Positions 1 through 64,000 of a stretch of DNA of 64,000 nucleotides are shown here, one piece after another. The first letter of the stretch is position 1, and each line of letters starts with the position of its first letter. Below the pieces are notes generated by a model. That model had not been told where the DNA came from and ran no database searches. It saw only the letters and a program-made list of their open reading frames with translations. This stretch comes from an uncultured virus (IMG/VR IMGVR_UViG_3300028591_000091). Lineage: Duplodnaviria > Heunggongvirae > Uroviricota > Caudoviricetes. The position numbers were made by a program, and so were the translations under genes. The stretch lies in the IMG/VR virus record IMGVR_UViG_3300028591_000091; one strand, written 5' to 3'.

Positions 1-454
1 AATACTCAGAATAAGTTTTTGGATTTCCTATATTACCTCCCATAAGATTAATACCAGGACCATATGCAGCTTTTAAGGCTTTTCCTATTTCAAATACCTT
101 AATGTCGTGACCATTTCCTGGATCTATACAAACTCTGAAAGGTCCGCTCCCCGATGGTCTCCTCTGTAAAAAATTCTCTGCTATCTCTTTTAGTGAGAAT
201 GCTGCAAATATATAATTACAACCTTCAAGCCTTGTGTTTAGGGGTATAGTTCTAGGAAGAATAGGTCTAATTCCTTGGTTGTTCCATACCCTCCAATTCT
301 TTTCTGAAATTACCGAGTCCATAGGAGAGGTAAAGATAGGAAGACTTTGAATCTTGTCTATAGGATCTGTTACACTAAAATCATACTTTCCCACTCCACC
401 ATTCTTTTCTGATGGTACAAGTGCAATATCTACAAAATCTAATAGTTTTTCCAT
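1..454 (-). CDS. IMP dehydrogenase/GMP reductase-family protein (partial, runs off window start)
   Basis: Manual translation from ATG at 454: MEKLLDFVDIALVPS...LPIFTSPMDSV...VCIDPGNGH...LMGGNIG. These match IMPDH/GMPR motifs (P-x-x-x-x-PMD, IDxANG, GNV/I). Absent from the ORF track because it has no stop in the window. Confidence 0.7.
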   Translation of the reverse strand, partial: MEKLLDFVDIALVPSEKNGGVGKYDFSVTDPIDKIQSLPIFTSPMDSVISEKNWRVWNNQGIRPILPRTIPLNTRLEGCNYIFAAFSLKEIAENFLQRRPSGSGPFRVCIDPGNGHDIKVFEIGKALKAAYGPGINLMGGNIGNPKTYSEY

Positions 455-474
455 ATTATATAAGGAGTTCAAGT

Positions 475-783
475 TTAAAAAGACTCTATCATCTTTTTTA
501 GATGTTCTGTTAGTCTTAAAATACCATAATCAGGATTTTCATAATATTTTTTTATTAGCCCCTTATATAAAATAAAAGATGGAAAATATATAATCCCTTT
601 ATCAATTATAGGACCAGAATTGCGGTATTTGTAAAGAGAGCAACTATTTACTTCAAATTTTTTCCAATAAAGTTGTTTAATTCCTGTAAAATTTTTATTT
701 TTAGGAATCCTTATCAAAACAAATAGTTCATCGTTAAAATTATATTCTATATATTTCCTAGTTTGAATATATCTGATTTCCAT
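475..783 (-). CDS. hypothetical protein
   Basis: 102 aa ORF, co-oriented with neighbours. Confidence 0.6.
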   Translation of the reverse strand: MEIRYIQTRKYIEYNFNDELFVLIRIPKNKNFTGIKQLYWKKFEVNSCSLYKYRNSGPIIDKGIIYFPSFILYKGLIKKYYENPDYGILRLTEHLKKMIESF

Positions 784-811
784 TTAAGTAATCTATAATC
801 TATTTTTAGTC

Positions 812-1102
812 CTAACAACACGATCCATGTTTAAGCCAGCATTTAAACTCTTCTAATGTGATTGTAAATTTTCCACAATCATTAAAATCGTCAAAAAATA
901 ATTTATGTGAAGATATAATATAGGGAAAGCCAATACGTTCTAAAAATATTCTTTTTAAAATTTTTATTTTATATTTATTCTTGGACTTTTTGCTTGAAAT
1001 TTCAGTAATTATATTATAATTTTTATTTTCATCAACCCAAAAAGAGAATATAATTTTATAAAAACAATAAAAATGTAAAATCCTATAACTAACTTCAATC
1101 AT
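812..1102 (-). CDS. hypothetical protein (small Lys/Phe/Ile-rich family, cf. 8418, 35908)
   Basis: 96 aa ORF; start overlaps the recombinase stop; LKRIFLE resembles LKNIFLE and LKKVFLD in paralogs. Confidence 0.6.
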   Translation of the reverse strand: MIEVSYRILHFYCFYKIIFSFWVDENKNYNIITEISSKKSKNKYKIKILKRIFLERIGFPYIISSHKLFFDDFNDCGKFTITLEEFKCWLKHGSCC

Positions 1103-2115
1103 TACGAAATCTCTTCATCATAACAGATATATTGATTGAAAGCTCTCTCACTAGAATGTCCGGTTGCTCTAAGAAGTTTATTACGAGGAACATTTCTTAG
1201 CGTATTGATGGTGGCAAAAGAACGACGTGCACTGTGAGAAGAAATAAGTTGATACTTTGGTTTAGTCTCCTTTATTATAACACCATTTATTCTATTGTCT
1301 ATATTAATGGGTTCTAAAAATTCTTCTCCAATATGATATAGAATTTCATGAAGATATGTATTGAAATTATTTATATCACCAGAATAAGGAGCATAATAAC
1401 CATATCTTTCTAGAATCTCCCAAACCACCTTACTCTCTATACTCATCGTGTTTATATCTAAGACACATTTATTTCCAGTCTTTTGTTGAACTATAGAAAA
1501 CTGTCCATTCCTAAAATTTAATGGAGTAATTCGTACAAGATCAGAGTATCGTTGTCCTAAATTACAGCCTAACACGAACATATCTTTTACTCGATTTAAT
1601 GTTAGGAGTTTATTTTTACTATAAAATACCTCTTTCTTTAATCTGAAACTATAGGCCTTTTCCATACCTAACTTAAAATGATAGATATGGCTTATTTCAT
1701 CTGGTGTTAGAGAGATTTTGCTGGATGAATAACTAGGAACATCAACCTCATTATAAGAAGGATCTAGCCTAACTCCATATTTTGAAGACCAGTTTAAAAC
1801 AGCTATAAGATTAGATTTTAATAGTCCGATAGTAGAATATTTTAGTCCCTGATTAACTAAGAATGGAATAAAATGATTCCAAAAGACAGAGCTAATCATT
1901 ATAGGATAAATAATACAACCAGTCAATTTTTCTACTCCCATCAATTTATTTACTAAGAGCTTATAATTCTCTATTATTTTAGGATGAGATTGAGACTTTA
2001 TTTCACACATTTTTCTAATGCACTGTATAAGAGAACTTCCACTTAAGTCTAGAACAAAGGAATCACTGCCACTTGATATCAAATAATTACGAAAATTATT
2101 GTCAATATTATTCAT
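1102..2115 (-). CDS. tyrosine site-specific recombinase (probable invertase of the adjacent shufflon)
   Basis: Catalytic set R (LGQRYSDL), K (QQKTG), HxxR (SSHSARRSF), H (TGHSS), Y (QYI); starts 58 bp from the first recombination site. Confidence 0.9.
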   Translation of the reverse strand: MNNIDNNFRNYLISSGSDSFVLDLSGSSLIQCIRKMCEIKSQSHPKIIENYKLLVNKLMGVEKLTGCIIYPIMISSVFWNHFIPFLVNQGLKYSTIGLLKSNLIAVLNWSSKYGVRLDPSYNEVDVPSYSSSKISLTPDEISHIYHFKLGMEKAYSFRLKKEVFYSKNKLLTLNRVKDMFVLGCNLGQRYSDLVRITPLNFRNGQFSIVQQKTGNKCVLDINTMSIESKVVWEILERYGYYAPYSGDINNFNTYLHEILYHIGEEFLEPINIDNRINGVIIKETKPKYQLISSHSARRSFATINTLRNVPRNKLLRATGHSSERAFNQYICYDEEIS

Positions 2116-2172
2116 AATTTTATAAATTTTTGTTATTATATTAGTAAGGAGTTGACCATTTTTGTGAAAATA

Positions 2173-2202
2173 TGTACAGATTTATGACAATAAGTATGTG
2201 CA
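2173..2202 (+). repeat. shufflon recombination site A
   Basis: TGTACAGATTTATGACAATAAGTATGTGCA; identical to site C; reads VQIYDNKYVQ in frame with cassette 1. Confidence 0.85.
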
Positions 2203-4855
2203 ATTCCGTTACATGCTCCAGTATGAGAATACAACAGATGGAAATGCTGCATTTATTAATACCGCTAACTGGCAGGGAGTAGATGTAGAACCAATTCGTA
2301 ATAGCAAAAACTTACTTGAAAGCGGAGGAATAGCAGAGATTTTATACGGCAATAATGTTTCTCGTACATTCAACGCAACAGCAGGAACTAATCTAAATAC
2401 AACTTCGTGGCCAGTTAATATAAATGTGCCAAGCGGAACAGAAGTTTCTGTGTTAATATCTTCTGAAAATATTGGATATGTCCAGGTAGATAATTTTTAT
2501 ATAAAAGTTAATGGCAATTTTCAATCATATTCAGATAAACCCTATATTAACGTAAAGAAAAAATATACATTCCAAAACGATGTAACTGCTTTTGGTTTTC
2601 TTCTTTACGGAAACAATATACCGTCCAATACAACAATTAAATTGGAATGCCATACCAAAATTGGCATTAAAGGTGAATTGTTAAAAGACGCAGAAGAAAT
2701 TAATGGGATTAACATAAAATTACCATTAAAAGCTGATGAAAATGAGGAAAGTGTCAATTTGTTTAATCCTGACGATGAGAATATAATAGAAGATAGTTAT
2801 ATTAAAACAGACGGAACTGTTGGAAGTAATGGTTCATATATTATATCTGCCCCTATTGCTGTTAAGCCAGGCGAATCTATAGTCTCTAATAAGTTAGGAA
2901 CTTCTGCTGCGGGTGCATTGTACGAAAATGCAGATTCTACCACAAAAGGGTATTTTCTCGTATCAACATCTCCTTACGTGCTATCAAACCCAACGGACAA
3001 GGTTATGTATGCAAGATTCAGCTACCATAAAGCCCAGACCAATATTATGGTTAATAGAGGTACTACACCACTTGCATATCAACTATATACAGATTCAAAT
3101 AAAGTCATTCGAGAATCTGACGTTGTAAATGAAACTGGGAGTTCTACAAAAAAGCCAATTTCTCAAAAGTTATTTACCGATAGAATATCCAATACTATTG
3201 GTAGCGATTCTATTGTTCAAGTGCTTGGTAATAATGAGAATAAAATAATATCTCAAGCAAAAATAACAGAGCTTCTTGGACTTGATTTTGGTGGTAACGT
3301 ACAAAAGAAAAAGTACAATACAGTTTCTGGAACTTCACTTAATACAACATCAAATCCGTTGCTGTTTAATGCAAAGAAAGGAGATACGTTGCATATATGT
3401 ATTTTGGGAGGGGAAAGCAACGTGAATGCGGTAGCAAGGGTTTTCTATTATCGTAACAATGGAAATTTTGTAAACGTGACAACTACGATTCAAGGTGAAC
3501 TTACACAAGGTCACGAATACACCTATATAATGCCAGCAGATGCAGACGCTTTTGGATTCTTGTCTGATGGTGATGCTCATGATAATGGATACCTACAGCT
3601 TGTTATATGGACGCAGGATTCTATTCCAGTAGATGTCAAAAATCAGACTATAAAGAAGTGGACGCTTGCAAGAGTTGTTAGACAATGGATGAATGGAGAT
3701 AAGTGTCCTATTGGATTCATTGGTGATAGTACAACTGATGGAACAAGCACTACAGGATGGAGTGTACAAAATTCGCACCCACGTCAAGATGCAAGAAATT
3801 GGCTTGAAGACCATCCTGAGTATATGCCAAGTGCAAGCACGGAAACAAGAGAAGCAGCAGCGCAAGCTGCGGGAAAAGGTAGAGGTAGTGTAGATTATAT
3901 ATGCGAAAAGGCATACCCGTATTTACTTGAAAAACTAATACAGTCAGAATTTGGCAATAATAATGCAAGAGTGTATAATATTGGTTATTATGGGATGGCT
4001 CTTACAAGTTATATTAATGTAGGAGATTTTTTCTCGGACGCATACTCTGATTGTAAGATGGCGGGTATTATCCTTGGTATAAATGACCGAGGAAATGTGA
4101 ACAGCTATGGTAAATATTACAATAGCGTCCTTCAACTTTTAGAAAGGTATGTAATTTGGCTAAATCGTATCGGCATTACCCCATTTATGGTTACAAATCA
4201 GTATGTAACACAAAGCGGTAATAACCCAAACACTGGCAGTGGTATCCCAGACATCATGTACAATGATGATGTACAAACAATCACCAACAGAGCCAAAATT
4301 GAAGTTGCCAAGAAATATGGTCTTGAAGTTATAGACATGAATGGATTTGGAAGACTTGTGTTTATGTGCAGTAATTACGCTTATAGTAACCTTACGGAAG
4401 ATTTACATTTTAAGGATTTGGGACATAAATTGGAAGCTGGATTCTTATTCTCACAACTCATTCCTTGGGTAAACAAGACGGGGGATGCCCGAACAGTGTA
4501 TATCGGGTTTGGTGGTGCATACAACAAGAGCGAATTTAATGTTGGTAAATATGAGACTGGCACTAATGACCGTTTTAAGAGAGAGATTAATTATACAAGA
4601 AGTGAAAGTACAAATATTTGCATTTTTGATTCCTATGTATTCAATAATTCTCTGGATGGTGCATATACTGTTAAGTATCTAACCCCTGCTGCAAGTGGGT
4701 ATATAGTTATTGATGGCGACACAAGCAATCCAATAATAATCAACTCTACTGAAATGACTCTTGACCCTTGGGATATTGGTCTGCATCATGTTCAAGTCTA
4801 TACTGGGGAAAGTACAACTGTTGCATTCAAAGGATTCTTACTTGAGCAAAACTAA
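2198..4855 (+). CDS. silent variable C-terminal cassette 1 of tail/receptor-binding protein, SGNH/GDSL esterase domain
   Basis: Begins inside site A (GTG is part of the site); N-end resembles the repeat in 4968-8108 (NWQGVD-EP--S-NLLESGG); SGNH blocks IGDSTT, GIND, DLHF. Confidence 0.8.
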   Translation: MQFRYMLQYENTTDGNAAFINTANWQGVDVEPIRNSKNLLESGGIAEILYGNNVSRTFNATAGTNLNTTSWPVNINVPSGTEVSVLISSENIGYVQVDNFYIKVNGNFQSYSDKPYINVKKKYTFQNDVTAFGFLLYGNNIPSNTTIKLECHTKIGIKGELLKDAEEINGINIKLPLKADENEESVNLFNPDDENIIEDSYIKTDGTVGSNGSYIISAPIAVKPGESIVSNKLGTSAAGALYENADSTTKGYFLVSTSPYVLSNPTDKVMYARFSYHKAQTNIMVNRGTTPLAYQLYTDSNKVIRESDVVNETGSSTKKPISQKLFTDRISNTIGSDSIVQVLGNNENKIISQAKITELLGLDFGGNVQKKKYNTVSGTSLNTTSNPLLFNAKKGDTLHICILGGESNVNAVARVFYYRNNGNFVNVTTTIQGELTQGHEYTYIMPADADAFGFLSDGDAHDNGYLQLVIWTQDSIPVDVKNQTIKKWTLARVVRQWMNGDKCPIGFIGDSTTDGTSTTGWSVQNSHPRQDARNWLEDHPEYMPSASTETREAAAQAAGKGRGSVDYICEKAYPYLLEKLIQSEFGNNNARVYNIGYYGMALTSYINVGDFFSDAYSDCKMAGIILGINDRGNVNSYGKYYNSVLQLLERYVIWLNRIGITPFMVTNQYVTQSGNNPNTGSGIPDIMYNDDVQTITNRAKIEVAKKYGLEVIDMNGFGRLVFMCSNYAYSNLTEDLHFKDLGHKLEAGFLFSQLIPWVNKTGDARTVYIGFGGAYNKSEFNVGKYETGTNDRFKREINYTRSESTNICIFDSYVFNNSLDGAYTVKYLTPAASGYIVIDGDTSNPIIINSTEMTLDPWDIGLHHVQVYTGESTTVAFKGFLLEQN

Positions 4856-4967
4856 TATACTTATTGTAATAAGTAGATTCATAGGAGATTGATAAATAAA
4901 GGAAAGGATAGACAAAAACTACCCTTTCCTCTTTTATTTTAAGTACATCCTTTTTACAAGAACTATA
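4856..4967. repeat. ~110-bp inter-cassette spacer copy 1 with probable bidirectional terminator
   Basis: Near-identical to 11883-11994; hairpin AGGAAAGGATAG...CTACCCTTTCCT with A-rich and T-rich flanks, between convergent cassettes. Confidence 0.8.
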
Positions 4968-7900
4968 TTAAATAGTCCATAATATAACTTTTATTGCCCG
5001 ACCATAATCTGTAGCAAAATGAACCTTCAAATAAGGGAAGTCATTTGTTGCTATTATTTCACCGTATGGTGTTGCAACTCCAGCTGTTAATTCAGATGCA
5101 GTGAATCTACGAGTAGATATTCCTTCTATATCATGGCTTTTGCTACCGGTTATATTGCAAAACTCATAATAGGTTGGTGTGGCATTTGCAGAAGCAAAAC
5201 TAAATGAAGAACCATCTTGAACTACAGTTGCATTGACTACGATGAAATGGCAATATTCACTATTCTGCGAACCAGTTAAACGTGCTTTGTAAGTTCCATA
5301 AGATAGTCCACTTAATGTCTCATCTATACCAGATATTGCATTGCTTTCCAATAGAACATCATCTTTATAGACTTCAAGCGTAGTAAAACCTACATCAGCG
5401 TAGTCAGTACGAAGATTCAGAACAACATTGTCTCCTTCAATATAATTTGCCTTTTCGCCATAATTAGGACAAATATCATCATTGTAAGTATATGGGACTA
5501 ATGTCTCATCACCAACTGCAACAAATTGATTCTGTGGTGTATACTCACGATTTTCATAAAGTTTTTTGTAGCGATAAATGACATAATTACCACCAAATTC
5601 TTTTAGTATTTCATTAAAGGATGCGACATCGCTATAGACAGTTGTTATCACGCCACCTTGCGCTGCCTCTGTTATTTCTATTTCTACAGGTAAATTGTTC
5701 TTATCTCTTTTAATACCAGTAACCATACGAATATGACCAGTCATTAAAAGACTATCAGCCAACTTAATACCATACGCACTTTGGTCATCGACTTTTTCCA
5801 TTTCGTCCCATCCTGGTATTTCTGTTGTAGTTATATTCATAGGAAGACCATAAGCATAAGCTATAAGACCAGAGCAAACAGTACCATAGTATGCAGCACA
5901 GTTTCCTCTATGGTAAGTCCTTCCAATAGCACTCGTTGAATTATCCTTGTTGACATTCTCTGTATATACTACACTTCTTGGATTATTTACAGCAGTCATA
6001 AATGTTTCAAACGATACATCTATGGCAACAAATTGTGAATATTCAGCAACAGAAGAATATATCATTCCGGTCTTTTCGATATTAGGTTGATATGTACCTT
6101 GATTATAAGGTATTCTTCCTTTAGGAGTCCATTTAATTGTAGATAATTGTGCGGCTTTTAGTAGAGCATTATAAACACCTATATTATCAGGCTTGTCATA
6201 CGGGTCAAATGATATTTGTTGAACTAAATACTCTTTCAAAGAAACTGTTTCAGAATTATAGAACTGAACTCTTACAAATGCTGCATTAGATGGAGCAATA
6301 ATAGCTATATTCTCATAATCTTTTGATACGCCAATACTATTGATATAAGATTCCAAAAAAATATCATTATCATCGTAGAAACAACATAAACAGGCATTTG
6401 CATGACGATATACTCTTCCAGAGACAAGATACACTTTATTTTCTTCTATAGAAAATTTCCTTACACCATAAGTTGTACTGCCCGATACAATCGTTCCATT
6501 GTTGTATAAATAAGAACTTCTGTTTGTACTTAATGCTACTATATCAAGTGTCTGCAAGTTAGTCTTGTTTGCTAAATCATTATATAGAATAGAATTGTTA
6601 ATAGTTTGTGATTCTACATCTTCTTTTAGACTATCTACCTCCTTTATTTTTTTAGCAAGTCCATCAGTATCTGCATCACAAAAGAAAAATATACCCTGTT
6701 TTTCATTTTTCCAATAAGTAAAACGAACATACACAGCACCATTAGGCACTACTGTCTTATCAATAACATAACCATTGTGGTCACTATTGGTTTCTAATAC
6801 TGAACTATTAGGGATAAAATGCTTCTCGGAATCATAAAACGCCAAACCTAAAGTCGGTGCACTGGTTGAACTTTTGCAAACTCTCGTGTATAAAATATTC
6901 GATATTCTAGTAATATCAATATATCCAGTCTTCATCCTTGAGTCTGGAGCACTTTGGGCACTGCCATCTGAACCTCTAATACTACCTACAGAAGAAGAAA
7001 ATGGGATTTTATTATATTGATAAATCGCTTGTCCAGCACCAATATTATTTAAGGCTTGTGTTTTCTGCTCATCAGTCAAAATTTGTGGTGAAACACCAAC
7101 AAAAGTAGATACTGCTCTCTTAACGATAAATCCTGTATCAAGGTCATTGCGCCAAAGCAAAAGATAGGTACATCCATCAGGGATTTTCATCCAAATACTT
7201 ACGTTGGGGGAAATTCCATAAACACTTGTTCCCGCAACAACTGGTACATTACCATTAGCAGAAGCAGCATTTGTGGTTGCAAAAGCAACTCTAAGCGTGT
7301 AATCATCTATTCCATCTATATGATAGATTTCTCCTGCTGTAACTGGAAGATATATATGTTTGTTAGCCCTATTATTATTAAAAGTACCGTTTAATAAAAT
7401 CTTAAAATCAGCCGATGTATAGGACACCTCATAAGCATTGTCCATTCTGACGCTATTCAGCGTAGCAATTTCGTTTTCTGAACAAATAAGAGCATCATCA
7501 TCTATGCCCTGCCACTGAGTAACATCAGTAGTAAAGTTCTGAGCCGTACAAAAGAACTTAACATAGTTATTGTCAGAAGTCTGTACAAACTTTATGCTCA
7601 TTCCACCTTTTCGAACAGATGTAGGAATATAAGTTCCTAGGTTTGCATCACTGAGAAGAGCACTCAGACTAGCAAAAGTGGTGCCTCCGTTATGAGCACT
7701 AACGTCATATACTCCACCCAAAGCAAGTTCTTCAGCTACACCACCACTCTTCACAAGGTTATCACTAGACGCGGTTGGAACATTATCAATATTTTCACTA
7801 ATCCAATTTCCTGTAGTAGTATTGAAAGTGGAAGAAGAGAGTCTATACTGTTGATAAGTATGACCTGAGCTTTCAATATACCTAATGCTCATTCCTCCCT

Positions 7901-8108
7901 TTTGTTTGGCCAGAGGAATAGCAGCTAAAGCTAATGATAAAGTTGAATACTCGGCAGGCGTTAGAGGATCACCACTAGCATTATACTCAGAGATGTCAAA
8001 AATATCATTAATTTCAATTTGGTTTCCGTCTCTATCTATTACTCCGTCGATATGAGTTAGAGGATAGAAAGTTTCACCATTTCTCGTAAGTCTCCTAATT
8101 TCACTCAT
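4968..8108 (-). CDS. tail fibre/receptor-binding protein: constant N-terminus (8108-~7590) fused to currently expressed cassette 2 (possible NlpC/P60-like Cys-His domain)
   Basis: Only cassette-bearing ORF with its own ATG and upstream promoter-like motif; tandem N-terminal repeat (DxSxxN...KGGMSI); site B in frame (FVQTSDNNYV); YGTVCSGL...GHIRMV resembles NlpC/P60 catalytic Cys/His. Confidence 0.75.
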   Translation of the reverse strand: MSEIRRLTRNGETFYPLTHIDGVIDRDGNQIEINDIFDISEYNASGDPLTPAEYSTLSLALAAIPLAKQKGGMSIRYIESSGHTYQQYRLSSSTFNTTTGNWISENIDNVPTASSDNLVKSGGVAEELALGGVYDVSAHNGGTTFASLSALLSDANLGTYIPTSVRKGGMSIKFVQTSDNNYVKFFCTAQNFTTDVTQWQGIDDDALICSENEIATLNSVRMDNAYEVSYTSADFKILLNGTFNNNRANKHIYLPVTAGEIYHIDGIDDYTLRVAFATTNAASANGNVPVVAGTSVYGISPNVSIWMKIPDGCTYLLLWRNDLDTGFIVKRAVSTFVGVSPQILTDEQKTQALNNIGAGQAIYQYNKIPFSSSVGSIRGSDGSAQSAPDSRMKTGYIDITRISNILYTRVCKSSTSAPTLGLAFYDSEKHFIPNSSVLETNSDHNGYVIDKTVVPNGAVYVRFTYWKNEKQGIFFFCDADTDGLAKKIKEVDSLKEDVESQTINNSILYNDLANKTNLQTLDIVALSTNRSSYLYNNGTIVSGSTTYGVRKFSIEENKVYLVSGRVYRHANACLCCFYDDNDIFLESYINSIGVSKDYENIAIIAPSNAAFVRVQFYNSETVSLKEYLVQQISFDPYDKPDNIGVYNALLKAAQLSTIKWTPKGRIPYNQGTYQPNIEKTGMIYSSVAEYSQFVAIDVSFETFMTAVNNPRSVVYTENVNKDNSTSAIGRTYHRGNCAAYYGTVCSGLIAYAYGLPMNITTTEIPGWDEMEKVDDQSAYGIKLADSLLMTGHIRMVTGIKRDKNNLPVEIEITEAAQGGVITTVYSDVASFNEILKEFGGNYVIYRYKKLYENREYTPQNQFVAVGDETLVPYTYNDDICPNYGEKANYIEGDNVVLNLRTDYADVGFTTLEVYKDDVLLESNAISGIDETLSGLSYGTYKARLTGSQNSEYCHFIVVNATVVQDGSSFSFASANATPTYYEFCNITGSKSHDIEGISTRRFTASELTAGVATPYGEIIATNDFPYLKVHFATDYGRAIKVILWTI
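7561..7587 (-). repeat. shufflon recombination site B (inside expressed gene)
   Basis: Minus strand TGTACAGACTTCTGACAATAACTATGT. Confidence 0.85.
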
Positions 8109-8417
8109 AATATTAATTTTTAAAATTATGTATTACCTTTCTATTTAGGTAACTTTACAAACACGCCCAATAAAGGGTTTTCTCCAAGAACCTCAAAACA
8201 CAACAAACACTATTTTCCGAAAGTTAAGGGTTCCGAGGTTCTAAGATTCCCTATCCTTTCTATAATTGTAAGAGAGAAAGATCAAATTTTAAGACTTTCC
8301 CTAAATATTATTCTTCTCAATATATAAGGAGAAGTGACATTTTTTTGATGTTTTAGTGGGTCAATTTAACTGAAAAAAGAGCATTTTTGTTATGAAATAA
8401 TAAAAAGTAGCTTTATA

Positions 8418-8750
8418 TTAGCTACTTAAAATAATAGTTCTTAGAGAATAACGATACTCTGCAAAAGCACATAAAATTTTATCTACATCCTTAAAAGATA
8501 TTTCAATTTCGTGAGATTTCATTTTTATAGGATAGCCAAGATAATCGTTAGGCCCTCTTTCAAAAGTAGAGTAAAACTCTTTTTCTAAAAAAATATTTTT
8601 TAGGTGTTTTCTTTTAAGAATCTTTTGCTTTTTTATGTCTTTGAGGCGTAGCCAAGGAATAACATAAAAGAAATCGTTGGGGAATTTATAAAAAATAGTT
8701 ATAACACTTTTATCTTCTGAAGGATAACCTATTATACATTCAACTTTCAT
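8418..8750 (-). CDS. hypothetical protein
   Basis: 110 aa ORF overlapping upstream gene. Confidence 0.6.
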   Translation of the reverse strand: MKVECIIGYPSEDKSVITIFYKFPNDFFYVIPWLRLKDIKKQKILKRKHLKNIFLEKEFYSTFERGPNDYLGYPIKMKSHEIEISFKDVDKILCAFAEYRYSLRTIILSS

Positions 8751-9300
8751 AAATTACTCTAGATATCTGAAAAGTATAAACTTTTTCTATCTCAGGTTCA
8801 TCTGCCAAATATTCACACTGACTTCTTTGTTCTCCTATATATTTTCCCCACTTACACCATCTCCATCCATCTTCCTCTGGTTGATCTTCTTTTCTGATGG
8901 CACATAGAAAGATAACAAACTTCTCTTTCGATTCCTGATAATATTTCAATTCAGGTATCTTTTCAAAAATTTGTTCCCAACTATCACAAACACCATAAGG
9001 ATAACTTATATATGCCAATCCTCTCTTATCAAGTAATATTGGATAATGTAATTCGGAAGCAAAATCGAGAGTTACATATTCTTGGCCCATAAACTTTACT
9101 CCCTCAAAACACGGATCATTTACGTCATAGTATTCATAAACTCCGGTAGATAATTTCTTTAGTATATTTCCCCACTTTAAGTTTCTAAGATTGTTGGCCA
9201 CTTCATCACCATCAACCTTTCTTATGTCTTCAATAACTTTCTCTACTCCTGGATAATCCCATACTTTAGATTCCGGATTATATATTAGATCAACAAGCAT
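8740..9300 (-). CDS. hypothetical phage protein (GWRWxKWGxYIG motif)
   Basis: 186 aa ORF with normal composition. Confidence 0.7.
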   Translation of the reverse strand: MLVDLIYNPESKVWDYPGVEKVIEDIRKVDGDEVANNLRNLKWGNILKKLSTGVYEYYDVNDPCFEGVKFMGQEYVTLDFASELHYPILLDKRGLAYISYPYGVCDSWEQIFEKIPELKYYQESKEKFVIFLCAIRKEDQPEEDGWRWCKWGKYIGEQRSQCEYLADEPEIEKVYTFQISRVIYES

Positions 9301-9769
9301 TTTCTTTTCTAGAAATAGAAAGTGTGATGTGTAATTTACCTAAGTGTATTCCTCGGCTATTAAATCCCCAACTACAATAATTACTTTTGTCGTAACTGAT
9401 GTAAAGATTATATTCTCTTCCCATCACTTCTTTATACAATACTTTATACATTTTTTAAATTGAAATTTATTATACATTATTAAGGATTTCGTTGTTTGAG
9501 ATTCGCGCAAGAAACATAACAAGGTGTATAATATCTGTGTTTCACAAAATATATTCACACCTTAAAAATTACACACGGGGATCTGAGATAAAGAGAGCCA
9601 GTTTAAATTCTCCCCGTGTTTCCCATTCCCTTGCGCAAAAGAAAAACAACAGACATTTTTAGCCTAATTCTTTCCAATCATCACAACAACCTATACAGAT
9701 ATCGTTAAGATAACAATTAGAACACCTAGTATGATCACTAATACCTATTCTTTTATTTTCAATAAATTA

Positions 9770-9799
9770 TGTACAGATTTATGACAATAAGTATGTGCA
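9770..9799 (+). repeat. shufflon recombination site C
   Basis: TGTACAGATTTATGACAATAAGTATGTGCA, identical to site A, in frame with cassette 3. Confidence 0.85.
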
Positions 9800-11054
9800 G
9801 TATAGACTTATGACTCAAAACTTTACTACTTATATTGCTCAGTGGGAAAGATATAACGATGTCACCTCATCTAATCAAGCAGTCTCTGATCTTGATTTTT
9901 CAGACGAGCAAGGAAACGTTCTTGTAAGATTCCAAGAAGGAGACATTAAAACAAAGAACTTTGATAGTTCTAAAGATGCATCTGAAGAAGAACGGGGTTT
10001 GATGTCTGCTGAAGATAAAACTAAGCTTAACACGATAGAAGAAGGAGCAGATGTTAGCGATGTTGTTACTGAGAATGCCGATAATGTTGATTTGGATTTT
10101 TCTGATGAACAAGGGAATGTAGTAATGCGTGTTGCTAACGGCCACATAAAAACAAAGAATTTTGATTCAGAAAATATTCAACCACCATCTCCACAGCCTG
10201 TGTCCAAGCCTAAAATTTCTTATTTAGCAATAGGTAATTCGGTCAATCAAGACGTTGTTGCTTATATTCCATATTTATTAAAAGAATTATATGGAGACTC
10301 TATAGATTTTGAAATCGGCATAGCATTTATTGGAAGTTATACTATAAAAGACTATGTAGAACAAGTCATAACAAAGCAAAAGAAAATAGAAATATATTCC
10401 TATGCTAATAATACCGATATATGGACTAATCATAGCAATACTTATTATTTAGAAGATGTGTTAGGTTTGCATCAATGGGATATAATTTCATTTCAAATGT
10501 ACCAAACACGAACAGAGGTTTCTTCACATATAGAAGATGTAACGCTTTCTCCTCAATTATTAAATTATATTAAATCTAACGCAATTCAAGAATGTAGTTT
10601 CGGTTTTGTCACGCCTGCTACTTATACAGACATGAGAAGCACATATATAGAGTGGCAACAAACTGTTTTGACAAACTGTGCATTAGACTTTTTTATTGAT
10701 TATGGGGCAACTAAAGAACTGATGATTGGAAAAGGAATCAGTAGTTCATTAATGTGTACAGACGGTTATCATAGTAACGAAGGCTTTCCTTGTATTTCTT
10801 TATCCTTAACTGCTATTCATGTACTAGCAAAACTTATTAATATTAAAGATATGTCAAACAATTTAAAGGATAGGATGACAGCAGCAAAGCATTCTACTTT
10901 GAATATTCCAAATCAGAACGGTAGTTTCACAACTACAACGGAGAGTGATTGGAGAATAGGAATAGATAGTGCTATTAATGGATTTAGAGTTAGCAATGCT
11001 ACTTTAAATATTTCGAATAATACATTAAGACAACAAACTTATAATAACAATTAA
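9795..11054 (+). CDS. silent variable C-terminal cassette 3, SGNH-like hydrolase
   Basis: Starts within site C; QNFTT...QW shared with the expressed gene; duplicated DLDFSDEQGNV...IKTKNFDS; LAIGNS and DGYH SGNH-like blocks. Confidence 0.75.
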   Translation: MQYRLMTQNFTTYIAQWERYNDVTSSNQAVSDLDFSDEQGNVLVRFQEGDIKTKNFDSSKDASEEERGLMSAEDKTKLNTIEEGADVSDVVTENADNVDLDFSDEQGNVVMRVANGHIKTKNFDSENIQPPSPQPVSKPKISYLAIGNSVNQDVVAYIPYLLKELYGDSIDFEIGIAFIGSYTIKDYVEQVITKQKKIEIYSYANNTDIWTNHSNTYYLEDVLGLHQWDIISFQMYQTRTEVSSHIEDVTLSPQLLNYIKSNAIQECSFGFVTPATYTDMRSTYIEWQQTVLTNCALDFFIDYGATKELMIGKGISSSLMCTDGYHSNEGFPCISLSLTAIHVLAKLINIKDMSNNLKDRMTAAKHSTLNIPNQNGSFTTTTESDWRIGIDSAINGFRVSNATLNISNNTLRQQTYNNN

Positions 11055-11058
11055 AATT

Positions 11059-11607
11059 ATGGGAAAAAGTTTAATAATTAAAGGCGCGGATTTTTCTGCG
11101 AACGCTATTGAGAGCGGGAACTACTATATTCCGCAAACTGTAAAAAACGCAATTGGAGGTAGTTTCTTTGTTAAGGATGGAACTGCTACTTTAACAGATG
11201 ACGTAAATGAACTCTCTGGAAAAACAATTAAAGGATTTGATTTGTTATTTGTAAACAAGTGCAGTGGTCAGACCATGGGTGAAAGGATTACTTTCAATCC
11301 TATAACTGAACAAAAAATTATATGTAATATTAATTGTGCTTTTGAAACTCAAGATGAAAGTGAACAAAAAATAATACACTATGATTTATCAGAACCTTAT
11401 ACATTTAAAGAAAACGATGTTTTAAGTATTTTTCCTATTGGTGCAATCTACGAATCATCATCAGGCGCTTGGAGAGGTGGCTGCTATGTATTTAGAGCAC
11501 AAAGACCTGATAATATACCCAATTTTGCCTTTTTAAGTAAGATAGGTAGTAACCCTCCTTTGTCACAGTATTCATATCAGCCTTTTGCGAAATTGTATCT
11601 ACAGTGA
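11059..11607 (+). CDS. hypothetical protein co-transcribed with cassette 3 (possible fibre partner or chaperone)
   Basis: 182 aa ORF 4 bp after the cassette 3 stop. Confidence 0.65.
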   Translation: MGKSLIIKGADFSANAIESGNYYIPQTVKNAIGGSFFVKDGTATLTDDVNELSGKTIKGFDLLFVNKCSGQTMGERITFNPITEQKIICNINCAFETQDESEQKIIHYDLSEPYTFKENDVLSIFPIGAIYESSSGAWRGGCYVFRAQRPDNIPNFAFLSKIGSNPPLSQYSYQPFAKLYLQ

Positions 11608-11696
11608 TGTTATGTACGGCTAAAGACTCGTATTTTCAGCACTTATTGTAAGATGGGTCATATTATTATAACAATCGCATTAGAATACTATATCAG

Positions 11697-11735
11697 GAAG
11701 CGACTTTCAATTACGAGAGTCGCTTCTTTCTTTCA
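11697..11735 (+). terminator. intrinsic terminator
   Basis: GAAGCGACTTTC-loop-GAGAGTCGCTTC followed by T-rich run. Confidence 0.6.
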
Positions 11736-11882
11736 CTAAACTCATCATTTCCGCTCTTTCTTCGATAAATATTAAAACGAAATTTCTACTTACAAGAATA
11801 GATGGCTTGGGACATTAACAAAGCTATATATGCACTGAACAGAAACGCTGCTGGTTGTAATAAATCGACACATAACACTTTA

Positions 11883-11994
11883 TATACTTTTTGTAATAAG
11901 TGGATTCATAGGAGATTGATAAATAAAGGAAAGGATAGACAAAAACTACCCTTTCCTCTTTTATTTTAAGTACATCCTTTTTACAAGAACTATA
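11883..11994. repeat. ~110-bp inter-cassette spacer copy 2
   Basis: Direct repeat of 4856-4967 with about 2 mismatches. Confidence 0.8.
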
Positions 11995-12000
11995 TAAAAG

Positions 12001-14070
12001 TTACTCAAACAATAACTCTGGGACAGTTGCAACAGCCATACTATAAAGTGCCTTTGCTCCTTCTGTATCAGGATGAACATTGTCACTTGCTAACATATTT
12101 TGATACCATACTGAATCTCCGTTTTCACTAATTGCTTGTGCAAAATCAATGTACTTATACCCACTACTAATAACATAAGCATTTTTATTTATGTTTCTCG
12201 TTAAAGTGCTTGGTACATTTGGAACAGTAGTTAATATCAATTCTATGTTGTAGAATTTGCTTATAACTTCAACTTCTTGTAATGCTTCTAACCAACTGCT
12301 ATTAGGTGCATCTGTAGTATCTTTATCATTCATACCTGGAGCCCATATAATTCTTTTAGGAATACCTCCCCAAGAGATATGTCTTTTTAACGATTCAAGA
12401 CACATTGCAGAAGTGCCACCAGGAGTAGAACTAAACATAAAGTTATTATATCCCTGCTGCACTAAGTAATAAGGCCATCGTCTTTCACTATTAACTGAAA
12501 GGTAACTGTCTCCATATATCCATGTTGATTTTTCTATTGCATCACATTGATAAGACAAATGACAATCCTTCATAGTATCACCGACAGTAATATATAAAGT
12601 TCCATTATTACTACGAAATGCAGCATCCTCCCACTTATAACTGCCACCATTTGTTTTAATTTCAACAAACGTTGAACCTTTATAGTCAGAATGTAGAGTA
12701 ACAGCTATATAATCTGAAATCGTTAAACCATGTTCAGTTTGTGAAGAAAGTGTATCGCCCTTTATATAGGAATATATTTTTGTACTTGTTATTTTTATTC
12801 TTCCTGATTGGTCATAAAATGACTCCCCTTGTTGTCCAAATCCAAGTATCAAATCACCTGTCAATGCTGAAACCTTACCAAAAAAGTTAAGAGTATATGC
12901 GCAAGTGTCACGAATGTTATATTCAGTTTCTCTGAATGTTTGACCACTGATAAGTTCATCTATATTATAGCTAACTCCTCCAGGGAAATTTATTGATTTT
13001 CTGCTTCCACAATCAAGTAATGTATCTAAAAGTGTATTATTAGGTCGGATATAATTAAAAAGATATGGAGACGTAGCAAGATAAACTATTAAATTTGGTG
13101 TTGCATAAAAGGCACTTGTTATGCTGTATCTTATGTATTTTGCATTGTTTGGAACAATGTAATAACTTTGACTCTGTACACCAGAACCTGATATAAAACT
13201 ATCTTCATTGTTTGATGTATATGCACAAACACGTGAAAATTTAAGATTAGTTTCTCTCACATCAATAATATTTCTCCCTGTAAAAAGTTGAGCAAACAAT
13301 TTCTGTCCAGGTGTAACAGGAATAAACTGTGAGGTGAGATACCCAGCTAATTCACCTATTTTACCCGTAGAAGGATAAAGACGAGTATCTGGTATAAGAT
13401 TGCCCATAAGATTGATATTACAATCACGTGATTCTAATCCTAATACGCTGTTATTTATTTTTGAGAATATAATTTTCCCATCATAGGCTCTGTACGGCTG
13501 TATAGTATCTTTTTCTGAGATAATGACACTTTTATTTGCGTAAGAGTAAACAGTATCTATGAATGTCAATCTTATATATCTTGCATTTTCAGGTATAACA
13601 TATACACGTGCTCCATTTGAACCAGAATTTGGAATAAACACCCTATTTATGTCATAAGCACAAACTCTTTTAAATGCATTTGAAGGCATTGTAGATGAGT
13701 CAGTTCTTACTCCATCAATATCTGCTTGTGCTCGTATAGATTCCCCTTCAAAAACAGGTATAAAATCAGTTGTATAATAACCATCGAGGTCGGTTATTTT
13801 TCCAGTATTAGAAGCTAAACATTTATTTGCTTCTACAGTATTTTCGTTTAAAAAATTGACACTTTCATCATAATCGAAACATTTTGCTGTAGCTATAATG
13901 TACTCTTCGTCATTTTTAACACCATTTGACAGTATAGCAACACTATGACTTAATGCTAAATTACGACTATTTAATGTTGGTACATTATCAACGTTCATAC
14001 TTTGCCAATTATCAACATTAGTGAAAGTAGCAGCAGTAGTAGCATCAGTTTTCATATAGCGGCATTGCAC
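12001..14070 (-). CDS. silent variable C-terminal cassette 4, SGNH/GDSL esterase domain
   Basis: Starts within site D; NWQSMNVDNVPT matches the repeat of the expressed gene; YGDSY, PGMND, DNVHP blocks. Confidence 0.8.
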   Translation of the reverse strand: MQCRYMKTDATTAATFTNVDNWQSMNVDNVPTLNSRNLALSHSVAILSNGVKNDEEYIIATAKCFDYDESVNFLNENTVEANKCLASNTGKITDLDGYYTTDFIPVFEGESIRAQADIDGVRTDSSTMPSNAFKRVCAYDINRVFIPNSGSNGARVYVIPENARYIRLTFIDTVYSYANKSVIISEKDTIQPYRAYDGKIIFSKINNSVLGLESRDCNINLMGNLIPDTRLYPSTGKIGELAGYLTSQFIPVTPGQKLFAQLFTGRNIIDVRETNLKFSRVCAYTSNNEDSFISGSGVQSQSYYIVPNNAKYIRYSITSAFYATPNLIVYLATSPYLFNYIRPNNTLLDTLLDCGSRKSINFPGGVSYNIDELISGQTFRETEYNIRDTCAYTLNFFGKVSALTGDLILGFGQQGESFYDQSGRIKITSTKIYSYIKGDTLSSQTEHGLTISDYIAVTLHSDYKGSTFVEIKTNGGSYKWEDAAFRSNNGTLYITVGDTMKDCHLSYQCDAIEKSTWIYGDSYLSVNSERRWPYYLVQQGYNNFMFSSTPGGTSAMCLESLKRHISWGGIPKRIIWAPGMNDKDTTDAPNSSWLEALQEVEVISKFYNIELILTTVPNVPSTLTRNINKNAYVISSGYKYIDFAQAISENGDSVWYQNMLASDNVHPDTEGAKALYSMAVATVPELLFE

Positions 14071-14095
14071 ATACTTATTGTCAGAAGTCTGTACA
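14066..14095 (-). repeat. shufflon recombination site D
   Basis: Minus strand TGTACAGACTTCTGACAATAAGTATGTGCA. Confidence 0.85.
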
Positions 14096-14185
14096 AATTA
14101 GCTTTAAAATAATATCTAATTTAGCTAAAATATATCAAGATTTGTGAAATATTCTATTGAAGATTTTCCAAAGATGCTCTAATTT

Positions 14186-14192
14186 CCTTATA
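14186..14192 (+). promoter_or_regulatory. CCTTATA promoter-like motif (representative copy)
   Basis: Recurs about 5-40 nt upstream of many gene-block starts on both strands. Confidence 0.55.
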
Positions 14193-14212
14193 AATATAAA
14201 ATGAATTAGATT

Positions 14213-16069
14213 ATGAAAGAAAATTATAAGAAAGAATATGAGGATCTTATAGAAAAATTACGTAAAGCTAGAAAAGATGTTAATAAGAAAGATTCTCAGT
14301 TTAGTCAAATTATAGATGATATTGTTCCAAATCTTATAGATAACGAGGATGAAAGAATCGGTAAAGAAATTATAAGAATTGTTGACATATGGACAAATAG
14401 CTGTCCAGTTGTCAATGGGATTCCAGTAGAAAAACTACTTTCTTGGCTTAAAAAGCAAATTGAGCATGCTAACTTCCGTAATAAGATACAGATAGGCGAT
14501 AAAGTAACGCGTAATAAAGATGGTGTACTTGTTAATCTTTCCCAATTAAAGAGAATGGCAAAGCAAGGTGAGCAGAAGCCTATCAAAAAGCATAATGTTC
14601 GCGAGTTTTGCGAAGATAGATATGGATGTGTCAGCCCTTGTCCTATGAAATTAATAGAGGAAGAGAAATATACTGATAATGTTGAACCGAAGTTTATGTT
14701 TGGGAATTGGTACTTATGTATAAAAAACTTTTATGGCAAGGGTGTAAGATTTGATAAAGGAAAGGCATATTATTGTGGTCTTGACGGATGTCTTCAACAG
14801 TTTGATTCTGGCGCACACATCTGTATAGACAAAAATTTATATGAATATTTTAGGATTTGGACTATCCGAGATGCAAAAGATGGAGATGTGCTTGCTTGTG
14901 AAAATGATATTGTGATTTTTAAAGAAAATAATTATAATCCTAAAGACAAAAGCGGATGCATGTTTATTTATTGTTCTTGCAATAACTTTTACGAAACTGG
15001 AGGAATAAACCCAACTACTTATAAGCCTGCCACCGAAGAACAGTGTGACCTCTTATTTAAGAAGATGCACGAAGCAGGGTATGAATGGGATTCCGAAAAG
15101 AAAGAACTAAAGAAGATTGAGCAGAACTCAGCTGATTGTAGTGAGGATGAGCTATCTTGCTTTGAAAGTGCTTTGTTTACCGCTTTTAGCTATGCTTGGC
15201 AGTCTTATTTACTAGGTGGAATAGATATTAGACAGTGGACTAAAGAACAATCAAAAGAACTTTTGGAAGCTGCTAAAGAAGAGTTAAAATGGCATAATTC
15301 AGCTTGGAGTAAAGAGGATGAGAGAATGTTAGATATAATTCTAAATGACGTTAATTATGCCCAGAAGAATTTCTCGGATTCTAAACTAATTCCTTATAAA
15401 AGAAAAGTTGATTGGTTCAACTCTATTAAAGAAAGGATACAGCCACAGCCACAAAACAAATCACTTGCAACATCTGACTTAGATAATTCTTTGTGTGATA
15501 TACAAGATAGATTTTCGGATACCTCATACGAATATAGAATACTTGGCGAAGCAATCGAGTTTATCCGTTGCACTGAGTCAAAGCCTAATTGGAAGCCAAG
15601 TGAAATTAGCCCTAATGGTGTATATCCTGAGGCAGACGGTGTTCGTATTTGGCATGATGGACATACTTTTAAGATACCAAAAAATTGGAATAAAGGATTG
15701 TGGCCTCTTTTAAATGATGTAGGTAGAAGAAAAGCATCTATGGATTCTTCATATTTTTGTGAATTAGATACGCAGTTTGATTGGGATTTTATAGAGGCAA
15801 CTAAAAAGATACAGGAATTAGGAACCGATATTCCTCTTAATGATGGTGAGTTTCTTATAACTATGCCTATTTTTCATGCCATCTATTTAAATAGGTGGGA
15901 ACTAAATGTAGCTTTATATAATATGGGAGCAGAGGAAATTAAACTTGGGGAGAATATTTGGATTGCACAGCGTAGAAGTAAGAGCGAAGCATTTGGATAT
16001 AATAAATATAATAATTTAACTAGATTTTCTGTTGGTTCTATAAACAGGTGTATAATTATAATGCCCTGA
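14213..16069 (+). CDS. mosaic phage protein (EDERI/WLEKQ/WTIQDAKDGD/WKPS module family)
   Basis: Shares modules with 38477-39907 and 43151-44209. Confidence 0.75.
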   Translation: MKENYKKEYEDLIEKLRKARKDVNKKDSQFSQIIDDIVPNLIDNEDERIGKEIIRIVDIWTNSCPVVNGIPVEKLLSWLKKQIEHANFRNKIQIGDKVTRNKDGVLVNLSQLKRMAKQGEQKPIKKHNVREFCEDRYGCVSPCPMKLIEEEKYTDNVEPKFMFGNWYLCIKNFYGKGVRFDKGKAYYCGLDGCLQQFDSGAHICIDKNLYEYFRIWTIRDAKDGDVLACENDIVIFKENNYNPKDKSGCMFIYCSCNNFYETGGINPTTYKPATEEQCDLLFKKMHEAGYEWDSEKKELKKIEQNSADCSEDELSCFESALFTAFSYAWQSYLLGGIDIRQWTKEQSKELLEAAKEELKWHNSAWSKEDERMLDIILNDVNYAQKNFSDSKLIPYKRKVDWFNSIKERIQPQPQNKSLATSDLDNSLCDIQDRFSDTSYEYRILGEAIEFIRCTESKPNWKPSEISPNGVYPEADGVRIWHDGHTFKIPKNWNKGLWPLLNDVGRRKASMDSSYFCELDTQFDWDFIEATKKIQELGTDIPLNDGEFLITMPIFHAIYLNRWELNVALYNMGAEEIKLGENIWIAQRRSKSEAFGYNKYNNLTRFSVGSINRCIIIMP

Positions 16070-16073
16070 GATA

Positions 16074-16415
16074 ATGAATATAGAATGTGTTGTAATTAAA
16101 AAAGAAAAAATAGTATATTATAGGTGGTCTATTTTTGGTTATCCCTTAATATCTAAATCTAGGTATCATGGAAATAAAAAGATCGGTCAACTTATCCTTC
16201 AACATTTGTTTTTCCATCCGATTTTCTTAGTTCTTGCATCTCAGTCTGGTTTGCCAAGAACATTAGTATATGGTAAAGGAAGACGTAATAATAAAATAAT
16301 TGAGATAGAAGATGAATTGGTTGTTGAATTGTGTGAGAAAGTTGCTTCTAGGAAACTATTCGTAACTGCTGGTATTCCTCCATTCATATTACCAAATTAT
16401 ATGTATGAAACATGA
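16074..16415 (+). CDS. hypothetical protein
   Basis: 113 aa ORF in operon. Confidence 0.55.
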   Translation: MNIECVVIKKEKIVYYRWSIFGYPLISKSRYHGNKKIGQLILQHLFFHPIFLVLASQSGLPRTLVYGKGRRNNKIIEIEDELVVELCEKVASRKLFVTAGIPPFILPNYMYET

Positions 16416-16939
16416 GGATTATTTATTAAAAGACAGAACAAAAATATCATCTGAGGACCTTAATAGTGAAAATTTAGATGATGTTATTGGTATTATATTA
16501 AATTCCGGTAAGATAATGTCAATAAGAAAAAAAATTTATTGCTTCTAGTGAGGATTTAACAAATTACCTCATTAAACACTTTTTTAAAAATACTAGACAT
16601 GTTAATTTAGAGAGTGGAGTAATAAATACTGACCGCCTTCGTTTATATTGTCCGAAATTTTCGTTAATAGATTTTTTAGAAGATAATGAATATATTCCAT
16701 CAATTGAAGAATTAGAAAGTTTGTTCAAAGAAAGAGAAATGGTATCTGCTTTAGCACAGAAAGTCGTTAAAAATTATGTTATTAATTATTCTGGATGGGT
16801 TTATTCTTCTACTATATATTCAGAAACCAGAATATGGATGCTTTTAGTACGCAGATTAGATTGTATAGCTATAACTCAGAATATAAATAGTAATTATTAT
16901 CTAGTTAAAATAATGATTCCTTTTATTGAGTCTAACTGA
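16405..16939 (+). pseudogene. frameshifted hypothetical gene (one extra A in A8 run 16527-16534)
   Basis: ATG 16405 frame stops soon after the A run; the +1 frame is open to 16939 (YIPSIEELE...). Confidence 0.55.
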
Positions 16940-16942
16940 ATA

Positions 16943-16988
16943 AAACCCGCCTATAGTATTAAAACTATAGGTAGGTTTATTTTTATTT
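16943..16988 (+). terminator. intrinsic terminator
   Basis: CCGCCTATAGT...ACTATAGGTAGG plus T tract. Confidence 0.55.
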
Positions 16989-17342
16989 ATAGGCATTGGT
17001 TTTCCTCGGGTTTCATCGCGCTAGAAATTTGTCTGCATATTGTTCTGGTGTTCCCAAATATTAGAATTGTAAGTCCATCTCCAAAACTCTCTTTTAAATT
17101 TTTATTAAGTCTGAGGAGTGTCTAATATTATTCCATTCTTGTCATAAATTATAGTGTTTGTGATATGATATTCTGAGATGACTTCTATTATATCATCCTC
17201 CATTTAAGACAATGAAGGGAATAATAAAACACATAATAAGTTTTTCATAATATTCTATAATTTTTAAGGAATAGATTTCTAACTACTATTCCTTCCTCTC
17301 TTTTAAGCTTTCTGAGAGGAGTTTCAATGCCTTATAGTTGAT

Positions 17343-17783
17343 ATGAAAATAAAATATAAAATATTGAACGGTTGGAAAATTACAAGACCTAAAAAGAATG
17401 GAAATTTTTTAAGGCTCTTTTATCCACTAGAAATCCCTTCCAGTACAATAATGCCAGGAGAGGATGTACTAATACCTACAGGACTTATGTTTCCTGGTAT
17501 TTATCGGGAATACTTAATTATAGCCCTTCCCCACGTAGCCCCAAATAATTTAAGTGATATTCATAGGGTTTCTAAATTTCCAAAAACAGATAATCCAGTT
17601 TTGCACTTAACAGCAATATCAGATGGGAACCAACTTTTTATCCATTATGTTAATCTTGGTACTAAAGAAATCGTACTTAGTTCTGGGACTTTTATAGGCA
17701 ACTTTTTCTTTTCCCCAATTATAGATATAGACATTGAAAATGATCAAGATTGTAACATTTTTAAAGAGGCTTGGAATGAATAA
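17343..17783 (+). CDS. degenerate trimeric dUTPase-like protein
   Basis: I-PGE---IPTGL and N------L--G--IG pattern present; catalytic motif 3 (G-ID-DY-G) not recognisable. Confidence 0.5.
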   Translation: MKIKYKILNGWKITRPKKNGNFLRLFYPLEIPSSTIMPGEDVLIPTGLMFPGIYREYLIIALPHVAPNNLSDIHRVSKFPKTDNPVLHLTAISDGNQLFIHYVNLGTKEIVLSSGTFIGNFFFSPIIDIDIENDQDCNIFKEAWNE

Positions 17784-17826
17784 TAAAAAAGTAAAAGAAC
17801 TTTATTAAAACTATTTCTAGGATTAA

Positions 17827-18126
17827 ATGAAGATAAAGAAACTTATACCTATAGATTTTCTTGAAGACCAAGAAATAGTAATAGTTAGATCTGGGAATAA
17901 ATATCCTTTATATCAAATAAAACTGGGCCAAGATAAAAATATGCATTTATATCAAAGTTGTTCAAAATGCCCACTTGGAAAATGTATTGAAACATTATGC
18001 TGGAGAATAGAAGCTTTTATAATAGAACGAATGAAAGATAGTGAGGATGCTTGGAAGTGGGTATGGGTAGATTTAACTCCTAAGGAAATATCAAAAGCGC
18101 CTAGAAGATATGCTGAAATTTTTTAA
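17827..18126 (+). CDS. hypothetical protein (paralog of 18110-18370)
   Basis: Shared NKYPL motif. Confidence 0.6.
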   Translation: MKIKKLIPIDFLEDQEIVIVRSGNKYPLYQIKLGQDKNMHLYQSCSKCPLGKCIETLCWRIEAFIIERMKDSEDAWKWVWVDLTPKEISKAPRRYAEIF

Positions 18127-18370
18127 GATTAAGGAAGTAGACATAAAAAAGAAAACAGCTTTAATATTATTTTCGAATAATAATAAATATCCCTTGACCA
18201 GCATAGAAGTTTTTATAGGAGCGGGTAACTGTGATCTGTATGATAAAAATAGTTTCTATAATCTGTTATGTAAGGATTTGAAAAAGATAATACCCGAGAA
18301 TAAGTTAAGGATAAGTTTAGATTATTTTGAAGATTATTATGTAGTTATTCCGATAAAATATAACAAATGA
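18110..18370 (+). CDS. hypothetical protein
   Basis: Overlaps the previous gene; NKYPL motif. Confidence 0.6.
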   Translation: MLKFFKIKEVDIKKKTALILFSNNNKYPLTSIEVFIGAGNCDLYDKNSFYNLLCKDLKKIIPENKLRISLDYFEDYYVVIPIKYNK

Positions 18371-18491
18371 GGACCTTTAGAATTCTGGTTACATGGATAT
18401 TTCGACCGTCTGAAATCCTTATATATGTAATGAAAATAATTACCTAAAGTTTAAGGTGATTTTTATTTTTAATATTAATAACAATAAAATT

Positions 18492-18785
18492 ATGAGAGCT
18501 ATATTATGTTTAAAAGGTGATAAGAAAGTTTTATTGCCTGGTGTTACCTCTTTTGGTCTTTTTAGAGATAAAGACTGGTGTTTAGAAGTAGGAGATGGTT
18601 CAAAAGTTATGAAAGAACTTGAGGAAATGTTTGAATCTGTGAAAACTATAGATGGACCAGGATATCAAATCGAGGGAGGTAAAAAGAAAATTGAAGCAGA
18701 GGACAAAGATCTAATTAAGAGTGGAACCTTGTGGATAAATTTTGATCAGGACAGCAAGATTAAAGTTACTCTGCTTGATGATTAG
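18492..18785 (+). CDS. hypothetical protein
   Basis: ATG 18492 downstream of CCTTATA motif; followed by terminator. Confidence 0.6.
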   Translation: MRAILCLKGDKKVLLPGVTSFGLFRDKDWCLEVGDGSKVMKELEEMFESVKTIDGPGYQIEGGKKKIEAEDKDLIKSGTLWINFDQDSKIKVTLLDD

Positions 18786-18818
18786 GGCTAGGATTTAAAT
18801 CTTAGCTCTTTTTTTTTC
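18786..18818 (+). terminator. intrinsic terminator
   Basis: GGGCTAGGATT-AATCTTAGCTC plus T9. Confidence 0.65.
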
Positions 18819-19083
18819 TCGCCTCTAAAATAAACTCCGTAAAAATAGAACAGGGAACTAAAAACAGAGGGTCCATTTTGCGTACGCCTGATCTCTCCTC
18901 TGTAATCTCTCAACCTGTTCTTTCCTCTCCCCCAGCATCTCTCTCACACAAGTTCTCCTCTTGCGAAGCCTATCTCCTTTCTTGTGTCTCCTCTTATGCT
19001 GGAATATAAGATACGGAGTGGGGAGGACAGGCGAGGAAAAATAAAAAGAGGATAATATAAAATCTATCCTCTCTATTTTTTTT

Positions 19084-19662
19084 TCATCTATACCAAAACT
19101 CTAATATCCTTTGCATCCATCTTGGAGAAGCATATTTCTTGATTATCGTGCCATGATTGAATGCCCACTTATATTCATCAATCCGAGAAACAGGAATCCA
19201 GGCTATCTCATCAACTTCATCCTTTTCTCCTCCGGCTCCTTCAATCTCTAACCACTCACTTCTCCGTCTTCCTAGAAAAGCTGTATGTCTGATTGTAACA
19301 TTTCCATTATTACACAAGATAGGTTCAGTTTCTACTTCTACTTGCCTAATCTTTTTTATAGGAATATCAACACCACACTCTTCACGGGTTTCTCGCTGAA
19401 TACCTTCCCAAGAATCTTCATCACCTTCTAAGAAACCACAAGGACAACACCAATAACCCTGATAATCTGGTGTTCCTTTTCCTCTCTTCTCCGCTAATAC
19501 AGAATACTTACCCTCCACTACAGCATAGAAGAAACCAGAGATGGCACAATATCTTCCATCATATAATACTCTTACCTTATCTTTAGGGATTATCCAATTT
19601 TCACCTTCTTTCCTAGCTTCCCCTGATTCAAAGGCTAAGTATGGTTTATTTCTTTTTATCAT
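19084..19662 (-). CDS. Nudix hydrolase (ADP-ribose pyrophosphatase-like)
   Basis: Nudix box GFLEGDEDSWEGIQRETREECGV; C-terminal AFNH. Confidence 0.85.
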   Translation of the reverse strand: MIKRNKPYLAFESGEARKEGENWIIPKDKVRVLYDGRYCAISGFFYAVVEGKYSVLAEKRGKGTPDYQGYWCCPCGFLEGDEDSWEGIQRETREECGVDIPIKKIRQVEVETEPILCNNGNVTIRHTAFLGRRRSEWLEIEGAGGEKDEVDEIAWIPVSRIDEYKWAFNHGTIIKKYASPRWMQRILEFWYR

Positions 19663-19843
19663 ATATCAATCCTTTCATTCCAGTTACAGAAAAATAGACC
19701 ATAGTACCTAGAGAATCTTCACCGTGTTCCTTTTCAAGATCTTCTAACCTTTTCATGACACTCCTCATACCCTCACGATTCCCCTTCGCTAATTCTCGGA
19801 TAAATTTTAAACAAAGATTCTCGTATATCATGTAATCTATCAT
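19646..19843 (-). CDS. hypothetical protein
   Basis: 65 aa, overlapping operon gene. Confidence 0.5.
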   Translation of the reverse strand: MIDYMIYENLCLKFIRELAKGNREGMRSVMKRLEDLEKEHGEDSLGTMVYFSVTGMKGLIYDKKK

Positions 19844-20025
19844 TTCTTAAACATTGATACTAAAAATTCTCCTATCATTCCTAACATTACTCCAATAACA
19901 ATGATCGCCCAAATTCCTATCCACTCTACTCCAGTAAATCCTAAAAGTATGAAGAATATAGCAACCAATGTATAATATACCATCCGAAATATACTAGTGT
20001 CTTTCATGATCGGATAAAATTTTTC

Positions 20026-20232
20026 TCATGAATCGTATTTTTTAAACCAGAAATCACGCTCAGGAAACCAGATACATACTAATAACCAGGGAAGCCAAGC
20101 AATCATAAACCAGATATTTACGAGAGCTTGAAGAATTTTATATCTTCCTATTATTGGAGGCTGTACATTTTCTGCTATAGCCCCAAATACAATTCCCACT
20201 ATTAGATATACAAAGATAAATACCGTAATCAT
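20026..20232 (-). CDS. small membrane protein
   Basis: Two hydrophobic segments; overlaps pncB stop. Confidence 0.55.
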   Translation of the reverse strand: MITVFIFVYLIVGIVFGAIAENVQPPIIGRYKILQALVNIWFMIAWLPWLLVCIWFPERDFWFKKYDS

Positions 20233-21422
20233 AATCTCCCAGTCACATACTTACAAAACTCCACTTCTTTTGGATCACCCATCTCTTTTCCTAGTTCATC
20301 CGGTACTTTTACGGCAGGAATCCAAGGACTGTTATCATCAAACTTTATAGCATCCAATTTCATAACAATGTTCGGATTTGCCAATTTCATACCAGGAATA
20401 TTATTGGTTAAAGCTCCGCCAATACCTCCAGATGCACTACCAATACTACCTTCCACACTCTTCACTATATCCTTAAGATCGAACATGTTGATAGAATTGG
20501 AATAAACCATACCTTTCTGAAGAGGATCAACTTTCAAGTCCTTAAGGCGAGATATGTACTTCTCTGTTGCAACTTCCCAAGGACCAGAATCATGACGATA
20601 ACCTGTAGAAGCCTTCATGTAAAGGGTGGTCATACATTTCAAAAACGAATCCTGACCTATAGTATCACCTAAAAGAATACCAGAGTGACCGTTGAAAACA
20701 TCCATCCAATCCTTTACACATTTATAATTACCCTCACGATAACCATAGACAGCATTATAAACCATAAAGATAGAATGTGCCATAGTTCCTACAGCCGGCA
20801 CTCCTAAACGAAGAGCTTGATATACCGACGAATTACCAACACAATATTTGGCTTCTTTCTTTATTATATCATCTACCTTATCTTGCCACTCTGCACTGAA
20901 ACGACGCCTGAGACCAAATTCCGAGAACTTAAGACCATACTCATTTGAAAGACTAATCTGCTCTCTCAAAAGATCAAGGGCCTCTTTCTCTGCGGACTCT
21001 GTCATAGAATAACCATAGACTTTATTTCTAAGTTCAGCAAAGATAGGAAGTACATTAGTCTCCCAGAATACACCTCTCCATCCATAATCCTCCATGATAC
21101 ACTGAAATTCTCCATTCTCATCAAGGTAAGGATTAATAGCTTCAGGACGGAAAATATCGGCATTCTGGTACCAATCATGATACCATAAAGGAAGCCACCA
21201 CATCTTTTCGGCAACCTTCAATTTCTCTTCCTCCGTTCCCTTCAATTCTCTGAGCTTTGAAAACTCTGACTTTATCTCATCTACAAAGCTTTGATCAAAC
21301 TTTTCCCCAGACCTTCGATTCTTAAATTTAAACCGAACTTTCATGTTGGGGAATTTCATCATAAGCGCATACGATATGTTCCACTGATACACATCGTTCT
21401 CATACTTACTTCTTATAATCAT
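20229..21422 (-). CDS. pncB: nicotinate phosphoribosyltransferase
   Basis: SEFGLRRRFS, GTMAH, RHDSG and NIVMKL motifs of NAPRTase. Confidence 0.85.
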   Translation of the reverse strand: MIIRSKYENDVYQWNISYALMMKFPNMKVRFKFKNRRSGEKFDQSFVDEIKSEFSKLRELKGTEEEKLKVAEKMWWLPLWYHDWYQNADIFRPEAINPYLDENGEFQCIMEDYGWRGVFWETNVLPIFAELRNKVYGYSMTESAEKEALDLLREQISLSNEYGLKFSEFGLRRRFSAEWQDKVDDIIKKEAKYCVGNSSVYQALRLGVPAVGTMAHSIFMVYNAVYGYREGNYKCVKDWMDVFNGHSGILLGDTIGQDSFLKCMTTLYMKASTGYRHDSGPWEVATEKYISRLKDLKVDPLQKGMVYSNSINMFDLKDIVKSVEGSIGSASGGIGGALTNNIPGMKLANPNIVMKLDAIKFDDNSPWIPAVKVPDELGKEMGDPKEVEFCKYVTGRL

Positions 21423-21501
21423 ATTTTTATAAATTATCTTTTCTTATATAAGGAGTTGAAAGGAAAGGATAGAAATACTATAATCTCTATCCTTATAAAA
21501 T

Positions 21502-23667
21502 TTATCGTTTCCCTATTATCTCCAAGCCATTTACCCACTTACCTTCAGTGTCTTGAAATTTAACAGCTTTCATGGTATAATAAACCTCTAGATCTGTAGT
21601 TTTGGCTTTCTTCTTATACCCCAATTTTTGATATAATTCATTCAAGATATCCTTTACCTGTTTATTCGAATATCTTTTTCCGATAGTAAAAGAGCCATAA
21701 ATTTCCAGATCAACATCATCCTTTACTTCCTGGTTCATTATCTTTTCTGTCCAGGCTTTTTTGATTTTATATTCTTCACAACCATAAGCTTTGATAATGT
21801 CTAGGCCGACGATCTGAAAATAATCTTTATACTTTCCAGGAATAAGCTCGAGTAAATTATCAAAATTCTTTTTCTCAGCTTTCTCTGAATATTCAACTAA
21901 AAATCGAATCTTATCATTAACTCTTTTTATCTCATTGAACTCTTCTATCTTCTGACTTACCTCATTTTCAATACTATCCATACTTTCAGATTGAACAGAT
22001 GAGAATACTGAGAATCTATCTGCATAATCTGACTGCTGAAGTTCGAAGGCTCTCTGCTCCGTAATAAGAACAAGTTGATTAAATGTTGGCTGAAGTCTTA
22101 CAACCTGACCTTTACTATTTTCAATTCGTGAGACAGCGACATAATCATAACGATAATGAGAAACCTTAGCATCCCTTTGATACTTTTTTGCTAAGTCCCA
22201 TTTATTATCTTCTTTAGCGTCTTTAAAAGTATCTAAAAGTTTTTCAGTTGATTTTGTCTTTTCATCCAATAGCTCGTTAAATTCTTCCTGTGTTGTCTTA
22301 TGACTTAAATTAGTGGTTTTAACATACATAAGAGCTGTATTCTTCCAGGGATTTTCCGCCAATCTCTGTCTACCAATGATTTGTTCTAGATCCATACTAA
22401 TATCTACTGCCAAACATTGAATATTAGAATCGCTAAAGATAAAAGTACGAGCATTTGTTGAGTAAAAGTCTGCACCTAGATAGACAGTTCTAGTACAAAA
22501 GGTAAACATTTTATGCTGCTGTCCTCTAGTTGGGATCTTACCTATAACTGGAACATCCTTTTTAATACTATCATAAGTTTTCTCTCCCTTTAATTCAGCC
22601 TCTTTCTTAAGAACGTCATTGAAAGCTCTCCTAACTGCTTCTTTATTTTTTGTTGTTTGAGCACATAAGACATTACATTCAGAAAGGTGAAGTTTATTAG
22701 AACGTATAGCTTGACAAATACCGGCTACTGAGTTTAAGAATAATGTAGCTTCTTTAGACTCAATAAATTTACCAGTCTTAGGATCTATACGAGTATCAAA
22801 TCTGCCATCTTTGTAGCTCTGAATAACTCCATTAACTGCTTGATTAAGAGAGGATGTTACAAATCTGATCTCTAGTTTTGGTTTCTTTACACGACCAGGA
22901 TCCTCTGTTTCCCAATCGAACTCATAGTAGGGAAGATCTTTGAATTCTGGTAGCATATCAAGATACTTATCTAACATTGGAGTGGCACTAACGAAACATA
23001 CTTTTTGTACATTCTTAAGATTGCTCAGTAATTCAATCTCTGTATCTGACTTAAAGCGTGAATCGATGAAAATGCTCTGAAACTCATCAACCACTACTTG
23101 AAACTCATCAAAACGATCATCATAACTACCTTGATGATTCCCTTCATCCCAATAAAAATGTTTGAGTGCGTCCTTCACATGTCTGAAAGAATCATAAGTA
23201 ACCAAAATCTTGAAAGGATGATCCGAGTCGTCTTTACCATATTTCATCTCCCAAGATCTCATAGCATTCCTGAGATCTCTTTTCAGACGATCGAGGTTTT
23301 CTATAGTAATGTTCTCAGAGGCATCAGTAGTTTTCTTTCTCTCATCGATTGCTTTTAAATCATCCTGATTAAGATCAAGTTCATAGTCAACAGAAGTTTC
23401 CAATTCATTCCTGACGTAGTATACTTCACCTTCATGCTGATCCTCTTTGTTCTCTAAGAGGAATTTTCTTGGAGATATTAAGATGAGTTTTTGTTTATTC
23501 TTGATGCAATATTCAGTAAATCCACAACCTGTTAGTTTCTTGTTCAGAATATGTGGAAAGTCATAGAGATTTAGATCATAGTCTAACCAAATTCTTTCTT
23601 TAGTTTCAGGATTTATTTCTCCTATAAATCTAATACCTTTTGGTACTATAATTTTATGTTTTTCCAT
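21502..23667 (-). CDS. superfamily 2 helicase-like protein
   Basis: TGCGFT (degenerate Walker A), VTYDS, VVDEFQ, VSATP, TVYLGADF and QIIGRQR motifs. Confidence 0.75.
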   Translation of the reverse strand: MEKHKIIVPKGIRFIGEINPETKERIWLDYDLNLYDFPHILNKKLTGCGFTEYCIKNKQKLILISPRKFLLENKEDQHEGEVYYVRNELETSVDYELDLNQDDLKAIDERKKTTDASENITIENLDRLKRDLRNAMRSWEMKYGKDDSDHPFKILVTYDSFRHVKDALKHFYWDEGNHQGSYDDRFDEFQVVVDEFQSIFIDSRFKSDTEIELLSNLKNVQKVCFVSATPMLDKYLDMLPEFKDLPYYEFDWETEDPGRVKKPKLEIRFVTSSLNQAVNGVIQSYKDGRFDTRIDPKTGKFIESKEATLFLNSVAGICQAIRSNKLHLSECNVLCAQTTKNKEAVRRAFNDVLKKEAELKGEKTYDSIKKDVPVIGKIPTRGQQHKMFTFCTRTVYLGADFYSTNARTFIFSDSNIQCLAVDISMDLEQIIGRQRLAENPWKNTALMYVKTTNLSHKTTQEEFNELLDEKTKSTEKLLDTFKDAKEDNKWDLAKKYQRDAKVSHYRYDYVAVSRIENSKGQVVRLQPTFNQLVLITEQRAFELQQSDYADRFSVFSSVQSESMDSIENEVSQKIEEFNEIKRVNDKIRFLVEYSEKAEKKNFDNLLELIPGKYKDYFQIVGLDIIKAYGCEEYKIKKAWTEKIMNQEVKDDVDLEIYGSFTIGKRYSNKQVKDILNELYQKLGYKKKAKTTDLEVYYTMKAVKFQDTEGKWVNGLEIIGKR

Positions 23668-23694
23668 TGTTAATAATTATTTATGTGTTGAAAC

Positions 23695-24166
23695 AAATGA
23701 AAGCCAGGTCATTCTGACACAGTCTTTCACAAAATCCGCTATGCGTATTTTAAACGAATAGCTCTCTTATCTTCTTTAGTTGAGAATCCCTAGTTGAGAT
23801 TTCCCCTTTCATGTATTAGGATTTAAGCCTTTCTCAGGAGAATTTTCTAAATTTAAATCCTATAAACATTTATCTCTATATTAACTTCAACTTTTTAGAA
23901 ATTAGAAAATCAGGGAATCTTTCAATTTTAATCCACGTAGCTTTAGCGAAGTGGGAATTGAAATTGAGAGGTTAAGGGTCTGACAAAGTCTAGGCAAAGG
24001 GTGACCGTAAGGGAAGACTTCTGACTAACTTTGGAATGGCTACGGGGAGGCTTAACCTCTGAGAAATGCTTTGTGGAACGTAAAAAGCATTAGCACTTGT
24101 TACAGCTTTTGTTTTAGCTTTCATATCTGCTATAATAATCTCTGTTGTAGACGCAGTTCTCAACTA
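23695..24166. repeat. conserved structured non-coding block upstream of helicase, copy 1
   Basis: Collinear conserved segments with 24909-25352; helices TTCAATT/AATTGAA, GAGGTTAAG/CTTAACCTC, ATGCTTT/AAAGCAT. Confidence 0.7.
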
Positions 24167-24353
24167 CCAAAAATAAAAAGAGATAGAATCTTAATCTACC
24201 TCAAAATATCCTTGGCATAGGGGTATCATTTCCTTCAATCTCTCCGGTTCTATTTTATCTGTTAATCCTCTCGCTCCACAGTAATGACCAAATAAGTATC
24301 GAGCCCTAATCCGTTTGTTTCCTCGTATCTTAATGATTACTACTCGGAGATCT

Positions 24354-24887
24354 TCATAATAAAATTTCATCAGCCTTATCGACATCATCCACCAAATTTT
24401 CATCCGGAGTAATAAAAGTTATAAATAAAAAGAGTACTATTCTCCCGAACCGTACCCTTTTAATATTTTTACCATCTATCATCGCATTCCTCAGATTCTT
24501 TTTTAATCGATCTAGGTTTTCAATAGTAGCGTTTTTACTAGCCTCAGTCTCTTTAGCCTTCTCCTGAATAGATTTGACATCATCCTTGTTTAGATCAAGT
24601 TCATAATCAATAGAAACCTCCAACTCATTCTTAACATAGTAAACCTCCCCTTTATGTTGATCTTCTTTATTTTCAAGGAGGAAACGACGAGGTGATACTA
24701 ATATTAATGGTTGGTTGTTTCCAATACAATATTCTGTATAACCACATCCAGTGAGAACTTTATTGAGAATATGTGGAAAACCATAATTTTCTAATTCATA
24801 ATCTTTCCAAATCTTTTCCCCCGTTTCAGAATTAATTTCACCAATATACCTAATTCCTTTAGGTACAATAATTTTATTCTTTTCCAT
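24354..24887 (-). pseudogene. truncated paralog of the SF2 helicase-like gene
   Basis: First ~135 aa closely similar to 21502-23667, then unrelated sequence. Confidence 0.7.
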
Positions 24888-24908
24888 AATATATTAAAAT
24901 TTATTAAA

Positions 24909-25352
24909 TAAATGAAAGCCTGGTCGTTCCGACACAGTCTCTCACAAAATCTGTTTCACAGATTTTAAATTATCTTTTTCTTATCAGTAGAGATCCCGAG
25001 TTGAGATCCCTTTATCATGAGTAAGGCTTTCAGCCCTTTAGAGAAGAGTTTTACCAATTTTATTTCTTATATATAATTATCTCTAATAATGCCCTTTGCT
25101 TTTAAAAATTTGGAAATTAGGGAATCTTTCAATTTCTTACCCTGGAACGTAGTGGAAGGGGAATTGAAATTGAGAGGTTAAGGGTTCGTAGCGTAATGTA
25201 ACGGAATTATTGAGCTTTAGCGAAATAATGTAGTGGAATAGCGGAGTGGCCACGGGAAGGCTTAACCTCAGAACTATGCTTTGTGTAAACGTAGTTATTT
25301 AGCTTTGTCTAAATAACGAATAAAGCATTTCCGTTATAGCAAGTTCTCAACT
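24909..25352. repeat. conserved structured non-coding block, copy 2
   Basis: Same helices as copy 1 with different loop inserts. Confidence 0.7.
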
Positions 25353-25372
25353 GAAAAGAAAAGAAGCAGGTT

Positions 25373-25810
25373 TTATCCCACTTCTTTTACATATTCATAT
25401 AGATCTGCTACCTCTTCTGGTGTTTTTGGCAGTAGAATTCCACAGGGTCTTATCCAATTATCGTAATCTAATTCAAATATGAGATACTGATTTACCCTAT
25501 TCAAGACAGTTTCTATTCTTTTATCATATTTGTTAAGCCACGTTGAAAACGTTAATCGTAGATCCAAATAAATATCATGATCATAGAAAATACCAGTTGT
25601 TGACAAAGGAGGGCTGTCTAATAGAAAAGCTATATAATCTTTATAATAAACACCCCGCTTTCTTAACTCACTTTTAGTTTTTATGGATAGAGATTCAAAT
25701 CTATTTTCTACGAATTCTGTTATCCACTCTTTGGGATAAAAGTAAGAGAAGTATTTATTAGTCTGATCTATTGGAGTATACATCAGTTTATACAAATTTA
25801 TATAATTCAT
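25373..25810 (-). CDS. hypothetical protein, tandem paralog
   Basis: MNY-NL-KLMYTP and YLIFELDYDNWIRP shared with 25788-26246. Confidence 0.75.
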   Translation of the reverse strand: MNYINLYKLMYTPIDQTNKYFSYFYPKEWITEFVENRFESLSIKTKSELRKRGVYYKDYIAFLLDSPPLSTTGIFYDHDIYLDLRLTFSTWLNKYDKRIETVLNRVNQYLIFELDYDNWIRPCGILLPKTPEEVADLYEYVKEVG

Positions 25811-26246
25811 GTTGATCTATTCCAGCTTCTTCAACAGTTAATTCATATGACTCTAATAAATTTTCTGGTGTTTCTAGTAGATTATTTTCAGGTCTTATCC
25901 AATTATCGTAATCTAATTCAAATATAAGATAATAGTTTATTCTTTTCAATACGATTTTTATTTTTTCAGGATCTTTAAATACCCACTTAGAAAAGAGCAT
26001 TCGTAGATAGAAAATGTCGTGTTTTAGAAGACTAATTAGATAATTGTTAATATGTGAATTTTCCAAGCAATGTACTATAACTTTTTTCGACCATCCATGT
26101 TCAGCCAATCTTTGTTTAAGGCCTTCAGGGAATTTTTCTTCTGTTATATAGTCAAGAATCCACTCTTTAGGATAGAAACATGAGAAAGATTTCTTATATT
26201 GAGTAAGTGGGGTATACATCAATTTACACAGGTTTGTATAATTCAT
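25788..26246 (-). CDS. hypothetical protein, tandem paralog
   Basis: Same shared motifs as 25373-25810. Confidence 0.75.
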   Translation of the reverse strand: MNYTNLCKLMYTPLTQYKKSFSCFYPKEWILDYITEEKFPEGLKQRLAEHGWSKKVIVHCLENSHINNYLISLLKHDIFYLRMLFSKWVFKDPEKIKIVLKRINYYLIFELDYDNWIRPENNLLETPENLLESYELTVEEAGIDQHELYKFV

Positions 26247-26793
26247 GATTTTTTATATACCTAATTGATTTTTGACACATGACTTCTTTTAACTTATCCC
26301 ACTTTTCATTTTCAATCCACTCTCTAATCTGTGTACTAGAGATGCAAGTTCTATCTGTATGTTCTGCTTCAGGTCTATAAGTTTCTAGCACTTTAAAGTT
26401 TCCTAATATCCAATTTCCCTCTTTCCACTTTTCGATATCTTCCACGGTATCTTTCCCACCAATGATCCAAAATTCGAAGTATCTAGATCCGTATCCTCTT
26501 ATAATTTTTCTAAGTTGATCTACGGTATAATACTTTCCATCTTCTGGGTCTGGTTCTGTTACTACCACTAATACTTTTGCTCTATCCACTTTTTCCAGTT
26601 CATAGTGTGCCATCCAGAATCTTTCATCTATAGGGGCCGGTTGATTAGTTTTCCATGGGTTCCAAACTGATGGTATAACCCAAACCTCATCCATTCCTCT
26701 TCCTAGTGCCTCTATTACTGCTTCCTTATGTCCGATATGGAAGGGATCAAAGCTTCCCAAGAATATTCCAATTTTTGTTTTATAATTGTCCAT
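26224..26793 (-). CDS. nadD: nicotinate/nicotinamide mononucleotide adenylyltransferase
   Basis: GSFDPFHIGH, YTVD, IIGGKD...W and ISSTQIR motifs. Confidence 0.88.
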   Translation of the reverse strand: MDNYKTKIGIFLGSFDPFHIGHKEAVIEALGRGMDEVWVIPSVWNPWKTNQPAPIDERFWMAHYELEKVDRAKVLVVVTEPDPEDGKYYTVDQLRKIIRGYGSRYFEFWIIGGKDTVEDIEKWKEGNWILGNFKVLETYRPEAEHTDRTCISSTQIREWIENEKWDKLKEVMCQKSIRYIKNHELYKPV

Positions 26794-27013
26794 TCTTTCT
26801 CTTTTCCTCCTTTCTTAATTCAATTATCTCTCTTATTATTACGAAAACGACAACACAACCAATCCAAGATAAGATAGATGATGTAATTATGATCCCAACA
26901 TCTTTCCAGGTTATATCTCTAATTTTCAGTCTGACACAGTCTAGGATAAGGAGATAGATGAGAGAGGTGAAACAAATAATTACTCCAGCCAACCAAATAT
27001 AAAATACTATCAT
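26780..27013 (-). CDS. small membrane protein
   Basis: Two hydrophobic helices. Confidence 0.55.
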   Translation of the reverse strand: MIVFYIWLAGVIICFTSLIYLLILDCVRLKIRDITWKDVGIIITSSILSWIGCVVVFVIIREIIELRKEEKRKNGQL

Positions 27014-27258
27014 TATTTTACTTTTTTAGTTCTTCTAATACTGCATCAACAATTTTTACTGTATGTTTAGCTAGTCTTTCATAGAACACATCGTCTATAA
27101 TTTTTGAAGCCCACCCAGTATCTCTTTCTAGTAATCCTTGTAAAACTTGTCCTGCCAGCATTAGTCTTTCTTGTTCCATGTTTGTTCTTTATTTTACAAG
27201 TATAAGGAGAATAGGTTGTGTATGAAGTGAATTCCTTATTAATAGAGAAAGAATAAAA

Positions 27259-27576
27259 ATGAATAGAGAAGAAATTTGTTTGAGAAGATCATGTTGGCCA
27301 GATGTAGATGGTCCAGAAGGTGTAAACAAATTTTTAGAGAGTCTTGGAATAGAGGTTAAGTTTCTTCTTGACGATGGGATTAGTTTTTCATATTTTCCTG
27401 ATTGTTTAGAACCTTACAAGATAGGAGAAGGAACTTTATATTTCAAGGATCCAAAAACGAAAGATAATCTATTTCATTATTATGAAGATATTAGTGATCT
27501 TGTTTTTGTAAATATGATTACTTCGGAAACTTATAGAATTCCAATATATGAAGAAGAGGATTTTGCAAAAATCTGA
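27259..27576 (+). CDS. hypothetical protein
   Basis: Follows CCTTAT motif at 27234. Confidence 0.65.
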   Translation: MNREEICLRRSCWPDVDGPEGVNKFLESLGIEVKFLLDDGISFSYFPDCLEPYKIGEGTLYFKDPKTKDNLFHYYEDISDLVFVNMITSETYRIPIYEEEDFAKI

Positions 27577-28159
27577 ATGGCAAGATATTAGTGTTGATTT
27601 TTTCTTGGAGGAGGTATTTCCAAGGTTTCTAGACAAGAAAACTGATTTATCTGGGTTGGTGATGGAGATTCAACACTTTCCCTCCCTATGTTGTGGATAT
27701 CAGGATGACAGAACTTTTATTAGTCCTAGGATAACAATAGATTTTCCATTTTCTGAAAGGATGAGAAAACTTAAAAAGGATTTATTAAAAGCAGGGACAG
27801 AAACTTTAAAGAATTTTGAGGAAAATCATCTCTTAGGCTTTGTTATGTCTGCTTCTGGTAATGATCCTGAATATAAGATTGACTGTGTTACTTTTAGTAA
27901 GGCGACTATATATCTATTCCTTAAAAACTTAGGAGTAGATTATAAGAAAGGAGATCCACTTATCTCTTTATGGTATAACCTGAAGAAAGACGGTAAGATA
28001 GATAGAGATTTTGAAAAAGTAACTCCGAACAGAAAAATACGTATTAGATATTTAAGTTTCCCATATTTTATGGAAGTAATACAATACTTTAAAGAAACTG
28101 ATTACGAATATTTTCCCCATGATTTCACAAAAGATGACTATGAAGATGGGAACTTATAA
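27548..28159 (+). CDS. hypothetical protein
   Basis: 203 aa overlapping ORF. Confidence 0.7.
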   Translation: MKKRILQKSEWQDISVDFFLEEVFPRFLDKKTDLSGLVMEIQHFPSLCCGYQDDRTFISPRITIDFPFSERMRKLKKDLLKAGTETLKNFEENHLLGFVMSASGNDPEYKIDCVTFSKATIYLFLKNLGVDYKKGDPLISLWYNLKKDGKIDRDFEKVTPNRKIRIRYLSFPYFMEVIQYFKETDYEYFPHDFTKDDYEDGNL

Positions 28160-28471
28160 TAGAGAAATATTATGAACCAGCCTGAACTATTGGAAGAAGA
28201 TTGGATTAGGTTTAGAGAATCACATAAAAAATAAAGATGGATATATTTTTATTATTATTTATTCCTGCAATAATCGGATTTATTATTGGTTATTTGACAG
28301 GAATGTTTGTGGATTGGATAGAGAAGAAATTTTTTAAATCATGATATATCTATTAATTATTATTCTTATACTTCAGCTTAGTATTGTTATTTTTATACTC
28401 ACAACATATTCTATTATACGAATGAGTTTAAAACAGACAAGAAGAGCTATTAGAGTAATTAGGAGAAGATT

Positions 28472-28795
28472 ATGACCAAAGAAGATTTTAAAATTGAGAT
28501 AATATATTTGTGGGAAAAACACAAAGACGATTTTATTCATATTCTTTCTACTCTAGCTTTACCTTTCTTGTTTCCAATTTTTCTTATAATCTTCATTTTA
28601 TTTCCTCCCATAGACGATGAAGAGATAGATCAAGATATTAAGTGGTGTAAAGATCATAAAAAAGAATATCCAAAGACTATTTATCCCGAAGAAGCTCACT
28701 CTATTATTAAAAAGTGGAAGAAAGAATTCGAAAGGGAAGAAAAGAGAATAAAGAAAGAACTAATAAGAAAGAGATTAAGGAGACATGGTGAATAA
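28472..28795 (+). CDS. hypothetical membrane protein
   Basis: One hydrophobic segment. Confidence 0.6.
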   Translation: MTKEDFKIEIIYLWEKHKDDFIHILSTLALPFLFPIFLIIFILFPPIDDEEIDQDIKWCKDHKKEYPKTIYPEEAHSIIKKWKKEFEREEKRIKKELIRKRLRRHGE

Positions 28796-29339
28796 TAATT
28801 TAAAGATAGGCACTCATAATTCAGCCACAGGAGAAGAAGGAACTTTTTGGAGTTGTTTTCTTATTCCCTTTGCTAGATGTCAGAGTAAAACTTTGGCAGA
28901 ACAATATAAAGCTGGTTGTAGATTTTTTGATATTCGAGTGAGAGAGTTTGATGGAGAATTATACTGTTATCATGGAATTTGGAGATCAAAGAAGAGTGCT
29001 CAAAAGATAATAAAGGATTTTATCTATGTTATAAATGATCCAGTCTTTGTTGAAATTACTTGGGAAGGATCTACAATAAATTCGGAGCAATATCAAAAAG
29101 TTTATGAATTTGCAAAGTGGGTAAATTCCAATGTATATGTTTTTGTTACAAGAATAAATATAAAAGAAGGTTGGAAATGTTTATATCTATTTAACAATAT
29201 TACTTACAAAGGAGATGGTACTGGTTTTATAGGTATTAATGGTTGGAAATGTATTCTTCCTTTTCCTCGGTTATGGAGTTGGGTGCGTGGAAAAGTGGAG
29301 TTTAATAAAGAAGAGTTCATTTTAGTAGATTTCTTATGA
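28785..29339 (+). CDS. PI-PLC X-domain-like phosphodiesterase
   Basis: GTHNS...CQ...EQ--AG-RFFDIR...HG pattern of PLC-X domains. Confidence 0.7.
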   Translation: MVNNNLKIGTHNSATGEEGTFWSCFLIPFARCQSKTLAEQYKAGCRFFDIRVREFDGELYCYHGIWRSKKSAQKIIKDFIYVINDPVFVEITWEGSTINSEQYQKVYEFAKWVNSNVYVFVTRINIKEGWKCLYLFNNITYKGDGTGFIGINGWKCILPFPRLWSWVRGKVEFNKEEFILVDFL

Positions 29340-29664
29340 TTAAATTTAAACAACTACTATCAGAAGCAAAGCTAATGGAACAATTAGTTAAAGCTTTTGA
29401 ATATTATCTATACACGGAGTATCTAAACAGGAAGCTTGGAGTAAATCTCTAAATTATTTCATGAGTTTTATAGTATTATGACACAAGAAGAGAAAAAATC
29501 AGATACAGCCCTAAACCTTGGGCTTTGTATTGTAATAATAGTTTTATTACATCTTTCCCTTCACATAATGCAGCTAAACGTGCACTTCACAAAAAATGTG
29601 AAGATATGAAAAGGTATCCGTATGATTATGCGGATGAGTATTATACAATAAAACCATATAAGAG

Positions 29665-29859
29665 ATGACACAAGAAGAGAAAGATTTATGTAAGACTTGT
29701 AAACATTATTGGCAAGATTTTCCATTGCCATTAGACCATGTTGAAAGTCATTGTGAAATATTTGATGAGAAGAAAGGACTATCAGCAGATATGGATAGTG
29801 AAATTCCATATCCTTGTCTTAACTGTCCATTCGATTGTTATATTAGAAAGCAGGAGTAA
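29665..29859 (+). CDS. small Cys-rich protein
   Basis: CxxC...C...CxxC; MTQEEKDL start. Confidence 0.55.
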   Translation: MTQEEKDLCKTCKHYWQDFPLPLDHVESHCEIFDEKKGLSADMDSEIPYPCLNCPFDCYIRKQE

Positions 29860-29861
29860 TT

Positions 29862-30271
29862 ATGACACAGACAGAGAAGGATTTACTTTTGAAAGACCTA
29901 TGCGCAAGATTGCCGTATGGGGTAAAAGTTAATCATAAAGGCTTAATACGTCCATTATTTAGTGTCAGTCCAACACAATGTTATCAAATTACACTGGACA
30001 ACGCGATAGATGGCAAACATAATGGTTTGGAACTTGTTAGTCTTGATAGTGCGGTAGAGTTAAAGCCCTATCTTCGTCCAATGTCAAGTATGACTGAGGA
30101 AGAGAAAAAGAATATACTAAAGTAGTAGTTAAATCACAAGATTGCAGTTACGAAAATAGTGAGTCGGCAACTACGATGGCTAATGATTGGCTATTATCTA
30201 AAGGATTTGATGTAAGAGGTCTTATTTCAAAAGGTCTTGCGCTTGAAGCTAAAGAAGGAATGTATGATTAG
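29862..30271 (+). pseudogene. frameshifted member of MTQEEK/KPYLRPMSSM/GLALEA family
   Basis: Family C-terminus GLISKGLALEAKEGMYD lies in another frame after the A run near 30105. Confidence 0.6.
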
Positions 30272-30305
30272 TATTTGGATTATACTAAATAAATAATTAT
30301 TAATT

Positions 30306-30734
30306 ATGACACAAGAAGAGAAAGATTTGCTTATAAAGGATTTATCAGCAAGATTTGAATACCAAACAAAAGGTCTTCATAGAGGACAAGTAAGAACTAT
30401 TATTGCTATGGGTTTGGGCGGCTGTTATCAAGTAGATGATTATGATTACTGGTTTAATTTAGACAACACATCTTTTAAACCCTATCTTCGGCCAATGTCT
30501 TCTATGACTGAGGAAGAATTTATGAATTTAACTACAGTAACAGAACTGCAATATGACCAACTTGAATTAGTAGATTGGGATAATAATTATAAAACACTTG
30601 AATTTTATCTTTCTGAAATACCACATTATTGTGTCATTAAAGTATTTGATTGGCTTAATAAATATCATTTTGATTACCGAAATTTAATACCAAATGGTCT
30701 TGCTCTTGAAGCTCCAGAAGGTATGTACAAATAA
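30306..30734 (+). CDS. MTQEEK/KPYLRPMSSM family protein
   Basis: Paralog of 29862 and 47766. Confidence 0.75.
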   Translation: MTQEEKDLLIKDLSARFEYQTKGLHRGQVRTIIAMGLGGCYQVDDYDYWFNLDNTSFKPYLRPMSSMTEEEFMNLTTVTELQYDQLELVDWDNNYKTLEFYLSEIPHYCVIKVFDWLNKYHFDYRNLIPNGLALEAPEGMYK

Positions 30735-30780
30735 AAAGTGACAATATATTTATTAGTTACAGAACAGTTACAACGTAATT

Positions 30781-31269
30781 ATGAAAGTGTTTAATACAGG
30801 CAGAACGATTAGATTAAATAACATCGAATCGTTTGAAAAAGTTGAAATTGGTTCTACTTTTTTCAATTTCACTAAAGACATTTCTACACCACAGTATGAA
30901 CTAATTGATAAAAAGTTCTATCTATTAGTATTGGATGACGAAGAATCAAATCATGATAAAAATAATCCTAACTATGTTATAGAAAAAGTTGAAATCAAGC
31001 CAGAAGATTGGTTTAAGTCTAAATATGATGCTTATAATAAGTATGATATTGAAGATGAGTATTGTGGCGATAGATATGATGGTGAGTTTGTTATAGAGTC
31101 TACAATTAAAAACTTATCAACAAATGAGATATTCATTAATTGTGAATATGAACGTAATTGGAGTGCTTTTATAAGTGATAGTTTATCAGAGTGGTCTGCA
31201 TATGATGAAAATGAAGCATTTGAGTTAGCAGATTGGTATTATAAATATATGTCATTACCTAAAAAATAA
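30781..31269 (+). CDS. hypothetical protein
   Basis: 162 aa acidic ORF. Confidence 0.65.
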   Translation: MKVFNTGRTIRLNNIESFEKVEIGSTFFNFTKDISTPQYELIDKKFYLLVLDDEESNHDKNNPNYVIEKVEIKPEDWFKSKYDAYNKYDIEDEYCGDRYDGEFVIESTIKNLSTNEIFINCEYERNWSAFISDSLSEWSAYDENEAFELADWYYKYMSLPKK

Positions 31270-31633
31270 CTATGGCAACAATTAAAGTGACAAAAGAACT
31301 ATGCAAGAAATGCCTTTATGGTTATCCTTGTGAGATGTGGGATGAGATTGCACAAAGTTAAAAGCAAAAGATATAGAAGAAATAAAATGGTTAATTGAAG
31401 AAGCTGAACAACAAGCAGATTCTTGTTATGCTGCATGTAATTGGGTTGCTACTGAATTTAATAAAAAATATAGATAATTTAAGTAAGTATAAAATAGCTA
31501 TATATAAAAAAATATGGTAAGATTATTAAAACTTCAATAGGCTAGTATAAAAATGGTAATCATGTTATTAAACATAGAAAATATCTTTTATTTGAAGCAC
31601 ATGAAGGTATGTATATAACAAACGACAAGGAAC

Positions 31634-32476
31634 ATGAAAGAAATAGAAATCAATAAAAATCGTAAACGTGAAAATTTTACATTTGCCAACATCAATTTAC
31701 TTGGAAGATGCAATGCAAATTGCTATTTTTGCCTTGGAAAAGATATTACAAAAGAACTTTCTGGCAAGAATCAGCTTAATGTGCATTTCTCAGAATGGAA
31801 GAACTTTGACAAGTTTCTTGCTATGTGTAAAGAAACAAAAATTAAGAAGTTGTACCTTACTGGGCAGACTGCTGACGGATTGCAATATAAATATCTCCAA
31901 GAAATAATCGATTATTTACAAGACAGTGGTTTTTTGGTAGGAGTGAGAACTAATGGTTTACTTGCAGAAGCAAAAATGAGTTGCATACAATCCATGAAGG
32001 ATGAAATTGCTTACAGTATACATACATTGAAGCCAGAGGTAAATAAGACTATCATGGGATTTTCTAAGATTCCGAATTGGGATAAAATTATTCCTGCAAG
32101 CGGTGATAATGTTCGTGTATCCATTGTCCTATGTCGTTACAACATTGATGAGTTTGATGACATTATTCAGTATATCAGTAAGTTTGATAATGTACGATAC
32201 ATCCAAGTGCGCCGTATCAGTACAGACACACGTTACGAACTTCTCAAAGAAGATATATCTTTGTATGAACAATTCTATGACAAATTTGCTGAAGAACATA
32301 AAAAAGAGCGTATAGAGGATTTCTATCTCGCCCAACGATATATACTTTATGGGAAAGAAATAAATTTTTGGCGAACAGTTGAAACGTCAATAAACAGTCT
32401 TAATTACTTTACAGATGGGACTTGCTCAGATGAGTATTTTATTGTTGAAGGATATTTGAAATACATGAACAAATAA
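31634..32476 (+). CDS. radical SAM protein
   Basis: CNANCYFC (CxxxCxxC), LTG and TNG motifs. Confidence 0.85.
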   Translation: MKEIEINKNRKRENFTFANINLLGRCNANCYFCLGKDITKELSGKNQLNVHFSEWKNFDKFLAMCKETKIKKLYLTGQTADGLQYKYLQEIIDYLQDSGFLVGVRTNGLLAEAKMSCIQSMKDEIAYSIHTLKPEVNKTIMGFSKIPNWDKIIPASGDNVRVSIVLCRYNIDEFDDIIQYISKFDNVRYIQVRRISTDTRYELLKEDISLYEQFYDKFAEEHKKERIEDFYLAQRYILYGKEINFWRTVETSINSLNYFTDGTCSDEYFIVEGYLKYMNK

Positions 32477-32501
32477 TTTTCCGAAGAAAAAAAAAACAAC
32501 T

Positions 32502-32909
32502 ATGATTACAGAAGATTTTGTTAGTGTTGAAACTGCGAAACTCCTGAGAGAAAAAGGATTTGACGAACCCTGTAATCATTATTATGATTATGCACAGAGA
32601 TTACAATTTTGCGACTCAGAGTTATCTGATTCAGAATTATCTAGTGATGATGAAGAATATTTAGCTCCCACTCAGCAGAAGGCTTGCAAGTGGCTGAGGG
32701 AAGTACATCATTGGCATATATTTGTTCCAAAATGGGAAGATGTTGAATATATGCCTGGAGAATGGGAAGAAACAATGGTAGGTTATCAATATGTAATAAT
32801 AAATATTGGAGAAGTTAATAGAAAATGTGAACAACCTACTATAACAGCATTTAGTCCAGAGTCAGCATATGAAGCAGCAATAAAGTATTGTTTGGAAAAT
32901 TTAATTTAA
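32502..32909 (+). CDS. hypothetical phage protein
   Basis: 135 aa; ETAKLLREKGF...APT...WLRE pattern. Confidence 0.7.
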   Translation: MITEDFVSVETAKLLREKGFDEPCNHYYDYAQRLQFCDSELSDSELSSDDEEYLAPTQQKACKWLREVHHWHIFVPKWEDVEYMPGEWEETMVGYQYVIINIGEVNRKCEQPTITAFSPESAYEAAIKYCLENLI

Positions 32910-33097
32910 ATAATTATGGCAGTGATTGTAGATAACGATTGTATTAAATTTCTTGAAGAATTTAGAACTATTTGTAGTAAATATGTAAAATGTAGTAATC
33001 TTCTTAAAATGGAATTTAATGATGGTTCTACTATAGGTATGAGAACCTTATTAGAGATTGGTCTTGGTGTTAAACAAATAGAAGATGTTATTTAATT

Positions 33098-33520
33098 ATG
33101 ACAGTAATTAAATCATATACTGACGTAAATCAGTCAAAAAAGTTGGTAGAGATTATCCCGCTTGAAAGTGCTGATGGGTTTTGGGAATATCACAATAAAT
33201 GGTATTCAGAAGGTGATGACTGGGAGGGTTATGAAGATTATCCAAGAGCAGAACCATATCTTGAGTACACTCGCAAGGAAAATGCATGGAAAGAATACAA
33301 CTCAGATATTCCTTGTTGGAGTCTTGCAGCGTTGCTTGATGTTTTGCCTACATTAGATGACAGAAATGCAAACTTTTGTAAGGATATAAGATATGACAAA
33401 TGGCATGTTTATTATCATAGTACAGCAACATTATCTATAATTGATACAGAAAGATATGACAATCCTATTGATGCTTGCTACGAAATGATATTAAAACTAC
33501 ACGAACTTAAAATGCTGTGA
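33098..33520 (+). CDS. hypothetical protein, paralog of 40071-40451
   Basis: TDV-QSKKL...ESAD...IPCWSLAALL...CYEMILKL shared. Confidence 0.75.
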   Translation: MTVIKSYTDVNQSKKLVEIIPLESADGFWEYHNKWYSEGDDWEGYEDYPRAEPYLEYTRKENAWKEYNSDIPCWSLAALLDVLPTLDDRNANFCKDIRYDKWHVYYHSTATLSIIDTERYDNPIDACYEMILKLHELKML

Positions 33521-33744
33521 TTATGACTTTAGGAAGGTTGATGGAACTTTACCAAGCTGAACAAGAGGGTAAGCAAATAATGGTGAGAACAGTTCATCAT
33601 GGATATTATAGTTCTCATGAATATATTTCAAAAATTAAAATAACTGAATATGAATTAAAAGATTTAGTTCTTGATGAACAAGAAGATAAATCTTATACAT
33701 ATTTTATAAAAGATGAAGAGGATGAGTACGGATGTAAATTATAA
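33517..33744 (+). CDS. hypothetical protein
   Basis: 75 aa operon ORF. Confidence 0.55.
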   Translation: MIMTLGRLMELYQAEQEGKQIMVRTVHHGYYSSHEYISKIKITEYELKDLVLDEQEDKSYTYFIKDEEDEYGCKL

Positions 33745-33749
33745 AAATT

Positions 33750-33980
33750 ATGAAGAAGTTTAAGATAGAAACGGATGGTACTTATTATTATCCTTATATC
33801 AGAGTTTTGTTTTGGTGGAAGCCTATAGAAAATTATGAGGTTAGGTGTGGAAATCTAGTATTAACAGGTTCAAATAAGTGTGATACTCTGGAACGTGCTA
33901 AGTTTTTGATTCAATGTATTAAAGATAGCCTGAAAAGAGAAGAAAACAGGGCTAAGGGGTGGATAATATGGATAAATTAG
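33750..33980 (+). CDS. hypothetical protein
   Basis: 76 aa operon ORF. Confidence 0.55.
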   Translation: MKKFKIETDGTYYYPYIRVLFWWKPIENYEVRCGNLVLTGSNKCDTLERAKFLIQCIKDSLKREENRAKGWIIWIN

Positions 33981-34272
33981 GGCTCGATGCTACATCATTA
34001 GAACAATCTAAAAGACTATTAAAACTAGGATTGAACCCTGAAACTGCAGGTCGTATTTATTTATCTATCTGTTATTTACGCCCTTAACTTCAATGAGAGA
34101 TAATGAGTGTTGTGAGTATATAAAGACTCTACAATATACACAACCGCACTTATAGATTTATTAGTTAAAGGTTTTGATTTTTTTAGGTCTTATAGGAAAA
34201 GGATTAGCCATAGATATTTCAACCATCTAGAAAACAATGAAACCCTTATATATATAATATAAAAATAAGACT

Positions 34273-34629
34273 ATGGATAAAAACATGAAAGATGCATTAA
34301 TGGTTGGTGGAATTATGTCTGTATCGACCGTTATAGTGACTGGAGTTTTATATCTGGTCAAAACAAAGAAGAAAAGCAAAAAGAAATTAAAAGAGAGTAT
34401 GGCAATCCTGGAAGAGTCATTAGAAAATAAAAATTGGTGGCTCACAAAAGAATGCCAAACAAGATCCCGACTTATTATTGATTGGGTGAGTGAAAAAAGA
34501 AAAGAGAGTCGAACTGAAGATAAAAAGTTGGAAGAAGCTCTAGAAACTATCAAACAAGAGCATTGGATGACAAAAAAGTATCAGTGTGCATTCAGGGTAG
34601 TTTATGATTGGGCTAAAATAAGACTATAA
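34273..34629 (+). CDS. membrane-anchored hypothetical protein
   Basis: N-terminal TM segment; CCTTATA motif at 34244; terminator downstream. Confidence 0.65.
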   Translation: MDKNMKDALMVGGIMSVSTVIVTGVLYLVKTKKKSKKKLKESMAILEESLENKNWWLTKECQTRSRLIIDWVSEKRKESRTEDKKLEEALETIKQEHWMTKKYQCAFRVVYDWAKIRL

Positions 34630-34876
34630 AAAAAAGAATAGAACAGGAGAAAAGACTCTTGTTCTTTTTTTTTTGCGCGAGAAATAAAAACAGAGCGGAG
34701 ACATACCATACAGTCACCCGTATATTGAACCAAGAATTTTCATACTGGTTCTATTTCTTCCGCTCTAAAAATCTCGCGCACTCTTTATGTCTACCTCTCA
34801 TGTATTCTCTAAAATTAGAAAAATTATATTTATAGTTATGCCTTTTATTGTATCTTTATTCTCTGATCTAGTAAAA

Positions 34877-35110
34877 CTAAAATATTTTATTACCTTTTAT
34901 CTTCTTAAAATAATCTGCTATAAGTATATTATTTCCCTTTTGCCAAAGATGATTTTTATCATTATATTCATCAGTAATACAATTATCATGTTCACTAATA
35001 TAAATCTTTCCCACTTTATATGCTATCCTTGGTGGAAAAGATGCGGGTTTCATTATAACCTCTTTTAAACAAATCCACCTACTCCCCTTTTTAATTGTCG
35101 TATTTTTCAA
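34877..35110 (-). CDS. hypothetical protein
   Basis: 77 aa operon ORF. Confidence 0.5.
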   Translation of the reverse strand: MKNTTIKKGSRWICLKEVIMKPASFPPRIAYKVGKIYISEHDNCITDEYNDKNHLWQKGNNILIADYFKKIKGNKIF

Positions 35111-35318
35111 GTTTAATAAATATTTTATCTCCTGACCAAGTACTATAAGATGGACAAGCTAATTTAAATATCCTCTCGGGTCTTCTTCTTTTATTACAGG
35201 AGGATGCAAAATAACTGAAATAATCTCCTCCACTATAAAATTTCCAATGACACACTTTAATACCTTTATTAGTAAAAAAGCTAGAATAATAATCTGTCCC
35301 AAACTTAACTTCTACCAT
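35091..35318 (-). CDS. hypothetical protein
   Basis: Overlapping operon ORF. Confidence 0.5.
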   Translation of the reverse strand: MVEVKFGTDYYSSFFTNKGIKVCHWKFYSGGDYFSYFASSCNKRRRPERIFKLACPSYSTWSGDKIFIKLEKYDN

Positions 35319-35629
35319 TATTCTTTTCCATCTAATAATTTAAAAAGTCTTGTATTATTATTAATTCTGTATATTCTTAAAAAGGTTTTTGTACTAATAT
35401 AAAAACTGATATTTGGGTGAGGAAGGGTTAATTTCTCGGTTTTTGAAAAGAATGGAGAATACCTTTTTAATAAAGACCTATATTTGGCTCTCTTATTTGC
35501 TCTATAAAACCACAACCCCTGTGTAATAAACACTCCCTCCTCAAGCCTAACAGCAAAAGTAACAAAATGATTAAGAGTATTACTCGGATATTTTTCTATA
35601 AAACCTTCAACAAGTATTCTCTTTGTCAT
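35318..35629 (-). CDS. hypothetical protein
   Basis: Overlapping operon ORF. Confidence 0.55.
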   Translation of the reverse strand: MTKRILVEGFIEKYPSNTLNHFVTFAVRLEEGVFITQGLWFYRANKRAKYRSLLKRYSPFFSKTEKLTLPHPNISFYISTKTFLRIYRINNNTRLFKLLDGKE

Positions 35630-35948
35630 AGTTTTGTAAGTATCTATAAAAATCTGTATCCTTCCGCTTGTATAATTTTAAACAAGCCTTTAAATCAATA
35701 GAAAAATAAAGATCGGGAATTGAGAGCAAATAATCACGTGAAATTAAGGTAAGATCCGGACGAAATCTTTTAAAAAATCGTTTATAAAATCCTCTTTTAT
35801 TTTTATTATTGATTTCTCCGAGTATTATAGAACTACTTTTAAAGGTTTTATCTGAAAATTTAATTACATATGAAATATTCCAACTATGTCCGTCTTTAAA
35901 ATGAACCTCAACATCTATCATAAAAATAATAGCATTTATCATCATCAA
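35607..35948 (-). CDS. hypothetical protein
   Basis: Overlapping operon ORF. Confidence 0.55.
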   Translation of the reverse strand: MMMINAIIFMIDVEVHFKDGHSWNISYVIKFSDKTFKSSSIILGEINNKNKRGFYKRFFKRFRPDLTLISRDYLLSIPDLYFSIDLKACLKLYKRKDTDFYRYLQNYDKENTC

Positions 35949-36201
35949 TCTCTAAACTTTTTCTTCCTAATTTTGGAGGTTCATCAAAATCTAAGTATTC
36001 TTTAGTACAAAAAGTATATTTATATTTAGCATTGTCTAGGAACACTTTTTTTAACTTTCTTGGATCATTAATCTTATTAATGGATCTTCTAAATATTAAC
36101 TTGTATTTATAATAATTTTTTTCAAGAATCCAAAATTTAAGAACATATTCATATCCACATAAATCTCGTTGCCTCCTAATATCAACGTTTATTTTCATCA
36201 T
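35908..36201 (-). CDS. hypothetical protein
   Basis: 97 aa, first gene of the block. Confidence 0.55.
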   Translation of the reverse strand: MMKINVDIRRQRDLCGYEYVLKFWILEKNYYKYKLIFRRSINKINDPRKLKKVFLDNAKYKYTFCTKEYLDFDEPPKLGRKSLEIDDDKCYYFYDRC

Positions 36202-36446
36202 ATATAAGTCTTTTAGTGCAGAAAAAAAAGAAAAGAGATCTAAAATGTATCTCTTCTTATAAAAGGTAAAACTAAATTTCCTTGATATTCAAAGGACCAC
36301 ATTATTCCAGAATAACACATATACAGCAAGTTAAGTTGGATAAAATATATTAGAGTATACTCTGCCATCGACTATAAAGTGGTGCTTGCTGTTACACGCA
36401 ATTTAAGAGAATGACTGCTTCCAAGCCAACTCACACCACATATAGT

Positions 36447-36782
36447 TTATGTATTCTTGCGAATGCTTTCGACCTTCTTGCGAAAATCATCATCCCATTT
36501 GTCCCAAAAACATTCAGAATCATTTTCTGGACAATCATTGATATCACTATATCCATAATGATTAAGAATTGCATCACAGATTTCAAACAGAACCCGTCTA
36601 TCTATTTTTACATAGTCTTTGTCATCTTCTTTCTCAAGAAAATCCTTTTCTGCTTGTTCATAACCCTTTTTGAAAATATTTCTTGCGTACATCCTCCCAG
36701 CATTCGTATTTTGCGTTTTTGATATTTCTCCATCTATAAATGGATATGCCTTAAATGCTGCTTCTTCACTTCTTTTACTCAT
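36447..36782 (-). CDS. hypothetical protein (GYEQAEKD family)
   Basis: Shares GYEQAEKD with 41250-41531. Confidence 0.65.
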   Translation of the reverse strand: MSKRSEEAAFKAYPFIDGEISKTQNTNAGRMYARNIFKKGYEQAEKDFLEKEDDKDYVKIDRRVLFEICDAILNHYGYSDINDCPENDSECFWDKWDDDFRKKVESIRKNT

Positions 36783-37056
36783 TTTTCATTGCTTGTTTTA
36801 AGTCGTTAATAAGTCCATGTACGTCAATATAGTCATAAGGACATCCCATTCTATAAGACTCTTCGTCTGCAATTTTGTAATCATCAAAAGAAATATTTCG
36901 TAGCCACTCGTAAATTTCCTCCCTTGCAATCTCCACAGCCTTTCTTGCTTGGTCAGGAGTGAGCCAAGGAGAACAAAATTCATCACCATATTTATCACCA
37001 TAAACATTACTACAATTCCTTATATTCTCTCGGATGAATTCTTCTGCCTTACTCAT
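36775..37056 (-). CDS. hypothetical protein (MSKAE/AVEIAREE family)
   Basis: Paralog of 41512-41757. Confidence 0.65.
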   Translation of the reverse strand: MSKAEEFIRENIRNCSNVYGDKYGDEFCSPWLTPDQARKAVEIAREEIYEWLRNISFDDYKIADEESYRMGCPYDYIDVHGLINDLKQAMKNE

Positions 37057-37235
37057 AGTTCAATCCTCCCAATCTCGTGTTGCTTTATCAAAACGTTCCA
37101 TAGCTGAATCATAATCCCATTCATATAAAGGAATACCATCGCAATAAAGTTCTTTACAACATTCAACAACTGCTTCTACAATTCCTGAATCTAAAGATTC
37201 AAGTTCTTTTTTAATTTCTGCCCTGCTCATAGTAA

Positions 37236-37736
37236 TTAAACGTTATTCATTGCTTCCCGAAATACAGACACCCAACGAAAATTATTTATATTGGCATTAC
37301 GCCTTATCCATTCTATTGCTGCATTTATCATCTCTTCTTTCTTCATCTCCATACCAGCAAGCATAGCATGGTCTTCTGCAAGTTCAATGGTGGACTGGTC
37401 TTTGGCTTTCTGCCATTTAGCACCAGCCTTGAAAAAATCATCAGTTGCATGGGACGGAAACCATATATCATGACAGCCATCAACAACCATTGCTCTACCT
37501 CCATGCTCATCCCAAGTTTCATTATAGTAGGAATCACATGCTTCTTCCAAATCCTCACTTACAGACTCTTCTTGCAAAGAGTCAATGAAATTAAGAATTT
37601 CAAGATAGGAAGAATGTTTGCCCCTATTGAAATCTTCCTCTTGCAATGTCATGTGTCGTGTAGAGTCACGAACATTATTATTCCATCTTTTCAGTCTTTC
37701 AACCTCTTCACGGATTTTCTGTACTTTGTCTGTCAT
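37236..37736 (-). CDS. hypothetical protein (DKVQKIREEV family)
   Basis: Paralog of 41754-42368. Confidence 0.7.
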   Translation of the reverse strand: MTDKVQKIREEVERLKRWNNNVRDSTRHMTLQEEDFNRGKHSSYLEILNFIDSLQEESVSEDLEEACDSYYNETWDEHGGRAMVVDGCHDIWFPSHATDDFFKAGAKWQKAKDQSTIELAEDHAMLAGMEMKKEEMINAAIEWIRRNANINNFRWVSVFREAMNNV

Positions 37737-37855
37737 AATTATTCTTCTTTCTGTGCTTTTATATACTTTTCGTAAAACTCTTGCTGAGATTTATCGAATT
37801 TATCTTGTTCTTCTTTGCTTAATGGTTTGTAAACTATCTTAATTTTAGCCATAAC

Positions 37856-38212
37856 TTATTCTCTTTTCTGTGCTTTAAGTAGAAGTTCTTCACTAAACTC
37901 TGGTATAGGTCTCCATGCAATTATCCCATGAACAAGTTGCCCTGTGTAACCACCTCTTTGTTCTGACATCCATTTACCATTCTTTGTAGAATCTACTCTA
38001 CATCCATACGAAGAATCCCATGCAAGAACCAAATCGCTTTCTGTCCACTCTCTATGACCTTGTAGTGTGTCTGATGTTTGCTTTGTTTCTGGCGGCATTT
38101 GTTTTGTGCAATCTATCCAACCATTGTTATACAAGTCTACCTCTTTTACTTCAAGGGTTTTAGTGTCTATTAAAAGATATATCTTCTCTGGTGCTTCGTT
38201 TGCTTTTATCAT
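37856..38212 (-). CDS. DUF551-like phage protein
   Basis: WIDCTKQMP...IIAWRPIPE pattern. Confidence 0.6.
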   Translation of the reverse strand: MIKANEAPEKIYLLIDTKTLEVKEVDLYNNGWIDCTKQMPPETKQTSDTLQGHREWTESDLVLAWDSSYGCRVDSTKNGKWMSEQRGGYTGQLVHGIIAWRPIPEFSEELLLKAQKRE

Positions 38213-38213
38213 T

Positions 38214-38474
38214 TTATTCCATTAAATCATGAATATAACTATTGCATTTTTCCCACATTTCTCTTTCAAATTGTCTTTTATCAGCATCAGTCCATTGCAC
38301 AACTTTTCCATCAGCAACTTCTCCCCATCTTCCTTTAAGCACATTACGAATATAAAAGTCGGTCATCTTATGCATAACTTCTATATTCTTCCTGTAACGC
38401 TTATTTGTATATTCCTTCCAAAGTACCTTTATATCCCTAATGCTTGTTGGAAATCTAAAACTAATATTTTTCAT
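38214..38474 (-). CDS. hypothetical protein
   Basis: 86 aa operon ORF. Confidence 0.6.
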   Translation of the reverse strand: MKNISFRFPTSIRDIKVLWKEYTNKRYRKNIEVMHKMTDFYIRNVLKGRWGEVADGKVVQWTDADKRQFEREMWEKCNSYIHDLME

Positions 38475-38476
38475 AA

Positions 38477-39907
38477 TTATTCCTCCCTTAGTTTCTTTAA
38501 GTCTTGATAGAGCGACTTCATATCATTTATCCATTTGTAACTGTCTTGACTTAAATTGCAAATAGCATCCCAAAATGTTGCCATTTGTTCATCGCTCGGC
38601 TTCCAAACGGTCTGAGGAATAATATGATAATATTTATCTCTTATATTGCGTAATACTTCTGCCATTCCCTCATTGTCAGTATTATCAAGATGACAGGCGA
38701 TTGTTTCTATATCATTATAATCCTCTACACTCCACCCATGCTTTGGCTGCGGCTGTAATCTCTCTTTGAGGGATTTGAGCCAATCAATACAAGCGTCAAC
38801 TTCATCGGTACTTGCATAATGTTTCTTTGCTGTATCAAAGAAATAAATTGTATCTTTGACTCTATGCTCATCCTCTTCACTCCAAGCAGACTTCTGCTCT
38901 TGTACTGAGTTAAATTTCTTAACAGCAATTTTAAGGAGTACATCGGCATTGTCCTTAATGTATTGTTTCCAACCAGACTCCTCTTCACTTATCCAACCAA
39001 GACAAATATCAGCAAGGGTTCTTTCAAAATCAGTGAGTCCTTCATATTTGTCAAATGGTTCAACATTATCAACAGGCTTTTGTCTTCTATTCATTGGTGG
39101 ATATTCGTAGTCATCTTGGTCTTTAATGGCAATCAATTCGTTATTGCAATGATAATATTCTTCATCAATAGAAGCAACTACAGGCATACCATCTGTATAA
39201 CCGTCAGTAGCCTCTTGTAATGTCCTCATAGTGTCTCCTACCTTAAACTTAGGTACAGTCTTCTGCTCACCTTGCTTTTCTAAGCGGTAAGCATCATACA
39301 CCCTACCGTGAAGGTTATTAAGTTTTTCATACAATTCTTTATCTTCTTGGACTTTCTTGACAGTTTCCATACAACATTGTAAAGCAAGGACATCGTTAAA
39401 TGTGAATTGTGGAAAACTAATTTGCTCTTCCTCCTGCTTGTAACAATGCTCTAATGAAAATAATTTGAACAACTGTCTTGGTGTGATGTGGAATTTTTTA
39501 TTCAAAATGTTGTCGCTTCTCCCAATGTAAATATCGTCGCCAATATATTCAAACCAATAAGATTCTCCTTCTTTAAATTCGTTAAAAGATTTACGACATT
39601 GAATAAAATTACCACTCACAAAATCATTCTTCTCTTTTTCTGCTTCATGAAAATTAACAAGATTCTGTTCTCCTTGCTTTTCAAGCCAAGCAAGCCAAGT
39701 ATGGGATTTTTCCGCAATGACAGATGAAGGAAAGTCTTTGGATTCTTTCTCGATAGTTTCCATCATATCTTTCCTTATTCTCTCATCCTCGCTCTCTGGG
39801 ACAAAATCTGCACATATACTACATGCAGTTTCGACTGTAATTTTTCCACTATTAACCATCTGATGTAGTCTGGTTATAGTATCTTTATGTAATTTCTCGT
39901 ATTCCAT
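38477..39907 (-). CDS. mosaic phage protein (EDERI/WLEKQGEQ/WSEEDE/WKPSDEQM family)
   Basis: Modules shared with 14213 and 43151. Confidence 0.75.
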   Translation of the reverse strand: MEYEKLHKDTITRLHQMVNSGKITVETACSICADFVPESEDERIRKDMMETIEKESKDFPSSVIAEKSHTWLAWLEKQGEQNLVNFHEAEKEKNDFVSGNFIQCRKSFNEFKEGESYWFEYIGDDIYIGRSDNILNKKFHITPRQLFKLFSLEHCYKQEEEQISFPQFTFNDVLALQCCMETVKKVQEDKELYEKLNNLHGRVYDAYRLEKQGEQKTVPKFKVGDTMRTLQEATDGYTDGMPVVASIDEEYYHCNNELIAIKDQDDYEYPPMNRRQKPVDNVEPFDKYEGLTDFERTLADICLGWISEEESGWKQYIKDNADVLLKIAVKKFNSVQEQKSAWSEEDEHRVKDTIYFFDTAKKHYASTDEVDACIDWLKSLKERLQPQPKHGWSVEDYNDIETIACHLDNTDNEGMAEVLRNIRDKYYHIIPQTVWKPSDEQMATFWDAICNLSQDSYKWINDMKSLYQDLKKLREE

Positions 39908-40070
39908 AATTATAATAAATTTAGTTAATCTCTACCCCATAAAGGATATTTACATCCGTCTTTTGCTTCTGCCATAGTACGAATAATTTCATTACCTCTG
40001 CGAGTGCCATATTCACCTCGTAATTTAGCACCCATTTCTCTGTTAATCTTTTCTAATGAATTTTCCATAA

Positions 40071-40451
40071 TCACAACATTTTAAGTTTGTTCAATTTTAA
40101 TATCATTTCGTAGCAAGAATCAACCGGATTATCATAGTTGTCTGTTGCTTCAACTGGACATTCAAACATATTAACGCTCCATTTCCCCATAAAAGATGAT
40201 AAACTTGCACTTCCATCATCATCAACTTTACTTGCTATCTTTGCTAATATTTCAAGCAACGCTGCAAGACTCCAACAAGGAATGTTCCTAAGTGATGTAT
40301 CATGCAAAGTTCCGTTTACTACTTCTGGTGTGCTTTTATTCATGCGCAACACGAAATTGTAAGGGTAATACATATCAGCACTTTCACGTGGAAGTACCTC
40401 TGCCAACTTTTTTGACTGTTCTACATCAGTAAAATTTTTAATTGTAGTCAT
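40071..40451 (-). CDS. hypothetical protein, paralog of 33098-33520
   Basis: Shared motifs. Confidence 0.75.
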   Translation of the reverse strand: MTTIKNFTDVEQSKKLAEVLPRESADMYYPYNFVLRMNKSTPEVVNGTLHDTSLRNIPCWSLAALLEILAKIASKVDDDGSASLSSFMGKWSVNMFECPVEATDNYDNPVDSCYEMILKLNKLKML

Positions 40452-40467
40452 AGTTATTCTCTTTTTA

Positions 40468-40824
40468 TTACCAACAAATGCTTTCTTGATATGGATGAGG
40501 CATTAATATTAAGTTGTTAAATTCAAATCTGTAATATCCTCCACAAGCACTTCTACTATTTTGCTCTTTTTTATAATCTATGGTATATATAATCATCCCA
40601 TAAATGGGTGTATTATTTTCATCAACATATAGACGTATTTTATAAGGTCTTAATGTATTTCTATCATAAAATTCATCAAAATTATCTTTATGAGAGGTTT
40701 CTGCTTCTTGTAGAATCATTTTTATGTCACGTTCAATTGCATAATGACAATCATAATGATTACCAAAATATTCAAACCCACTATCTTTTATTGGATATTC
40801 TTCACAGTCCTTAAGTTCGTTCAT
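40468..40824 (-). CDS. hypothetical protein
   Basis: 118 aa operon ORF. Confidence 0.6.
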   Translation of the reverse strand: MNELKDCEEYPIKDSGFEYFGNHYDCHYAIERDIKMILQEAETSHKDNFDEFYDRNTLRPYKIRLYVDENNTPIYGMIIYTIDYKKEQNSRSACGGYYRFEFNNLILMPHPYQESICW

Positions 40825-40857
40825 AGTTAGATTGTTTATTAGTTAATGCTTTCTTTT

Positions 40858-41253
40858 TTAATAAGATTCACCGTAAGATAGAGGACAATAGGCAAACTGC
40901 TGCGGATTTTTATCAACATACAGAGAGTTACGACAAAGGTTTTGCAATTTAATTACTTTTCCTATTTGCCATAAATACACCTTTGTACCGACATTGGCAT
41001 GGTTAAGAATAAATAGAGAAGAAACACATAAATCATGTGCATATTGGTCAGCAGCAGCTTCGGTCATGCAGACTTCCAGACACCCATCAACCCTGCACCA
41101 ACATCTAATTTTGTCTGTGCCCTTCTCAACCACGAAAAACCCATCCTCGCCAATCTTCATATTCTTGGGCAGACACTTTCTCATTTCAAATTTCTTCTCG
41201 CCTGACATAATCTTTTCAAGTAAGTGCTTCGGCAATGTAATTAGTATATTCAT
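40858..41253 (-). CDS. ASCH/PUA-like domain protein
   Basis: EKIMSGEKKFEMRK matches the ASCH GxKxxExR motif. Confidence 0.7.
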   Translation of the reverse strand: MNILITLPKHLLEKIMSGEKKFEMRKCLPKNMKIGEDGFFVVEKGTDKIRCWCRVDGCLEVCMTEAAADQYAHDLCVSSLFILNHANVGTKVYLWQIGKVIKLQNLCRNSLYVDKNPQQFAYCPLSYGESY

Positions 41254-41531
41254 TTCTTTTTCATTTCCCTATATCGTTTCAATACCTCTTCGCAAAAATC
41301 TTCTTCACTCGTAAACTTTTCTTTCTCATGCCAATTTTCCAATGTGAGTTTATCATGCAAATCTACTATTTTCCTTACGTCCTCCCAAGTAAGTTCCAAG
41401 TCTTTCTCTGCTTGCTCATACCCTTGTTGATATATGATTCTTTTAACTACATTTAAATCATAAGAACCACGACTATCCCCATCAATTTTCAGAGGAAACA
41501 CTTCTAATGCTCTATCTTCTGCCTGACTCAT
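41250..41531 (-). CDS. hypothetical protein
   Basis: GYEQAEKD family. Confidence 0.65.
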   Translation of the reverse strand: MSQAEDRALEVFPLKIDGDSRGSYDLNVVKRIIYQQGYEQAEKDLELTWEDVRKIVDLHDKLTLENWHEKEKFTSEEDFCEEVLKRYREMKKK

Positions 41532-41757
41532 CTTTCATTGACATTATAAGTTTATAATCCTCAACTAATTCATCTGTACCTAAATACCTCTCTTTATTAA
41601 AATAGTATTTTTTAGCGTGCTTTGTAAGCCAGTCTACCGTTTCTTCAATCACCTCTTCCCTTGCAATCTCCACAGCCCTTAAAGCATGTTGATCACAAAG
41701 ATGCCCATTTTCATCGCTTACAAGTTCTATATACCTTTCTGCTTTGCTCATAATCAT
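41512..41757 (-). CDS. hypothetical protein
   Basis: AVEIAREE family. Confidence 0.65.
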   Translation of the reverse strand: MIMSKAERYIELVSDENGHLCDQHALRAVEIAREEVIEETVDWLTKHAKKYYFNKERYLGTDELVEDYKLIMSMKDESGRR

Positions 41758-42368
41758 TCGTCTTTTATAATTAACATCTTAACCCTATCACCCTCATCTA
41801 TATTGTAGATGTTTTCAGTTTCATCAACATTAAGACTTAAACCATTTGGCATCCAATAGCCAACTACCATATCAACGGCATCTTTCATCATCTGCTCTTT
41901 CATCTTCTCCATACCTGCAAGCATAGCGTGGTCTTCGGCAAGTTCAATGGTGGACTGGTCTTTCTTTTTCTGTAACTTCATTCCATACTCGATAGCATCT
42001 ATAAATGTAGGTGTACGATTGTCCTCTTTCAGATGTTGTGTTACAAAGTCAGACTCCATTTGTGCTTGTTCTTCGGTTAGTGCATCACAATGAGCAAGAC
42101 GATTATTTTCAAATTGTTCTTTTTGCCATTCAGCACCAGCCTTGAAATCACATGCTGATTCGTTTGCTCCTATTGTTGTCATAGGATGTTTCTTCGTACC
42201 ATATTTCTTTGCCACTACTTCCAACTCCTCACTTATAGGCTCTTCTTTAAAATCTTTGACAACTGCAAGTATTGTATTCAAAACATCTTTCTTTGATATT
42301 GTTGAATTATGAAGTCCTGCATTACACAGTCTTGCAACCTCTTCACGGATTTTTTGTACTTTGTCCAT
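41754..42368 (-). CDS. hypothetical protein (DKVQKIREEV family)
   Basis: KDQSTIELAEDHAMLAGME shared with 37236. Confidence 0.7.
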   Translation of the reverse strand: MDKVQKIREEVARLCNAGLHNSTISKKDVLNTILAVVKDFKEEPISEELEVVAKKYGTKKHPMTTIGANESACDFKAGAEWQKEQFENNRLAHCDALTEEQAQMESDFVTQHLKEDNRTPTFIDAIEYGMKLQKKKDQSTIELAEDHAMLAGMEKMKEQMMKDAVDMVVGYWMPNGLSLNVDETENIYNIDEGDRVKMLIIKDE

Positions 42369-42762
42369 ATCATTCTCCTTTCATAAAGTTTTTGAAGTCA
42401 TCAATAAATTTTGCGGTTGGGAAACCTAACCTATCACTACATTCGTAAACACGATGATAGATGTTATCCTTCAACCACTCACAAGCCTTCTCAATAAAGG
42501 CATCAGTGATTCAACTACATCATTAGACTCTCTTTTTGAGTAGATGTCAAGAATACCACATTTATCACACTCTCCGAAATACAATTTCTCTGGTGCTTCA
42601 TTTGTTTTCATAATTCAATAATGTCTCAAAAATTAGGGTCATGCCAGGGATATTTGTAACTATTACTCTGTAATGCAAGTTGCATCATTATATCAAGCAT
42701 TAACTGTTTGTTTTGATATTCAACCGCGCTTTGTCTATTATTAAATATGATTCCGTCTATTA

Positions 42763-42987
42763 TCATCCCATCACTTCCTTTATTTCTTCGTTAAACTGTC
42801 TATTTATCTCTCTGCGCCACTTGTTCTTGAGCATGCGTCTATATGCCCTACGACTATTCTTAGAGTTAAGACATTTACCAATCGGCATACCGCAATAATA
42901 CCTATGTCCATAATAGATTTTCCAAGCAATATTCATATTATCAGATTCAAACTTAGATTTCATAATGTTCTTTACGTTTGCTTTCAT
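42763..42987 (-). CDS. small basic hypothetical protein
   Basis: 74 aa ORF. Confidence 0.5.
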   Translation of the reverse strand: MKANVKNIMKSKFESDNMNIAWKIYYGHRYYCGMPIGKCLNSKNSRRAYRRMLKNKWRREINRQFNEEIKEVMG

Positions 42988-43150
42988 AACTCTATTTGTT
43001 TAATTTTACCGCATTTATTACAAATAAGTGTCTGAACAATTTTATAAGGTCTTTTACTGCGATCAGATTCATAAACGGATACTTCATTATGTACTTTCCA
43101 ATCATGATGGCATGAAATCTTTGTCAATAAATCATTTAAAAATCCCATAA

Positions 43151-44209
43151 CTATTCCTCCCTTAATTTCTTTAAGTCTTGATACAATGACGTCAGTTCTG
43201 CGCCTTCGTAATTATTCTGCTCGGCATACTTATAGAGAATTTCCATCTGCTCATCACTCGGTTTCCAAGTGTATTTTTCTTTGATGGATTTGAGCTTATT
43301 TTTTATTTCTTCAATTTCTTGGAAATCGCTTGATAATTGTGGATAATTATCTTGTTCGTTATCTAATAGACAAAATAATCTTTCAATAATATATTCACCC
43401 TCTCTACTCCAAGACGGCTTCTGCTCAATCTTCTTTAATTTTTTCTTTTCAGTATCCCATTCATACCCCGATTCATACATCTTTTGAAACAAGAGTTCGC
43501 GTTGTTCTTTGGTAGCTGGATGAACATACTTACTATCTACAGTTGCTGTATCTGACATATTAAATTCAATATCGTAAGAACAATACATATATACATCATC
43601 GTTGTCATTTGATTTAAACATAAAGTGAACCGAATCTGTAGTAAGCACATCACCGTCTTTTGCATCTTGGATAGTCCAAAGATGTGAGATATTATCAAAA
43701 GATTTGATACTATATGAACACACCTTATTATCAGCATCAGTAATCGTGTACATTAAAGAGTTTTCCCCTTGATATATTCTGTCTATATGGCACACTATAT
43801 TGTTATCATACACAACCCAATCTCCAACTTTGAATTTAGGTTTAGTACCATCAGATTTCTGTTTTTCAAGGGTTATCCTAACACCTTCGTTAAATCCCCT
43901 CTGATAAGCTTCATCTATTTCTTTTCTATAAGAATCTACATTTCCTGCGAATTCTTTTTCTTCATTAGTAAGAATATCAACCTTCCTTTGTTCATTAAGC
44001 CATTTTTCCATTTGGCATCTTTCATGATTAGTGGAATGCTGTTTTACAAGTTTGATAATAGATAATCTTATTCTTTCATCCTGGCTTTCTTTAAGTATAG
44101 GAAATAATTTTTCAAGAAATTTTTTCTCTTTATCAGTAATTGAAAGATCATAATATCTGTTTCTTGCTAACTCGAATTTTTCTTCGTATTTTTTCTTATA
44201 ATTTTCCAT
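43151..44209 (-). CDS. mosaic phage protein (WTIQDAKDGD family)
   Basis: Modules shared with 14213 and 38477; promoter-like motif upstream. Confidence 0.75.
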   Translation of the reverse strand: MENYKKKYEEKFELARNRYYDLSITDKEKKFLEKLFPILKESQDERIRLSIIKLVKQHSTNHERCQMEKWLNEQRKVDILTNEEKEFAGNVDSYRKEIDEAYQRGFNEGVRITLEKQKSDGTKPKFKVGDWVVYDNNIVCHIDRIYQGENSLMYTITDADNKVCSYSIKSFDNISHLWTIQDAKDGDVLTTDSVHFMFKSNDNDDVYMYCSYDIEFNMSDTATVDSKYVHPATKEQRELLFQKMYESGYEWDTEKKKLKKIEQKPSWSREGEYIIERLFCLLDNEQDNYPQLSSDFQEIEEIKNKLKSIKEKYTWKPSDEQMEILYKYAEQNNYEGAELTSLYQDLKKLREE

Positions 44210-44260
44210 ATAAAATATAGATTATATATATAAGGCTTATAGACTTATTTCCTTATATAT

Positions 44261-45259
44261 ATGAAAATAACAGAATTTAAAGATCTAATTCCGTATATTG
44301 GAAGAGTAGTATGTTGGTGTTTTGGAGAAGAAAAAGAATACCCTTACATAAATAATATTATAACATATATTAAAAAAGTATCAAAAGAACTTAGTATAGA
44401 TTATGATAGTCTTTATAATGACTTAAAATCTAACCTTTCTTACTATTATTCAGATCCACACTTAGGGCCTATGAAATCTCAGAGGATGTTTACTCATGTT
44501 ATAAACGATTCTCAGGTTCTTTGGTATACAGAAGTGGAGTGGAATGAAAAAGATGGGAGTATAATAAGAAAAACATTAAAGAAAGTTGTTGCTCGACTTG
44601 AAATGTCTCTTCTTTATAAAATGCCTTTTAGTGGTAAAATAGAGGGAGAGTTAAAGCCAGCAATAGATTATCGGAGTCCTGATGAATCAGTAAAGATTAA
44701 AGATTCTATCAGATTTTACTCAGCTGCAGATTCCTCAAACTATATTTCCCAAAGTTATGAAATTTGGAAATTTCCTGAGCAGGTGGCAATATTTACAACA
44801 GAAGAGGAAGCAAAAACTTATATAGATTCTCTAAAACCTAAAGAAATTAAGGTGAAGAAAAAGAAGAGCAATGCCTATGAAAATTTCTTAAAGGAAGCTG
44901 AAAAATTAGAACCAGATCAGATACGAGAATTAATAGTAGAGCTTGAAGGGATATATGACAAGAAAATTGATAAACTTAACCTAGATCCTCTCTCAATTGC
45001 CCTTACCTATAAAGGAAGTGCCACAGAAATTGATTCTTATATTATAGGAGGAGAAACAGCGACTAGGGATTGGATAAATAAAAATATGGATCCCCGTCGA
45101 TATGAAACAATCGAATATGAGGATATCTTAGATCAAATCTTAGTAGAATATGATGAGAATATTGAATGGAAAGATATTACAGAGGAAGATCAAGAAGTTA
45201 TTCAAGAGATCGCCGATTATTTGAAAAATGGTTGTAAAGGTTTTAAATGGGATTGGTAA
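44261..45259 (+). CDS. hypothetical protein
   Basis: 332 aa; CCTTATA at 44251. Confidence 0.75.
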   Translation: MKITEFKDLIPYIGRVVCWCFGEEKEYPYINNIITYIKKVSKELSIDYDSLYNDLKSNLSYYYSDPHLGPMKSQRMFTHVINDSQVLWYTEVEWNEKDGSIIRKTLKKVVARLEMSLLYKMPFSGKIEGELKPAIDYRSPDESVKIKDSIRFYSAADSSNYISQSYEIWKFPEQVAIFTTEEEAKTYIDSLKPKEIKVKKKKSNAYENFLKEAEKLEPDQIRELIVELEGIYDKKIDKLNLDPLSIALTYKGSATEIDSYIIGGETATRDWINKNMDPRRYETIEYEDILDQILVEYDENIEWKDITEEDQEVIQEIADYLKNGCKGFKWDW

Positions 45260-45260
45260 T

Positions 45261-46160
45261 ATGACACTTTATGAATTTTTAATGCAAAGCCCAAAGGAAA
45301 TACAGAAGGCATTTAGAGAAAAAGATTGGTTTGACACTTATCATAAAGTTCCATTAGATATTCCAAGTTGGTGTAAATGTTTTGGACTTACACCAGACCC
45401 TAGAATTGTCTACTATGGAAATTGTAGAGATATATATTTCCATATTAAAGAAGAAATTCCTGGCAGTTGGTTTGGGAGTATTGGATATGAACTTAACCTT
45501 AGTGTAACAGGAAGAAATCATAAAATTGTTGTTCACTTTCTAGGATTTGGTGATGATTGTTCTACATCAAATAGCCCAGAAATAGGAAAGGATAAATATG
45601 TTCCCGGTTTTAATCCTAAAAAAGATACTGCATGTTATAATGACCTTGGCTTTGATATAGAACCGGCCATGTTTTCAGATGGTTATAAACAGGACGAGAA
45701 GTATAAAATATATACATGGAAGGATGAAACACCAATTAAAGAATATCATGACAGACTTATAAAAATCTGTAAAGATATTGAACCTTATTTTAAAGAAGTT
45801 TACGAGTCTTTTCATTCAGGATCTTTTAAGAAACTTTGGAAGAAATATTATACCAGAGAACTGAGGAAAGGTGATATGACTAATGCCGGTTTTGGAGTTG
45901 GTCTTAGAGGTTTAGTCTGTATTATGTATTTTGGAGAACATATATTAGGAAGAAAAACTAGTCTAGAGGAAGCTGTTGCATTGTCATCAATAGTTTATGA
46001 TGACATGGGTTGGGTCCCTTGGAGCGTTAGAAAGAAAAATCCTAAAGAAGAGGAGAAACTTATAAATAATATTATGTTCTATTCTAGAGGCGGCTTTTTT
46101 GACGAGGACCTCAAAACATTAACAATAGAAAAATTTGAAAACATGATAAAATTAAAGTAG
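45261..46160 (+). CDS. hypothetical protein
   Basis: ORF 45228-46160; likely ATG at 45261 just after the previous stop. Confidence 0.7.
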   Translation: MTLYEFLMQSPKEIQKAFREKDWFDTYHKVPLDIPSWCKCFGLTPDPRIVYYGNCRDIYFHIKEEIPGSWFGSIGYELNLSVTGRNHKIVVHFLGFGDDCSTSNSPEIGKDKYVPGFNPKKDTACYNDLGFDIEPAMFSDGYKQDEKYKIYTWKDETPIKEYHDRLIKICKDIEPYFKEVYESFHSGSFKKLWKKYYTRELRKGDMTNAGFGVGLRGLVCIMYFGEHILGRKTSLEEAVALSSIVYDDMGWVPWSVRKKNPKEEEKLINNIMFYSRGGFFDEDLKTLTIEKFENMIKLK

Positions 46161-46183
46161 GAGAATAAACTCCTACTTTTTTT
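46155..46183. terminator. bidirectional terminator
   Basis: AAGTAGGAG-CTCCTACTT plus T tract. Confidence 0.6.
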
Positions 46184-46392
46184 AATCCTCACCTCTTTCA
46201 TTATCAGCCCCGTTTGAAAAACCTATATTATAAATCTCTTCAAACATCCTAGCAACCTCTGTCATATTCTTTTTTTTTTAATCCCTAACCTTTTAAGTCT
46301 AGGAACATATACATCATTAAAAAGATCATTAGGACCATTTTCTCCAAAATAATCTCCTGATCCAATGTAAAATCTATCTTTATTATTCATAG

Positions 46393-46812
46393 TTATAAAT
46401 AGATTTCTTTGTCAATACTTAATGATTTTAAAATATGCTGTAATTCATGAACATATAAAAGATCACATACTTTACAATAATTATTATTCCCCGTAGTAAT
46501 AAAGAATGAAAATAAATTATGACAGTTTTTCTTTATCATTATTTTATTATATATGAAATGATCTTTTTGTTGTTTATCAGTAAATCCAAATTTTTCCAAT
46601 ATTTCAGAAGCAAGAGGAATAGGTTTAATATACTTTAAATCTCTTGCTCCATTTGCAAGTGCGACCTTATTTGATGCATATGCAATATCATAAGACATCA
46701 TGGGCTTAATTACTCGGATTATATCTCCTCCAAGTACAGAAAGCACAGTAACTTGAACAGGCTCTCCTTCTGCCAAAATCCAGTCACCTACCATTAAATT
46801 TCTTGCTCTCAT
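46393..46812 (-). CDS. hypothetical phage protein
   Basis: LMVGDW...IKPIPL--EILEK-GF...YVHELQH pattern. Confidence 0.7.
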   Translation of the reverse strand: MRARNLMVGDWILAEGEPVQVTVLSVLGGDIIRVIKPMMSYDIAYASNKVALANGARDLKYIKPIPLASEILEKFGFTDKQQKDHFIYNKIMIKKNCHNLFSFFITTGNNNYCKVCDLLYVHELQHILKSLSIDKEIYL

Positions 46813-47177
46813 CGTAAATATTTTAAATAATAAACAAAACAGTCAAAGAAATCAGAAAAACTAATTATTTTAAGCTTTGAAAATTTATATGTTGTAATAT
46901 TCCATTTTGAATCTACAAAAGATAAATTATCCCTCATCTCCCCCTTCAAACTTAGAAACAACTTTGAAAAAGACCAAGCTGGAAATATATCAATCTCATA
47001 CTCATCAAATCCCACTAAACCTCTCTTTCTTAAAGTGTTAACTGAATCTATCCAATTTATATTGTCAAGCTGATATTCATCTTTTCCCTTCAGCTTCCAA
47101 TGTATCATGTCTGCACTTTCACGGAGTATCCCAAGCTTTATAAGACGCTTTCCTTGCTCAATTGTTGTTGCTATCAT
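46809..47177 (-). CDS. hypothetical protein (TTIEQ/ESADM/PAWS family)
   Basis: Distant paralog of 33098 and 40071. Confidence 0.65.
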   Translation of the reverse strand: MIATTIEQGKRLIKLGILRESADMIHWKLKGKDEYQLDNINWIDSVNTLRKRGLVGFDEYEIDIFPAWSFSKLFLSLKGEMRDNLSFVDSKWNITTYKFSKLKIISFSDFFDCFVYYLKYLR

Positions 47178-47222
47178 ATTTAATTATTTTTTTTATTATA
47201 TCAAACCACCCTTCCATTTGTA

Positions 47223-47561
47223 TCATAATTCGCTATCCTCTATAAGCTTCTGTTTATATTTTTCAAGACTCTTAATATCTCTATTAATTCTTTCTATAAC
47301 ATCTTCTTTGTTGAAATAAACAGCAGCAGCATACATTCCAAAAGAAGTAGTTGTTGATTCCAAAGTATTAGATGCTTGAACAGATTCATAATATGATTTT
47401 GGTTTTGATCCATACCGATCATATCCAATTCGATAATTATAACTCAACGGATGATTAGGATTAAACCCCTCAATATAAGTTACTGTAAATTTTTCAGGTC
47501 CACCTGAAGTATCATACACCCATACAGTATCTCCCACTTTAATGTCTTTAAGTCTCTTCAT
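47223..47561 (-). CDS. hypothetical protein (paralog of 61874)
   Basis: KDIKVGD-V-VYD N-terminus shared. Confidence 0.65.
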   Translation of the reverse strand: MKRLKDIKVGDTVWVYDTSGGPEKFTVTYIEGFNPNHPLSYNYRIGYDRYGSKPKSYYESVQASNTLESTTTSFGMYAAAVYFNKEDVIERINRDIKSLEKYKQKLIEDSEL

Positions 47562-47763
47562 CTATAAGCCCTATTAGTTTCCACACAAAATCAGCTTTAG
47601 CATGACATCTTGCACTTTGAAATTGTCCCTGTATCCACCCCTCTTCCCTCCATGCTCGATCTCCTCTATATCCCTCCTCTCGAAATTGATTGAATACTTT
47701 TTCTAGATCTTCCCTTGAAATCCATATACCATTGTTCTCAACTTTATAATTTTCAAGTTCCAT
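47548..47763 (-). CDS. hypothetical protein
   Basis: 71 aa operon ORF. Confidence 0.55.
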   Translation of the reverse strand: MELENYKVENNGIWISREDLEKVFNQFREEGYRGDRAWREEGWIQGQFQSARCHAKADFVWKLIGLIDEET

Positions 47764-47765
47764 TT

Positions 47766-48194
47766 CTATTTTATTTTATATATCCCCTCCTTAGCCTCTA
47801 ATGCAAGACCTTTTGGAATTAAGCCCAACCAATCTAAGTGATGAGAAAATATAAACTTCATTAGGTCCGACACTTTACTAAACTCCACCCAACTACTATC
47901 CGTCGGTAAAGGTGTATTCTCAATGCAACAGAAATTTGCAAACTCTACTTTCTCCTTTTCTGTCATTGAAGACATAGAGCGAAGAAGTGGTTTAATATCG
48001 AGGTTAAAAGATCTATAGTCTACTCCCTTTACATTAACCAAACTTGATCCCGTATTAGAAATTTCAATCAAGACTCCAATAAGATTTTCATAAGTCTTCT
48101 CTTTAGAATTCGGAACCCTGATCTCAACTTTTACTCCATAAAATAATCTGGGACATAAATCTTTTAATAATAAATTTTTCTCTTCTTGTATCAT
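47766..48194 (-). CDS. MTQEEK/KPYLRPMSSM family protein
   Basis: Paralog of 30306. Confidence 0.75.
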   Translation of the reverse strand: MIQEEKNLLLKDLCPRLFYGVKVEIRVPNSKEKTYENLIGVLIEISNTGSSLVNVKGVDYRSFNLDIKPLLRSMSSMTEKEKVEFANFCCIENTPLPTDSSWVEFSKVSDLMKFIFSHHLDWLGLIPKGLALEAKEGIYKIK

Positions 48195-48461
48195 ATTAAT
48201 TTTTTATATATTATATAAGGCAATAAAGAGGGGACTTTAATTCCCCTCACTTTTATAATATAGTAGTTTCAAAAATCATTATTTAGACAATAATACTCCA
48301 AAAGGTATATAAGTTTGGCCTTTTTTAACGTTGTCTCTAATAACACAACTTCCATTCTTACACACCACTAATGCTTTGCTATAATCTTTATCTGCCACAG
48401 ACCACTTAAGCTCATTCCATCTTTATAACTTTCAAAATTAAATTCTCTAAATTTCATATTT

Positions 48462-48743
48462 TTATTCAATATAACCCTCGTCTAATATTACTTGAGGTTT
48501 GTCCACATTAGCCGTCAGGTTAGTATATTCTGTCCAATGTTCGATAGGATAGGTTTTACTTATGATTTTTGCAGCTTGCTCTATATAATCAACATACCTA
48601 CCTTTCCTATCTAAGAACAAAAAATGGACAAATGCATCTTTATCGTGAGCAGCAATAGAAAAAGCTTCATTCCTGCTATTTGCTGCTACTAGAATAATTC
48701 CACCTTCCCAACTTCCTTGTCTAATGCATCCAAAAACTTTCAT
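48462..48743 (-). CDS. hypothetical protein
   Basis: 93 aa. Confidence 0.6.
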   Translation of the reverse strand: MKVFGCIRQGSWEGGIILVAANSRNEAFSIAAHDKDAFVHFLFLDRKGRYVDYIEQAAKIISKTYPIEHWTEYTNLTANVDKPQVILDEGYIE

Positions 48744-49210
48744 TTATCTTCGGGATAATCAATGTAGTATATCTTCAGATCTTTGAAACGACATGCAAAA
48801 TTGTTTTTATTCTCCTCTATAAATTTTGTAAGCTCATCCTTAGTCATGTCGGAGAGGTTAGTCCCAATAAAATAAAGACCATCCGAAAGATAAGCTTCAT
48901 ACTCCCCATCATCCGTATAAAAATTACCTTCTCTAAATTCTTCGATGGTTAAGAATTCTGGGCGTTCATAAGTATTTCCCCAATCATAACGTTTAACCTT
49001 ATCCAAACATTTATATAGAGGTTTAGAATTGATAATAGTTTTTTCGATAGGCATGTAATCCTCTACCTGTTCATCTTCATCACCATCTTCTTCTTTTTCC
49101 ATAATGACAGAGGAACCTATAATGCTCACTAATCTCCAACCATCAGATCCCAATTCATTTACCCTACTTTCATTAAATTCAAGTTTCTTATATTTAAATT
49201 TCTTTTCCAT
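48740..49210 (-). CDS. hypothetical protein (DUF4177-like N-terminus)
   Basis: FKYK...NELGSDGWRLVSI pattern. Confidence 0.6.
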   Translation of the reverse strand: MEKKFKYKKLEFNESRVNELGSDGWRLVSIIGSSVIMEKEEDGDEDEQVEDYMPIEKTIINSKPLYKCLDKVKRYDWGNTYERPEFLTIEEFREGNFYTDDGEYEAYLSDGLYFIGTNLSDMTKDELTKFIEENKNNFACRFKDLKIYYIDYPEDK

Positions 49211-49380
49211 ACATTAATAAGGAATTCGCGCATATTTTAGGTTGGGGAAAAGAAGTCGTGTGTAAGGAAAAGGCGTACGCAAAAATAATACACGACTTAA
49301 TCAAAACCCCAACGATCTTTCATGCGCGGATAAAGAAGAGAAGATATACTAGAAAACTAATATACCTTCTCCCTATTTAT

Positions 49381-50022
49381 TTACATGATGCTTTCGAGTT
49401 CTTTCTTCAAGTTTATAATCCTGAAGAATCTATCCACACATTTCCAAGAGGTCAACCATCTTTGTTCTCTATCCTCTGGTTCATTAGATGTTCCATAAGA
49501 TATAAACAGGTCTTCTATTCCTACTACCGAATCTGCTAATATCTCTTTCAATGTTTCATTCCCAAGATATTCCTTAGCCTTCCCCGGTTCTAACTCCGCC
49601 AAACTAAGATGGGGAATGTAGGAAGAATATTCAGACTTAACCTCAAATTTTATACTCAGTCCTTTATTGATCAGAGACAGTACCTTAAAAAGTGGTGTCC
49701 CTTTTCGAAGTTTCAGGATCAAATAGTCAGTATCATTTTCAAAAGATCCAAGTTCGAAAAGGTCTAAGACGCTATAGAAATTATCTCCCTTGATCATTCC
49801 TTCAAGCCAATCCCAATCCTCTTTTCCTAAGATCTCCTTAATATCCCCTAACAATCCTTCACATTCTATCTTCTTTCCTTGTGAGTATAGTAAAGTAATG
49901 TGTGAGTCAAGTTCCACTCCAGTATCCTTAAGATCCTCCTCTTTGAAGACACAACCAAGACTAACAGGAGTGGTCAAGTTCATCGCCAGCATTAAACAGC
50001 TATTAATATCTTTCTTTTCCAT
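49381..50022 (-). CDS. 2H phosphoesterase (T4 gp57B/Acb1-like)
   Basis: Two HxT/S motifs: SHITLLYS and YIPHLSLA. Confidence 0.7.
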   Translation of the reverse strand: MEKKDINSCLMLAMNLTTPVSLGCVFKEEDLKDTGVELDSHITLLYSQGKKIECEGLLGDIKEILGKEDWDWLEGMIKGDNFYSVLDLFELGSFENDTDYLILKLRKGTPLFKVLSLINKGLSIKFEVKSEYSSYIPHLSLAELEPGKAKEYLGNETLKEILADSVVGIEDLFISYGTSNEPEDREQRWLTSWKCVDRFFRIINLKKELESIM

Positions 50023-53000
50023 TATCCTTTACCTTGATTTTTTAACCTAAACTTTGTCTTCATAGTCTTCAGATCATTCTTTAGACTAGAACCTCCTTGA
50101 TTGAATCCCTCTTCGTCACTGATCGTAAGTCCGAGAGCTAACAGATTATTAAGGAACAACTGATTATCCTCCTTTGCTGTATCTTTTCTTGCACCGGTGA
50201 TAAATTCCCGTGCGTTTCTAGATAACAGTGCGGACAACTCATCTTCACCTATCTTCTGTCCAGTCAATCTATACCTACCTTTACCTAAGATCGGCTCATT
50301 ACGCTTAGAACTGATATCTACTCCTGCCATACTTGTCGTCACTTTAGCTGAGTAACTGGGGATATGATATAATTCCTCTAAGTTCATCCATCCGCACTGT
50401 AATTTTTTCTGCACGGGGACAAACTTACCGGTCATTCCACTCCTTACTTTCTCATACTCTTCGGGACTTAAAACTTCTTTCAATTCCCCAAGATCAGTAA
50501 CTTCAGATTCTGGCATTAATATCTCAGACTGACTTTCTACTCCAAGTTCATCCATCCATTTCTCAACAATCTCCGGAGTAAAATCACTAAAGCAACCTAC
50601 CTCAAGATAATATACCTCCTCAATCGGCTTAGACTCATGCAACTTTATAAATTCTTCTGTGCTTAAATCTGTATAACGGCCAGGATAATATTTCTCAATT
50701 AGCGGCTTTATTTTCTTTTGCCCAGATTTTGTTTTCTTATACTCCTCTACTAAATCATATATTCTATGAACACAATTACCTAAGGATTGCTCCATCAATA
50801 CACCAGCTATCTTACGATTTCGATTATCCCGTTATTTATCATAACAGGTCAGACTATATCATTCCATTTAACAGGATCGATACACTTAGTCTTTGAATTT
50901 AGAACAATATATCCTAAACTGCTGATCCTCATTTTCTTTGAGTTCCAGCATTACTATCGATTTTCTTTACTCTCTCGAATAAAGCGACAAATCATTATAG
51001 TTTATCGTTGAATAGGGATTCATCACACATTCGCACCTGTACTGCTTTCCTGTATTCTTATCAACCATTATAGGCATCAATTCATCAGGCTTTACTACAG
51101 ATACCACACCCTTACCTCCATAGTTATTAGTAATTTTTGAACCGACCATTAAAGTAGTTCTCTTTATGAGTCTAATTCTGACCGTGTATACAACCTTATA
51201 TTCATCTCTATTCATATTAATAGGACGAAGACGATCAGCTGCTACATACTCCGGGAACTTATCATAAATTATCTTTCGGTCTGCATTCTTTTCATACTCT
51301 TCGGCTACTTCTTTTGAGGTGCGCGAAAAACGATAATCTGGTGTTTTTACTGATTTAGGTATTTTCGGCTTAGTTTGCTCCTGAATCATTACATCAGAAA
51401 CATAAGCCTCATCAATGTTATTCGGAACTTTCAGGTAATCTTCTGTAGTAAAATCTGTAATATTCTTTCCAGAAACTTCACCAAAAATTCCACCCAACTT
51501 CTCAGCTAGGACTTTATTAACATCATCCAATCTGTTAGTCTTATATACACCAATTACATTATCTCCTGACTTAACCCTAGTTCCTATAGGCGCAATCCAT
51601 TTAAGAGCTGAGGTGTTTTTTATATTAAGCTGAAGATCAATAATGCTATAATGTACACACCTATTAGCAAATGATTCTGATACTACAACGGCATCTTCAT
51701 TTACATAACCAAAATATGCATGGAACAAAACTAATGCATTAAGTCCACTCTTATAGGTATCAGTAGTTAAGTTAGTGGCTCCTGAAATTATATCACCCCT
51801 CTTTAACTTCTGACCTACCTTAACTTTCGGCTCAGTATATACACAAACATCATTCTGTGATTGTATAGCTGTGCGCCTAGGATGATTTATAATATCACCG
51901 TCAGGCAATTCTATAACAATGTTGGATTCTGTTATTTCTTTGACTTTTCCTTTATCATAATTAAATTTCTCATTCAATACATTATCTTTGAGCTCCTCCT
52001 TATGCCCAGTTCCTACAAGAGGCCTTTGAGCATTAACTAGAGGAATTGCTTGTTTTAACCAAATATTCTGTTATTTATCACAACAGTTTAGACTATATCA
52101 TCCATGTTTTACCTATAGTCGTTGATCTCAAAATATAAATTCTGAGTTGCTGATTCAAGATTAAACTCATTCCAGCAGTTAGTAAAATTTTCATAGTTTT
52201 CTTTTCCTATGGCACTTTATAAACAAAATGCTAGTTCCCATTGATATACGTACCGAGTCTGTATAATTAATGAAAGGAATTCGTCTAGTAGTTTCAGAAA
52301 GACGATAATCTGGTTCAAGATCTATTAAATCTGTCTCTTCAACCTTTACCATCTTTCTTTTCATTCTATATTTAACTTCAACCATTCCACTAGGGTCTGG
52401 CTTAAGTCTTCGGTTTTTATAATCTACAAATTCTGATGCTACAACTTTTGAATTAAGATAATCGATGTAAAATAACGATACTCTCTGAAATTCTTTATTA
52501 TAAGCACTATACAAAACGCCATCGTCTGTAATTTTTGTGCAAACAGTTAGGCTATTTTGAATGTTTGTATTGTTATTTCCTTATTCTTATTTTTTCAAAT
52601 AAGAGTAGTACTATATCATCCTAATTTAGGTTTCACATATAGTCGTTGAATATAAAATCAGTTTATATTAATTACGTTTTGTTTTTAAACCCTTTTCTAT
52701 TAGGTATTTTACGTAATTCATACTAAATCTATTTTATACTGCTGATTGGGTATTACCTTCCCAGCAATTAAGTGAAATTATTCTCGACAAATAATTTATC
52801 GGTGTCATTTATACTCTATTTTTCGATAGAGATTAGAACTATATCTTTTCTTTTGTACATAGTCGTTGAATCTAGAGAATATAACCCTAGACTGCTGGTT
52901 TTCCAAAAGGACATTCCAGCAATTCTCAAAATTCTATCTCTTTTTTACAGAGAACAGACTAACCTATGTAATCTGCAAAATCAATTATGTCTGCAAATGT

Positions 53001-53930
53001 GGGATTAAAAGCCACCGTTTCAGGCACAGTAATTTTATTTCCCAAGCTTTCTAAGTTTGCAGCATTAATTCCCGGTGGTACTTGTATTCCAGTATCTCCT
53101 TTGGAATCAGAACTTCCTTTAAAAAACCTAGCTGACATTGTAGAAATGATCGTAAGTTGGTCCGCCAGTTTTCCATACTTTACAAAATAACTAGAGATGT
53201 GTCTACGAGCGCTATTATAAGTGCGTCCGTTGTTTGATCTAAAGATATGTTTCATAAAGCCTGTTGGTACACTTTCTATCGACTTATCAATAATCAAGTC
53301 CTTTAAGCGATCATCTCCAAAAGCTAAGCAATCATTAATCAGACGCGTAGTAATGTATTCGGGTTTATAATCAATATCTAACTTAACTTGGAATTTCTTT
53401 GTTTGATATTCCGATAATTTAAGTAGTTCTTTGATTTCACCCTCAGCATCATCTATCTCTTCATATTTTAGCTTAACTTCTTTATCTATCAGTCTTAAGT
53501 TTGGATCATTTCTTTTAATTTTCAAGATTCGACGATTAATATCATATCTTCTATCGTAGTCAAAATTTATGATATAATCACCAGAGCCAGACATTCTTAT
53601 TCGACAATCATAATCAGAGCTTAGGCTGTTTGTTGCAATTCGATAAGCTCCCTCAATGATGAAAACCCCTTCAACTTCTTTGGGAACTTCGAATTCACTG
53701 TATTTGATTTCGTCTGGTTTATCGGTTGTTGTATATTCTATTCTAACCTTGAATGTAGCAGTTAATCCATTCTCTACATAATAAGAGGCTGGTTGATCTG
53801 CTTCTTCAACGATAGAATGTGTCAGTGTAGCTATCTTAACCTTAGGATTAAAAATATCTGCACTACCAACAAACCTTTCTACCATTATCTTTGCTCCTCG
53901 ATTCTTGAAATATTCGTTAAAGCTACTCAT
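50022..53930 (-). CDS. rpoB: phage DNA-directed RNA polymerase beta subunit, 5 exons: 53930-52971, 52805-52798, 52578-52228, 52059-51004, 50820-50022 (3174 nt, ~1057 aa)
   Basis: Spliced junctions restore beta motifs: DTPINNNTNIQNSL (cf. ETPEGPNIGLINSL), MGTSMLKQAIPL (cf. MGANMQRQAVP), NPYSTINR; also GYVNEDA, GSKITNNYGGKGVV, GQKIGEDE. Exon sum is a multiple of 3. Confidence 0.88.
50821..51003 (-). ncRNA. group I intron, beta intron 4 (183 nt)
   Basis: P UGCUGGAA, Q AUCAGCAG, R UCAAAGACUA, S GAUAUAGUCU; exon ends in U, intron ends in G; restores TI|NRK. Confidence 0.85.
52060..52227 (-). ncRNA. group I intron, beta intron 3 (168 nt)
   Basis: P, Q, R and S present; restores SM|LKQ. Confidence 0.85.
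52579..52797 (-). ncRNA. group I intron, beta intron 2 (219 nt)
   Basis: P, Q, R present; S variant UAGUACU; restores TPI|NNN. Confidence 0.8.
52806..52970 (-). ncRNA. group I intron, beta intron 1 (165 nt)
   Basis: P, Q, R present; S variant UAGUUCU; restores FAD|TP. Confidence 0.8.
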
Positions 53931-53931
53931 T

Positions 53932-54288
53932 TTATACTAATGCTTTTATATTTAGCTGTTTATACTCACAATCTACCGAGTTAAAGAATTCCTCAATCTC
54001 ACCTTTAATCTGATCTTTTAAATCCCGAGCTGCAACATATTCGCCCATAGGAAGACCTGCAGTGGATCGAAAGAAAGCTGTATAAGTAACTAGATAATTG
54101 TAAGTATCTTTCAATTGATATAATACCAGCTTTACAGAAAATAATTCGTATTTTTGTGGGATTATATCAGCCAATCTGTCATATAAGTTGTCCCTAGCCT
54201 GAATTATACTAGGGTCTTGACTGTCTAATACATTATAAGGTATTTCATAAGACAGAGCTATGTTATAATATGTATTATCTCCACCCAT
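53932..54288 (-). CDS. hypothetical protein within RNAP operon
   Basis: 118 aa, 1 bp from the beta start. Confidence 0.7.
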   Translation of the reverse strand: MGGDNTYYNIALSYEIPYNVLDSQDPSIIQARDNLYDRLADIIPQKYELFSVKLVLYQLKDTYNYLVTYTAFFRSTAGLPMGEYVAARDLKDQIKGEIEEFFNSVDCEYKQLNIKALV

Positions 54289-54293
54289 AGTAT

Positions 54294-54476
54294 TTAAAAA
54301 TCAGCATCCATCATATTTCCTCCAGCTTTCTTTGTCTTAGCTGGTTTTTCTTTTTCTTCAGCCACATCCGTTTTAGGTGGGGTAGCTGTATTACAAACTA
54401 CCTCACCATCTTTACGAATGACTATGCTGATTGATAACTCCTTTTCAAAATTAGGAACATCAAATTCAATCTTCAT
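54294..54476 (-). CDS. small hypothetical protein within RNAP operon
   Basis: 60 aa between beta-prime and 53932. Confidence 0.6.
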   Translation of the reverse strand: MKIEFDVPNFEKELSISIVIRKDGEVVCNTATPPKTDVAEEKEKPAKTKKAGGNMMDADF

Positions 54477-54493
54477 AATCTTTTGCCTTTTCT

Positions 54494-57400
54494 TTATTTG
54501 TTTTTAGTATCATCAAGTTGGTTATTCAAGAGAAGGCCAAGAATTACTCCAGTCATAACATCATTTCCAAGATTTACTTCTCCTCGTAATGCCTTATTTA
54601 CTACTCTTGAACTATAACCATAACTTAGAACAGTATAGAACGATTTCTTTGAAAGTACTGATGTCTGAGTTCCCTGATATTCGATATCCTCAATCTGTGC
54701 TGTCTTAGGATTATACGTTATATTTGTTAATCCTGTGAACAACAACTCAATGATATCTTCCTGTGTAGAGCTCAAGCTTGATACTCCACTCTTTGCGAAA
54801 CCTCCATCAGTAAGGGTATAAAACTGCTTTCGGAAGATAAGATATATGTCGTTCAGTCTATTTTTACCTAGTTCAGAAATCACGTTGCTCATATTAACAA
54901 CTCCTGAACAGATTCTATCAAACTTCCTAATTTGGGTCCCTTCTGAATAGAAATACATGCACTCCGGATTGTACTGATATGTTCTATCCCCGATTTTTAC
55001 TTCAATATCTCCATTCTTGTTCTCCACATATCTGATAACCCCATCATCATATGCATAACAGTCCGAAATCAAGATGTTATCCTTTTCAAAATATCTAAGT
55101 CCTGCAGATTTTCTAGCTCGCATAAGATCGATCATAGAATTAAGTTTGCTAATTGGACTTGATGTATTATAAGCACAACATACGATCTCACCCTTTTCAA
55201 ATTTATCTTTTGCTAATGTTACCAAGTTATCTGGACGAGGATACTTAAGCTCTCCTCCTCCTCTAACCTTAAGAAATATAAATTTTCCTTCTTCTCTGAA
55301 AGTGCATGTCTTAGGAGCATATAAATATCCATCCTTGGACAAAACCCTTTCATGGCCCAAACCCAAATATATTCCTATATTTAGATAGACTATATCTTAT
55401 TTAACTATAAATTAGATATTATTAGTCGTTGAACTAGTTTTTAAAATACTAGCTGCTGATTAACCTTTTGGTACTTCCAGCAATTTTATCTATTTTTGCA
55501 CGGCAGTCATTTATTTTAGAAGGCTTTAATTTACCGTGCTTCAGTCCCAGTGCAGCTTGAGTCGTTCCTTCAGTTAATGATCGAGCGAAAGACAAACCTA
55601 TGGCAGCCCCAGGAGTAAAATCTTTAAAGAATTTATTTATAAGGTCGGGAGTAATGACGTTAAGGTCTCCCGTTCTTTTTGATACAATAGATCTCACTAA
55701 AACCAAATCATCCTCGTCTGGTTTCCCTTTAAAATCTGGGTAAACTTTTCCGGAAGGAGCAGTTCTACCACCAGCTTTATAACGAGGGATTAGGATTCCA
55801 GGATTCTCAGCATCTTCTCCATCTTGATAAACATAATTATTCAAGAGGAATGAAATTTGTCGCGTTAATGATCCCGAATTTGGCCACTTCTCTAGTCAAC
55901 GCGCAGAAAACTAGAGATGTTAATGTTAGTCATATTTCTATAACTATTAGACTATATCACCTAAGTACAGTGTCTAGTCGTTGCTCTTATCACTCTTTAC
56001 TTCCATCTCTGTTGCGGTCTTCTCTAATCCTATCTGGTGTTTTTCATTAAGATCTCTAAGTATCTCTCCCAAACCAGTTAAGAATGCACCGACAACAGTA
56101 ATAATTTTAATAATTGTTTTTGGATTCATCATATAGGTAATAAGTTGCTGATTAAAATTGTTTTTCTTCCAGCAATTAAACTGTATTTTAACAGGCGCAC
56201 CGTTACAATTCGGGCTTAACCTTTCACGCCTGAAACTTTGATACTCTGTAAGCTCCTATTTTCAATGCTGTGGAATATCATATCTTTTTCTGAAAGACCA
56301 GTTAGAAGGGAACCTTTTGTTATTACGGGGACCTCTGAAACTCCGCTTACTATCAATTGAGGCATATTGAGGGCGGATATACTAGATATCTTTACTCGAC
56401 CTGCACGATTAAGCTCGTTTTTAAGATCTTCAGAAAATGAAGCTTCAATCTCTCTTTCATATTGCTCATATTTCTCTGTCAAAAGAACCAATTTTTGTCG
56501 ATCCGTTAGGTCAGGAGAGTCAGCAATATTACGAATTTCCTGATAAGTTTTTGTATTAGTGGGAGTGTAAAGCGTAGGAAAATCAAACGTTACTACACCC
56601 GCAAGAGATACTACTCGGAGACAGAATTTTTGAAGTTCTAGTCGTTTTTCAATTCCATCATCAGGATAATCATATAAGAATGCACTAAGCTTCATTGCGG
56701 ATTTAGCATCAAATCGTGTATACTTATCTTTGGTGAAATTAAAATCATCCATATTTCTTCCCAGAATTTTTGAAATTCTAATTTTACCATAAGTTGTTAC
56801 CTCTGATTGATACTTTAATCCATCGCCAAAATCATAAGTAAATACAATAGGCGTTCCAATTTTTAAAATTTTATTTACTTCAACATCAAGAACCAATTTC
56901 TTATAATCATCATAAAAGTATCTTGGCTCTTTAAGCTCCTCTGGATCTTCCGGTGTCCATTCAGAAGCTACTGCTAACCCATTAAGTACTTCATGATTTA
57001 TCGTGGCAATCGGTTCGCGATTTTTCTTGTAATAAGCTACATATCTGGGGCTCATCTTACGAAAAGTGTCCTCAGAAACCTCGCTTGGTACTAATTGACT
57101 ATTAGTTAAGAAATTTCTTACTTAACATAGACTGTATCATCTCGCTTTATTTACGCGGTTTTGTACATCAGTCGTTGAAAAGAAATCATTATAGATTCCT
57201 TCTGCTGATCTGAATTTAATTTTCATTTCCAGCAGTACTCAAAATTTTCTTCTACATAACATAGAAGCTACTCTTTTCAAATAGCTACAGTATCCGATAT
57301 ATCTAATAATCTCTTATTAGTCTAGCATATATCTTCATCCCTAATAAGGGATGGTGAGCACTCTAGGGAAAATTATTTCATTTCCTATGCGTTACGCTGA

Positions 57401-60400
57401 TAACCATATAAATTACCAGCTCGGTATTAGCTATAAAACTTTCACCGAATTTGCTCACTAATAATTTGAAACATTACTGCTTCAAACGGCAATATTGTTT
57501 ACCATCAAAATCCTTTATGTTCAACCAGGCACACTACTTCTGGCCCGCCTTTTGGCAGCTATACATCTCTGTATAGAACAGACTATATCTTCATCTCTAT
57601 TAAAAGAGAGTCTGGCTTTTCCACTCGTGATTTGAGTGTACTCCCATTTGGGATAGTCGTTGAGGTTGTAAAATATCAAATAGTCAGTTTGATATTCATT
57701 AATTATCTTCGTTATAAAAAGACCACCCGTGATCCTTCTTTACGACACCATTTACCCAGTTACTCATAGTGGTTTTGCTTACGTTTGCTGCTTCTGCAGC
57801 TTCCTTTATACAACCATATATAGTACCGTCAGGGGAAATAACTTTCTTTGCGTTAACTTTATCTCCTCCATGTTTTTGTTTAGATTTCATATACTCTCTA
57901 TAGGCAGGATCTAAATATTTTTTCTTATGAGTCTCTGACTGTTTTCGTAAATATTCTGGATCTTTAGCAAGCCTTTTTGCAATCTCTGATCGTCTTTTTC
58001 TATACTCAGGATCATTTACATCTAATTTACTAAAATTTTCTGCAGCTCTTTTTCTAAAGCTTTCAGGGTCTTTTTTAACACTCTCTTTAGCAAGTTCTGA
58101 CATTTTTTTCTTAGTTTCCTCTGTATGTCTTTTTCCTTTATGAGATTCAGAAAGTTTCTTTTTGTGTTCTTCTGATTTTGGAACACCTTTCCTAATTTTT
58201 GATAGCTTTTGTTTATGATCTTCTGATAGTTTTCTGCCTTTTCTATCTTTAGAAGCCCTCTCTTTTTGTTCTTGGGTCCAAAGACGACCAAAATTTGGAT
58301 TATTTTCTCCTTTTAATAACTCCGACATTTTCTTTCTATATTCATCTGATTGGACTTTAGCAAGAAATCTTTCACGGACTTTACTTGCAGTTCTAGAAGA
58401 AAAATGCTTTGTTACTGTAGAATTCCTTTCTATTTGGTTTCGTCTATTACTATTGCTATTGTGCCCATTAAACATGAGATTTGCAGCAGTTAATAACCCA
58501 TCTGAGTCGGGATATACTTCCAATATAACCAAATGAGCCATTAAATGATATCTAATAGGCATTTTTACGAGATTTTCCTTAATATCTGTACCACCTAATG
58601 TTTTTGGAAAAATATGATGTACCTCGTAGTATACAGTTGACAATTCTTCCTCTGTCATTGATTGGCATCGTTTTATCAATCTAATATATAATCTTAAGTA
58701 TTTACATCTATGATTATATTCAATTTCTGTGAGACCCTCCTTTTTTATTTCAGGGAGGTGATAAGTCTCATAAATTAAATTAATTTCATCCATATAATTT
58801 TAATTTTAAGCTTTAGTTTGTTTCTTTACAACCTGCTGATTGTCTCTATCCTATGAATTTTTAGGGTTGGTGACTAAATCCAACATTAACCTCCTATCAT
58901 AAGCCTATCAAGAGTTTCCAGCATTTAACCAGATTTTATAACACCTATTTTGTTAAGCGTTAAGAGGAGAACAATGAAGAATCTTTTACATCGCTGTAAT
59001 TTTATAATTGATTCTTCAGACTATACCTTTCTCTCTTTGAGATTCTGTATATAGTCGTTGGGCTTAAGACATTATAATCTTAAGTTGCTGATCTGGATTT
59101 CAAAATATCCGTTCCAGCATTTAGCAGAATTTTACAGCAACCTGTATTTTTGATCGCTGGTGGAAATCCGATTGCGTATTCGTCCCACAATTTTATTTTT
59201 ACGCAGAATAGACTATATTCCATTTATCCTTTGATTTATCACCTAAGGATAGACTATATTTTCTGTTGTGCCTTCTATAGTCGTTGAACCTAAGTTATTT
59301 TAAACCTAGATTGCTGATTTGAGTTTAACCTCATTCCAGCAGTTTAAGCATTTTACTTGCACAAATTATAGGTTATGCAAACTGGGCTGGCGATTCACCA
59401 AAACCATTCGTCCTTCTGCATATTCTTTGAAGAGTTTCTGAGTCTCCTCGTTCATTGCCTCCTCGCGTGTAGCTTTCTTCGCTTCTTTCTCAGTAAAGTT
59501 AAGTTTTTCCATGAGATGTTTGATGAAATCCTCTCTAAGCATCTCGTATGCGATCGACGTCGGAATTTTTAGTTCATCAATTTTAATATCCATGGCAGGC
59601 ACAATAGGACATCTAGCTGAATTTTTTGTTCGTACAGCATAGAGTTCTCGTGCCAAATTTTCTTTACTAGTATTAAGAAGGTTGGTTGCTTGTTTGATAA
59701 CTGCATTTAAGAACGCACGGAGAAGCGCAGTATATCGAACTCTTTCTCCGGGAGTTGAAAGTTTACTCATTACGGTTTCATAGTTTAAGCCGTCGTTAAC
59801 TTTCTTATCCTCTACACAGCACAGCCAAATAATAGCGCTATACAAGGTAGAAAGTTTGTGAGTGCCCATCATTTTCTTACCATCTTTATAGGCAAGTGTA
59901 AAGGGTCTCATAGCGGCGGGCAAAACTAGATAGTAATGATTAATTAGTTTTCTAAATTCTGTTAAGCTCTCCGGAAAATGCTTACTAATAATTTCGAGTA
60001 ACCCTTCATAAGAACATTTTTTCTCATCTGTAATAACTTCTGAGATAACTAGTTCTTTCTTTTTAGGGTTATAATCAAATTGGCAAGTATCGAACACTTT
60101 AATTCCCAGTTTCTTTGATCCTCTACCTGCTGAATATCCTAATCTACTAAGGTTTTTGTCATTAAAATTCATAACGATCTTAGTATCTTTGAATATCTCA
60201 TCGAATTTCTGTTTAAAGATTTCGAATCGTAGAGCATTAAGATAATAGAAAGGTAGTTCAATTCTTGCAAATCTTCTTAGTGCTGCATCTTTTGTGTAAA
60301 CCTTAGTACCGCAATAGGGACAAGGTTGTGGGTCCGGAGAGGCTTGACGAATTTTTCCACACACACATCTATCAACCATCGGAGAACCAAAAATTTCAGT

Positions 60401-60544
60401 ATCATAAACTCCTCCTGTAATTGGTTGGAGTCTATCGAATTTAAGGTTTAGGTCTCCGTGTGAATAGAGTACATGATCTTTTCCATCAGACCTCGAATAA
60501 TCTAGAATGTCATCATCTGTTAATAGCTCTAATGATATTGCCAT
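54494..60544 (-). CDS. rpoC: phage DNA-directed RNA polymerase beta-prime subunit, 8 exons: 60544-59375, 59220-59153, 58974-58956, 57512-57501, 57294-57281, 57098-56226, 55884-55533, 55357-54494 (3372 nt, ~1123 aa)
   Basis: Zn finger CVCG...CPYCG; spliced NRQPSLH EYSLFCVKIKLWDEYAIGFPPAI CSPLNA DFDG DTVAI QLVP; bridge helix RSLQSIKVSGVPNSGSLTRQ; trigger loop TEGTTQAALGLKHGG. Confidence 0.9.
55358..55532 (-). ncRNA. group I intron, beta-prime intron 7 (175 nt)
   Basis: P1 GCACGGU/GCCGUGC with U-G; P, Q, R, S; P9 with GGAA tetraloop; restores KHG|GH. Confidence 0.85.
55885..56225 (-). ncRNA. group I intron, beta-prime intron 6 (341 nt)
   Basis: P1 CAGGCGU/GCGCCUG; P, Q, R, S; restores GV|PNSG. 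Confidence 0.85.
55974..56132 (-). CDS. 52-aa intron-internal ORF (not an endonuclease)
   Basis: MMNPKTIIKIITVVGAFLTGLGEILRDL...KSND*, between Q and R; stop overlaps R. Confidence 0.35.
   Translation of the reverse strand: MMNPKTIIKIITVVGAFLTGLGEILRDLNEKHQIGLEKTATEMEVKSDKSND
57099..57280 (-). ncRNA. group I intron, beta-prime intron 5 (182 nt)
   Basis: P1 AGCUAU/GUAGCU; P, Q; R CGACUG and S CAGUCU covary; restores AI|QLVP. Confidence 0.85.
57295..57500 (-). ncRNA. group I intron, beta-prime intron 4 (206 nt, different IB-like core)
   Basis: P AAUUCGGUGAA, Q AAUACCGAG, R GUAACGCAUA, S AAGAUAUAUGCU, P3 GUGAGC/GCUCAC; restores DFDG|D. Confidence 0.8.
57513..58955 (-). mobile_element. group I intron, beta-prime intron 3 (1443 nt) carrying HNH homing endonuclease
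   Basis: P near 58916, Q near 58834, R near 57654, S near 57580; restores NA|DFDG. Confidence 0.88.
57699..58793 (-). CDS. intron-encoded HNH homing endonuclease with NUMOD3 repeats and C-terminal HTH
   Basis: EVHHIFPKTLGGTD--ENLV...H--AH; repeated SEEHKKKLS/TEETKKKMS; IYGCIKEAAEA. Confidence 0.88.
   Translation of the reverse strand: MDEINLIYETYHLPEIKKEGLTEIEYNHRCKYLRLYIRLIKRCQSMTEEELSTVYYEVHHIFPKTLGGTDIKENLVKMPIRYHLMAHLVILEVYPDSDGLLTAANLMFNGHNSNSNRRNQIERNSTVTKHFSSRTASKVRERFLAKVQSDEYRKKMSELLKGENNPNFGRLWTQEQKERASKDRKGRKLSEDHKQKLSKIRKGVPKSEEHKKKLSESHKGKRHTEETKKKMSELAKESVKKDPESFRKRAAENFSKLDVNDPEYRKRRSEIAKRLAKDPEYLRKQSETHKKKYLDPAYREYMKSKQKHGGDKVNAKKVISPDGTIYGCIKEAAEAANVSKTTMSNWVNGVVKKDHGWSFYNEDN
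58975..59152 (-). ncRNA. group I intron, beta-prime intron 2 (178 nt; 3-prime end probably A at 58975, alternative G at 58972)
   Basis: P1 CAGCGAU/GUUGCUG; P, Q, R, S; restores AI|CSPLNA. Confidence 0.8.
59221..59374 (-). ncRNA. group I intron, beta-prime intron 1 (154 nt)
   Basis: P1 UUGCAU/GUGCAA; P3 UGCUU/AGGCA; P, Q, R, S; restores SLH|EYS. Confidence 0.85.
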
Positions 60545-60556
60545 AATTGTTTAGTT

Positions 60557-61615
60557 TTAAATGCTTTTCCAAATGATTTTCTTAGCCAGGTCGGAATCTT
60601 GTGCATTTTCAGCGATCCATTTTTTCCATACCTGTTTTACGTCTGCTATAGCTTCACTTCGTGTCTTATCCTTCAGTTTTTCATAGATACCTGCTTCTGG
60701 ATCTTGATAAACTTCGATAAGGTCTGAGATTGTGTCCTGGGTGATAGTTTTGCTAGTATTCGTAAACTTAGATCTAAACTCTCTATAAACTTGTACATCA
60801 TCATAGGTAAGTTCTAGATCTGAATAGTCTGAGACAATACGAATTTCAGCAGGCTCTCTTTCAAACCAGGAGAGTCCCATCTTTCTCACTCGGTCGGCTA
60901 CTTTTTGTCTTCCCAACTCTTCATACTTTCTTGCCAGAGCCTCAACGATATCATACTTTGTTCTCATTATAATTTGGAACGCGTTATTGATTTGATCGTC
61001 GTACTCTTTTGGCATGGTAGGACAGTTTAGGATTAGGTCATAAAGTCCAGACGAGAACAAAAATATAATCAGAGCTGGAATTTGTCTAAGTTTTCTACGG
61101 CGTGAGAATACGGAGTCCTTAGATAGATCGCGATTGGCCAAATAATAAACGAACTCTGCGATTAGGTTTCTAGCCTCCTCTACAAATTCCTTATTAAAGC
61201 TACTCGTGTCATCTCCAAGAAAGTCCTCATCTACGTCTTGGCCACTTAGAGGTTCATCTGGGGTATAAACAGAGTTAGTGACGCGATTCTTTCCTGTTTT
61301 ACCCAAGATAGATCGTACCACATCATTAATAGTTTTCTGGCTTGAATGTTGGGGATTTGCAGAAACTAAGACTGTAAGCAAATCTAACATCGTATTATCA
61401 TCTTGTCTTTTACCGATAGAAACGATGTCATCATAGCCTAGCAGGAACTTAAGTTCTTGTTCCCCTAATTTTCCACCATACTCTTCCTCTATTAAACCCT
61501 CATCTTCCTCTTCTTCTGATCCAACATCTTCATCCACGTCTTCATCTGGGGAATTTTGAAAATATCCTTCCTCTTCCAATTCCTCATTGTCGTCGATTAA
61601 ATATTCGTCATCCAT
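60557..61615 (-). CDS. hypothetical protein with acidic N-terminus, first gene of RNAP operon
   Basis: 352 aa, 12 bp upstream of beta-prime. Confidence 0.75.
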   Translation of the reverse strand: MDDEYLIDDNEELEEEGYFQNSPDEDVDEDVGSEEEEDEGLIEEEYGGKLGEQELKFLLGYDDIVSIGKRQDDNTMLDLLTVLVSANPQHSSQKTINDVVRSILGKTGKNRVTNSVYTPDEPLSGQDVDEDFLGDDTSSFNKEFVEEARNLIAEFVYYLANRDLSKDSVFSRRRKLRQIPALIIFLFSSGLYDLILNCPTMPKEYDDQINNAFQIIMRTKYDIVEALARKYEELGRQKVADRVRKMGLSWFEREPAEIRIVSDYSDLELTYDDVQVYREFRSKFTNTSKTITQDTISDLIEVYQDPEAGIYEKLKDKTRSEAIADVKQVWKKWIAENAQDSDLAKKIIWKSI

Positions 61616-61783
61616 TTTACTTATATAGATTTTTAAATTATAAGGCAGATTTTATTCTACCCATCTTACACCGATAAGGGAGTGAGACCGTTTCGAGCGC
61701 GTTTTAGACATGTACAGAGTATAAATGAAGGCCTGAAATCCTTATAAGTGTGTTTATTAGAAGTTTGTTATTTAAATTATTTG

Positions 61784-61821
61784 GGGAATGCCGTTTGTGA
61801 AAATAGCATTCTCTTTTTTTT
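61784..61821 (+). terminator. intrinsic terminator
   Basis: GAATGCCGTTT-GTG-AAAATAGCATTC plus T tract. Confidence 0.55.
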
Positions 61822-61873
61822 GAAAAGAAAAGAAGAGATTAGATTTTATTTTCCAATCTCTTTTTTTTTATTT

Positions 61874-62218
61874 TTAATCTTTAGAACTTATTAATACCAC
61901 GTAATCTTGCTTCATTGCTGCAAGATATCTTTCTGCTCTCGTAATATCATTCCTCAGATTCTCTATCAATTTATCTTTATCACTCCAACATCCAAGATCA
62001 AAGTCTACTCCGTCTTCTAGATGTACGGGGAGTCTATAATCTTGTTCTGAATCTTGTTTATAGGGTAGAGGCACGACAAACATTTCCGGCTCTCCATACT
62101 TAGAGATCCACATCTTAGTTCCGTCCACATGCTGTATACGTCTAAAGCACAGTCTCTTATCTTGTCTATCATATACGTACACTCTATCTCTCACTTTCAG
62201 ATCTTTAAATATTTTCAT
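61874..62218 (-). CDS. hypothetical protein (paralog of 47223)
   Basis: KDLKVRDRVYVYD. Confidence 0.65.
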   Translation of the reverse strand: MKIFKDLKVRDRVYVYDRQDKRLCFRRIQHVDGTKMWISKYGEPEMFVVPLPYKQDSEQDYRLPVHLEDGVDFDLGCWSDKDKLIENLRNDITRAERYLAAMKQDYVVLISSKD

Positions 62219-62447
62219 CTTTGTAGCTCCATTTTATCCAACCATAGATATTAATAATGACATAGAAGATAAACATAATAAATTGTCCCATATTGAAGGG
62301 TCCTATTATGTTATACAAAATCCAAGCAAAGTTACCTATAGTCCATATTACAAATGCATATTTATTTTTCTTGATCACATAATAATTTCCTATGATGGCG
62401 CAAGAACAGCCTATAGCACTTAGGAAATCAAGAAAGGTTATCTCCAT
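62205..62447 (-). CDS. small PnuC-like three-helix membrane protein
   Basis: Hydrophobic; AFVIW--GN--W and INIYGWIKW resemble the PnuC C-terminal repeat; adjacent to nadE. Confidence 0.55.
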   Translation of the reverse strand: MEITFLDFLSAIGCSCAIIGNYYVIKKNKYAFVIWTIGNFAWILYNIIGPFNMGQFIMFIFYVIINIYGWIKWSYKDENI

Positions 62448-63345
62448 TACAGTGTTTCATAAGTTCTTCCTTACTTGGTTCTCCTCTATCTATTCCTTTC
62501 AATTCTAGAACGACTGGAAGATGTTTTCTTTTAAATTCACTTCCCTTATGTCTTTTCATCACTTGTTCCACAGTCTCTTCTCCATATTTATCTGTCACAA
62601 GATTTAATAGAAATAGATTAGCTTCTGTTGGCCTCTCTTTATATCTTAGAGCAGTCATCAGAATCTCATCCAGTTCTTCATAGGACTTGAGAGAAGGTGC
62701 TATTTGTGCTAGGTCTCCTCCTTCCTTTACTCCATTTCCGTCGGTGGGTGTTAGACCTATAGAATCTTTGAGTGCTTCTTTCTGTTTCTCTGTCTCCGCT
62801 ATATTTTCCAACATCCACTTAGCTAACCCATACACTTCATGTTTCCAGAGCTGTGCGATAGGTGAAACATCTCCTTGATCTCCTGCTATAGTAAAGAAGC
62901 CAAGATTATTTTCAGAAAGGTTATCTGTATCTATGAGCACTCCTTTCTTTATTCCAGCCAAGTTTCTAAGATATGTCATTCTTAGACGCGCCTTTATATT
63001 ACCCTGTGAAATTGGCGTAGAAGAACCTGCACCTAATTCACACCACCTCTCTATAATCTCATACTCTTTCTGCATTTCATGAGTAAAGAAATTTTGGTAA
63101 CTAATAAAAGATTGTCCAACTTTATTTGCTGTTCCCGTTTCTTCTCCCGTATTAGTTGTGCAGGGAAGAGACACGCCATAAAAAGACAGGGTAGGGTCTC
63201 GGCGCGTAACTTCATGACATATTACGGCGCAGACAGTAGAATCAATTCCTCCCGAGATCCCCAACACCATAGACTCCAGGTTATTCTTTTTTAAATATCC
63301 CAGGAGTTCGGTTACACTAGATTCAAAAACCTCTTTATAATTCAT
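62428..63345 (-). CDS. nadE: NH3-dependent NAD+ synthetase
   Basis: LGISGGIDST, GNIKARLRM, T-NLSE--LGFFT--GD and K-EVY motifs. Confidence 0.92.
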   Translation of the reverse strand: MNYKEVFESSVTELLGYLKKNNLESMVLGISGGIDSTVCAVICHEVTRRDPTLSFYGVSLPCTTNTGEETGTANKVGQSFISYQNFFTHEMQKEYEIIERWCELGAGSSTPISQGNIKARLRMTYLRNLAGIKKGVLIDTDNLSENNLGFFTIAGDQGDVSPIAQLWKHEVYGLAKWMLENIAETEKQKEALKDSIGLTPTDGNGVKEGGDLAQIAPSLKSYEELDEILMTALRYKERPTEANLFLLNLVTDKYGEETVEQVMKRHKGSEFKRKHLPVVLELKGIDRGEPSKEELMKHCNGDNLS

Positions 63346-64000
63346 ATACTTCTACTCCTTCTTGATTCATCCATTCCTTCAGCTTAGTACCATCATCTAT
63401 AGAGCGTATTCCATCCATAAACATATAAAATTTACTGCCTTTTAAGCACTTCTTAAGATTTTTTGCTGTCTCTAGAACACAATAATCTCCTGCTATTCCA
63501 CATACTATAATATCATTTTGTAGATTGATATAAGAATAGGAATCTTCTGAAGCACTAGCCAGACTAATAACTTCTGGGTCATCGTCACATATTTCGGCAT
63601 CTCCTCCAAAAGCTCCATATTCTTCTTCCCCAGGTATATCCCCCTTTTTGAAGATATCATATGTATTAGAAAGTATACTTCTCTCCATCAGACTTTGTTC
63701 TTTATCATAGAAAAAGATATTATCTAGATTTTGGAACCCTCTTGAAACGACCGCATCAAAAAGTTCATTAGGAATAGATGCACCCTCACTATATTGAACA
63801 CAGTGGTTAGGCCAAATTCCTCCGTTCTTTTTAAAACTGCAATCTTCCAAGGAGTGCCAATCTACTGTAAAGATAACTTGATTAATTTCTTGATCTTTTT
63901 CAATCAGTTCTTTAATTCTTGGAACAACCTCTTCTCCGCCTTTCACGTACAAAGACCCTTGGGGGCTATAAAAATCTTTTTGAACATCTACAACTATTAA
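63335..64000 (-). CDS. pncA: nicotinamidase (isochorismatase family), 5-prime partial
   Basis: Frame is open to the window end (LIVVDVQKDF); DWH, WPNHCVQ, KG and GIAGDYCV motifs. Confidence 0.9.
   Translation of the reverse strand, partial: LIVVDVQKDFYSPQGSLYVKGGEEVVPRIKELIEKDQEINQVIFTVDWHSLEDCSFKKNGGIWPNHCVQYSEGASIPNELFDAVVSRGFQNLDNIFFYDKEQSLMERSILSNTYDIFKKGDIPGEEEYGAFGGDAEICDDDPEVISLASASEDSYSYINLQNDIIVCGIAGDYCVLETAKNLKKCLKGSKFYMFMDGIRSIDDGTKLKEWMNQEGVEVYEL

What the first reader, a model, noticed from the sequence alone, without database searches (positions are those of the whole stretch)
1102..14095. Four-way tail-fibre shufflon driven by a tyrosine recombinase
Seen: four copies of TGTACAGA(TTTA/CTTC)TGACAATAA at 2173(+), 7587(-), 9770(+) and 14095(-), all in the same reading frame (VQ-(IY/TS)-DN-YV). 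Only the copy at 7587 lies inside a gene with its own N-terminus. The other three sit at the exact starts of headless ORFs, and a tyrosine recombinase gene begins 58 bp from the first site. Inference: inversion AxB fuses the constant head to cassette 1; BxC flips the head and promoter onto cassette 3; CxD exchanges cassettes 3 and 4. That gives four alternative receptor-binding proteins. Known phage fibre switches (Mu Gin, P1 Cin) are mostly two-state serine-invertase systems. A multi-cassette tyrosine system with a central, itself invertible constant region is closer to the R64 Rci shufflon and is unusual in an RNAP-encoding large phage.
Basis: partly seen in the sequence, partly recalled or inferred. 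Interest (0 to 1): 0.92.

Follow-up and report, generated by a model that had tools for sequence, protein, structure and literature searches.

The report
Four-cassette phage fibre shufflon, unproven activity
A large gut phage keeps one anchoring front end and four interchangeable enzyme-bearing back ends for a surface fibre, laid out beside a DNA-flipping enzyme so that inversions could swap them; this kind of host-range switch is already known in other phages.

Summary
Four copies of the 21-nt site lie at 2173(+), 7587(-), 9770(+) and 14095(-); none is expected by chance. All four are in one frame. Three of them open headless ORFs of 428-894 codons, and a gene with a modelled tyrosine-recombinase fold starts 57 nt from site A.

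New here:
- Each site has 11-nt inverted arms around an asymmetric 8-nt spacer.
- A second site class (TTACAA spacer) follows every cassette's stop codon.
- Recombinase relatives sit next to such a site in 23 of 25 testable loci.
- Related phages lose all similarity exactly at these sites.

Phage fibre shufflons run by tyrosine recombinases are already in print: Rin (2018) and BV01-like Phocaeicola phages (2026). This scan has also noted the kind on other DNA. I call this a new variant of a known kind, of moderate interest.

The parts
1102..2115 (-). Tyrosine recombinase gene (337 aa) with core-binding and catalytic domains and no arm-binding domain
   Evidence: phrog_1 integrase E 3.4e-9. Pfam Phage_integrase 18.9 bits, below the 27.1 cut-off. 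40 of 52 aligned homologues match Phage_integrase. AF2 model pLDDT 93.7. Foldseek top hits are XerA, Tn1549 Int, lambda Int 75-356, XerH, Cre and IntI. R189, K212, H294, R297, H320 and Y329 are conserved.
2173..2202 (+). G-type site A: left arm, spacer ATGACAAT, right arm
2174..4855 (+). Cassette M1, a headless ORF of 894 codons from the site, with a GDSL/SGNH hydrolase domain
   Evidence: Homologues P0272 (66% identity) and P0273 (50%) are longer and carry N-terminal heads.
4855..4972 (.). 118-nt element: T-type site E1(-) at about 4855-4883, a two-way terminator-like hairpin at about 4894-4939, and T-type site E2(+) at about 4941-4969
   Evidence: (fold z = -2.99)
4968..7586 (-). Cassette M2, currently fused to the head; no family match
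7558..7587 (-). G-type site B, inside the intact gene (spacer CTGACAAT; right arm begins AAC)
7588..8108 (-). Constant head: about 174 codons holding an N-terminal anchor and two copies of the junction domain. It is the only head in the 64-kb window.
8109..9769 (-). Rest of the central invertible segment: a 300-nt region upstream of the head, a terminator-like hairpin at 8405-8427, and ORFs 8418..8750 and 8740..9300
9770..9799 (+). G-type site C
9771..11607 (+). Cassette M3: a headless ORF running to 11054 (DUF4886, SGNH-like) plus a second ORF at 11059..11607
   Evidence: Other modules also carry a second ORF before their T-type site.
11882..11999 (.). Second copy of the 118-nt element: F1(-) at about 11882-11910, the hairpin, and F2(+) at about 11968-11996
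12001..14094 (-). Cassette M4, a headless ORF of 698 codons. Distant homologues include SGNH proteins and one that a source names an ester hydrolase.
14066..14095 (-). G-type site D

Best explanation
This is a phage-borne multiple-inversion system (shufflon) for a virion fibre or spike whose distal part is an enzyme.

One 5' head of 174 codons, with its own upstream region, sits on a 2.2-kb central segment bounded by sites B and C. Four alternative 3' cassettes (M1-M4; at least two carry SGNH-type esterase domains, and M4 may be a third) each start at a G-type site. Each ends with a stop codon followed by an inverted T-type site. The cassettes stand in two convergent pairs that share a 118-nt site-terminator-site element.

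The adjacent simple tyrosine recombinase is inferred to cross over within the asymmetric spacer (TGACAA) of oppositely oriented G-type sites: A x B, B x C, C x D and A x D. By my own derivation this gives 16 arrangements and 4 expressed proteins, all carrying the head's version of the junction.

Shown: the anatomy, the recombinase fold, the link between the recombinase family and these sites, and breaks in similarity at the sites among related phages. Inferred: that inversion runs in this phage, where the strands are cut, and what the fibre does. A likely role is coping with variable surface polysaccharides of a Bacteroidota-type host.
For: Sites and frames:
- Four sites against 0 expected, in alternating orientation and one frame.
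- Stop codons lie 1-12 codons upstream of A, C and D.
- The headless ORFs stay open for 894, 428 and 698 codons in 33% G+C DNA. By my arithmetic that cannot happen without selection.
- The GTG that the ORF listing takes as the start is the conserved valine codon of the junction, and it is present inside headed genes of relatives too.
- P0273 carries an M1-like region (50% identity) fused in frame to a head through the same junction motif.

Recombinase:
- Fold and conserved catalytic positions.
- 23 of 25 relatives with at least 800 nt of upstream DNA have a T-type site within 800 nt. The pattern occurs only 26 times in 816 kb scanned.
- Nearly all of these relatives have a G-type site in the fibre gene upstream.

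Constraint at the DNA level:
- Third codon positions from -12 to +12 around the site carry 1.2-2.0 bits, against mostly 0.1-0.7 in the flanks.
- Caveat: the sequences were selected by a 9-13-nt core, so those core columns are conserved by construction.

Breaks in similarity:
- L049 and L059 are 100% identical through the head and the site, then unrelated.
- L018 and L075 behave the same way.
- At T-type sites five pairs break within the site.

Other relatives:
- One 92-kb contig (L062/L063) has a two-cassette convergent version with the same 118-nt element, 91-92% identical.
- At least five contigs begin or end within 40 nt of a G-type site.
Against: - No alternative junction of this phage was seen.
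- There was no near match in 50,697 phage records.
- None of the 24 metagenome loci that carry the exact 21-mer is near-identical to the window.
- M1 and M4 appear in the protein collection only as the window's own headless calls. No fused form near 100% identity exists.
- The head+M2 protein is recorded on 2 contigs, both in this state.
- Many phages carry G-to-T modules with no recombinase of this family within 7-10 kb. The two-cassette relative has none within about 4 kb; its 334-aa neighbour is RtcB. The sites can therefore persist without the enzyme in cis.
- A/C and B/D are direct repeats, so deletions would compete unless the enzyme avoids them, which is unknown.
- The window's own protein falls below Pfam's cut-off.
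Confidence: 0.68

Rival explanations
1. The array is a store or relic, not a running switch. The sites mark where cassettes were captured or exchanged between phages over evolutionary time. In this genome the three headless cassettes are silent and are rarely or never inverted.
For: No isomer was seen. Sites occur widely without a nearby recombinase. L072 has two G-type sites in direct order, which cannot switch by inversion. L073 has a truncated recombinase.
Against: Three long intact ORFs argue for ongoing selection, hence at least occasional expression. An intact recombinase lies 57 nt from site A. The alternating orientation makes every cassette reachable.
Confidence: 0.17
2. The headless ORFs are translated on their own, from the GTG in the repeat or from an internal ATG, and act as separate proteins.
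For: the ORF listing gives GTG starts. The gene calls behind P0271 (880 aa) and P0274 (684 aa) start at internal methionines.
Against: The GTG is the conserved valine of the junction and is equally present in headed genes. In the confident part of the head model, the equivalent position in the first junction-domain copy is a beta-hairpin (strands 74-79 and 84-90), so a headless product would begin mid-domain; that the site-bearing copy folds alike is my inference. Homologues are head-fused.
Confidence: 0.05
3. The recombinase serves another purpose, such as integration or its own spread as a mobile gene. The repeats would then recombine, if at all, by general homologous recombination.
For: The nearest named relatives are integrases of Porphyromonas phages, at 28.5% identity or less. 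The stretch from the T-type site to the end of the recombinase gene is 86-99% identical between phages that are otherwise 66-81% alike, so the gene itself moves horizontally. The order fibre gene, site, recombinase resembles the order tail genes, attP, int (my recall of lambda).
Against: A repeat of 21-30 nt is short for RecA-type exchange (general knowledge). The protein has no arm-binding domain: 337 aa aligned to lambda Int 75-356. Breaks fall inside the sites rather than being spread through the flanks. The window encodes split RNA polymerase and NAD genes typical of large virulent-type phages, though temperate life is not excluded.
Confidence: 0.07
4. G x T inversion within one module works as an on/off switch, giving a full-length or a truncated fibre.
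For: Single-module relatives keep one G-type and one T-type site in inverted order together with the recombinase.
Against: In every contig examined, G-type sites in fibre genes are followed by long frames (about 200 to 1,300 codons where complete). The T-type sites that close a module are followed by 3-62 codons. The two classes differ constantly at one spacer position.
Confidence: 0.03

Closest known systems
Rin shufflon of Bifidobacterium and Eggerthella prophages (PMC6109161, passages read; PMC8778435, passages read)
   Same: It is phage-encoded. A tyrosine recombinase sits beside one constant 5' receptor-binding-protein segment and several dissimilar 3' cassettes, each preceded by a short asymmetric site.
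   Different: The Rin site (11 bp, as printed in that paper) is absent here. In Rin the constant part sits at one end of the array and rin at the other; here the head is on a central invertible segment. These cassettes are 1.3-2.7 kb and encode whole enzyme domains, in convergent pairs with shared terminators. A second site class closes each cassette. Rin activity was shown by isomers; none is shown here. Orthology of the recombinases was not tested.
Tail-fibre shufflon of BV01-like Phocaeicola vulgatus phages (PMC13596623, 2026 preprint; passages read)
   Same: It is a Bacteroidota-phage fibre gene with a flanking recombinase and several cassettes, proposed there to counter variable capsules.
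   Different: That system spans 1.7 kb with three cassettes, six variants and a 10-bp motif that is absent here. It was verified by reads. This locus spans 12 kb in a phage of at least 173.5 kb that encodes RNA polymerase subunits.
R64 Rci shufflon (recalled; named only through other papers)
   Same: A tyrosine recombinase, multiple inversions, an asymmetric site with a conserved spacer, and alternative C-termini of an adhesin.
   Different: It is a plasmid pilus gene with the constant part at one end. Rci's avoidance of deletions is known for R64 (recalled) and unknown here.
Mu Gin, P1 Cin and p15B Min fibre switches (as described in PMC6109161)
   Same: Inversion swaps fibre C-termini, and the cassettes are convergent as in the Mu G segment.
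   Different: Those enzymes are serine invertases. This one has the tyrosine-recombinase fold.
Cassette exchange with two incompatible sites (Cre/lox RMCE) and integrons. This is a likeness in working only, from recall.
   Same: Each cassette is bounded by two related sites that differ in the spacer, and a recombinase gene lies next to one of them.
   Different: No exchange event was observed. The same cassette was not found in two backbones. The sites are inverted rather than direct, and there are no attC-type hairpin sites.

Membership tests
Tyrosine recombinase superfamily | Two-domain fold: core-binding plus catalytic | tested here: met
   AF2 model pLDDT 93.7, pTM 0.87. Foldseek found 61 PDB matches at E<=0.001, led by XerA, Tn1549 Int, lambda Int, XerH and Cre.
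Tyrosine recombinase superfamily | Catalytic R-K-H-R-H/W-Y residues | tested here: met
   R189, K212, H294, R297, H320 and Y329 are invariant or at least 90% conserved in alignments of 11 and 52 sequences. Assigning them to catalytic roles is my reading of the motifs.
Tyrosine recombinase superfamily | Pfam Phage_integrase match at the gathering score | tested here: inconclusive
   The window protein scores 18.9 bits against a cut-off of 27.1. 40 of 52 homologues match at E<=0.001. Sequence searches against PDB chains found nothing.
Shufflon (multiple-inversion system) | Three or more copies of a short crossover site, in both orientations | tested here: met
   Four G-type sites in the order + - + -.
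Shufflon (multiple-inversion system) | One constant 5' segment and alternative 3' segments in frame at the sites | tested here: met
Shufflon (multiple-inversion system) | A dedicated recombinase next to the array | tested here: met
   It lies 57 nt from site A. The family is tied to these sites in 23 of 25 loci.
Shufflon (multiple-inversion system) | Isomers observed, meaning alternative junctions within a population | tested here: inconclusive
No near-identical contig was found. No fused alternative protein was found. Only two or fewer assemblies hold this phage.
Rin shufflon | The 11-bp rix site | tested here: not met
   0 matches with up to 1 mismatch.
Rin shufflon | Recombinase orthologous to Rin | not tested
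BV01-like phage shufflon | The 10-bp directional motif | tested here: not met
   0 matches.
Gin/Cin/Min invertase systems | Serine recombinase | tested here: not met
   The fold is that of tyrosine recombinases.
Phage tail fibre | Homology to proteins annotated as tail fibres | tested here: inconclusive
   The window's head and cassettes match no PHROG. 8 of 18 full-length relatives match PHROGs named tail fibre or tail protein through their C-terminal parts. In L015 the gene follows the prohead protease, capsid and a collagen-like gene. The model of the head was poor and its fold search found nothing.

The most novel reading that the evidence does not exclude
The G-type site (inside the coding junction) and the T-type site (after the stop) may be a pair of incompatible recombination sites. 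Together they would make fibre tips portable cassettes across many unrelated gut and rumen phages, a natural counterpart of recombinase-mediated cassette exchange. On this reading the small recombinase gene itself spreads from one T-type site to another, and the four-cassette shufflon is what results when captured cassettes pile up in inverted order.

Support:
- 58 distinct G-type and 53 distinct T-type contexts were found.
- Heads upstream of the site are unrelated between phages.
- Similarity breaks exactly at both site types.
- L049 and L059 share only 260 nt at the G-type site and 48 nt at the T-type site.
- The recombinase region is far more alike than the genomes that carry it.

Against: no cassette was found in two backbones.
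Probability: 0.3. Interest if true: 0.8.

Novelty: new variant of a known kind. Interest (0 to 1): 0.5.

Why it matters
If the switch is active, one large phage could present any of four different surface-modifying enzymes on the same anchor. That would be a compact answer to hosts that vary their surface polysaccharides.

A related phage (the contig behind L065) instead carries four full-length genes with the same anchor. The two genomes therefore offer a natural comparison between showing all fibres at once and showing one at a time.

The wider result may matter more. A roughly 30-nt site embedded in coding DNA, together with a partner site after the stop codon, bounds fibre tips in dozens of otherwise unrelated phages. 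That would be a concrete, testable mechanism for the well-known mosaicism of receptor-binding proteins. It could also give a ready-made way to swap fibre tips between laboratory phages.

Tried and rejected
- No whole genome is held for the window. The records behind L062 and L065 are not held either.
- Megablast against phage records found nothing.
- PDB sequence searches with the recombinase, with its profile and with M2 gave nothing. The single weak M4 hit (E 0.045) is not credible.
- NCBIfam found nothing for 8 proteins.
- The head model was poor (pLDDT 57; only residues about 35-105 are confident) and its fold search found nothing.
- The sigma-70 promoter scan was uninformative: 73 sites found against 68 expected.
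- In one search my M2 query was one base out of frame, so that M2 result is void. It was not repeated against the loci.
- I dropped the idea that the left arms of A and C are chimeras of T-type and G-type sites. The same variants occur in headed G-type sites.
- A second recombinase clade at 36-41% identity (L110-L123) mostly lacks these motifs; only L118, and L049 from the metagenome set, has a T-type site. I did not work out that clade's sites.
- No site was found at the 3' end of the recombinase gene.
- Paper searches: 'jumbo phage' + shufflon, 0 papers. rumen + phage + tail fiber + recombinase + inversion, 1 irrelevant paper. PMC9881135, PMC8042965, PMC13501310 and PMC12247996 (passages only) describe nothing like this locus.
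Full report
OBSERVATION

One search finds exactly four matches to the 21-nt motif: 2173-2193(+), 7567-7587(-), 9770-9790(+) and 14075-14095(-). 100 shuffles gave 0 matches. A and C read ..GATTTATGAC..; B and D read ..GACTTCTGAC... Conservation extends to about 29-30 nt.

All four copies are in one reading frame. Only B lies in a gene with its own start: 4968..8108(-), 1046 aa, site at about codons 174-181. Upstream of A, C and D the frame is closed by stop codons 3, 12 and 1 codons before the site, with no in-frame ATG. From the sites the frames stay open for 894 codons (M1), 428 codons (M3, followed by a second ORF at 11059..11607) and 698 codons (M4). The window has 33% G+C. By my own arithmetic, frames that long cannot stay open without selection.

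The ORF 1102..2115(-) starts 57 nt from site A. The 64-kb window holds only one head and one such recombinase.

THE RECOMBINASE

Sequence evidence alone is thin:
- PHROG integrase, E 3.4e-9.
- Pfam Phage_integrase, 18.9 bits, below the 27.1 cut-off.
- Nothing in NCBIfam.
- Nothing in PDB chain sequences, either with the single protein or with a profile.

A profile search of 1.84 billion representatives gave 7,791 hits at E<=0.001. Of 52 aligned members, 40 match Phage_integrase and 25 match Phage_int_SAM_5. The AF2 model built on that alignment is confident (pLDDT 93.7). Foldseek places it among XerA, Tn1549 integrase, lambda Int residues 75-356, XerH, Cre and IntI, with 61 matches at E<=0.001. 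R189, K212, H294, R297, H320 and Y329 are conserved.

At 337 aa, the protein has a core-binding and a catalytic domain and no arm-binding domain. It is a simple recombinase of the Cre/Xer style. The nearest deposited phage genes are integrases of Porphyromonas phages and of uncultured faecal phages, at 28.5% identity or less. That hints at a Bacteroidota host.

SITE ANATOMY (my reading of the sequences)

Each G-type site has an 11-nt left arm (TGTACAGAsTT) and an 11-nt right arm (AAGTATGTGCA, whose reverse complement is TGCACATACTT). The arms form an imperfect inverted repeat, 9 of 11 in the window's B and D sites (8 of 11 against the family consensus left arm). They flank an asymmetric 8-nt centre, nTGACAAT. 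This is the usual plan of a simple tyrosine-recombinase core site, and the asymmetric centre gives the site a direction.

If exchange occurs in the centre, each left arm stays with its flank. The expressed protein would then always carry the head's own version (..VQTS-DN..), and the IY versions at A and C would never be translated.

A SECOND CLASS OF SITES

Directly after the stop codon of every cassette lies a related site whose centre is TTACAA instead of TGACAA. It is inverted relative to that cassette's G-type site. The four copies are:
- E1(-) at about 4855-4883
- E2(+) at about 4941-4969
- F1(-) at about 11882-11910
- F2(+) at about 11968-11996

E1/E2 and F1/F2 flank a hairpin that has T-runs on both strands (fold z = -2.99). 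Each trio lies inside the 118-nt direct repeat 4855-4972 / 11882-11999, which is 97% identical.

Each cassette is therefore a module: G-type site, ORF(s), stop, inverted T-type site. The four modules stand as two convergent pairs that share a two-way terminator.

RELATIVES

- A scan of IMG/VR with the recombinase found 54 pattern matches, of which 40 encode a relative, in 39 distinct loci at 68-75% identity.
- 23 of the 25 loci with at least 800 nt of upstream DNA have a T-type site on the opposite strand within 800 nt of the gene's start. The pattern occurs only 26 times in 816 kb scanned, so practically nowhere else.
- Nearly all have one G-type site 2-3.5 kb further upstream, inside a long fibre-like gene.
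- The exact 21-mer occurs in 2 IMG/VR contigs and in 24 metagenome loci.
- Over all fetched loci I count 58 distinct G-type and 53 distinct T-type 66-nt contexts.
- The T-type site is a discrete non-coding element of about 28 nt with unconserved flanks.
- In G-type sites, third codon positions from -12 to +12 carry 1.2-2.0 bits, against mostly 0.1-0.7 in the flanks. Caveat: the sequences were picked by a 9-13-nt core, so those core columns are conserved by construction.
- The N-terminal parts upstream of the site-bearing domain are unrelated between phages.
- The family of the window's head has 719 members at E<=0.001. None has an informative name (the only source name in the list is 'hypothetical protein'). 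Their C-termini carry many different enzyme domains, including M14 peptidase, polysaccharide deacetylase, GDSL, metallophosphoesterase, GDPD, pectinesterase and DUF4886.
- 8 of 18 full-length relatives match PHROGs named tail fibre or tail protein. The window's own head and cassettes match none.

BREAKS IN SIMILARITY AT THE SITES

T-type sites:
- In five pairs of related phages (L024/L026, L003/L004, L029/L032, L029/L031, L030/L041), similarity of 93-99% runs from the recombinase side through the left arm and centre of the T-type site.
- It vanishes within a few bases after the centre.
- A wider all-against-all comparison gives 59 such pairs, but this count includes re-fetched copies of the same contigs.

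G-type sites:
- L049 and L059 are 100% identical through the last ~90 nt of the head shown and the site, and unrelated afterwards (the whole 260-nt match is 89.6% identical).
- L018 (the same phage as L068) and L075 behave alike.
- L049 and L059 share only 260 nt ending at the G-type site and 48 nt at the T-type site.

So in nature the same head is found joined to different cassettes, with the join at the site.

Other points:
- The stretch from the T-type site to the end of the recombinase gene is 86-99% identical between phages that are otherwise 66-81% alike. The gene itself moves horizontally, and the left boundary of the moving piece is the site.
- I found no site at the gene's 3' end.
- I found no cassette present in two different backbones.

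VARIANTS OF THE ARCHITECTURE

- One 92-kb contig (L062/L063) has a headless GDPD cassette converging on a headed M14-peptidase fibre gene across the same 118-nt element, which is 91-92% identical to the window's. Its headless flank is 89% identical to the flank of site D. No recombinase lies in the roughly 4 kb fetched on either side, and the neighbouring 334-aa ORF is RtcB.
- L072 has a headed and a headless G-type site in direct order.
- L073, from a 123-kb contig, has a truncated, inverted recombinase remnant.
- The 155-kb contig behind L065 encodes four full-length paralogues, each with its own copy of an anchor 57% identical to the window's.
- Many phages carry G-to-T modules with no recombinase of this family within 7-10 kb.

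ARE THE CASSETTES REAL FIBRE TIPS?

- M1 has a GDSL/SGNH domain and M3 a DUF4886 domain.
- M4's distant homologues include SGNH proteins and one that a source names an ester hydrolase.
- M1's homologues P0272 (979 aa, 66% identity) and P0273 (1273 aa, 50%) are longer. P0273 shows a head, the junction motif and then the M1-like region in one frame.
- The GTG that the ORF listing takes as a start is the junction's conserved valine codon and occurs inside headed genes too.
- In the head model only residues about 35-105 are confident. They cover the first copy of the junction domain. There, the position equivalent to the site is the turn of a beta-hairpin, between strands 74-79 and 84-90. That the second, site-bearing copy folds alike is my inference.

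MECHANISM

The head has a 300-nt upstream region that begins just after a terminator-like hairpin at 8405-8427. It can therefore carry its own promoter on the B-C segment; this is inferred.

Inversions between oppositely oriented G-type sites would act as follows:
- A x B puts M1 behind the head.
- B x C turns the head toward M3.
- A following C x D brings in M4.
- A x D flips the whole array.

By my own derivation, three segments give 16 arrangements and four expressed proteins. Inversions between T-type sites would only re-pair cassettes and would not change the product.

Inversion between a module's own G-type and T-type sites would truncate the fibre. Every G-type site in a fibre gene is followed by a long frame (about 200 to 1,300 codons where complete). 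Every T-type site that closes a module is followed by a short one (3-62 codons). No assembled contig shows the flipped state. Together with the constant one-base difference in the centre, this suggests that the two classes do not cross-react. This too is inference.

WHAT IS MISSING

No isomer of this phage was seen:
- The only strong holder among the runs is the probable source sample.
- No near-identical DNA exists in the phage, IMG/VR or metagenome collections.
- M1 and M4 occur in the protein collection only as this contig's headless calls.
- The head+M2 protein is recorded on two contigs, the longest 173.5 kb.

Because so few assemblies hold this phage, the absence of isomers is weak evidence.

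COMPARISON WITH WHAT IS KNOWN

- The Rin shufflon of Bifidobacterium prophages was described as the first phage-encoded tyrosine-family invertase. It has five variable cassettes, an 11-bp site and observed isomers (PMC6109161, passages). It was later reported in Eggerthella prophages (PMC8778435, passages).
- A 2026 preprint reports a read-verified three-cassette fibre shufflon in BV01-like Phocaeicola phages (PMC13596623, passages).
- Neither system's site motif occurs in the window.
- Earlier notes of this scan list 32 findings of this general kind in at least 27 genomes. They are unchecked by me, apart from the lead to the Bacteroidaceae paper.
- My searches found no paper on a shufflon in a jumbo-type phage and none describing these G-type and T-type sites. 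I opened no supplementary files.

VERDICT

The shufflon reading is the best explanation (about 0.68), but it is not demonstrated.

The locus is a new variant of a known kind. Its distinguishing features are a central invertible head, very large enzyme cassettes in convergent pairs, two site classes, a divergent small recombinase, and a large phage that encodes RNA polymerase subunits.

The most novel reading still open is that the two site classes form a cassette-exchange system shared by many unrelated gut phages.

Noticed in passing
window 50967-51977, 57699-58793, 59366-60544: Fragments of a multisubunit RNA polymerase beta-type subunit (phrog_3295, phrog_2987) lie on separate ORFs, with a homing-endonuclease gene (phrog_655, E 4.6e-33) between them. 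This is the split RNA polymerase typical of very large phages.
   Followed up: no
window 19084-19662, 20229-21422, 62428-63345: A set of NAD-related genes: a NUDIX hydrolase, a nicotinamide phosphoribosyltransferase-like protein and an NAD synthetase.
   Followed up: no
L065 (155.6-kb metagenome contig); proteins P0027, P0049, P0054, P0064: A related large phage encodes four full-length fibre paralogues with nearly the same N-terminal anchor and different enzyme ends. Only one exact 21-mer was found in that contig. It seems to display all fibres at once rather than switching.
   Followed up: partly
L072 4506 and 6612: Two G-type sites stand in direct order: a headed fibre gene, then a truncated second ORF, then a headless cassette whose end resembles M4 (31% identity). 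Recombination here would delete rather than invert.
   Followed up: partly
L015 9790-9980 and the same position in L009, L017, L018, L020, L040: A conserved stretch of about 200 nt lies between the T-type site and the recombinase start. It contains a long internal inverted repeat and a shared 36-nt block. It could be a regulatory region or a structured leader.
   Followed up: no
window 2110-2151 versus 8092-8133, and 14150-14200: The DNA just upstream of headless sites A and D weakly resembles the head gene's 5' end, including its first codons (42 nt at 71%; about 59% over 44 nt). This may be a relic of lost heads, but in such AT-rich DNA it may also be chance.
   Followed up: partly
L073 13256-13594: In a 123-kb relative that also has a homologue of window ORF 14213..16069, a truncated recombinase remnant (residues 223-335, 79% identity) lies inverted next to two T-type sites.
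   Followed up: no
L042 5719-6534, L059 5303-5992, L052 2108-2917; window 11059-11607: Several modules carry a second ORF between the fibre gene's stop and the T-type site. It is 230-270 aa in the three named loci, which share an N-terminus beginning MGNCLKTQLK. The window's M3b is only 182 aa and starts merely similarly (MGK..). It may be a chaperone or a distal partner.
   Followed up: no

Follow-up and report, generated by a model that had tools for sequence, protein, structure and literature searches.

An 8-nt exon between two group I introns in the RNA polymerase beta gene of an uncultured rumen phage

The window analyzed here, a stretch of 64,000 nt from an uncultured virus (IMG/VR record IMGVR_UViG_3300028591_000091), contains an RNA polymerase beta gene in which two group I introns, A and B, are separated by an exon of 8 nt. 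Very probably these are two independent mobile introns that were inserted 8 bp apart and that are both removed in vivo, with the 8 bases staying in the mRNA; this interpretation draws on the anatomy of the locus, on a presence/absence polymorphism of the introns among relatives and on spliced RNA, all of which were observed. Both insertions would lie in the part of the beta gene of this large rumen phage that is conserved most strongly, the TP of the bacterial ETPEG motif. Intron A would select its 5′ splice site through six pairs with the end of exon 1, and intron B through four pairs with the 3′ half of the micro-exon, exon 3 being held by six more; once both introns are removed, the D-T-P-I frame would be restored.

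The beta gene, and with it all the features described below, lies on the minus strand and is composed of five exons and four introns. Exon 1 (52971..53930) has its ATG at 53930 and ends in GCAGAT, with U as the last base of the RNA, as defined by the ORF, by the spliced frame and by a contig from X5, a bovine gut metatranscriptome RNA run, that resumes at 52971; it is 57–93 % identical to exon 1 of its relatives. There follow intron A (52806..52970), a group I intron of 165 nt without an ORF and without a P8 hairpin; the micro-exon ACACCGAT (52798..52805); and intron B (52579..52797), also group I, of 219 nt. Exon 3 (52228..52578), starting with AAATAAC, fits the frame and is covered by the X5 contig from 52347 to 52578 with one mismatch. 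Intron C (52060..52227, group I, 168 nt) was delimited by its core motifs, the family model described below and the splice-site rules, together with a joint in X5, and is absent from the related loci L003 and L008. Exon 4 (51004..52059) follows the spliced frame and matches the Pfam family RNA_pol_Rpb2_6 (E 2.1e-15). Intron D (50821..51003, group I, 183 nt) is a paralogue of B with the same target and is supported by a joint in RNA; exon 5 (50022..50820), containing the stop codon, was defined from the ORF, the spliced frame and the comparison with L003. The five joined exons form an open frame of 1057 aa that includes ..DFAD-TP-INNNTNIQNSL... Short exons, of 16, 12 and 14 nt, also occur in the adjoining beta′ gene, and the window contains 11 group I introns in total, spread over these two RNA polymerase genes. 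Pfam matches were limited to exon 4 of beta and exon 1 of beta′ (Rpb1_2), with no family for beta exons 1, 3 and 5 or for three beta′ exons, and 13 of 17 large ORFs were without a PHROGs family.

The codons of the micro-exon are ACA (T), CCG (P) and the AT of ATA (I). An 8-nt exon between back-to-back introns had been proposed in a preliminary description of this DNA, and its coordinates and letters were borne out; the exon is kept in the X5 RNA contig, and that it supplies T, P and two thirds of I agrees with both the spliced frame and the intron-less relatives, in which these codons are contiguous. A gapless alignment had also been proposed there: the uninterrupted beta of L003 (ADTPINNNTNLQNSL), which is 91 % identical to that of the window, aligns without gaps to residues 442–455 of Thermus aquaticus beta (ETPEGANIGLITSL) in a phmmer search. 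The spliced beta of the window equals that of L003 at 960 of 1058 columns, with one gap column, and the residues are identical across all four junctions. Skipping of the exon would indeed shift the frame, the computed product reading ..DFADK before an immediate stop codon. As intron B and exon 3 both start with AAAT, the mRNA alone is also compatible with an exon of 12 nt; the 8-nt exon is preferred because only this solution gives a U before the 5′ splice site and a G as the last intron base.

Judging from their sequences, A and B are separate, complete small group I introns, each with its own core and guide, and both are presumably self-splicing. The core motifs TGCTGG..CAGCA and CAACGACTA..ATAGT occur in one copy each in A and in B, and P3 is present in both (TTTTG/CAAAA in A, TTTCAC/GTGAAA in B). 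Intron A matched the whole Rfam model RF00028 with 48.8 bits (E 1.5e-11 in a search of 431 bases), just below the gathering threshold of 50 bits, and intron B gave a weak match of 12.6 bits, far below it; the copies of L005 also stayed under the threshold, with 48.4 bits for A and 16.5 bits for B. The matches of the window introns appeared only when the 431 bases were searched alone, and an Rfam scan of positions 44000–64000 at E ≤ 1 returned no group I match. A family model built here produced two full-length matches side by side (86.8 bits for B), both introns being part of its training set. RNAalifold applied to 12 introns predicted 21 pairs, corresponding to P4, P6 and P7, six of which have compensatory changes on both sides. 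Additionally, all 11 introns of the window have U at position −1, G as the last base and a P1 of 4–8 bp closed by U.G. Intron A has no residues at the 59 RF00028 model positions between P3′ and P7′, the P8 region; by eye, P8 is also lacking in introns C and J, and B has a P8 of 4 bp (CCUA..UAGG).

The guide of intron A (GUCUGU, 52954..52959) pairs with the end of exon 1, GCAGAU, in a P1 of 6 bp including U.G, and the intron at the A site of L006 shows a compensatory change, with exon GCGGAU and guide GUCCG. The guide of intron B (UUAUUUGUCG, 52785..52794) pairs through GUCG with CGAU of the micro-exon, forming a P1 of 4 bp plus 3 bp of P1 extension, and through UUAUUU with AAAUAA at the start of exon 3 (P10, 6 bp), for a total of 10 unbroken pairs with the ligated exons and 11 in L002, L005 and L010. 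Intron D has the same guide core as B and the same target, CGAU/AAAU.

Eight distinct loci reached the site, counting L001 and L009, which are the same, only once. No intron was found at the site in four of them (L003, L008, L004 and L001), where D-T-P-I is read in one piece; one locus has intron B alone (L002), two (L005 and L010) have both introns, separated by the same 8 letters, and one (L006) has an intron at the A site, its contig ending after it, these allele counts being phylogenetically non-independent. Thus, intron A is missing from L002, L003, L004, L008 and L001, and found in L005 and L010. The existence of intron-less, B-only and A plus B alleles therefore indicates that the conserved TP motif was invaded by two mobile introns, at sites 8 bp apart. 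Intron B of L002, of 948 nt, contains an ORF for 256 aa with an HNH domain (PF01844, E 1.2e-4, 22.6 bits versus a cut-off of 21.4). Intron B of the window aligns end to end with this 948-nt intron and with the 157-nt form of L005, and is a deletion derivative of the HNH-carrying intron, whose homing was probably mediated by the HNH enzyme. For intron A, alleles with and without it were seen, and no copy contained an endonuclease gene. Silent sites around the insertions also differ among alleles: CCG AT/A, the slash marking the end of the micro-exon, occurs in 4/4 alleles bearing B versus 0/4 distinct intron-less alleles, and ACA in 3/3 alleles bearing A versus 1/5 of the others. Within the micro-exon, bases 3 (A) and 6 (G) are the silent positions, and both are in the state that pairs with the flanking guides, which is compatible with co-conversion during homing as well as with selection for splicing.

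We looked for the predicted junction, as the preliminary description had proposed, in RNA-library contigs from runs X5, X2 and X6, and compared these with a DNA run (X1); all the RNA evidence consists of assembled contigs rather than reads, and an RNA library may contain DNA. The X5 contig (684 nt, depth 11.7) reads exon 1, the 8 letters and exon 3, joining 52578->52971 with exactly 8 letters between them and extending for 232 and 444 nt on the two sides; over 676 aligned bases, it shows 11 differences from the window (98.4 % identity). No contig with a joint between exons 1 and 3 was found in X1, which is colinear with the window over 52342–52874 without a mismatch, and the skipped form, in which exon 1 is joined directly to exon 3, was not seen among the contigs. 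A contig from X6 is also joined, with other letters in the micro-exon, ACGCCTAT (gene strand); these are silent changes by which P1 of B would lose one pair. This contig was not counted as a second proof of splicing, given that its letters differ and that it may derive from an intron-less strain.

The retained letters bear on whether A and B could instead form one composite intron, of the twintron or tandem type, that has other boundaries and is removed as a unit, the 8 letters not being exon. Tandem group I modules splicing as one unit are described from fungal mitochondria (PMC12308204), and the frame would also be kept if AAATAAC were joined to ..GATTACAT; nevertheless, the RNA contig shows precisely the 8 letters instead of that join, T-P stands at the same place in relatives with the coded residues conserved, and L002 has intron B alone at the same position. 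Barring a misassembled contig, the retained 8 letters and the L002 allele refute removal as a unit, which we regard as hardly tenable.

A second objection is that the joined RNA contigs could come from intron-less strains, as mRNA or contaminating DNA, in which case the allele with introns might be defective or show poor expression. Four distinct intron-less loci do exist, the letters of X6 are unlike those of the window, and X5 has no cover on intron A, the intron content of its strain not being visible from the contig. However, X5 is 98.4 % identical to the window, versus 75–85 % for the recovered intron-less alleles over the same stretch of exon 1 and 80–82 % over exon 3, and it has the CCG AT/A and ACA states, described as occurring only together with the introns (4/4 and 3/3, against 0/4 and 1/5 without them). 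Introns of the same family are, moreover, spliced out in X2, the listed contigs of which are identical to the window: intron D is removed in a contig of 921 nt with 0 mismatches, and the 12-nt and 14-nt exons of beta′ are joined in one contig, with intron-bearing contigs found alongside and these joints being absent from the DNA run. The intron D joint, 50817->51001 (ambiguity of 3), was thus seen in X2 and also in X5, and not in X1. Since the interrupted gene also retains an intact frame of 1057 aa, we consider an origin from intron-less strains very unlikely, and retain the removal of two independent introns as the explanation of the X5 joint. X2 has no cover at 52005–52672 and hence no contig bridging the joint at the micro-exon. 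At intron C, X5 shows the joint 52049->52234, with 16 diverged letters that encode the same residues.

Two further proposals of the preliminary description, that the micro-exon serves both as P10 of intron A and as P1 of intron B and that this forces an order of splicing, fared differently. The pairing with B stands, with CGAU forming part of 10 pairs, and that with A is weak: its putative P10 is 3 bp long (ACC with GGU) and is offset 2 bases from the splice site. A permissive search would find such a P10 by chance, the 4-bp P1 of B taken alone is also a chance-level count, and P10 is likewise of just 2–3 bp in introns E, F and I of the window; P10 of A was consequently rejected as a real helix on account of its length, offset and chance-level occurrence. 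The forced order was not supported, because the pairings are identical whichever intron leaves first.

It could still be argued that the ribozymes cannot act independently, the 8 nt amounting to P10 of A plus P1 of B, and that splicing must hence follow an obligatory order. The two helices do overlap, yet they share only exon base 5 (P10 would use bases 3–5, and P1 bases 5–8). P1 of B needs just exon bases 5–8 and the first three bases of B, and the pairing check found no pairing of the guide or P1 of B into the tail of intron A or into exon 1. P10 of A, in turn, is independent of what comes after the micro-exon: the first four letters of intron B and of exon 3 are identical, and P10 would see the same bases with or without B. 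The reaction centres would be 8 nt apart, making simultaneous docking of both cores sterically doubtful. Additionally, record 11 of X2, an RNA contig of 665 nt without mismatches, extends from exon 1 across the whole of intron A and stops precisely at 52798, where the micro-exon ends; such an end would fit cleavage at the 5′ splice site of B with A still in place; a graph branch would be expected 4 bases beyond 52798, because intron B and exon 3 share AAAT. Nevertheless, a single contig end from a single study can be no more than a weak hint, and contigs cannot show RNA ends. Osigus et al. (2017, PMC5436844) described an exon of 1 nt in placozoan mitochondrial cox1, flanked by two group IB introns, for which half-spliced transcripts of both kinds were seen; a short exon therefore need not impose an order. 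We thus consider it unlikely that the order is obligatory. We regard as quite unlikely a looser coupling through the 8-nt exon, with a preferred order in which the 5′ cleavage of B would come first and protect against skipping between look-alike introns, the 5′ exons of which share the ending GAU; on the same reading, the P8-less introns A, C and J (154–168 nt) would rank with the smallest natural group I introns still splicing, and may need the help of a neighbour or of a protein.

The placozoan gene is also the closest likeness to the site as a whole: according to the same account, two separate group I introns flank an exon too short to fold alone, the exon is kept, restoring a conserved residue, and its origin is explained by an intron landing beside an existing one (PMC5436844). 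That is, however, an animal organelle gene with a 1-nt exon and IB introns, whereas the window has a phage gene with an 8-nt exon and introns of 165 and 219 nt; alleles with none, one or both introns exist at the window site, and it is both half-spliced forms that were seen in cox1. The Staphylococcus phage Twort, with three group I introns in one gene and exon skipping (Landthaler and Shub, 1999, as cited in the review PMC3073962), resembles the window in having several similar group I introns in a phage gene; transcripts lacking an exon are mentioned there, in contrast to the contigs of the window, which included no skipped form. Jumbo gut (Jug) and crAss-like phages have group I introns of ~206 nt, on average 18.5 per genome, and metatranscriptome reads supported splicing of 37 of 76 introns (PMC12880540). 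They share with the window a gut origin and essential genes cut by many short group I introns, but the genes treated in that paper are terL, nrdD and DNA polymerase, and its main text does not use the word 'exon' or describe micro-exons. Our literature search found no paper on a phage micro-exon flanked by group I introns. The micro-exon of the window is real, and is an extreme instance of something that phage introns are already known to do.

These observations illustrate how far introns can invade an essential phage gene that still works, with 11 introns in two RNA polymerase genes and exons of 8, 12, 14 and 16 nt placed on the most conserved motifs of the enzyme. The allele series (none, B only, A plus B) and the public RNA data offer a ready system to examine the folding of neighbouring ribozymes, the avoidance of skipping and the need of a guide for exon sequence. 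Gene callers and default Rfam overlook such introns, and polymerases of this kind are therefore annotated as fragments.

A search of a phage collection gave no near DNA match to the beta gene and no tblastn match to exon 1; with exon 4, only RNA polymerase beta genes with 22–31 % identity (from Staphylococcus, Listeria and other phages) and some bacterial records were retrieved, and the annotated region of the best match shows an uninterrupted beta gene. The intron pair had no sequence similarity in a blastn search of that collection, Bacillus phage AR9 (KU878088) included. AR9 nevertheless resembles the window in that, in this jumbo phage, several group I introns split the multisubunit RNA polymerase genes, and some of these introns contain homing endonuclease genes. 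Its introns are larger and pass the Rfam threshold (69–102 bits for four of them), unlike A and B of the window, and its beta is split into two genes, whereas that of the window is one gene. For the virion RNA polymerase of AR9, g189 (N-terminal part of beta) is annotated as six joined pieces and g145 (N-terminal part of beta′) as three; g189 contains six RF00028 matches, and one of its introns is situated after the S-T-P-D-S-D codons, the equivalent motif.

The gene for the RNA polymerase β subunit lies on the minus strand and is interrupted four times. Exon 1 is an open frame from the ATG at 53930 to 52971, where the coding sequence ends in ..GCAGAT, and is followed by 165 non-coding bases (intron A, 52970–52806), the 8-nt micro-exon ACACCGAT (52805–52798) and 219 non-coding bases (intron B, 52797–52579), after which coding picks up again with AAATAAC at 52578, the start of exon 3. 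The third and fourth interruptions, introns C and D, occupy 52227–52060 and 51003–50821. The five coding pieces, joined by a script, form a single open frame of 1,057 residues that reads ..IIDFAD-TP-INNNTNIQNSL.. across the micro-exon; the gene is assigned to the β subunit from the Pfam match of exon 4 to RNA_pol_Rpb2_6 (E 2.1e-15). Compared with the uninterrupted 1,058-aa protein of the related locus L003, the spliced product is identical in 960 of 1,058 columns, with one gap column, and the residues at all four junctions are the same. A phmmer search with the L003 protein aligned adtpinnntnlqnslt without gaps to vETPEGANIGLITSLA of Thermus aquaticus β (residues 441–456, chain 1ynj_C), confirming the gap-free alignment of this region proposed in the preliminary description. 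Also as predicted there, skipping the micro-exon breaks the gene, since exon 1 ligated straight to exon 3 reads ..DFADK and then a stop.

Positions 50001–60000 of the window are present in sheep-gut and bovine-gut runs, four of which are RNA libraries, and we compared three RNA runs (X2, X5 and X6) and the best DNA run (X1) with the window. The junction of exon 1, micro-exon and exon 3, which had been proposed as a check in RNA, is present exactly in an assembled RNA contig from X5 (684 nt, depth 11.7), which contains 52347–52578, then ATCGGTGT, the plus-strand form of ACACCGAT, and then 52971–53414; according to the depth table of X5, intron A has no further coverage in this run. The joint was in no contig of the DNA run X1, one of whose contigs is colinear with the window over 52342–52874 with no mismatches. 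Since the joined contigs come from RNA libraries, which possibly contain DNA, what they establish is the presence of the joined form in RNA preparations and its absence from the DNA run; they say nothing on splicing rates or RNA ends. The listed contigs of the RNA run X2 are identical to the window; intron D is removed in one of 921 nt, and others retain intron A and the β′ intron H. An X6 RNA contig has the same joint as that of X5 (depth 4.2, shorter side 93 nt) with the gene-strand letters ACGCCTAT, which are still T-P-I codons; because of these letters it is ambiguous as proof of splicing and was left out of the count.

The X5 contig could also come from a strain without introns, and such strains do exist among the recovered loci. 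This origin is very improbable, because the contig is 98.4% identical to the window (11 differences in 676 bases), whereas the loci recovered, both intron-bearing and intron-less, reach 75–88% DNA identity over the same two stretches. Moreover, it carries CCG (P) and ATA (I), as do 4/4 alleles with intron B and 0/4 distinct alleles without it, and ACA (T), as do 3/3 alleles with intron A and 1/5 others, although the alleles in these counts are not phylogenetically independent. The X5 contig is therefore taken to be spliced mRNA from the lineage of the window.

The motifs TGCTGG..CAGCA and CAACGACTA..ATAGT, conserved core motifs of the kind named P, Q, R and S, occur in one copy in each of the four β interruptions, and the exact 11-mer TCAACGACTAT is found five times in the 64 kb, each time on the minus strand (52115–59287). 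Searched alone, intron A matched RF00028 over the full model length with 48.8 bits (E 1.5e-11; gathering score 50), leaving the P8 region of the model empty (59 positions), and intron B scored 12.6 bits; their copies in the related locus L005 scored 48.4 and 16.5 bits. A 20-kb Rfam scan of the window gave no group I match. RNAalifold recovered P4, P6 and P7 from 12 introns of this family, with two-sided changes in 6 of 21 pairs. The covariance model derived from this alignment was run on the window and related loci (10 of 11 sources, without L009, whose sequence is that of L001) and gave nine window matches, all on the minus strand (50821–59376), eight of which belong to the training set and one, intron F (29 bits), lies outside it; there was no match in loci L001, L003, L004, L006 and L008. 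All 11 delimited window introns have a U at −1 of the 5′ splice site, a G as last base and a P1 of 4–8 bp closed by a U.G pair. With a copy of the core motifs in each intron and splice sites that follow these rules, the micro-exon is, as first described, flanked by two separate group I introns.

A P8 hairpin between P3′ and P7′ is lacking in introns A, C and J (165, 168 and 154 nt; 52806–52970, 52060–52227 and 59221–59374, minus strand), the last from the β′ gene. RNA contigs nonetheless contain their joints, and these introns are possibly some of the smallest group I introns that function.

The guide of intron B, UUAUUUGUCG (52794–52785, minus strand), pairs with both the micro-exon and exon 3: GUCG pairs with the last four micro-exon bases, CGAU, with a U.G at the splice site, and UUAUUU with the six bases that open exon 3, so that the guide forms an uninterrupted run of ten pairs with the joined exons (of eleven in L002, L005 and L010). 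The guide core of intron D and its target, CGAU followed by AAAU, are identical to those of intron B, and the two introns are therefore paralogues. The guide of intron A, GUCUGU, forms six pairs with the last bases of exon 1; its only possible pairing in the micro-exon is ACC/GGU, two bases off the junction, and three pairs are expected by chance because the search took in 40 registers. Hence, of the double role attributed to the micro-exon, that of 5′ exon in the P1 of intron B is clear, and that of P10 partner of intron A stays at chance level. The micro-exon has just two silent positions, bases 3 and 6, both in the pairing state, which we interpret as the result of homing-associated co-conversion, of selection for splicing, or of the two together. 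Bases 1–23 of intron B (52772–52797, minus strand) can also form a 9-bp A/U hairpin whose loop holds the guide letters GUCG(A), in competition with P1, P10 and P3; L002, L005 and L010 retain a version of 7 bp.

So short an exon had also been thought to force an order of splicing. All the pairings of introns A and B are independent of order: P1 of intron B has no extension into the tail of intron A or into exon 1 and, since intron B and exon 3 both begin with AAAU, the letters downstream of intron A do not change when intron B is removed. The 1-nt exon of placozoan cox1 gave rise to both half-spliced transcripts (PMC5436844). The sole hint of an order is one contig from one study, record 11 of X2 (52798–53462; 665 nt, no mismatch), in which intron A is retained and whose end coincides exactly with the final micro-exon base, the 5′ splice site of intron B; the assembly-graph branch was expected four bases past 52798. 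Either this record represents a cleaved intermediate or its end is an accident of the assembly, and a preferred order appears unlikely; the idea that the micro-exon forces one is not upheld by the pairings.

One relative came from a scan of viral contigs and nine from a scan of metagenome contigs, and eight distinct sequences reach the site; one relative is on a 183-kb contig of the viral collection. There is no intron at the site in L003 (91% protein identity; GAT ACT CCC ATC), L008 (93%; ACT CCA ATT), L004 (82%; ACA CCT ATT) and L001, the same as L009 (57%; ACT CCA ATC). L002 (93%) has only intron B, after ACTCCGAT, with 948 nt and a 256-aa HNH ORF; L005 and L010 have both introns around the same ACACCGAT; and L006 (59%) has an A-site intron, its contig stopping 22 bases on. 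P1 of this last intron pairs exon GCGGAU with guide GUCCG, versus GCAGAU and GUCUGU in the window, so that one pair is changed on both sides. An end-to-end alignment with the L002 intron shows intron B of the window to be a deletion derivative, since it still contains the initial codons and the end of the HNH gene; in the 157-nt form of L005, a clean hairpin takes the place of this remnant. Positions 2596–2967 of L005 contain an extra intron after ..AACCCT, absent from the window, and an 11-nt exon, TATTCAACGAT (around 2771–2781), before intron D. Micro-exons recur in this clade.

Micro-exons between group I introns have been published for organelles, with a minimum of 1 nt in placozoan cox1 (PMC5436844), and tandem group I modules and an 18-nt case for fungi (PMC12308204). 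Many short group I introns, validated by metatranscriptomes, are reported from gut jumbo phages, in a paper whose main text does not mention exons (PMC12880540). The polymerase genes of Bacillus phage AR9 are annotated as joins of 6 and 3 pieces (KU878088), and AR9 g189 contains six RF00028 matches. Our literature search, with the Twort phage paper outside its coverage, found no description of a phage micro-exon between group I introns; the special value of the present case lies in its RNA evidence and allelic series.

The β′ gene, upstream of β, contains seven more introns, and its whole frame is open once they are removed. Introns J, I, H, K and G (57099–59374, minus strand) fall within about 110 coding bases around NADFDGD, where the splice rules delimit exons of 68 nt (59220–59153), 16 nt (58971–58956), 12 nt (57512–57501) and 14 nt (57294–57281); introns F (56225–55885, 341 nt) and E (55532–55358) are downstream, all on the same strand. 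A contig from X2, an identical strain, has the 12-nt and 14-nt exons joined to the exon starting at 57098. Intron H carries a homing endonuclease gene (phrog_655, E 4.6e-33; NUMOD3). Intron K (57295–57500, minus strand, 206 nt) matches RF00028 with 45.6 bits, is without the TGCTGG and CAACGACTA motifs, and is of a different, second group I lineage in the same gene. Intron F has a 93-codon open frame in its P6 region (55974–56255, minus strand). A joint of 57492 to 59397, skipping 1,904 bases with 8 other letters between, occurs in both X1 (DNA) and X5 (RNA), its shorter side being just 30 nt; it may come from a strain whose set of introns differs, or be an artefact of a repeat. In a PHROG search, 13 of 17 large ORFs of the window had no PHROG family; other ORFs are integrase-like (1105–2115), nicotinamide phosphoribosyltransferase-like (20232–21422) and NAD synthetase-like (62431–63345).

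Follow-up and report, generated by a model that had tools for sequence, protein, structure and literature searches.

Elements as short as 154 nt interrupt the genes for the beta' and beta subunits of a multisubunit RNA polymerase (RNAP) on the minus strand of DNA from an uncultured virus, which raises the question of whether such elements are true group I introns and whether they are spliced in the cell. Here, we report the boundaries, structure and relatives of the 11 introns in these two genes and the RNA joints recorded across them; the window is the whole stretch of DNA analyzed (64,000 nt). The small introns are very probably genuine group I introns, members of one phage-type (IA-derived) family cut to the bare catalytic core and interrupting both RNAP genes of a phage related to the published Jug (jumbo gut) phages.

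Polymerase genes and intron boundaries

Seven introns lie in beta' and four in beta, and both frames are open once all 11 are removed. The spliced proteins are 65% (beta') and 67% (beta) identical to the orthologues of locus L001, and all 11 junctions were gap free in protein alignments with intron-poor orthologues. A megablast search of the phage collection returned no match to the window. RNA evidence came from assembled metatranscriptome contigs (X2, X5, and X6) and DNA evidence from X1. The genes and short exons are as follows.

54494..60544, minus strand: beta' gene of a multisubunit RNAP, 8 exons, 7 introns, 1123 aa spliced
50022..53930, minus strand: beta gene of a multisubunit RNAP, 5 exons, 4 introns, 1057 aa spliced
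59153..59220, minus strand: beta' exon 2, 68 nt (boundary and protein alignment)
58956..58974, minus strand: beta' exon 3, 19 nt, CSPLNA (boundaries, protein alignment, and RNA)
57501..57512, minus strand: beta' exon 4, 12 nt, DFDG (letters present within the X2 joint 57098 to 58956)
57281..57294, minus strand: beta' exon 5, 14 nt, DTVAI (X2 RNA joint and protein alignment)
52798..52805, minus strand: 8-nt micro-exon ACACCGAT (TPI) between introns H and I (boundaries and protein alignment)

The seven small introns are listed below.

59221..59374, minus strand: intron A, 154 nt, after beta' codon 390 (NRQPSLH/EY); no P2, no P8; 8-bp P1 with U.G
58975..59152, minus strand: intron B, 178 nt, in beta' codon 413; 4-bp P8; final base A, not G
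57099..57280, minus strand: intron E, 182 nt; 5-bp P2, 3-bp P8
55358..55532, minus strand: intron G, 175 nt, between KHG and GHER; no P2, 5-bp P8
52806..52970, minus strand: intron H, 165 nt, after beta codon 320; 5-bp P2, no P8
52060..52227, minus strand: intron J, 168 nt, interrupting beta codon 440 (MGTS-M-LKQ); P2 small, P8 absent; used to build covariance model R1
50821..51003, minus strand: intron K, 183 nt, in beta codon 792 (STI/NRK); 5-bp P2, vestigial P8

The larger introns and their open reading frames (ORFs) complete the set.

57513..58955, minus strand: intron C, 1443 nt, between NA and DFDG in beta'; full-size IA-type core; carries an ORF
57699..58793, minus strand: homing endonuclease ORF in intron C, 364 aa, HNH/NUMOD3 (Pfam NUMOD3, 8.8e-15; phrog_655, 4.6e-33)
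57295..57500, minus strand: intron D, 206 nt, in beta'; different group I core, with P2 and full P8
55885..56225, minus strand: intron F, 341 nt, in beta' codon 719 (SGV/PNSG); no P8; small ORF in P6
55974..56132, minus strand: 52-aa ORF inside intron F, conserved in F-site introns of relatives
52579..52797, minus strand: intron I, 219 nt, in beta; P6 extended to 90 nt; 4-bp P8

Seven lengths given in a preliminary description (154, 165, 168, 175, 178, 182, and 183 nt) were reproduced exactly, and its range of 50821 to 59374 is bounded by the last base of K and the first base of A, with C, D, F, and I also inside. Boundaries of intron B were set by gapless protein alignment, a 7-bp P1 with U.G, and a 4-bp P10; its P7 G-C pair is unchanged, and it is matched by the covariance model (E value, 1.1e-7). 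Alternative boundaries for B ending in G were enumerated by hand, and each of them disrupts either the frame or the alignment. Introns A to E crowd the NADFDGD active site of beta', with A, B, D, and E lying within 45 codons around C. The endonuclease ORF is confined to C, whereas the seven miniatures, D, and I are without any ORF; no solved structure matched the endonuclease by sequence, and the 52-aa ORF of F had no PHROG match.

Core structure and covariation

One core (UGCUGG/CAGCA and ACGACUA/UAGUCU) is common to 10 of the 11 introns. Element parsing, minimum free energy (MFE) folds, and RF00028 alignments of C, D, and G showed P4, P7 (with its bulged nucleotide and G-C pair), the P3 pseudoknot, P5, P6, and P9 to be present. 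In every small intron, P1 and P4 are retained together with a P5 of 3 to 4 bp, one P6 and one P9 hairpin, and a P3/P7 pseudoknot that contains the guanosine-binding G-C pair; P7.1 and P7.2 are absent, only 2 to 4 nt separate P7 from P3', P2 is missing or 4 to 5 bp long, and P8 is missing or 2 to 5 bp long. A U.G pair marks the 5' splice site in 11/11 introns (the exon ends in U opposite a G of a 4- to 8-bp guide helix), and omega-G stands at the intron end in 10/11, the exception being B. MFE folds of A (z, −5.75) and J (z, −3.58) gave P1, P4-P5, P6, P7, and P9.

The canonical group I core includes P8, a hairpin between P3' and J8/7. It is full in C and D and 2 to 5 bp long in B, E, G, I, and K; in A, F, H, and J, the 17 to 20 nt between R and S leave no room for it, and this absence counts against the reading as genuine group I introns, as do the final A of B beside an unchanged P7 G-C pair and the Rfam scores given below. 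The preliminary description had P2 absent and P8 reduced to a few nucleotides in the 154-nt intron A and the 168-nt intron J: the loss of P2 stands for A and fails for J, which has a 4- to 5-bp hairpin at that position, and P8 is in fact absent from both (19 to 20 nt from R to S). Its broader description, group I introns with P, Q, R, and S cores and a stripped periphery, is supported.

Covariation was assessed with a partner-swap test (10000 permutations) on 18 introns, of which 10 belong to the window and 8 to relatives. Own versus permuted partners gave −6.09 versus −3.12 kcal/mol for P1, −4.35 versus −1.57 for P3, −6.53 versus −1.78 for P6, and −6.08 versus −2.34 for P9, and for none of these helices did any permutation reach the observed value. 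P4 covaries as UGCUG/CAGCA, UGCUA/UAGCA, and UGCCG/CGGCA, and in intron E, the R/S pair is switched from A-U to G-C.

No intron reached the Rfam gathering threshold (50 bits), the best scores being 46.5 (C; E value, 1.1e-8), 45.6 (D; 2.1e-8), 36.9 (G; 8.3e-6, with P8 positions deleted in the alignment), and 24.4 bits (E; 0.048); the remaining 7 of 11 had no RF00028 match at an E value of ≤0.05 in the whole-window search. A narrower E-value search lost group I matches, and the whole-window search recovered four. The C alignment contains a 44-nt insertion after R that forms hairpins at the P7.1/P7.2 position, as read from an alignment to a model that is not subgroup specific.

The signature CAACGACT occurs nine times in the window versus 0.72 expected (0/100 shuffles reached nine), always on the minus strand (52117 to 59286), and TGCTGGRA occurs 12 times versus 2.54 expected. 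Covariance model R1 was built with a hand-written structure from J alone because MAFFT alignments put P3', P5, and P9 out of register. It matched all seven small introns (E values, 7.8e-34 to 6.7e-4) and nothing significant in the window outside 50.8 to 59.4 kb. Since the 3' ends of introns with P8 insertions (B, E, G, and many IMG/VR matches) are cut off or misplaced in R1 alignments, intron lengths were taken from protein-guided boundaries and pairing from partner swaps.

Splicing in metatranscriptomes

X2 includes same-strain contigs with 0 mismatches to the window and carries joints exactly at A (59220 to 59375, skipping 154 nt), F (skipping 341 nt; also in X6), G (55357 to 55533, skipping 175 nt), and K (skipping 183 nt; also in X5). 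In one X2 contig, the 26 letters of exons 5 and 4 stand directly between beta' exons 6 and 3, which shows the removal of C, D, and E. H and I were removed with the 8-nt exon kept in X5/X6 RNA (the same eight letters bridge the X5 joint 52578 to 52971), and J was removed in X5 RNA. Several contigs have only 30 letters on one side of the joint, and the listed joints include none across B, where X2 cover is low. These joints show precise intron excision and exon ligation in vivo, with the 12- and 14-nt micro-exons retained in same-strain RNA. The proviso of the preliminary description that the elements might splice neither in vitro nor in vivo thus falls away, because the metatranscriptome joints record their removal in vivo.

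Such joints might instead come from intron-less alleles of co-occurring strains, either transcribed or present as contaminating DNA, which can occur in RNA libraries. X5 and X6 contigs do represent variant strains, with synonymous changes relative to the window beside the J, G, and H/I junctions; changes of this kind are typical of alleles, and the joined forms of H, I, and J could reflect intron-less alleles of those strains. As an explanation of the joints as a whole, we regard this as very improbable: the X2 pieces run without mismatch over 727 + 194 nt at K (194 nt being one side of that joint) and over 874 nt at exon 6, X2 supplies four exact joints plus the 26-letter micro-exon join, and these genes contain introns in every relative examined. 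Moreover, the X1 DNA contigs, which hold the stretch at a share of 0.91, contain none of the exon joints and are continuous across A, B, F, G, and I, across most of H, and across the 3' junction of K. Hardly any credence is left for decayed remnants in polymerase pseudogenes; the lost P8, the final A of intron B, and the empty Rfam gathering search would fit that idea, but both frames are intact once the introns are removed, the helices covary, the exons are joined in RNA, and the intron family is conserved across many phages.

For genuine group I introns, splicing would follow the standard two-step, guanosine-initiated transesterification, and the window introns may self-splice; help in the cell from RNA chaperones or a phage or host protein is probable because so little peripheral structure remains. 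A stronger version, in which the miniatures are not autonomous and fold and splice only with a dedicated phage maturase-like or host chaperone protein (the chemistry still being group I), deserves serious consideration, although we hold it to be somewhat short of an even chance. It would account for a P8 missing from four introns and shrunken in five others and for AT-rich sequences (GC content, 0.25 to 0.35) with helices of only 3 to 8 bp, and a shared cofactor would be economical for many copies per genome (a published mean of 18.5 introns in Jug phages [PMC12880540]; 9 to 34 R1-matching places in each of six Staphylococcus jumbo phages). Against it, no candidate cofactor was identified, intron C alone encoding a protein of known type (an endonuclease); the L9 loop GUGAUAAAU, which A, J, and K have in conserved form, might make a tertiary contact through RNA alone, and the compact Azoarcus intron self-splices.

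Relatives, minimal size and origin

The window phage is a huge ruminant-gut relative of the Jug phages, and the window is one more lineage of a phenomenon published for those phages and annotated in Staphylococcus jumbo phages. Reported for Jug phages are 2513 group I introns in 136 of 139 genomes, with a mean of ~206 nt (PMC12880540, Sci Adv 2026; preprint PMC12363816), and metatranscriptome support for splicing of 37 of 76 introns (PMC12880540). The beta' N terminus of Jug phages is 62 to 68% identical to that of the window, their loci share the core motif and have RNAP-gene introns of 161 to 193 nt, and five introns with micro-exons likewise crowd NADFDGD; in Table S3 of PMC12880540, the L001 contig belongs to group Beta and two motif-bearing contigs belong to group Alpha. 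Within the phage lineage that it shares with them, the window is a distinct relative (closest match, 68% amino acid identity): sites E, F, G, and I are shared, whereas B, C, and D lie a few codons off the alpha-group sites. The F site is occupied in 6/6 relatives with a cleanly resolved junction (L001, L199, L200, L201, L203, and L205), and G-site introns of relatives measure 969 to 1190 nt.

The virion RNAP beta gene of the cultured Staphylococcus jumbo phage Madawaska (MW349129.1) has two tandem R1 matches (73.8 and 58.4 bits) separated by a 35-nt exon, with the P8-less layout (19 nt from R to S), in a coding sequence (CDS) annotated in GenBank as a three-piece join. These introns are even shorter (146 nt each), and neither the bacterial host nor the phage lineage (AR9-like, with split RNAP subunits) is related to that of the window. 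The parts consulted of the Madawaska preprint (bioRxiv 10.1101/2020.12.14.422802) rely on protein alignment for exon prediction and report neither sizes nor structures for the introns. An AR9 virion RNAP locus gave only a weak R1 match, to the 3' part of an endonuclease-bearing intron, which does not place AR9 among the carriers of the miniature class.

Compactness with loss of most peripheral domains is shared with the Azoarcus pre-tRNA-Ile intron (IC3), the usual small model ribozyme, which differs in subgroup, host gene, and proven self-splicing. The Azoarcus intron retains P2 and P8. At 205 nt (PMC3895272, PMC13168695), it is 22 to 51 nt longer than the small introns of the window. The suggestion that the size is new is weakened because equally short members of the family are essentially already catalogued, a condition that the preliminary description itself set for its refutation: 137, 139, and 161 nt in relatives, and 146 nt among cultured Staphylococcus jumbo phages with GenBank CDS entries written as joins. 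The miniature family of jumbo phages is defined by the motif UGCUGGAA...CAGCA...UCAACGACUA...AUAUAGUCU by a size below about 200 nt, and by detection with R1, and 7/7 small introns conform. Across 155 IMG/VR loci, R1 gave 117 matches at an E value of <1e-3, and 25 of 150 distinct public matches, plus window introns A, F, H, and J, form the P8-less class. We tentatively suggest, with somewhat less than even confidence, that this family (137 to 183 nt, ORF-less, without P7.1/P7.2, and with little or no P2) contains a discrete P8-less class that is active in vivo (A and F are spliced in same-strain RNA) and could represent the smallest architecture among natural group I ribozymes. The literature searched contained no description of the class in those terms, and introns appear there as model matches or CDS joins.

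Subgroup IA2, the phage type, has extra P7.1/P7.2 helices between P7 and P3', and phage IA2 introns with homing endonucleases include T4 td and nrdB, Twort, and SPO1. Intron C resembles these in its full core, its insertion after P7, its HNH/NUMOD ORF, and its position in a conserved motif of an essential gene; the seven miniatures differ in having no ORF and no P7.1/P7.2 and in the loss of P2 and P8. IA2 accounts for over half of viral group I introns in one account (PMC11835236), and a further intron with a homing endonuclease, the PhiPA3 gp210 intron, lies in an RNAP gene (PMC11620839).

The ORF-less miniatures may descend from endonuclease-carrying mobile introns such as C; in relatives, full-size introns of this kind are present at the G and I sites. 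Maintenance or spread of the miniatures is likely to depend on endonucleases acting in trans, which mobilize ORF-less introns (PMC3984707), and on co-conversion when a neighboring endonuclease intron homes; this would explain the crowding of A, B, D, and E around C at NADFDGD. Co-conversion is something we infer, because the introns carry no sequence signal of recent copying within this genome. Spread within the phage's own genome, as the preliminary description had it, is likewise not specifically supported, the window introns being 65 to 71% identical to each other and equally similar to introns at other sites in relatives.

Introns that fall below the Rfam threshold cut these essential genes into exons down to 8 nt, so gene callers report fragments rather than two polymerase subunits, and five introns within 45 codons of the RNAP active site, around one endonuclease intron, make an extreme pile-up of selfish elements on a conserved target. 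If the P8-less class holds, P8 would be dispensable for a natural group I core, and either RNA alone would suffice or a phage-specific cofactor would replace the scaffold. A P8-less intron of 137 to 154 nt splicing in cells would then lower the accepted minimal size of the group I class and would be a very small scaffold on which to base structural studies and tools for trans-splicing or circular RNA.

RNA polymerase genes and intron boundaries

The minus strand at 50022-60544 encodes beta' and beta of a multisubunit RNA polymerase (RNAP). Pfam assigns RNA_pol_Rpb1_2 to the first beta' open reading frame (ORF) and RNA_pol_Rpb2_6 to one of the beta ORFs; both frames are split into many pieces. 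The 64-kb window contains neither a tRNA gene nor a match to any Rfam family at the gathering threshold. Intron boundaries were guided by the proteins of L001 (a relative on a 254-kb contig, 67% amino acid identity, with an uninterrupted beta and just two introns in beta') and by the group I rule of a U, paired to G, as the last base of the 5' exon and a G as the last base of the intron.

Group I introns of the beta' (A to G) and beta (H to K) genes
59374-59221, minus strand: intron A, 154 nt
59152-58975, minus strand: intron B, 178 nt
58955-57513, minus strand: intron C, 1443 nt
57500-57295, minus strand: intron D, 206 nt
57280-57099, minus strand: intron E, 182 nt
56225-55885, minus strand: intron F, 341 nt
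55532-55358, minus strand: intron G, 175 nt
52970-52806, minus strand: intron H, 165 nt
52797-52579, minus strand: intron I, 219 nt
52227-52060, minus strand: intron J, 168 nt
51003-50821, minus strand: intron K, 183 nt

Excision of the 11 introns left open frames of 1123 amino acids (aa; beta') and 1057 aa (beta), 65% and 67% identical to the spliced L001 proteins, with gaps at none of the 11 junctions. The U at the 5' exon end lies opposite G in all 11 (exon-guide helix, 4-8 bp), and 10 end in G. Some of the exons between introns measure 68, 19, 12, 14 and 8 nt, and five introns (A-E) are packed into 45 codons around NADFDGD. Because boundaries were placed by frame, alignment, P1 U.G pair and terminal G, the seven lengths in the preliminary description (154, 165, 168, 175, 178, 182 and 183 nt) are exact, each being reproduced to the nucleotide.

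Intron B ends in A (58975) despite an unchanged guanosine-binding P7 G-C pair; its boundaries were set by a 7-bp P1, a 4-bp P10 and a gapless protein alignment. Its P9 loop (58990-59000, minus strand) carries CAGCGAT, the same seven letters as its 5' exon end, and therefore could compete for the internal guide sequence. In the relative L201, the 1146-nt G-site intron also has a terminal A (L201 16213), with a 6-bp P10 by hand reading.

The F-site intron (between SGV and P of beta') is present in the six relatives with a cleanly resolved F-site junction (L001, L199, L200, L201, L203 and L205), and its P6 holds a conserved ORF of 43-69 aa in the window and seven relatives.

F-site ORFs
55974-56132, minus strand: window
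13131-13307: L001
12238-12375: L199
14123-14272: L200
14487-14615: L201
12948-13154: L203
13700-13837: L205
16164-16346: L158

The protein (consensus MEKxIxILTAVGAIxxGxGEILxQYN) has a hydrophobic N-terminal helix, had no family match in PHROG and is not an endonuclease. Between beta' and beta (53932-54476, minus strand) lie two short ORFs of 60 and 118 aa, conserved in L001, with no Pfam or PHROG match.

Core architecture and helix covariation

Within the window, CAACGACT occurs 9 times (0.72 expected) and TGCTGGRA 12 times (2.54 expected), nearly all copies on the minus strand at 50.9-59.3 kb. P4 (UGCUGG/CAGCA) and P7 (ACGACUA/UAGUCU, bulged C) are common to ten introns, D excepted. The 5' part comprises P1, an optional hairpin at the P2 position and a P3 of 5-7 bp, followed by P5 (3-4 bp), P6 (5-7 bp) and P9 (5-8 bp). 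Minimum free energy folds of A and J contain exactly P1, (P2), P4-P5, P6, P7 and P9 (z, -5.75 and -3.58). The P, Q, R and S core attributed to the seven small introns (A, B, E, G, H, J and K; here, miniatures) holds, by shared P4 and P7 in all seven and by these two folds.

The P2 position is empty in A, B, C, F, G and I and bears a 4-5-bp hairpin in E, H, J and K; of the 154- and 168-nt introns, both said to lack P2, A does and J does not. The R-S distance in A, F, H and J is 17-20 nt, which after P3' and J8/7 leaves P8 without space, so that P8, earlier described as cut to a few nucleotides in A and J, is missing altogether. Distances of 25-33 nt in B, E, G, I and K yield hairpins of 2-5 bp, and intron C, at 67 nt, has a full P8 as well as additional hairpins that follow P7.

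Alignment to the Rfam group I model RF00028 gave 46.5 (C), 45.6 (D), 36.9 (G, with the consensus P8 positions deleted) and 24.4 bits (E); seven of the 11 had no match at E<=0.05 and none reached the 50-bit gathering score. Intron D belongs to a distinct, more canonical group I lineage (206 nt, P2 present, 7-bp P8). It lies 12 nt downstream of C and 14 nt upstream of E, and relatives hold small introns of 164, 193 and 218 nt without the family motif. The last P7 pair of E is altered from A-U to G-C. H (52806-52850) and I (52579-52620), both minus strand, have an extra nucleotide in the P7 3' strand (AUAGUUC and AUAGUAC versus AUAGUCU); if bulged out, the G-C pair is retained. The P9 loop (G)UGAUAAAU/C recurs on differing stems in A, J, K and the second L001 intron (13024-13443), and may make a tertiary contact.

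Because helix sequences differ between copies, we used a partner swap, in which each 5' strand was paired with its own or other introns' 3' strands, across 18 introns (ten from the window, and eight from L001, L160 and L200 whose boundaries were set by protein).

Pairing energies with own and permuted partners
P1: own -6.09 kcal/mol, permuted -3.12 kcal/mol
P3: own -4.35 kcal/mol, permuted -1.57 kcal/mol
P6: own -6.53 kcal/mol, permuted -1.78 kcal/mol
P9: own -6.08 kcal/mol, permuted -2.34 kcal/mol

For each of these helices the observed value was matched in 0 of 10000 permutations. The P5 signal was weaker (own partner best in 8 of 18), and P4 showed compensatory changes (UGCUA/UAGCA, UGCCG/CGGCA).

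Splicing in RNA

Public ruminant-gut runs were used as assembled contigs (RNA runs X2, X5 and X6, and X1, the DNA run best covering the stretch), several joints having just 30 letters on one side. The X2 pieces listed here had 0 mismatches to the window. They joined 59220 to 59375 (skipping 154, intron A), 55357 to 55533 (175, intron G), 55883 to 56225 (341, one place of freedom, intron F) and 50817 to 51001 (183, three places of freedom, shorter side 194 letters, intron K). One further contig joined 57098 to 58956 via 26 letters, the reverse complement of exons 4 and 5; C, D and E were therefore removed and the 12- and 14-nt exons retained. None of these joints, nor the X5 and X6 ones at H-I and J described next, was present in X1, whose contigs span A, B, F, G, I, most of H and the K junction. 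Since the X2 joints match without mismatch and are absent from this DNA, the strain of the window itself removes A, C, D, E, F, G and K from its transcripts by splicing.

X5 and X6 derive from variant strains, and both join 52578 to 52971 via eight letters, which in X5 are ACACCGAT, the micro-exon between H and I, and in X6 a synonymous variant; in X5, J, G and A are removed as well. For H, I and J these joined forms may instead reflect an intron-less allele of the variant strains. An X2 contig (52798-53462) retains H unspliced and stops precisely at the base preceding intron I (52798); it has the form expected of a 5'-exon intermediate of intron I splicing, and could also be a chance assembly end. 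A joint of 57492 to 59397 (1904 nt skipped, eight other letters inserted) occurs in both X1 DNA and X5 RNA. A co-occurring strain seems to carry a D-like intron between VL and VNRQPSLH in place of introns A-C; this site is occupied in L001 and in the Jug phages (published jumbo gut phages).

The original observation is confirmed and strengthened by the RNA evidence: of the seven miniatures, A, E, G and K are excised exactly in X2. Core elements, exact exon ligation, the U.G pair and the omega-G of ten introns are consistent with the standard group I pathway. We infer this two-step guanosine pathway for the window introns: exogenous guanosine would attack after the U of P1, and the 5' exon would then attack after the omega-G seated in the P7 G-C site.

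Relatives, origin and spread

IMG/VR was scanned with the pattern UCAACGACUA-N10-35-AUAUAGUCU, giving at least 155 loci, many of them on contigs of 360-400 kb and frequently at a density of 2-3 per kb, with at least 117 matches at E<1e-3 to R1, a covariance model built from intron J. R-S spacing was bimodal: of 150 distinct matches among those listed, 25 had 17-20 nt (without P8) and the others 23-37 nt, 37 nt being the upper bound of the pattern. Fifty RNAP loci were 62-68% identical to the window beta' N-terminus. When 15 representatives were aligned in spliced form with protein as the guide, 85 junctions emerged, of which 22 were clean U...G introns below 260 nt (139-218 nt), 16 of them with the family core. 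In the same active-site region as the window, hand reading of L160 showed four introns (176, 161, 191 and 174 nt) with exons of 12, 28 and 23 nt between them; the introns in L200 measure 137 and 139 nt. Intron J also matched (blastn) the cultured Staphylococcus jumbo phage Madawaska (MW349129.1), whose virion RNAP beta CDS carries a three-piece join in its annotation; its two tandem 146-nt P8-less introns (R1, 73.8 and 58.4 bits) flank a 35-nt exon, and their removal leaves an intact 684-aa frame. Six Staphylococcus jumbo phages have 9-34 similar places each.

The preliminary interpretation is partly right: the introns are real, but given family members of 137, 139 and 146 nt, 154 nt is typical rather than minimal. 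Nor is the family new: it has already been published from Jug phages and appears in the annotation of cultured jumbo phages, and the window introns join it as new members. For Jug phages, 2513 group I introns (mean, ~206 nt) are reported in 136 of 139 genomes, splicing is backed by metatranscriptome reads for 37 of 76 introns, and sheep and cow gut huge phages are named as outside relatives (PMC12880540); Table S3 of that paper places the L001 contig in group Beta and two motif-bearing contigs in group Alpha. A preprint on MarsHill and Madawaska (bioRxiv 10.1101/2020.12.14.422802) describes RNAP genes that introns disrupt, as predicted from protein alignment, its accessible text giving no sizes. 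The Azoarcus intron is called "compact" at 205 nt (PMC3895272, PMC13168695), and searches of the open-access literature turned up no account of natural group I introns that are smaller or lack P8.

Intron C encodes an HNH/NUMOD3 homing endonuclease. The miniatures look like endonuclease-free derivatives, because the G and I sites of relatives hold introns of 969-1304 nt and the L201 G-site intron shares its 5' region with that of the window. Homing of C with co-conversion would cluster A, B, D and E around it; endonucleases acting in trans are known to mobilise introns without an ORF (PMC3984707). The proposed spread within this genome found no specific backing: window introns are 65-71% identical to one another and resemble introns at other sites in relatives to the same degree, a comparison that gives no indication of recent copying within the genome. 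The family is old and common to many phages. What may be left as novel is the recognition, inside this jumbo-phage family, of a P8-less class of 137-168 nt that is spliced in vivo.

Follow-up and report, generated by a model that had tools for sequence, protein, structure and literature searches.

Seven group I introns and an active site divided among micro-exons in the RNA polymerase β' gene of a giant phage

Organisation and product of the β' gene

The minus strand of the window (the whole 64-kb stretch of DNA that was analysed) carries at 60544–54494 a β' gene that is very probably intact and expressed and that has been colonised by seven group I introns from one family of small ribozymes; its product is the catalytic subunit of the multisubunit RNA polymerase (RNAP) that a giant rumen phage encodes for itself. 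Its eight exons measure 1170, 68, 19, 12, 14, 873, 352 and 864 nt and its seven introns range from 154 to 1443 nt. Joined, the exons form a coding sequence of 3372 nt, or 1123 amino acids, with one stop in the terminal position. Coordinates and micro-exon sizes were exactly those proposed in a first-pass annotation of this DNA, which had also anticipated that seven splicing events would restore a single frame.

Exon 1 (59375–60544, minus strand, as are all exons and introns described here) is an ORF encoding residues 1–390 and ends with NRQPSLH. It is followed by intron 1 (59221–59374, 154 nt), exon 2 (59153–59220, 68 nt), intron 2 (58975–59152, 178 nt) and exon 3 (58956–58974, 19 nt), which encodes (I)CSPLNA; neither of these introns contains an ORF. 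Intron 3 (57513–58955, 1443 nt) precedes exon 4 (57501–57512), whose 12 nt encode DFDG, and exon 5 (57281–57294), whose 14 nt encode DTVA and two-thirds of a further codon, is flanked by intron 4 (57295–57500, 206 nt) and intron 5 (57099–57280, 182 nt). The 68-, 19-, 12- and 14-nt exons are thus set among five consecutive interruptions. The remaining two, intron 6 (55885–56225, 341 nt) after residue 718 and intron 7 (55358–55532, 175 nt) after residue 836, separate exon 6 (56226–57098, 873 nt), exon 7 (55533–55884, 352 nt) and exon 8 (54494–55357, 864 nt including the stop). Judging by bacterial motifs, we take the segments in which they lie to be the bridge helix (intron 6) and the trigger loop (intron 7), where the first-pass annotation had also placed them. 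Every β' intron interrupts a highly conserved motif: intron 1 divides NRxPSLH from what follows, introns 2–5 lie at four points around NADFDGD, and the last two break the bridge-helix and trigger-loop segments. Intron 6 also contains an ORF of 52 amino acids (55974–56132) that matches no known family and had no match in PHROG.

A six-frame search of the 64-kb window found neither NADFDGD nor DFDGD, and the sole DFDG was located at 57512–57501 on the minus strand; the original observation that no ORF contains the catalytic heptad was therefore correct. Exon 4 encodes DFDG only and the third catalytic Asp is the first residue of exon 5, also as had been described. The identification of the product as an RNAP subunit was borne out by a match of exon 1 to Pfam PF00623 (RNA_pol_Rpb1_2; 31.4 bits, cut-off 25.3). 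The relative L002 scored 72.9 bits against the same family and matched solved bacterial β' chains with an E value of 6.5e-14 and NADFDGD aligned. Exons 1 and 8 showed 67% and 66% identity, respectively, to the relative L001, and exon 6 showed 60% in tblastn. The first-pass annotation had suggested aligning the 1123-residue reconstruction with intronless homologues. Residues 3–1118 aligned end to end with 19 uninterrupted homologues (1013–1109 aa, 27%–33% identity), and all seven junctions were gap-free in all 19. In this alignment NADFDGD was in register, the bridge-helix and trigger-loop segments aligned without gaps, and exons 2 and 7 were collinear with the homologues, as they were with L001.

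Neither megablast of 54400–60600 nor tblastn with exon 6 found a match among GenBank phages, and tblastn with exon 1 returned only distant matches (24%–34% identity) to Rhizobium phages and Escherichia phage EP_H11. A tRNA scan found none. As had been predicted, automated gene calling reports only fragments of this gene, so that catalogues and trees of phage RNAPs that draw on these ORFs contain truncated sequences. Of 19 relatives in the protein library with a length near 400 aa, nine stop inside the catalytic heptad.

Spliced RNA and the intron family

A check for metatranscriptome sequence across the predicted junctions, suggested by the first-pass annotation, was positive for introns 1, 3 + 4 + 5, 6 and 7. 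The RNA evidence comes from metatranscriptomes of the sheep and cattle gut and consists of assembled contigs, not raw reads. In RNA run X1, the joint 59220|59375 removed exactly the 154 nt of intron 1, and the joint 55357|55533 exactly the 175 nt of intron 7. The 341 nt of intron 6 were removed at 55883|56225 in both X1 and X4. A further X1 contig skipped intron 3, leading from 58956 to 57098 through 26 letters (58956|26 letters|57098) whose reverse complement is exon 4 followed by exon 5; the 12- and 14-nt exons were therefore read exactly. This contig (record 5) spans exon 6 with no difference. All the X1 exon pieces listed showed zero differences from the window, and the pieces at the joints were identical to it over 874, 832, 727 and 194 nt. 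Micro-exons were included in every displayed RNA joint. The RNA run also held unspliced sequence (e.g., 52798–53462). DNA run X2, which came from a different sample than X1, contained none of the spliced joints, and its contigs ran unbroken across introns 1–2, 6 and 7. A search of JGI metagenome contigs for the spliced form (exon 2 end, gap, exon 4) gave no match.

The RNAP β gene (50022–53930, minus strand) adjoins the β' gene and contains four introns of the same family (52806–52970, 52579–52797, 52060–52227 and 50821–51003), the first two of which enclose an exon of only 8 nt (52798–52805). Its counterpart in L001 is uninterrupted, encodes 1062 amino acids and matches Pfam RNA_pol_Rpb2_6. 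Spliced β joints were observed at 50817|51001 and 52578|8 letters|52971, and a related strain showed the joint 52049|16 letters|52234. RNA contigs show precise removal with ligation for β' introns 1, 3, 4, 5, 6 and 7 and for β introns 1, 2, 3 (related strain) and 4. For the third β intron, the interval 52226–52059 was considered and dropped in favour of 52227–52060 by the U·G rule, with which L001 and RNA from X6 agree.

The seven β' interruptions are all small group I introns of a single family. The first-pass annotation had described a P1 helix with a U·G pair at each 5' junction; this helix was found in all seven β' introns and in the four β introns, with a length of 6–8 bp in β' (8 bp in intron 1; 7 bp in introns 2, 3 and 6; 6 bp in introns 4 and 5) and 4–6 bp in β, and with the guide at intron bases 10–29. 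When each β' intron was shuffled 2000 times as a control, 8 to 356 of the shuffled versions gave such pairing too. The guide sequences of the seven β' introns all differ. P10 spans 4 bp, adjoining P1, in intron 2 and 6 bp in intron 3. The 3'-terminal base is G in 10 of the 11 introns, introns 1, 4 and 5 among them, and in six of the seven in β', the exception, if exon 3 has 19 nt, being intron 2. The sequence CAACGACTA occurs eight times as an exact match in the 64 kb, always on the minus strand and between 52.1 and 59.3 kb. RNAalifold, applied to seven of the 11 introns (excluding four that diverge in sequence or have long inserts), found P4, P6 and P7 with six pairs showing compensatory changes; by inspection, P3 and P5 also covary. 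β' intron 1 and β intron 1 have a very small P8 or none.

Covariance models, another check proposed in the first-pass annotation, gave a divided result. Rfam RF00028 had no match in the window at its gathering score (50 bits), and the general model thus fell short on all seven β' introns. Below that score, Intron_gpI recognised intron 3 (46.5 bits, 57559–57741; E = 1.8e-9 in a 10-kb search), intron 4 (45.6 bits, 3.2e-9), intron 7 (36.9 bits, 1.3e-6) and intron 5 (24.4 bits, 0.0074). For introns 3, 4 and 7, the alignments located P3, P4–P6, P7 and P8, and the match on intron 4 ended 8 nt before the true 3' splice site. Intron 6 yielded a fragment of 14 bits only, introns 1 and 2 had no match at E ≤ 10, and none of the four β introns was matched. 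The same E-value scan of L001 recovered neither of its two introns. A family-specific covariance model (R1), trained on the seven introns used for RNAalifold, scored its training members highly (intron 1, 126 bits; intron 5, 131 bits), found 50 further matches in relatives at E ≤ 0.01, all on the gene strand, and had no match elsewhere in the window. It missed introns 3, 4 and 6 and β intron 2, which carry long inserts or are divergent. For the group I assignment, R1 and the spliced RNA outweigh the Rfam shortfall.

The ORF of intron 3 (57699–58793, minus strand, 364 aa), located in the P6 loop, is a predicted HNH homing endonuclease of the I-HmuI-like type, judging from its profile matches. 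It matched NUMOD3 in Pfam (8.8e-15) and PHROG 655 (homing endonuclease, 4.6e-33), as well as PHROG 314, likewise a homing endonuclease; the Pfam match to an I-HmuI NUMOD-like domain (0.0054) was short of its cut-off.

Intron occupancy in relatives and alternative explanations

Among related giant-phage contigs, the number of β' introns ranges from one (L002) to at least 11 (L010). In L001, the sequence from NRQPSLH through NADFDGD to QLVP is continuous, and the trigger-loop site also lacks an intron. Ten distinct relatives have a locus that extends over the bridge-helix site of intron 6, and every one of them is interrupted there. The 12-nt exon 4 has a counterpart of the same size in L008, and the site of intron 4 holds homologous introns in L008 and L012. 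The points at which the catalytic motif is split vary among relatives (NA|D, NAD|F, DFDG|D). Differing split points within the same seven codons mark the RNAP active site as a mapped hot spot for intron gain, loss and co-infection competition.

Because intron load is so polymorphic, with L002 retaining a single β' intron, and RNA libraries can contain DNA, the spliced contigs could in principle derive from a co-occurring intron-less strain, through DNA carry-over or its mRNA, rather than from splicing of the window allele. This is very improbable: the X1 pieces at the joints do not differ from the window at any position, whereas the nearest relatives share only 57%–71% protein identity; DNA run X2 has no such joints; and an allele that lacks introns 1, 3, 4, 5, 6 and 7 and yet has identical exons is unlikely. 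That the fragments are a decaying pseudogene, with a second intact β' gene doing the work, is barely conceivable. The fragmentary gene calls, and the truncated ORFs that are common for the β' family in the protein library, would fit such decay, but the frame is restored exactly, spliced RNA exists, many relatives keep the same split organisation, and the six differences in exon 2 between the window and strain L017 are all synonymous. The same comparison speaks for the idea that the array is useful to the phage, whether its endonuclease attacks co-infecting relatives or blocks recombination with them, or the array ties the polymerase to GTP supply or timing: the 178 nt of intron 2 carry about three changes and one 2-nt indel, against six synonymous changes in the 68 nt of exon 2. 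Occupancy differs sharply among relatives, and an HNH enzyme encoded in a PhiPA3 intron is described, in the available text, as cleaving a competitor's RNAP gene (PMC11620839). We nevertheless regard a benefit of this kind as rather improbable, given that only intron 3 bears an endonuclease gene, the other 10 of 11 introns lacking one, and selfish homing alone already predicts insertion at conserved sites.

At the joint between exons 2 and 3, the support for intron 2 is contig-length arithmetic only. In X1 contig record 5, 113 nt precede exon 6, of which 26 are exons 4 and 5; the other 87 equal 68 + 19, i.e., exons 2 and 3, provided that the contig starts at the first base of exon 2, as a 30-nt overlap with record 7 implies (k = 31 contigs). 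With a 19-nt exon 3, the last base of intron 2 appears to be A, not G. This A is kept in all three strains compared (the window and two others), and the guanosine-binding pair in P7 looks unchanged by inspection. The stretch of intron 2 and exon 3 had no match in viral_contigs. With canonical splice sites (5' site after U, 3' site after G), intron 2 would instead end at G58972 and exon 3 would have 16 nt, shortening the protein by one residue, the Cys before SPLNADFDGD. Enumeration identified this as the sole in-frame combination of a 5' site after U and a 3' site after G, and its ...AUUG end resembles the other 3' tails of the family, which continue for 5–8 nt beyond P9 and have UG or CG as their last two bases. 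Still, a 16-nt exon seems unlikely, since it conflicts with the 87-nt count and with a segment spacing that is the same in all 19 homologues, and its P10 would have 2 bp by inspection, compared with 4 bp for the 19-nt start. Two further junction pairs, in which a terminal G is combined with a 5' site after A59150 or after A59161, were ruled out, as they leave no P1. A terminal A in intron 2, if confirmed, would be relevant to how the 3' splice site is chosen chemically.

Proposed mechanism and comparison with known systems

Splicing of the β' transcript would be protein-independent and initiated by guanosine. The internal guide of each ribozyme would pair with the final 6–8 bases of its own 5' exon, forming P1 with the U·G wobble at its end, and the segment immediately upstream of the guide would form P10 with the beginning of the 3' exon. 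External guanosine would then cleave the 5' site, and the released exon end would attack the 3' site. On the 12-nt exon, P10 of the upstream intron would take bases 2–7 and P1 of the downstream intron bases 7–12. All bases but the first would be covered in this way, making the exon at once a set of active-site codons and a ribozyme substrate. The seven distinct guides should favour exon inclusion over skipping. We infer that the introns arrived by homing; those without an ORF probably spread via co-conversion or through endonucleases acting in trans.

More tentatively, this clade of rumen giant phages may possess the densest self-splicing arrays so far observed in any viral or bacterial protein gene, the count being seven introns in the window and at least 11 in L010. 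In exons as short as 8 nt, most bases might be engaged in guide pairing with the two flanking ribozymes, so that protein function and two RNAs would jointly constrain the catalytic Asp codons, and intron 2, ligating after a conserved A, could be a natural exception to the omega-G rule for group I introns. Natural exons of 8–14 nt that are correctly included set a lower bound on the exon needed by a group I ribozyme, and seven tandem ribozymes with different guides offer a ready system for studies of splice-site discrimination.

A close parallel is Bacillus phage AR9, which in its GenBank annotation has its own multisubunit RNAP genes with several introns carrying homing endonucleases. Its virion RNAP gene g189 (β) is annotated as joined from six pieces and g145 (the N-terminal part of β') from three, with two homing-endonuclease genes inside. 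AR9 differs in that β' is split into N- and C-terminal genes (g145 and g154), whereas a single gene encodes 1123 amino acids here, and the window has 7 + 4 introns; AR9 was absent from the exon 1 tblastn matches at E ≤ 1e-5. The extreme density claimed for this gene in the first-pass annotation holds against the published cases compared here but is not unique, given the six pieces of the AR9 gene and the at least 11 introns of L010.

The available text on phage PhiPA3 describes one group I intron with an HNH endonuclease (gp210) in an RNAP β-subunit gene, beside conserved catalytic residues, with a demonstrated role in competition (Birkholz et al., Science 2024, PMC11620839); the window has eleven introns, ten of them ORF-less, known from sequence and RNA contigs. 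In orf142 of Staphylococcus phage Twort, as far as the accessible account goes, three group I introns include two that flank a short exon of 23 nt, which is partly skipped (PMC10136302), whereas the exons of 8, 12, 14 and 19 nt in the window show only inclusion in the displayed RNA joints. Many small group I introns have been reported from intron-rich gut phages, with splicing of 37 of 76 introns confirmed by metatranscriptomes, according to the portions available for the Jug phages (PMC12880540) and the Zeta-group crAss-like phages (PMC7886860). They interrupt essential genes of these large phages and average ca. 206 nt, with 18.5 per Jug genome; terL, nrdD, DNA polymerase, MCP and PolB are the genes named (PMC12880540, PMC7886860). 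RNAP ORFs of the Zeta group were termed "drastically disrupted" and their exon structure was left unresolved in the part available (PMC7886860). Neither account mentions micro-exons in its available text (PMC12880540, PMC7886860), unlike what is seen in the β' gene of the window. In the literature, no description of a phage RNAP active site split into group I micro-exons was found. Exons under about four codons are said in the accessible part of one account to "occur regularly in mitochondrial genes" with introns of groups I and II (PMC10352661). Such organellar genes often splice with protein help, while the window encodes a phage mRNA in a bacterial cell. Set beside these systems, the seven-intron β' gene is a genuine, extreme example of already known phage-intron behaviour.

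Exon structure of the split beta' gene

On the minus strand of the window, the gene for the catalytic beta' subunit of the multisubunit RNA polymerase (RNAP) is present as a string of ORF fragments from 60544 to 54494, the first of which has NRQPSLH at its end and a match to Pfam RNA_pol_Rpb1_2. A six-frame search of the 64 kb found no NADFDGD, in agreement with the first-pass annotation, and no DFDGD, and the sole DFDG lay at 57512–57501. Comparison of the strand sequence with relatives yielded eight minus-strand exons: exon 1 (60544–59375, 1170 nt), exon 2 (59220–59153, 68 nt), exon 3 (58974–58956, 19 nt), exon 4 (57512–57501, 12 nt), exon 5 (57294–57281, 14 nt), exon 6 (57098–56226, 873 nt), exon 7 (55884–55533, 352 nt) and exon 8 (55357–54494, 864 nt). 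Joined by coordinates, they comprise 3372 nt with a single stop, at the end, and encode 1123 aa, the length reconstructed in the first pass.

A profile-free search with exon 1 against 1.8 billion representative proteins identified 281 relatives, many of them uninterrupted proteins of 1013–1109 aa. The joined product aligned with 19 uninterrupted relatives over aa 3–1118 (27%–33% identity) without gaps at any of the seven junctions, so that the proposed comparison with intronless homologues supported the reconstruction; the segment before NADFDGD had the same spacing in all 19. In the related locus L001 (254-kb viral contig, 67% identity), NRQPSLH, NADFDGD and QLVP lie within one ORF and the trigger-loop site is unsplit. 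Another, L002, encodes aa 1–719 in a single ORF (RNA_pol_Rpb1_2, 72.9 bits), which aligned with solved bacterial beta' chains (E 6.5e-14), including the catalytic loop.

Downstream of beta', beyond the interval covered by the first pass, the beta gene (53930–50022, minus strand) contains four introns of the same group I family; its L001 counterpart encodes 1062 aa without interruption. Together with the seven in beta', this gives eleven introns in two adjacent genes. Elsewhere in the window, a NAD-salvage gene set (62428–64000 and 19084–21422, minus strand) included a NAD synthetase, a NUDIX hydrolase, a weak nicotinamide phosphoribosyltransferase match (E 3.8e-6) and an ORF read as nicotinamidase-like, whose sole match was a PHROG of unknown function. 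A 337-aa ORF (1102–2115, minus strand) weakly matched tyrosine integrases (PHROG 1, 3.4e-9), and most remaining large ORFs had no PHROG match.

Group I core and spliced RNA

The general Rfam group I model detected no window interruption at its gathering score (50 bits); at the E-value level, introns 3, 4, 7 and 5 scored 46.5, 45.6, 36.9 and 24.4 bits, and introns 1 and 2 had no match. Despite these sub-threshold scores, one core was common to all interruptions. Exact CAACGACTA occurred eight times in the window (52.1–59.3 kb), always on the minus strand, and alignment of ten interruptions showed conserved P4, J6/7-P7 and P7' words. RNAalifold recovered P4, P6 and P7 from the seven shortest interruptions, with compensatory changes in six pairs, and in our own reading of the alignment P3 and P5 were present and covarying in all seven. 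R1, a covariance model trained on these seven, found 50 further copies in 11 related loci (E ≤ 0.01), all on the gene's strand, and none elsewhere in the window; it did not detect the four window introns in which the core is divergent or a long insert is present. The covariance-model check suggested in the first pass thus failed in part with the general Rfam model, an outcome outweighed by the family-specific R1 and the RNA data. The P1 helix with a U-G pair, previously claimed for each beta' 5' junction, was found in all seven beta' introns and in all eleven when beta was included, with the guide at intron bases 10–29; a terminal G was present in 10 of the 11. The P6 loop of intron 3 accommodates a 364-aa HNH/NUMOD3 homing-endonuclease ORF.

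Parts of the stretch were present in 24 public runs, six of them RNA. Contigs of RNA runs X1 and X4 (one sheep-gut sample) and X6 (bovine) and of DNA run X2 were placed on 50000–61000 at 90% likeness. X1 RNA contained the joints 59220|59375 (154 nt skipped), 55357|55533 (175 nt) and 58956|57098, the last with 26 letters between, whose reverse complement reads exon 4 then exon 5; 55883|56225 (341 nt) was found in both X1 and X4. The X1 pieces listed at these joints did not differ from the window. Metatranscriptome evidence across the junctions, as sought in the first pass, was therefore obtained for introns 1, 3 + 4 + 5, 6 and 7, as assembled contigs rather than reads. None of these joints occurred in X2, DNA from a different sample, whose contigs ran unbroken over introns 1–2, 6 and 7. 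Unspliced sequence was also present in X1.

In the beta gene, X4 and X6 RNA contigs bridged 52971 and 52578 with eight letters, corresponding to an 8-nt exon (52798–52805, minus strand) between two introns. The reverse complement of the X6 letters was identical to window 52805–52798; those of X4 differed at bases 3 and 6, synonymously in frame. Base 6 is part of the downstream intron's P1, and from this pairing the guide of the X4 strain should carry a compensating change. Contigs of X1 and X6 bridged 51001|50817, and the third beta intron was bridged in RNA of the related strain X6.

A second X1 joint, 55883|56277 (minus strand; depth 3.8 vs. 8.0), took as its 5' site a U lying 51 nt further upstream within exon 6, with the 3' site displaced downstream by 1 nt; because the frame would shift, it may represent mis-splicing or an assembly artefact. 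The joint 57492|59397 (1904 nt skipped, eight other letters between), seen in DNA run X2 and RNA run X6, probably derives from a related strain in which another intron occupies the L001-type site immediately ahead of VNRQPSLH.

Intron 2 terminus and a probable splicing mechanism

None of the RNA rows displayed covered the joint between exons 2 and 3, the position of which comes from length arithmetic. In X1 contig record 5, 113 nt precede exon 6, namely 26 nt of exons 4 and 5 plus 87 nt, and record 7 stops 30 nt into exon 2. With k = 31 contigs, the latter end implies that record 5 starts at exon 2 base 1, and thus that exons 2 and 3 total 87 nt (68 + 19), with which the homologue spacing agrees. 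The 5' site of intron 2 is strongly supported by a 7-bp P1 ending in U.G and an abutting 4-bp P10; combined with a 19-nt exon 3, it places the intron end at an A (58975). We therefore lean towards a terminal A, which is kept in two other strains (metagenome contigs). A canonical U/G splice-site pair would instead require a 16-nt exon 3 and a protein one residue shorter, and appears rather unlikely; other readings take up the remaining probability. Compared with strain L017, exon 2 showed six differences, all synonymous; in the 178-nt intron 2 there were roughly three changes plus a single 2-nt indel.

Each ribozyme most likely selects its own exon end through its own distinct guide; the guides of the seven beta' introns all differ in sequence. 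In the shortest exons, partly by our own reading, the upstream P10 and downstream P1 occupy bases 2–7 and 7–12 (exon 4), 1–4 and 9–14 (exon 5) and 1–4 and 13–19 (exon 3). In experiments described for tandem Tetrahymena introns, distinct guides favoured exon inclusion (PMC10136302). The intron sites at the most conserved codons fit an origin by homing, for which imprecise loss of an intron is described as lethal (reviewed in PMC12908238). Only intron 3 carries its own endonuclease gene, and the ORF-less mini-introns may have spread by co-conversion or trans-acting enzymes. The ribozyme 5' part of intron 3 is nearly identical in the window and strains L016 and L017, and the endonuclease ORF (57699–58793) diverges sharply in the latter two immediately past its start, giving the impression that ribozyme and ORF have separate histories. 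Intron 6 contains a 52-aa ORF (55974–56132, minus strand) whose N-terminal half is hydrophobic and which matched no PHROG; the L001 intron at this site also has a small ORF.

Intron load in relatives and known systems

Twelve related loci, on 11 IMG/VR contigs of 76–401 kb (L005 lies on the L001 contig), showed 57%–69% identity in exon 8. Their beta' intron load varied strongly, from one interruption in L002 and two each in L001 and L004 to at least 11 introns in L010 (8 R1 hits and 3 more core-motif matches). The L010 gene (998–9036, plus strand, 329-kb contig) spends about 8 kb of DNA on a 3.4-kb coding sequence; in our reading, one of its exons is 12 nt long and encodes (I)HFPI. The catalytic heptad was split at differing points: the window's 12-nt DFDG exon recurs in L008, the break falls at NADFDG| in L012 and at NA|DFDGD in L009, and L003, L010 and L011 have NAD|FDGD, with exons of 11 and 23 nt by our reading. 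In the protein library, 9 of 19 relatives of 370–440 aa terminate within the heptad.

Comparable arrangements have been described. In the GenBank record of phage AR9, g189 (virion RNAP beta) is joined from six pieces and g145 (beta' N-terminal part) from three; in PhiPA3, an HNH intron in an RNAP beta gene is reported to lie next to conserved aspartates (PMC11620839), and Twort orf142 is described with three introns, one of its exons being 23 nt long and skipped in part (PMC10136302). Jug phages are reported to average 18.5 introns per genome of about 206 nt each, with metatranscriptome support for 37 of 76 (PMC12880540), and Zeta-group crAss-like phages to have up to 14 per genome, the RNAP ORFs being left unresolved in that account (PMC7886860); mini-exons are described as common in mitochondria (PMC10352661). 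These precedents indicate that the kind of arrangement is already known. What is new here is its degree (seven plus four introns, with exons of 8–19 nt), the RNA-supported inclusion of such exons and, possibly, a terminal A.
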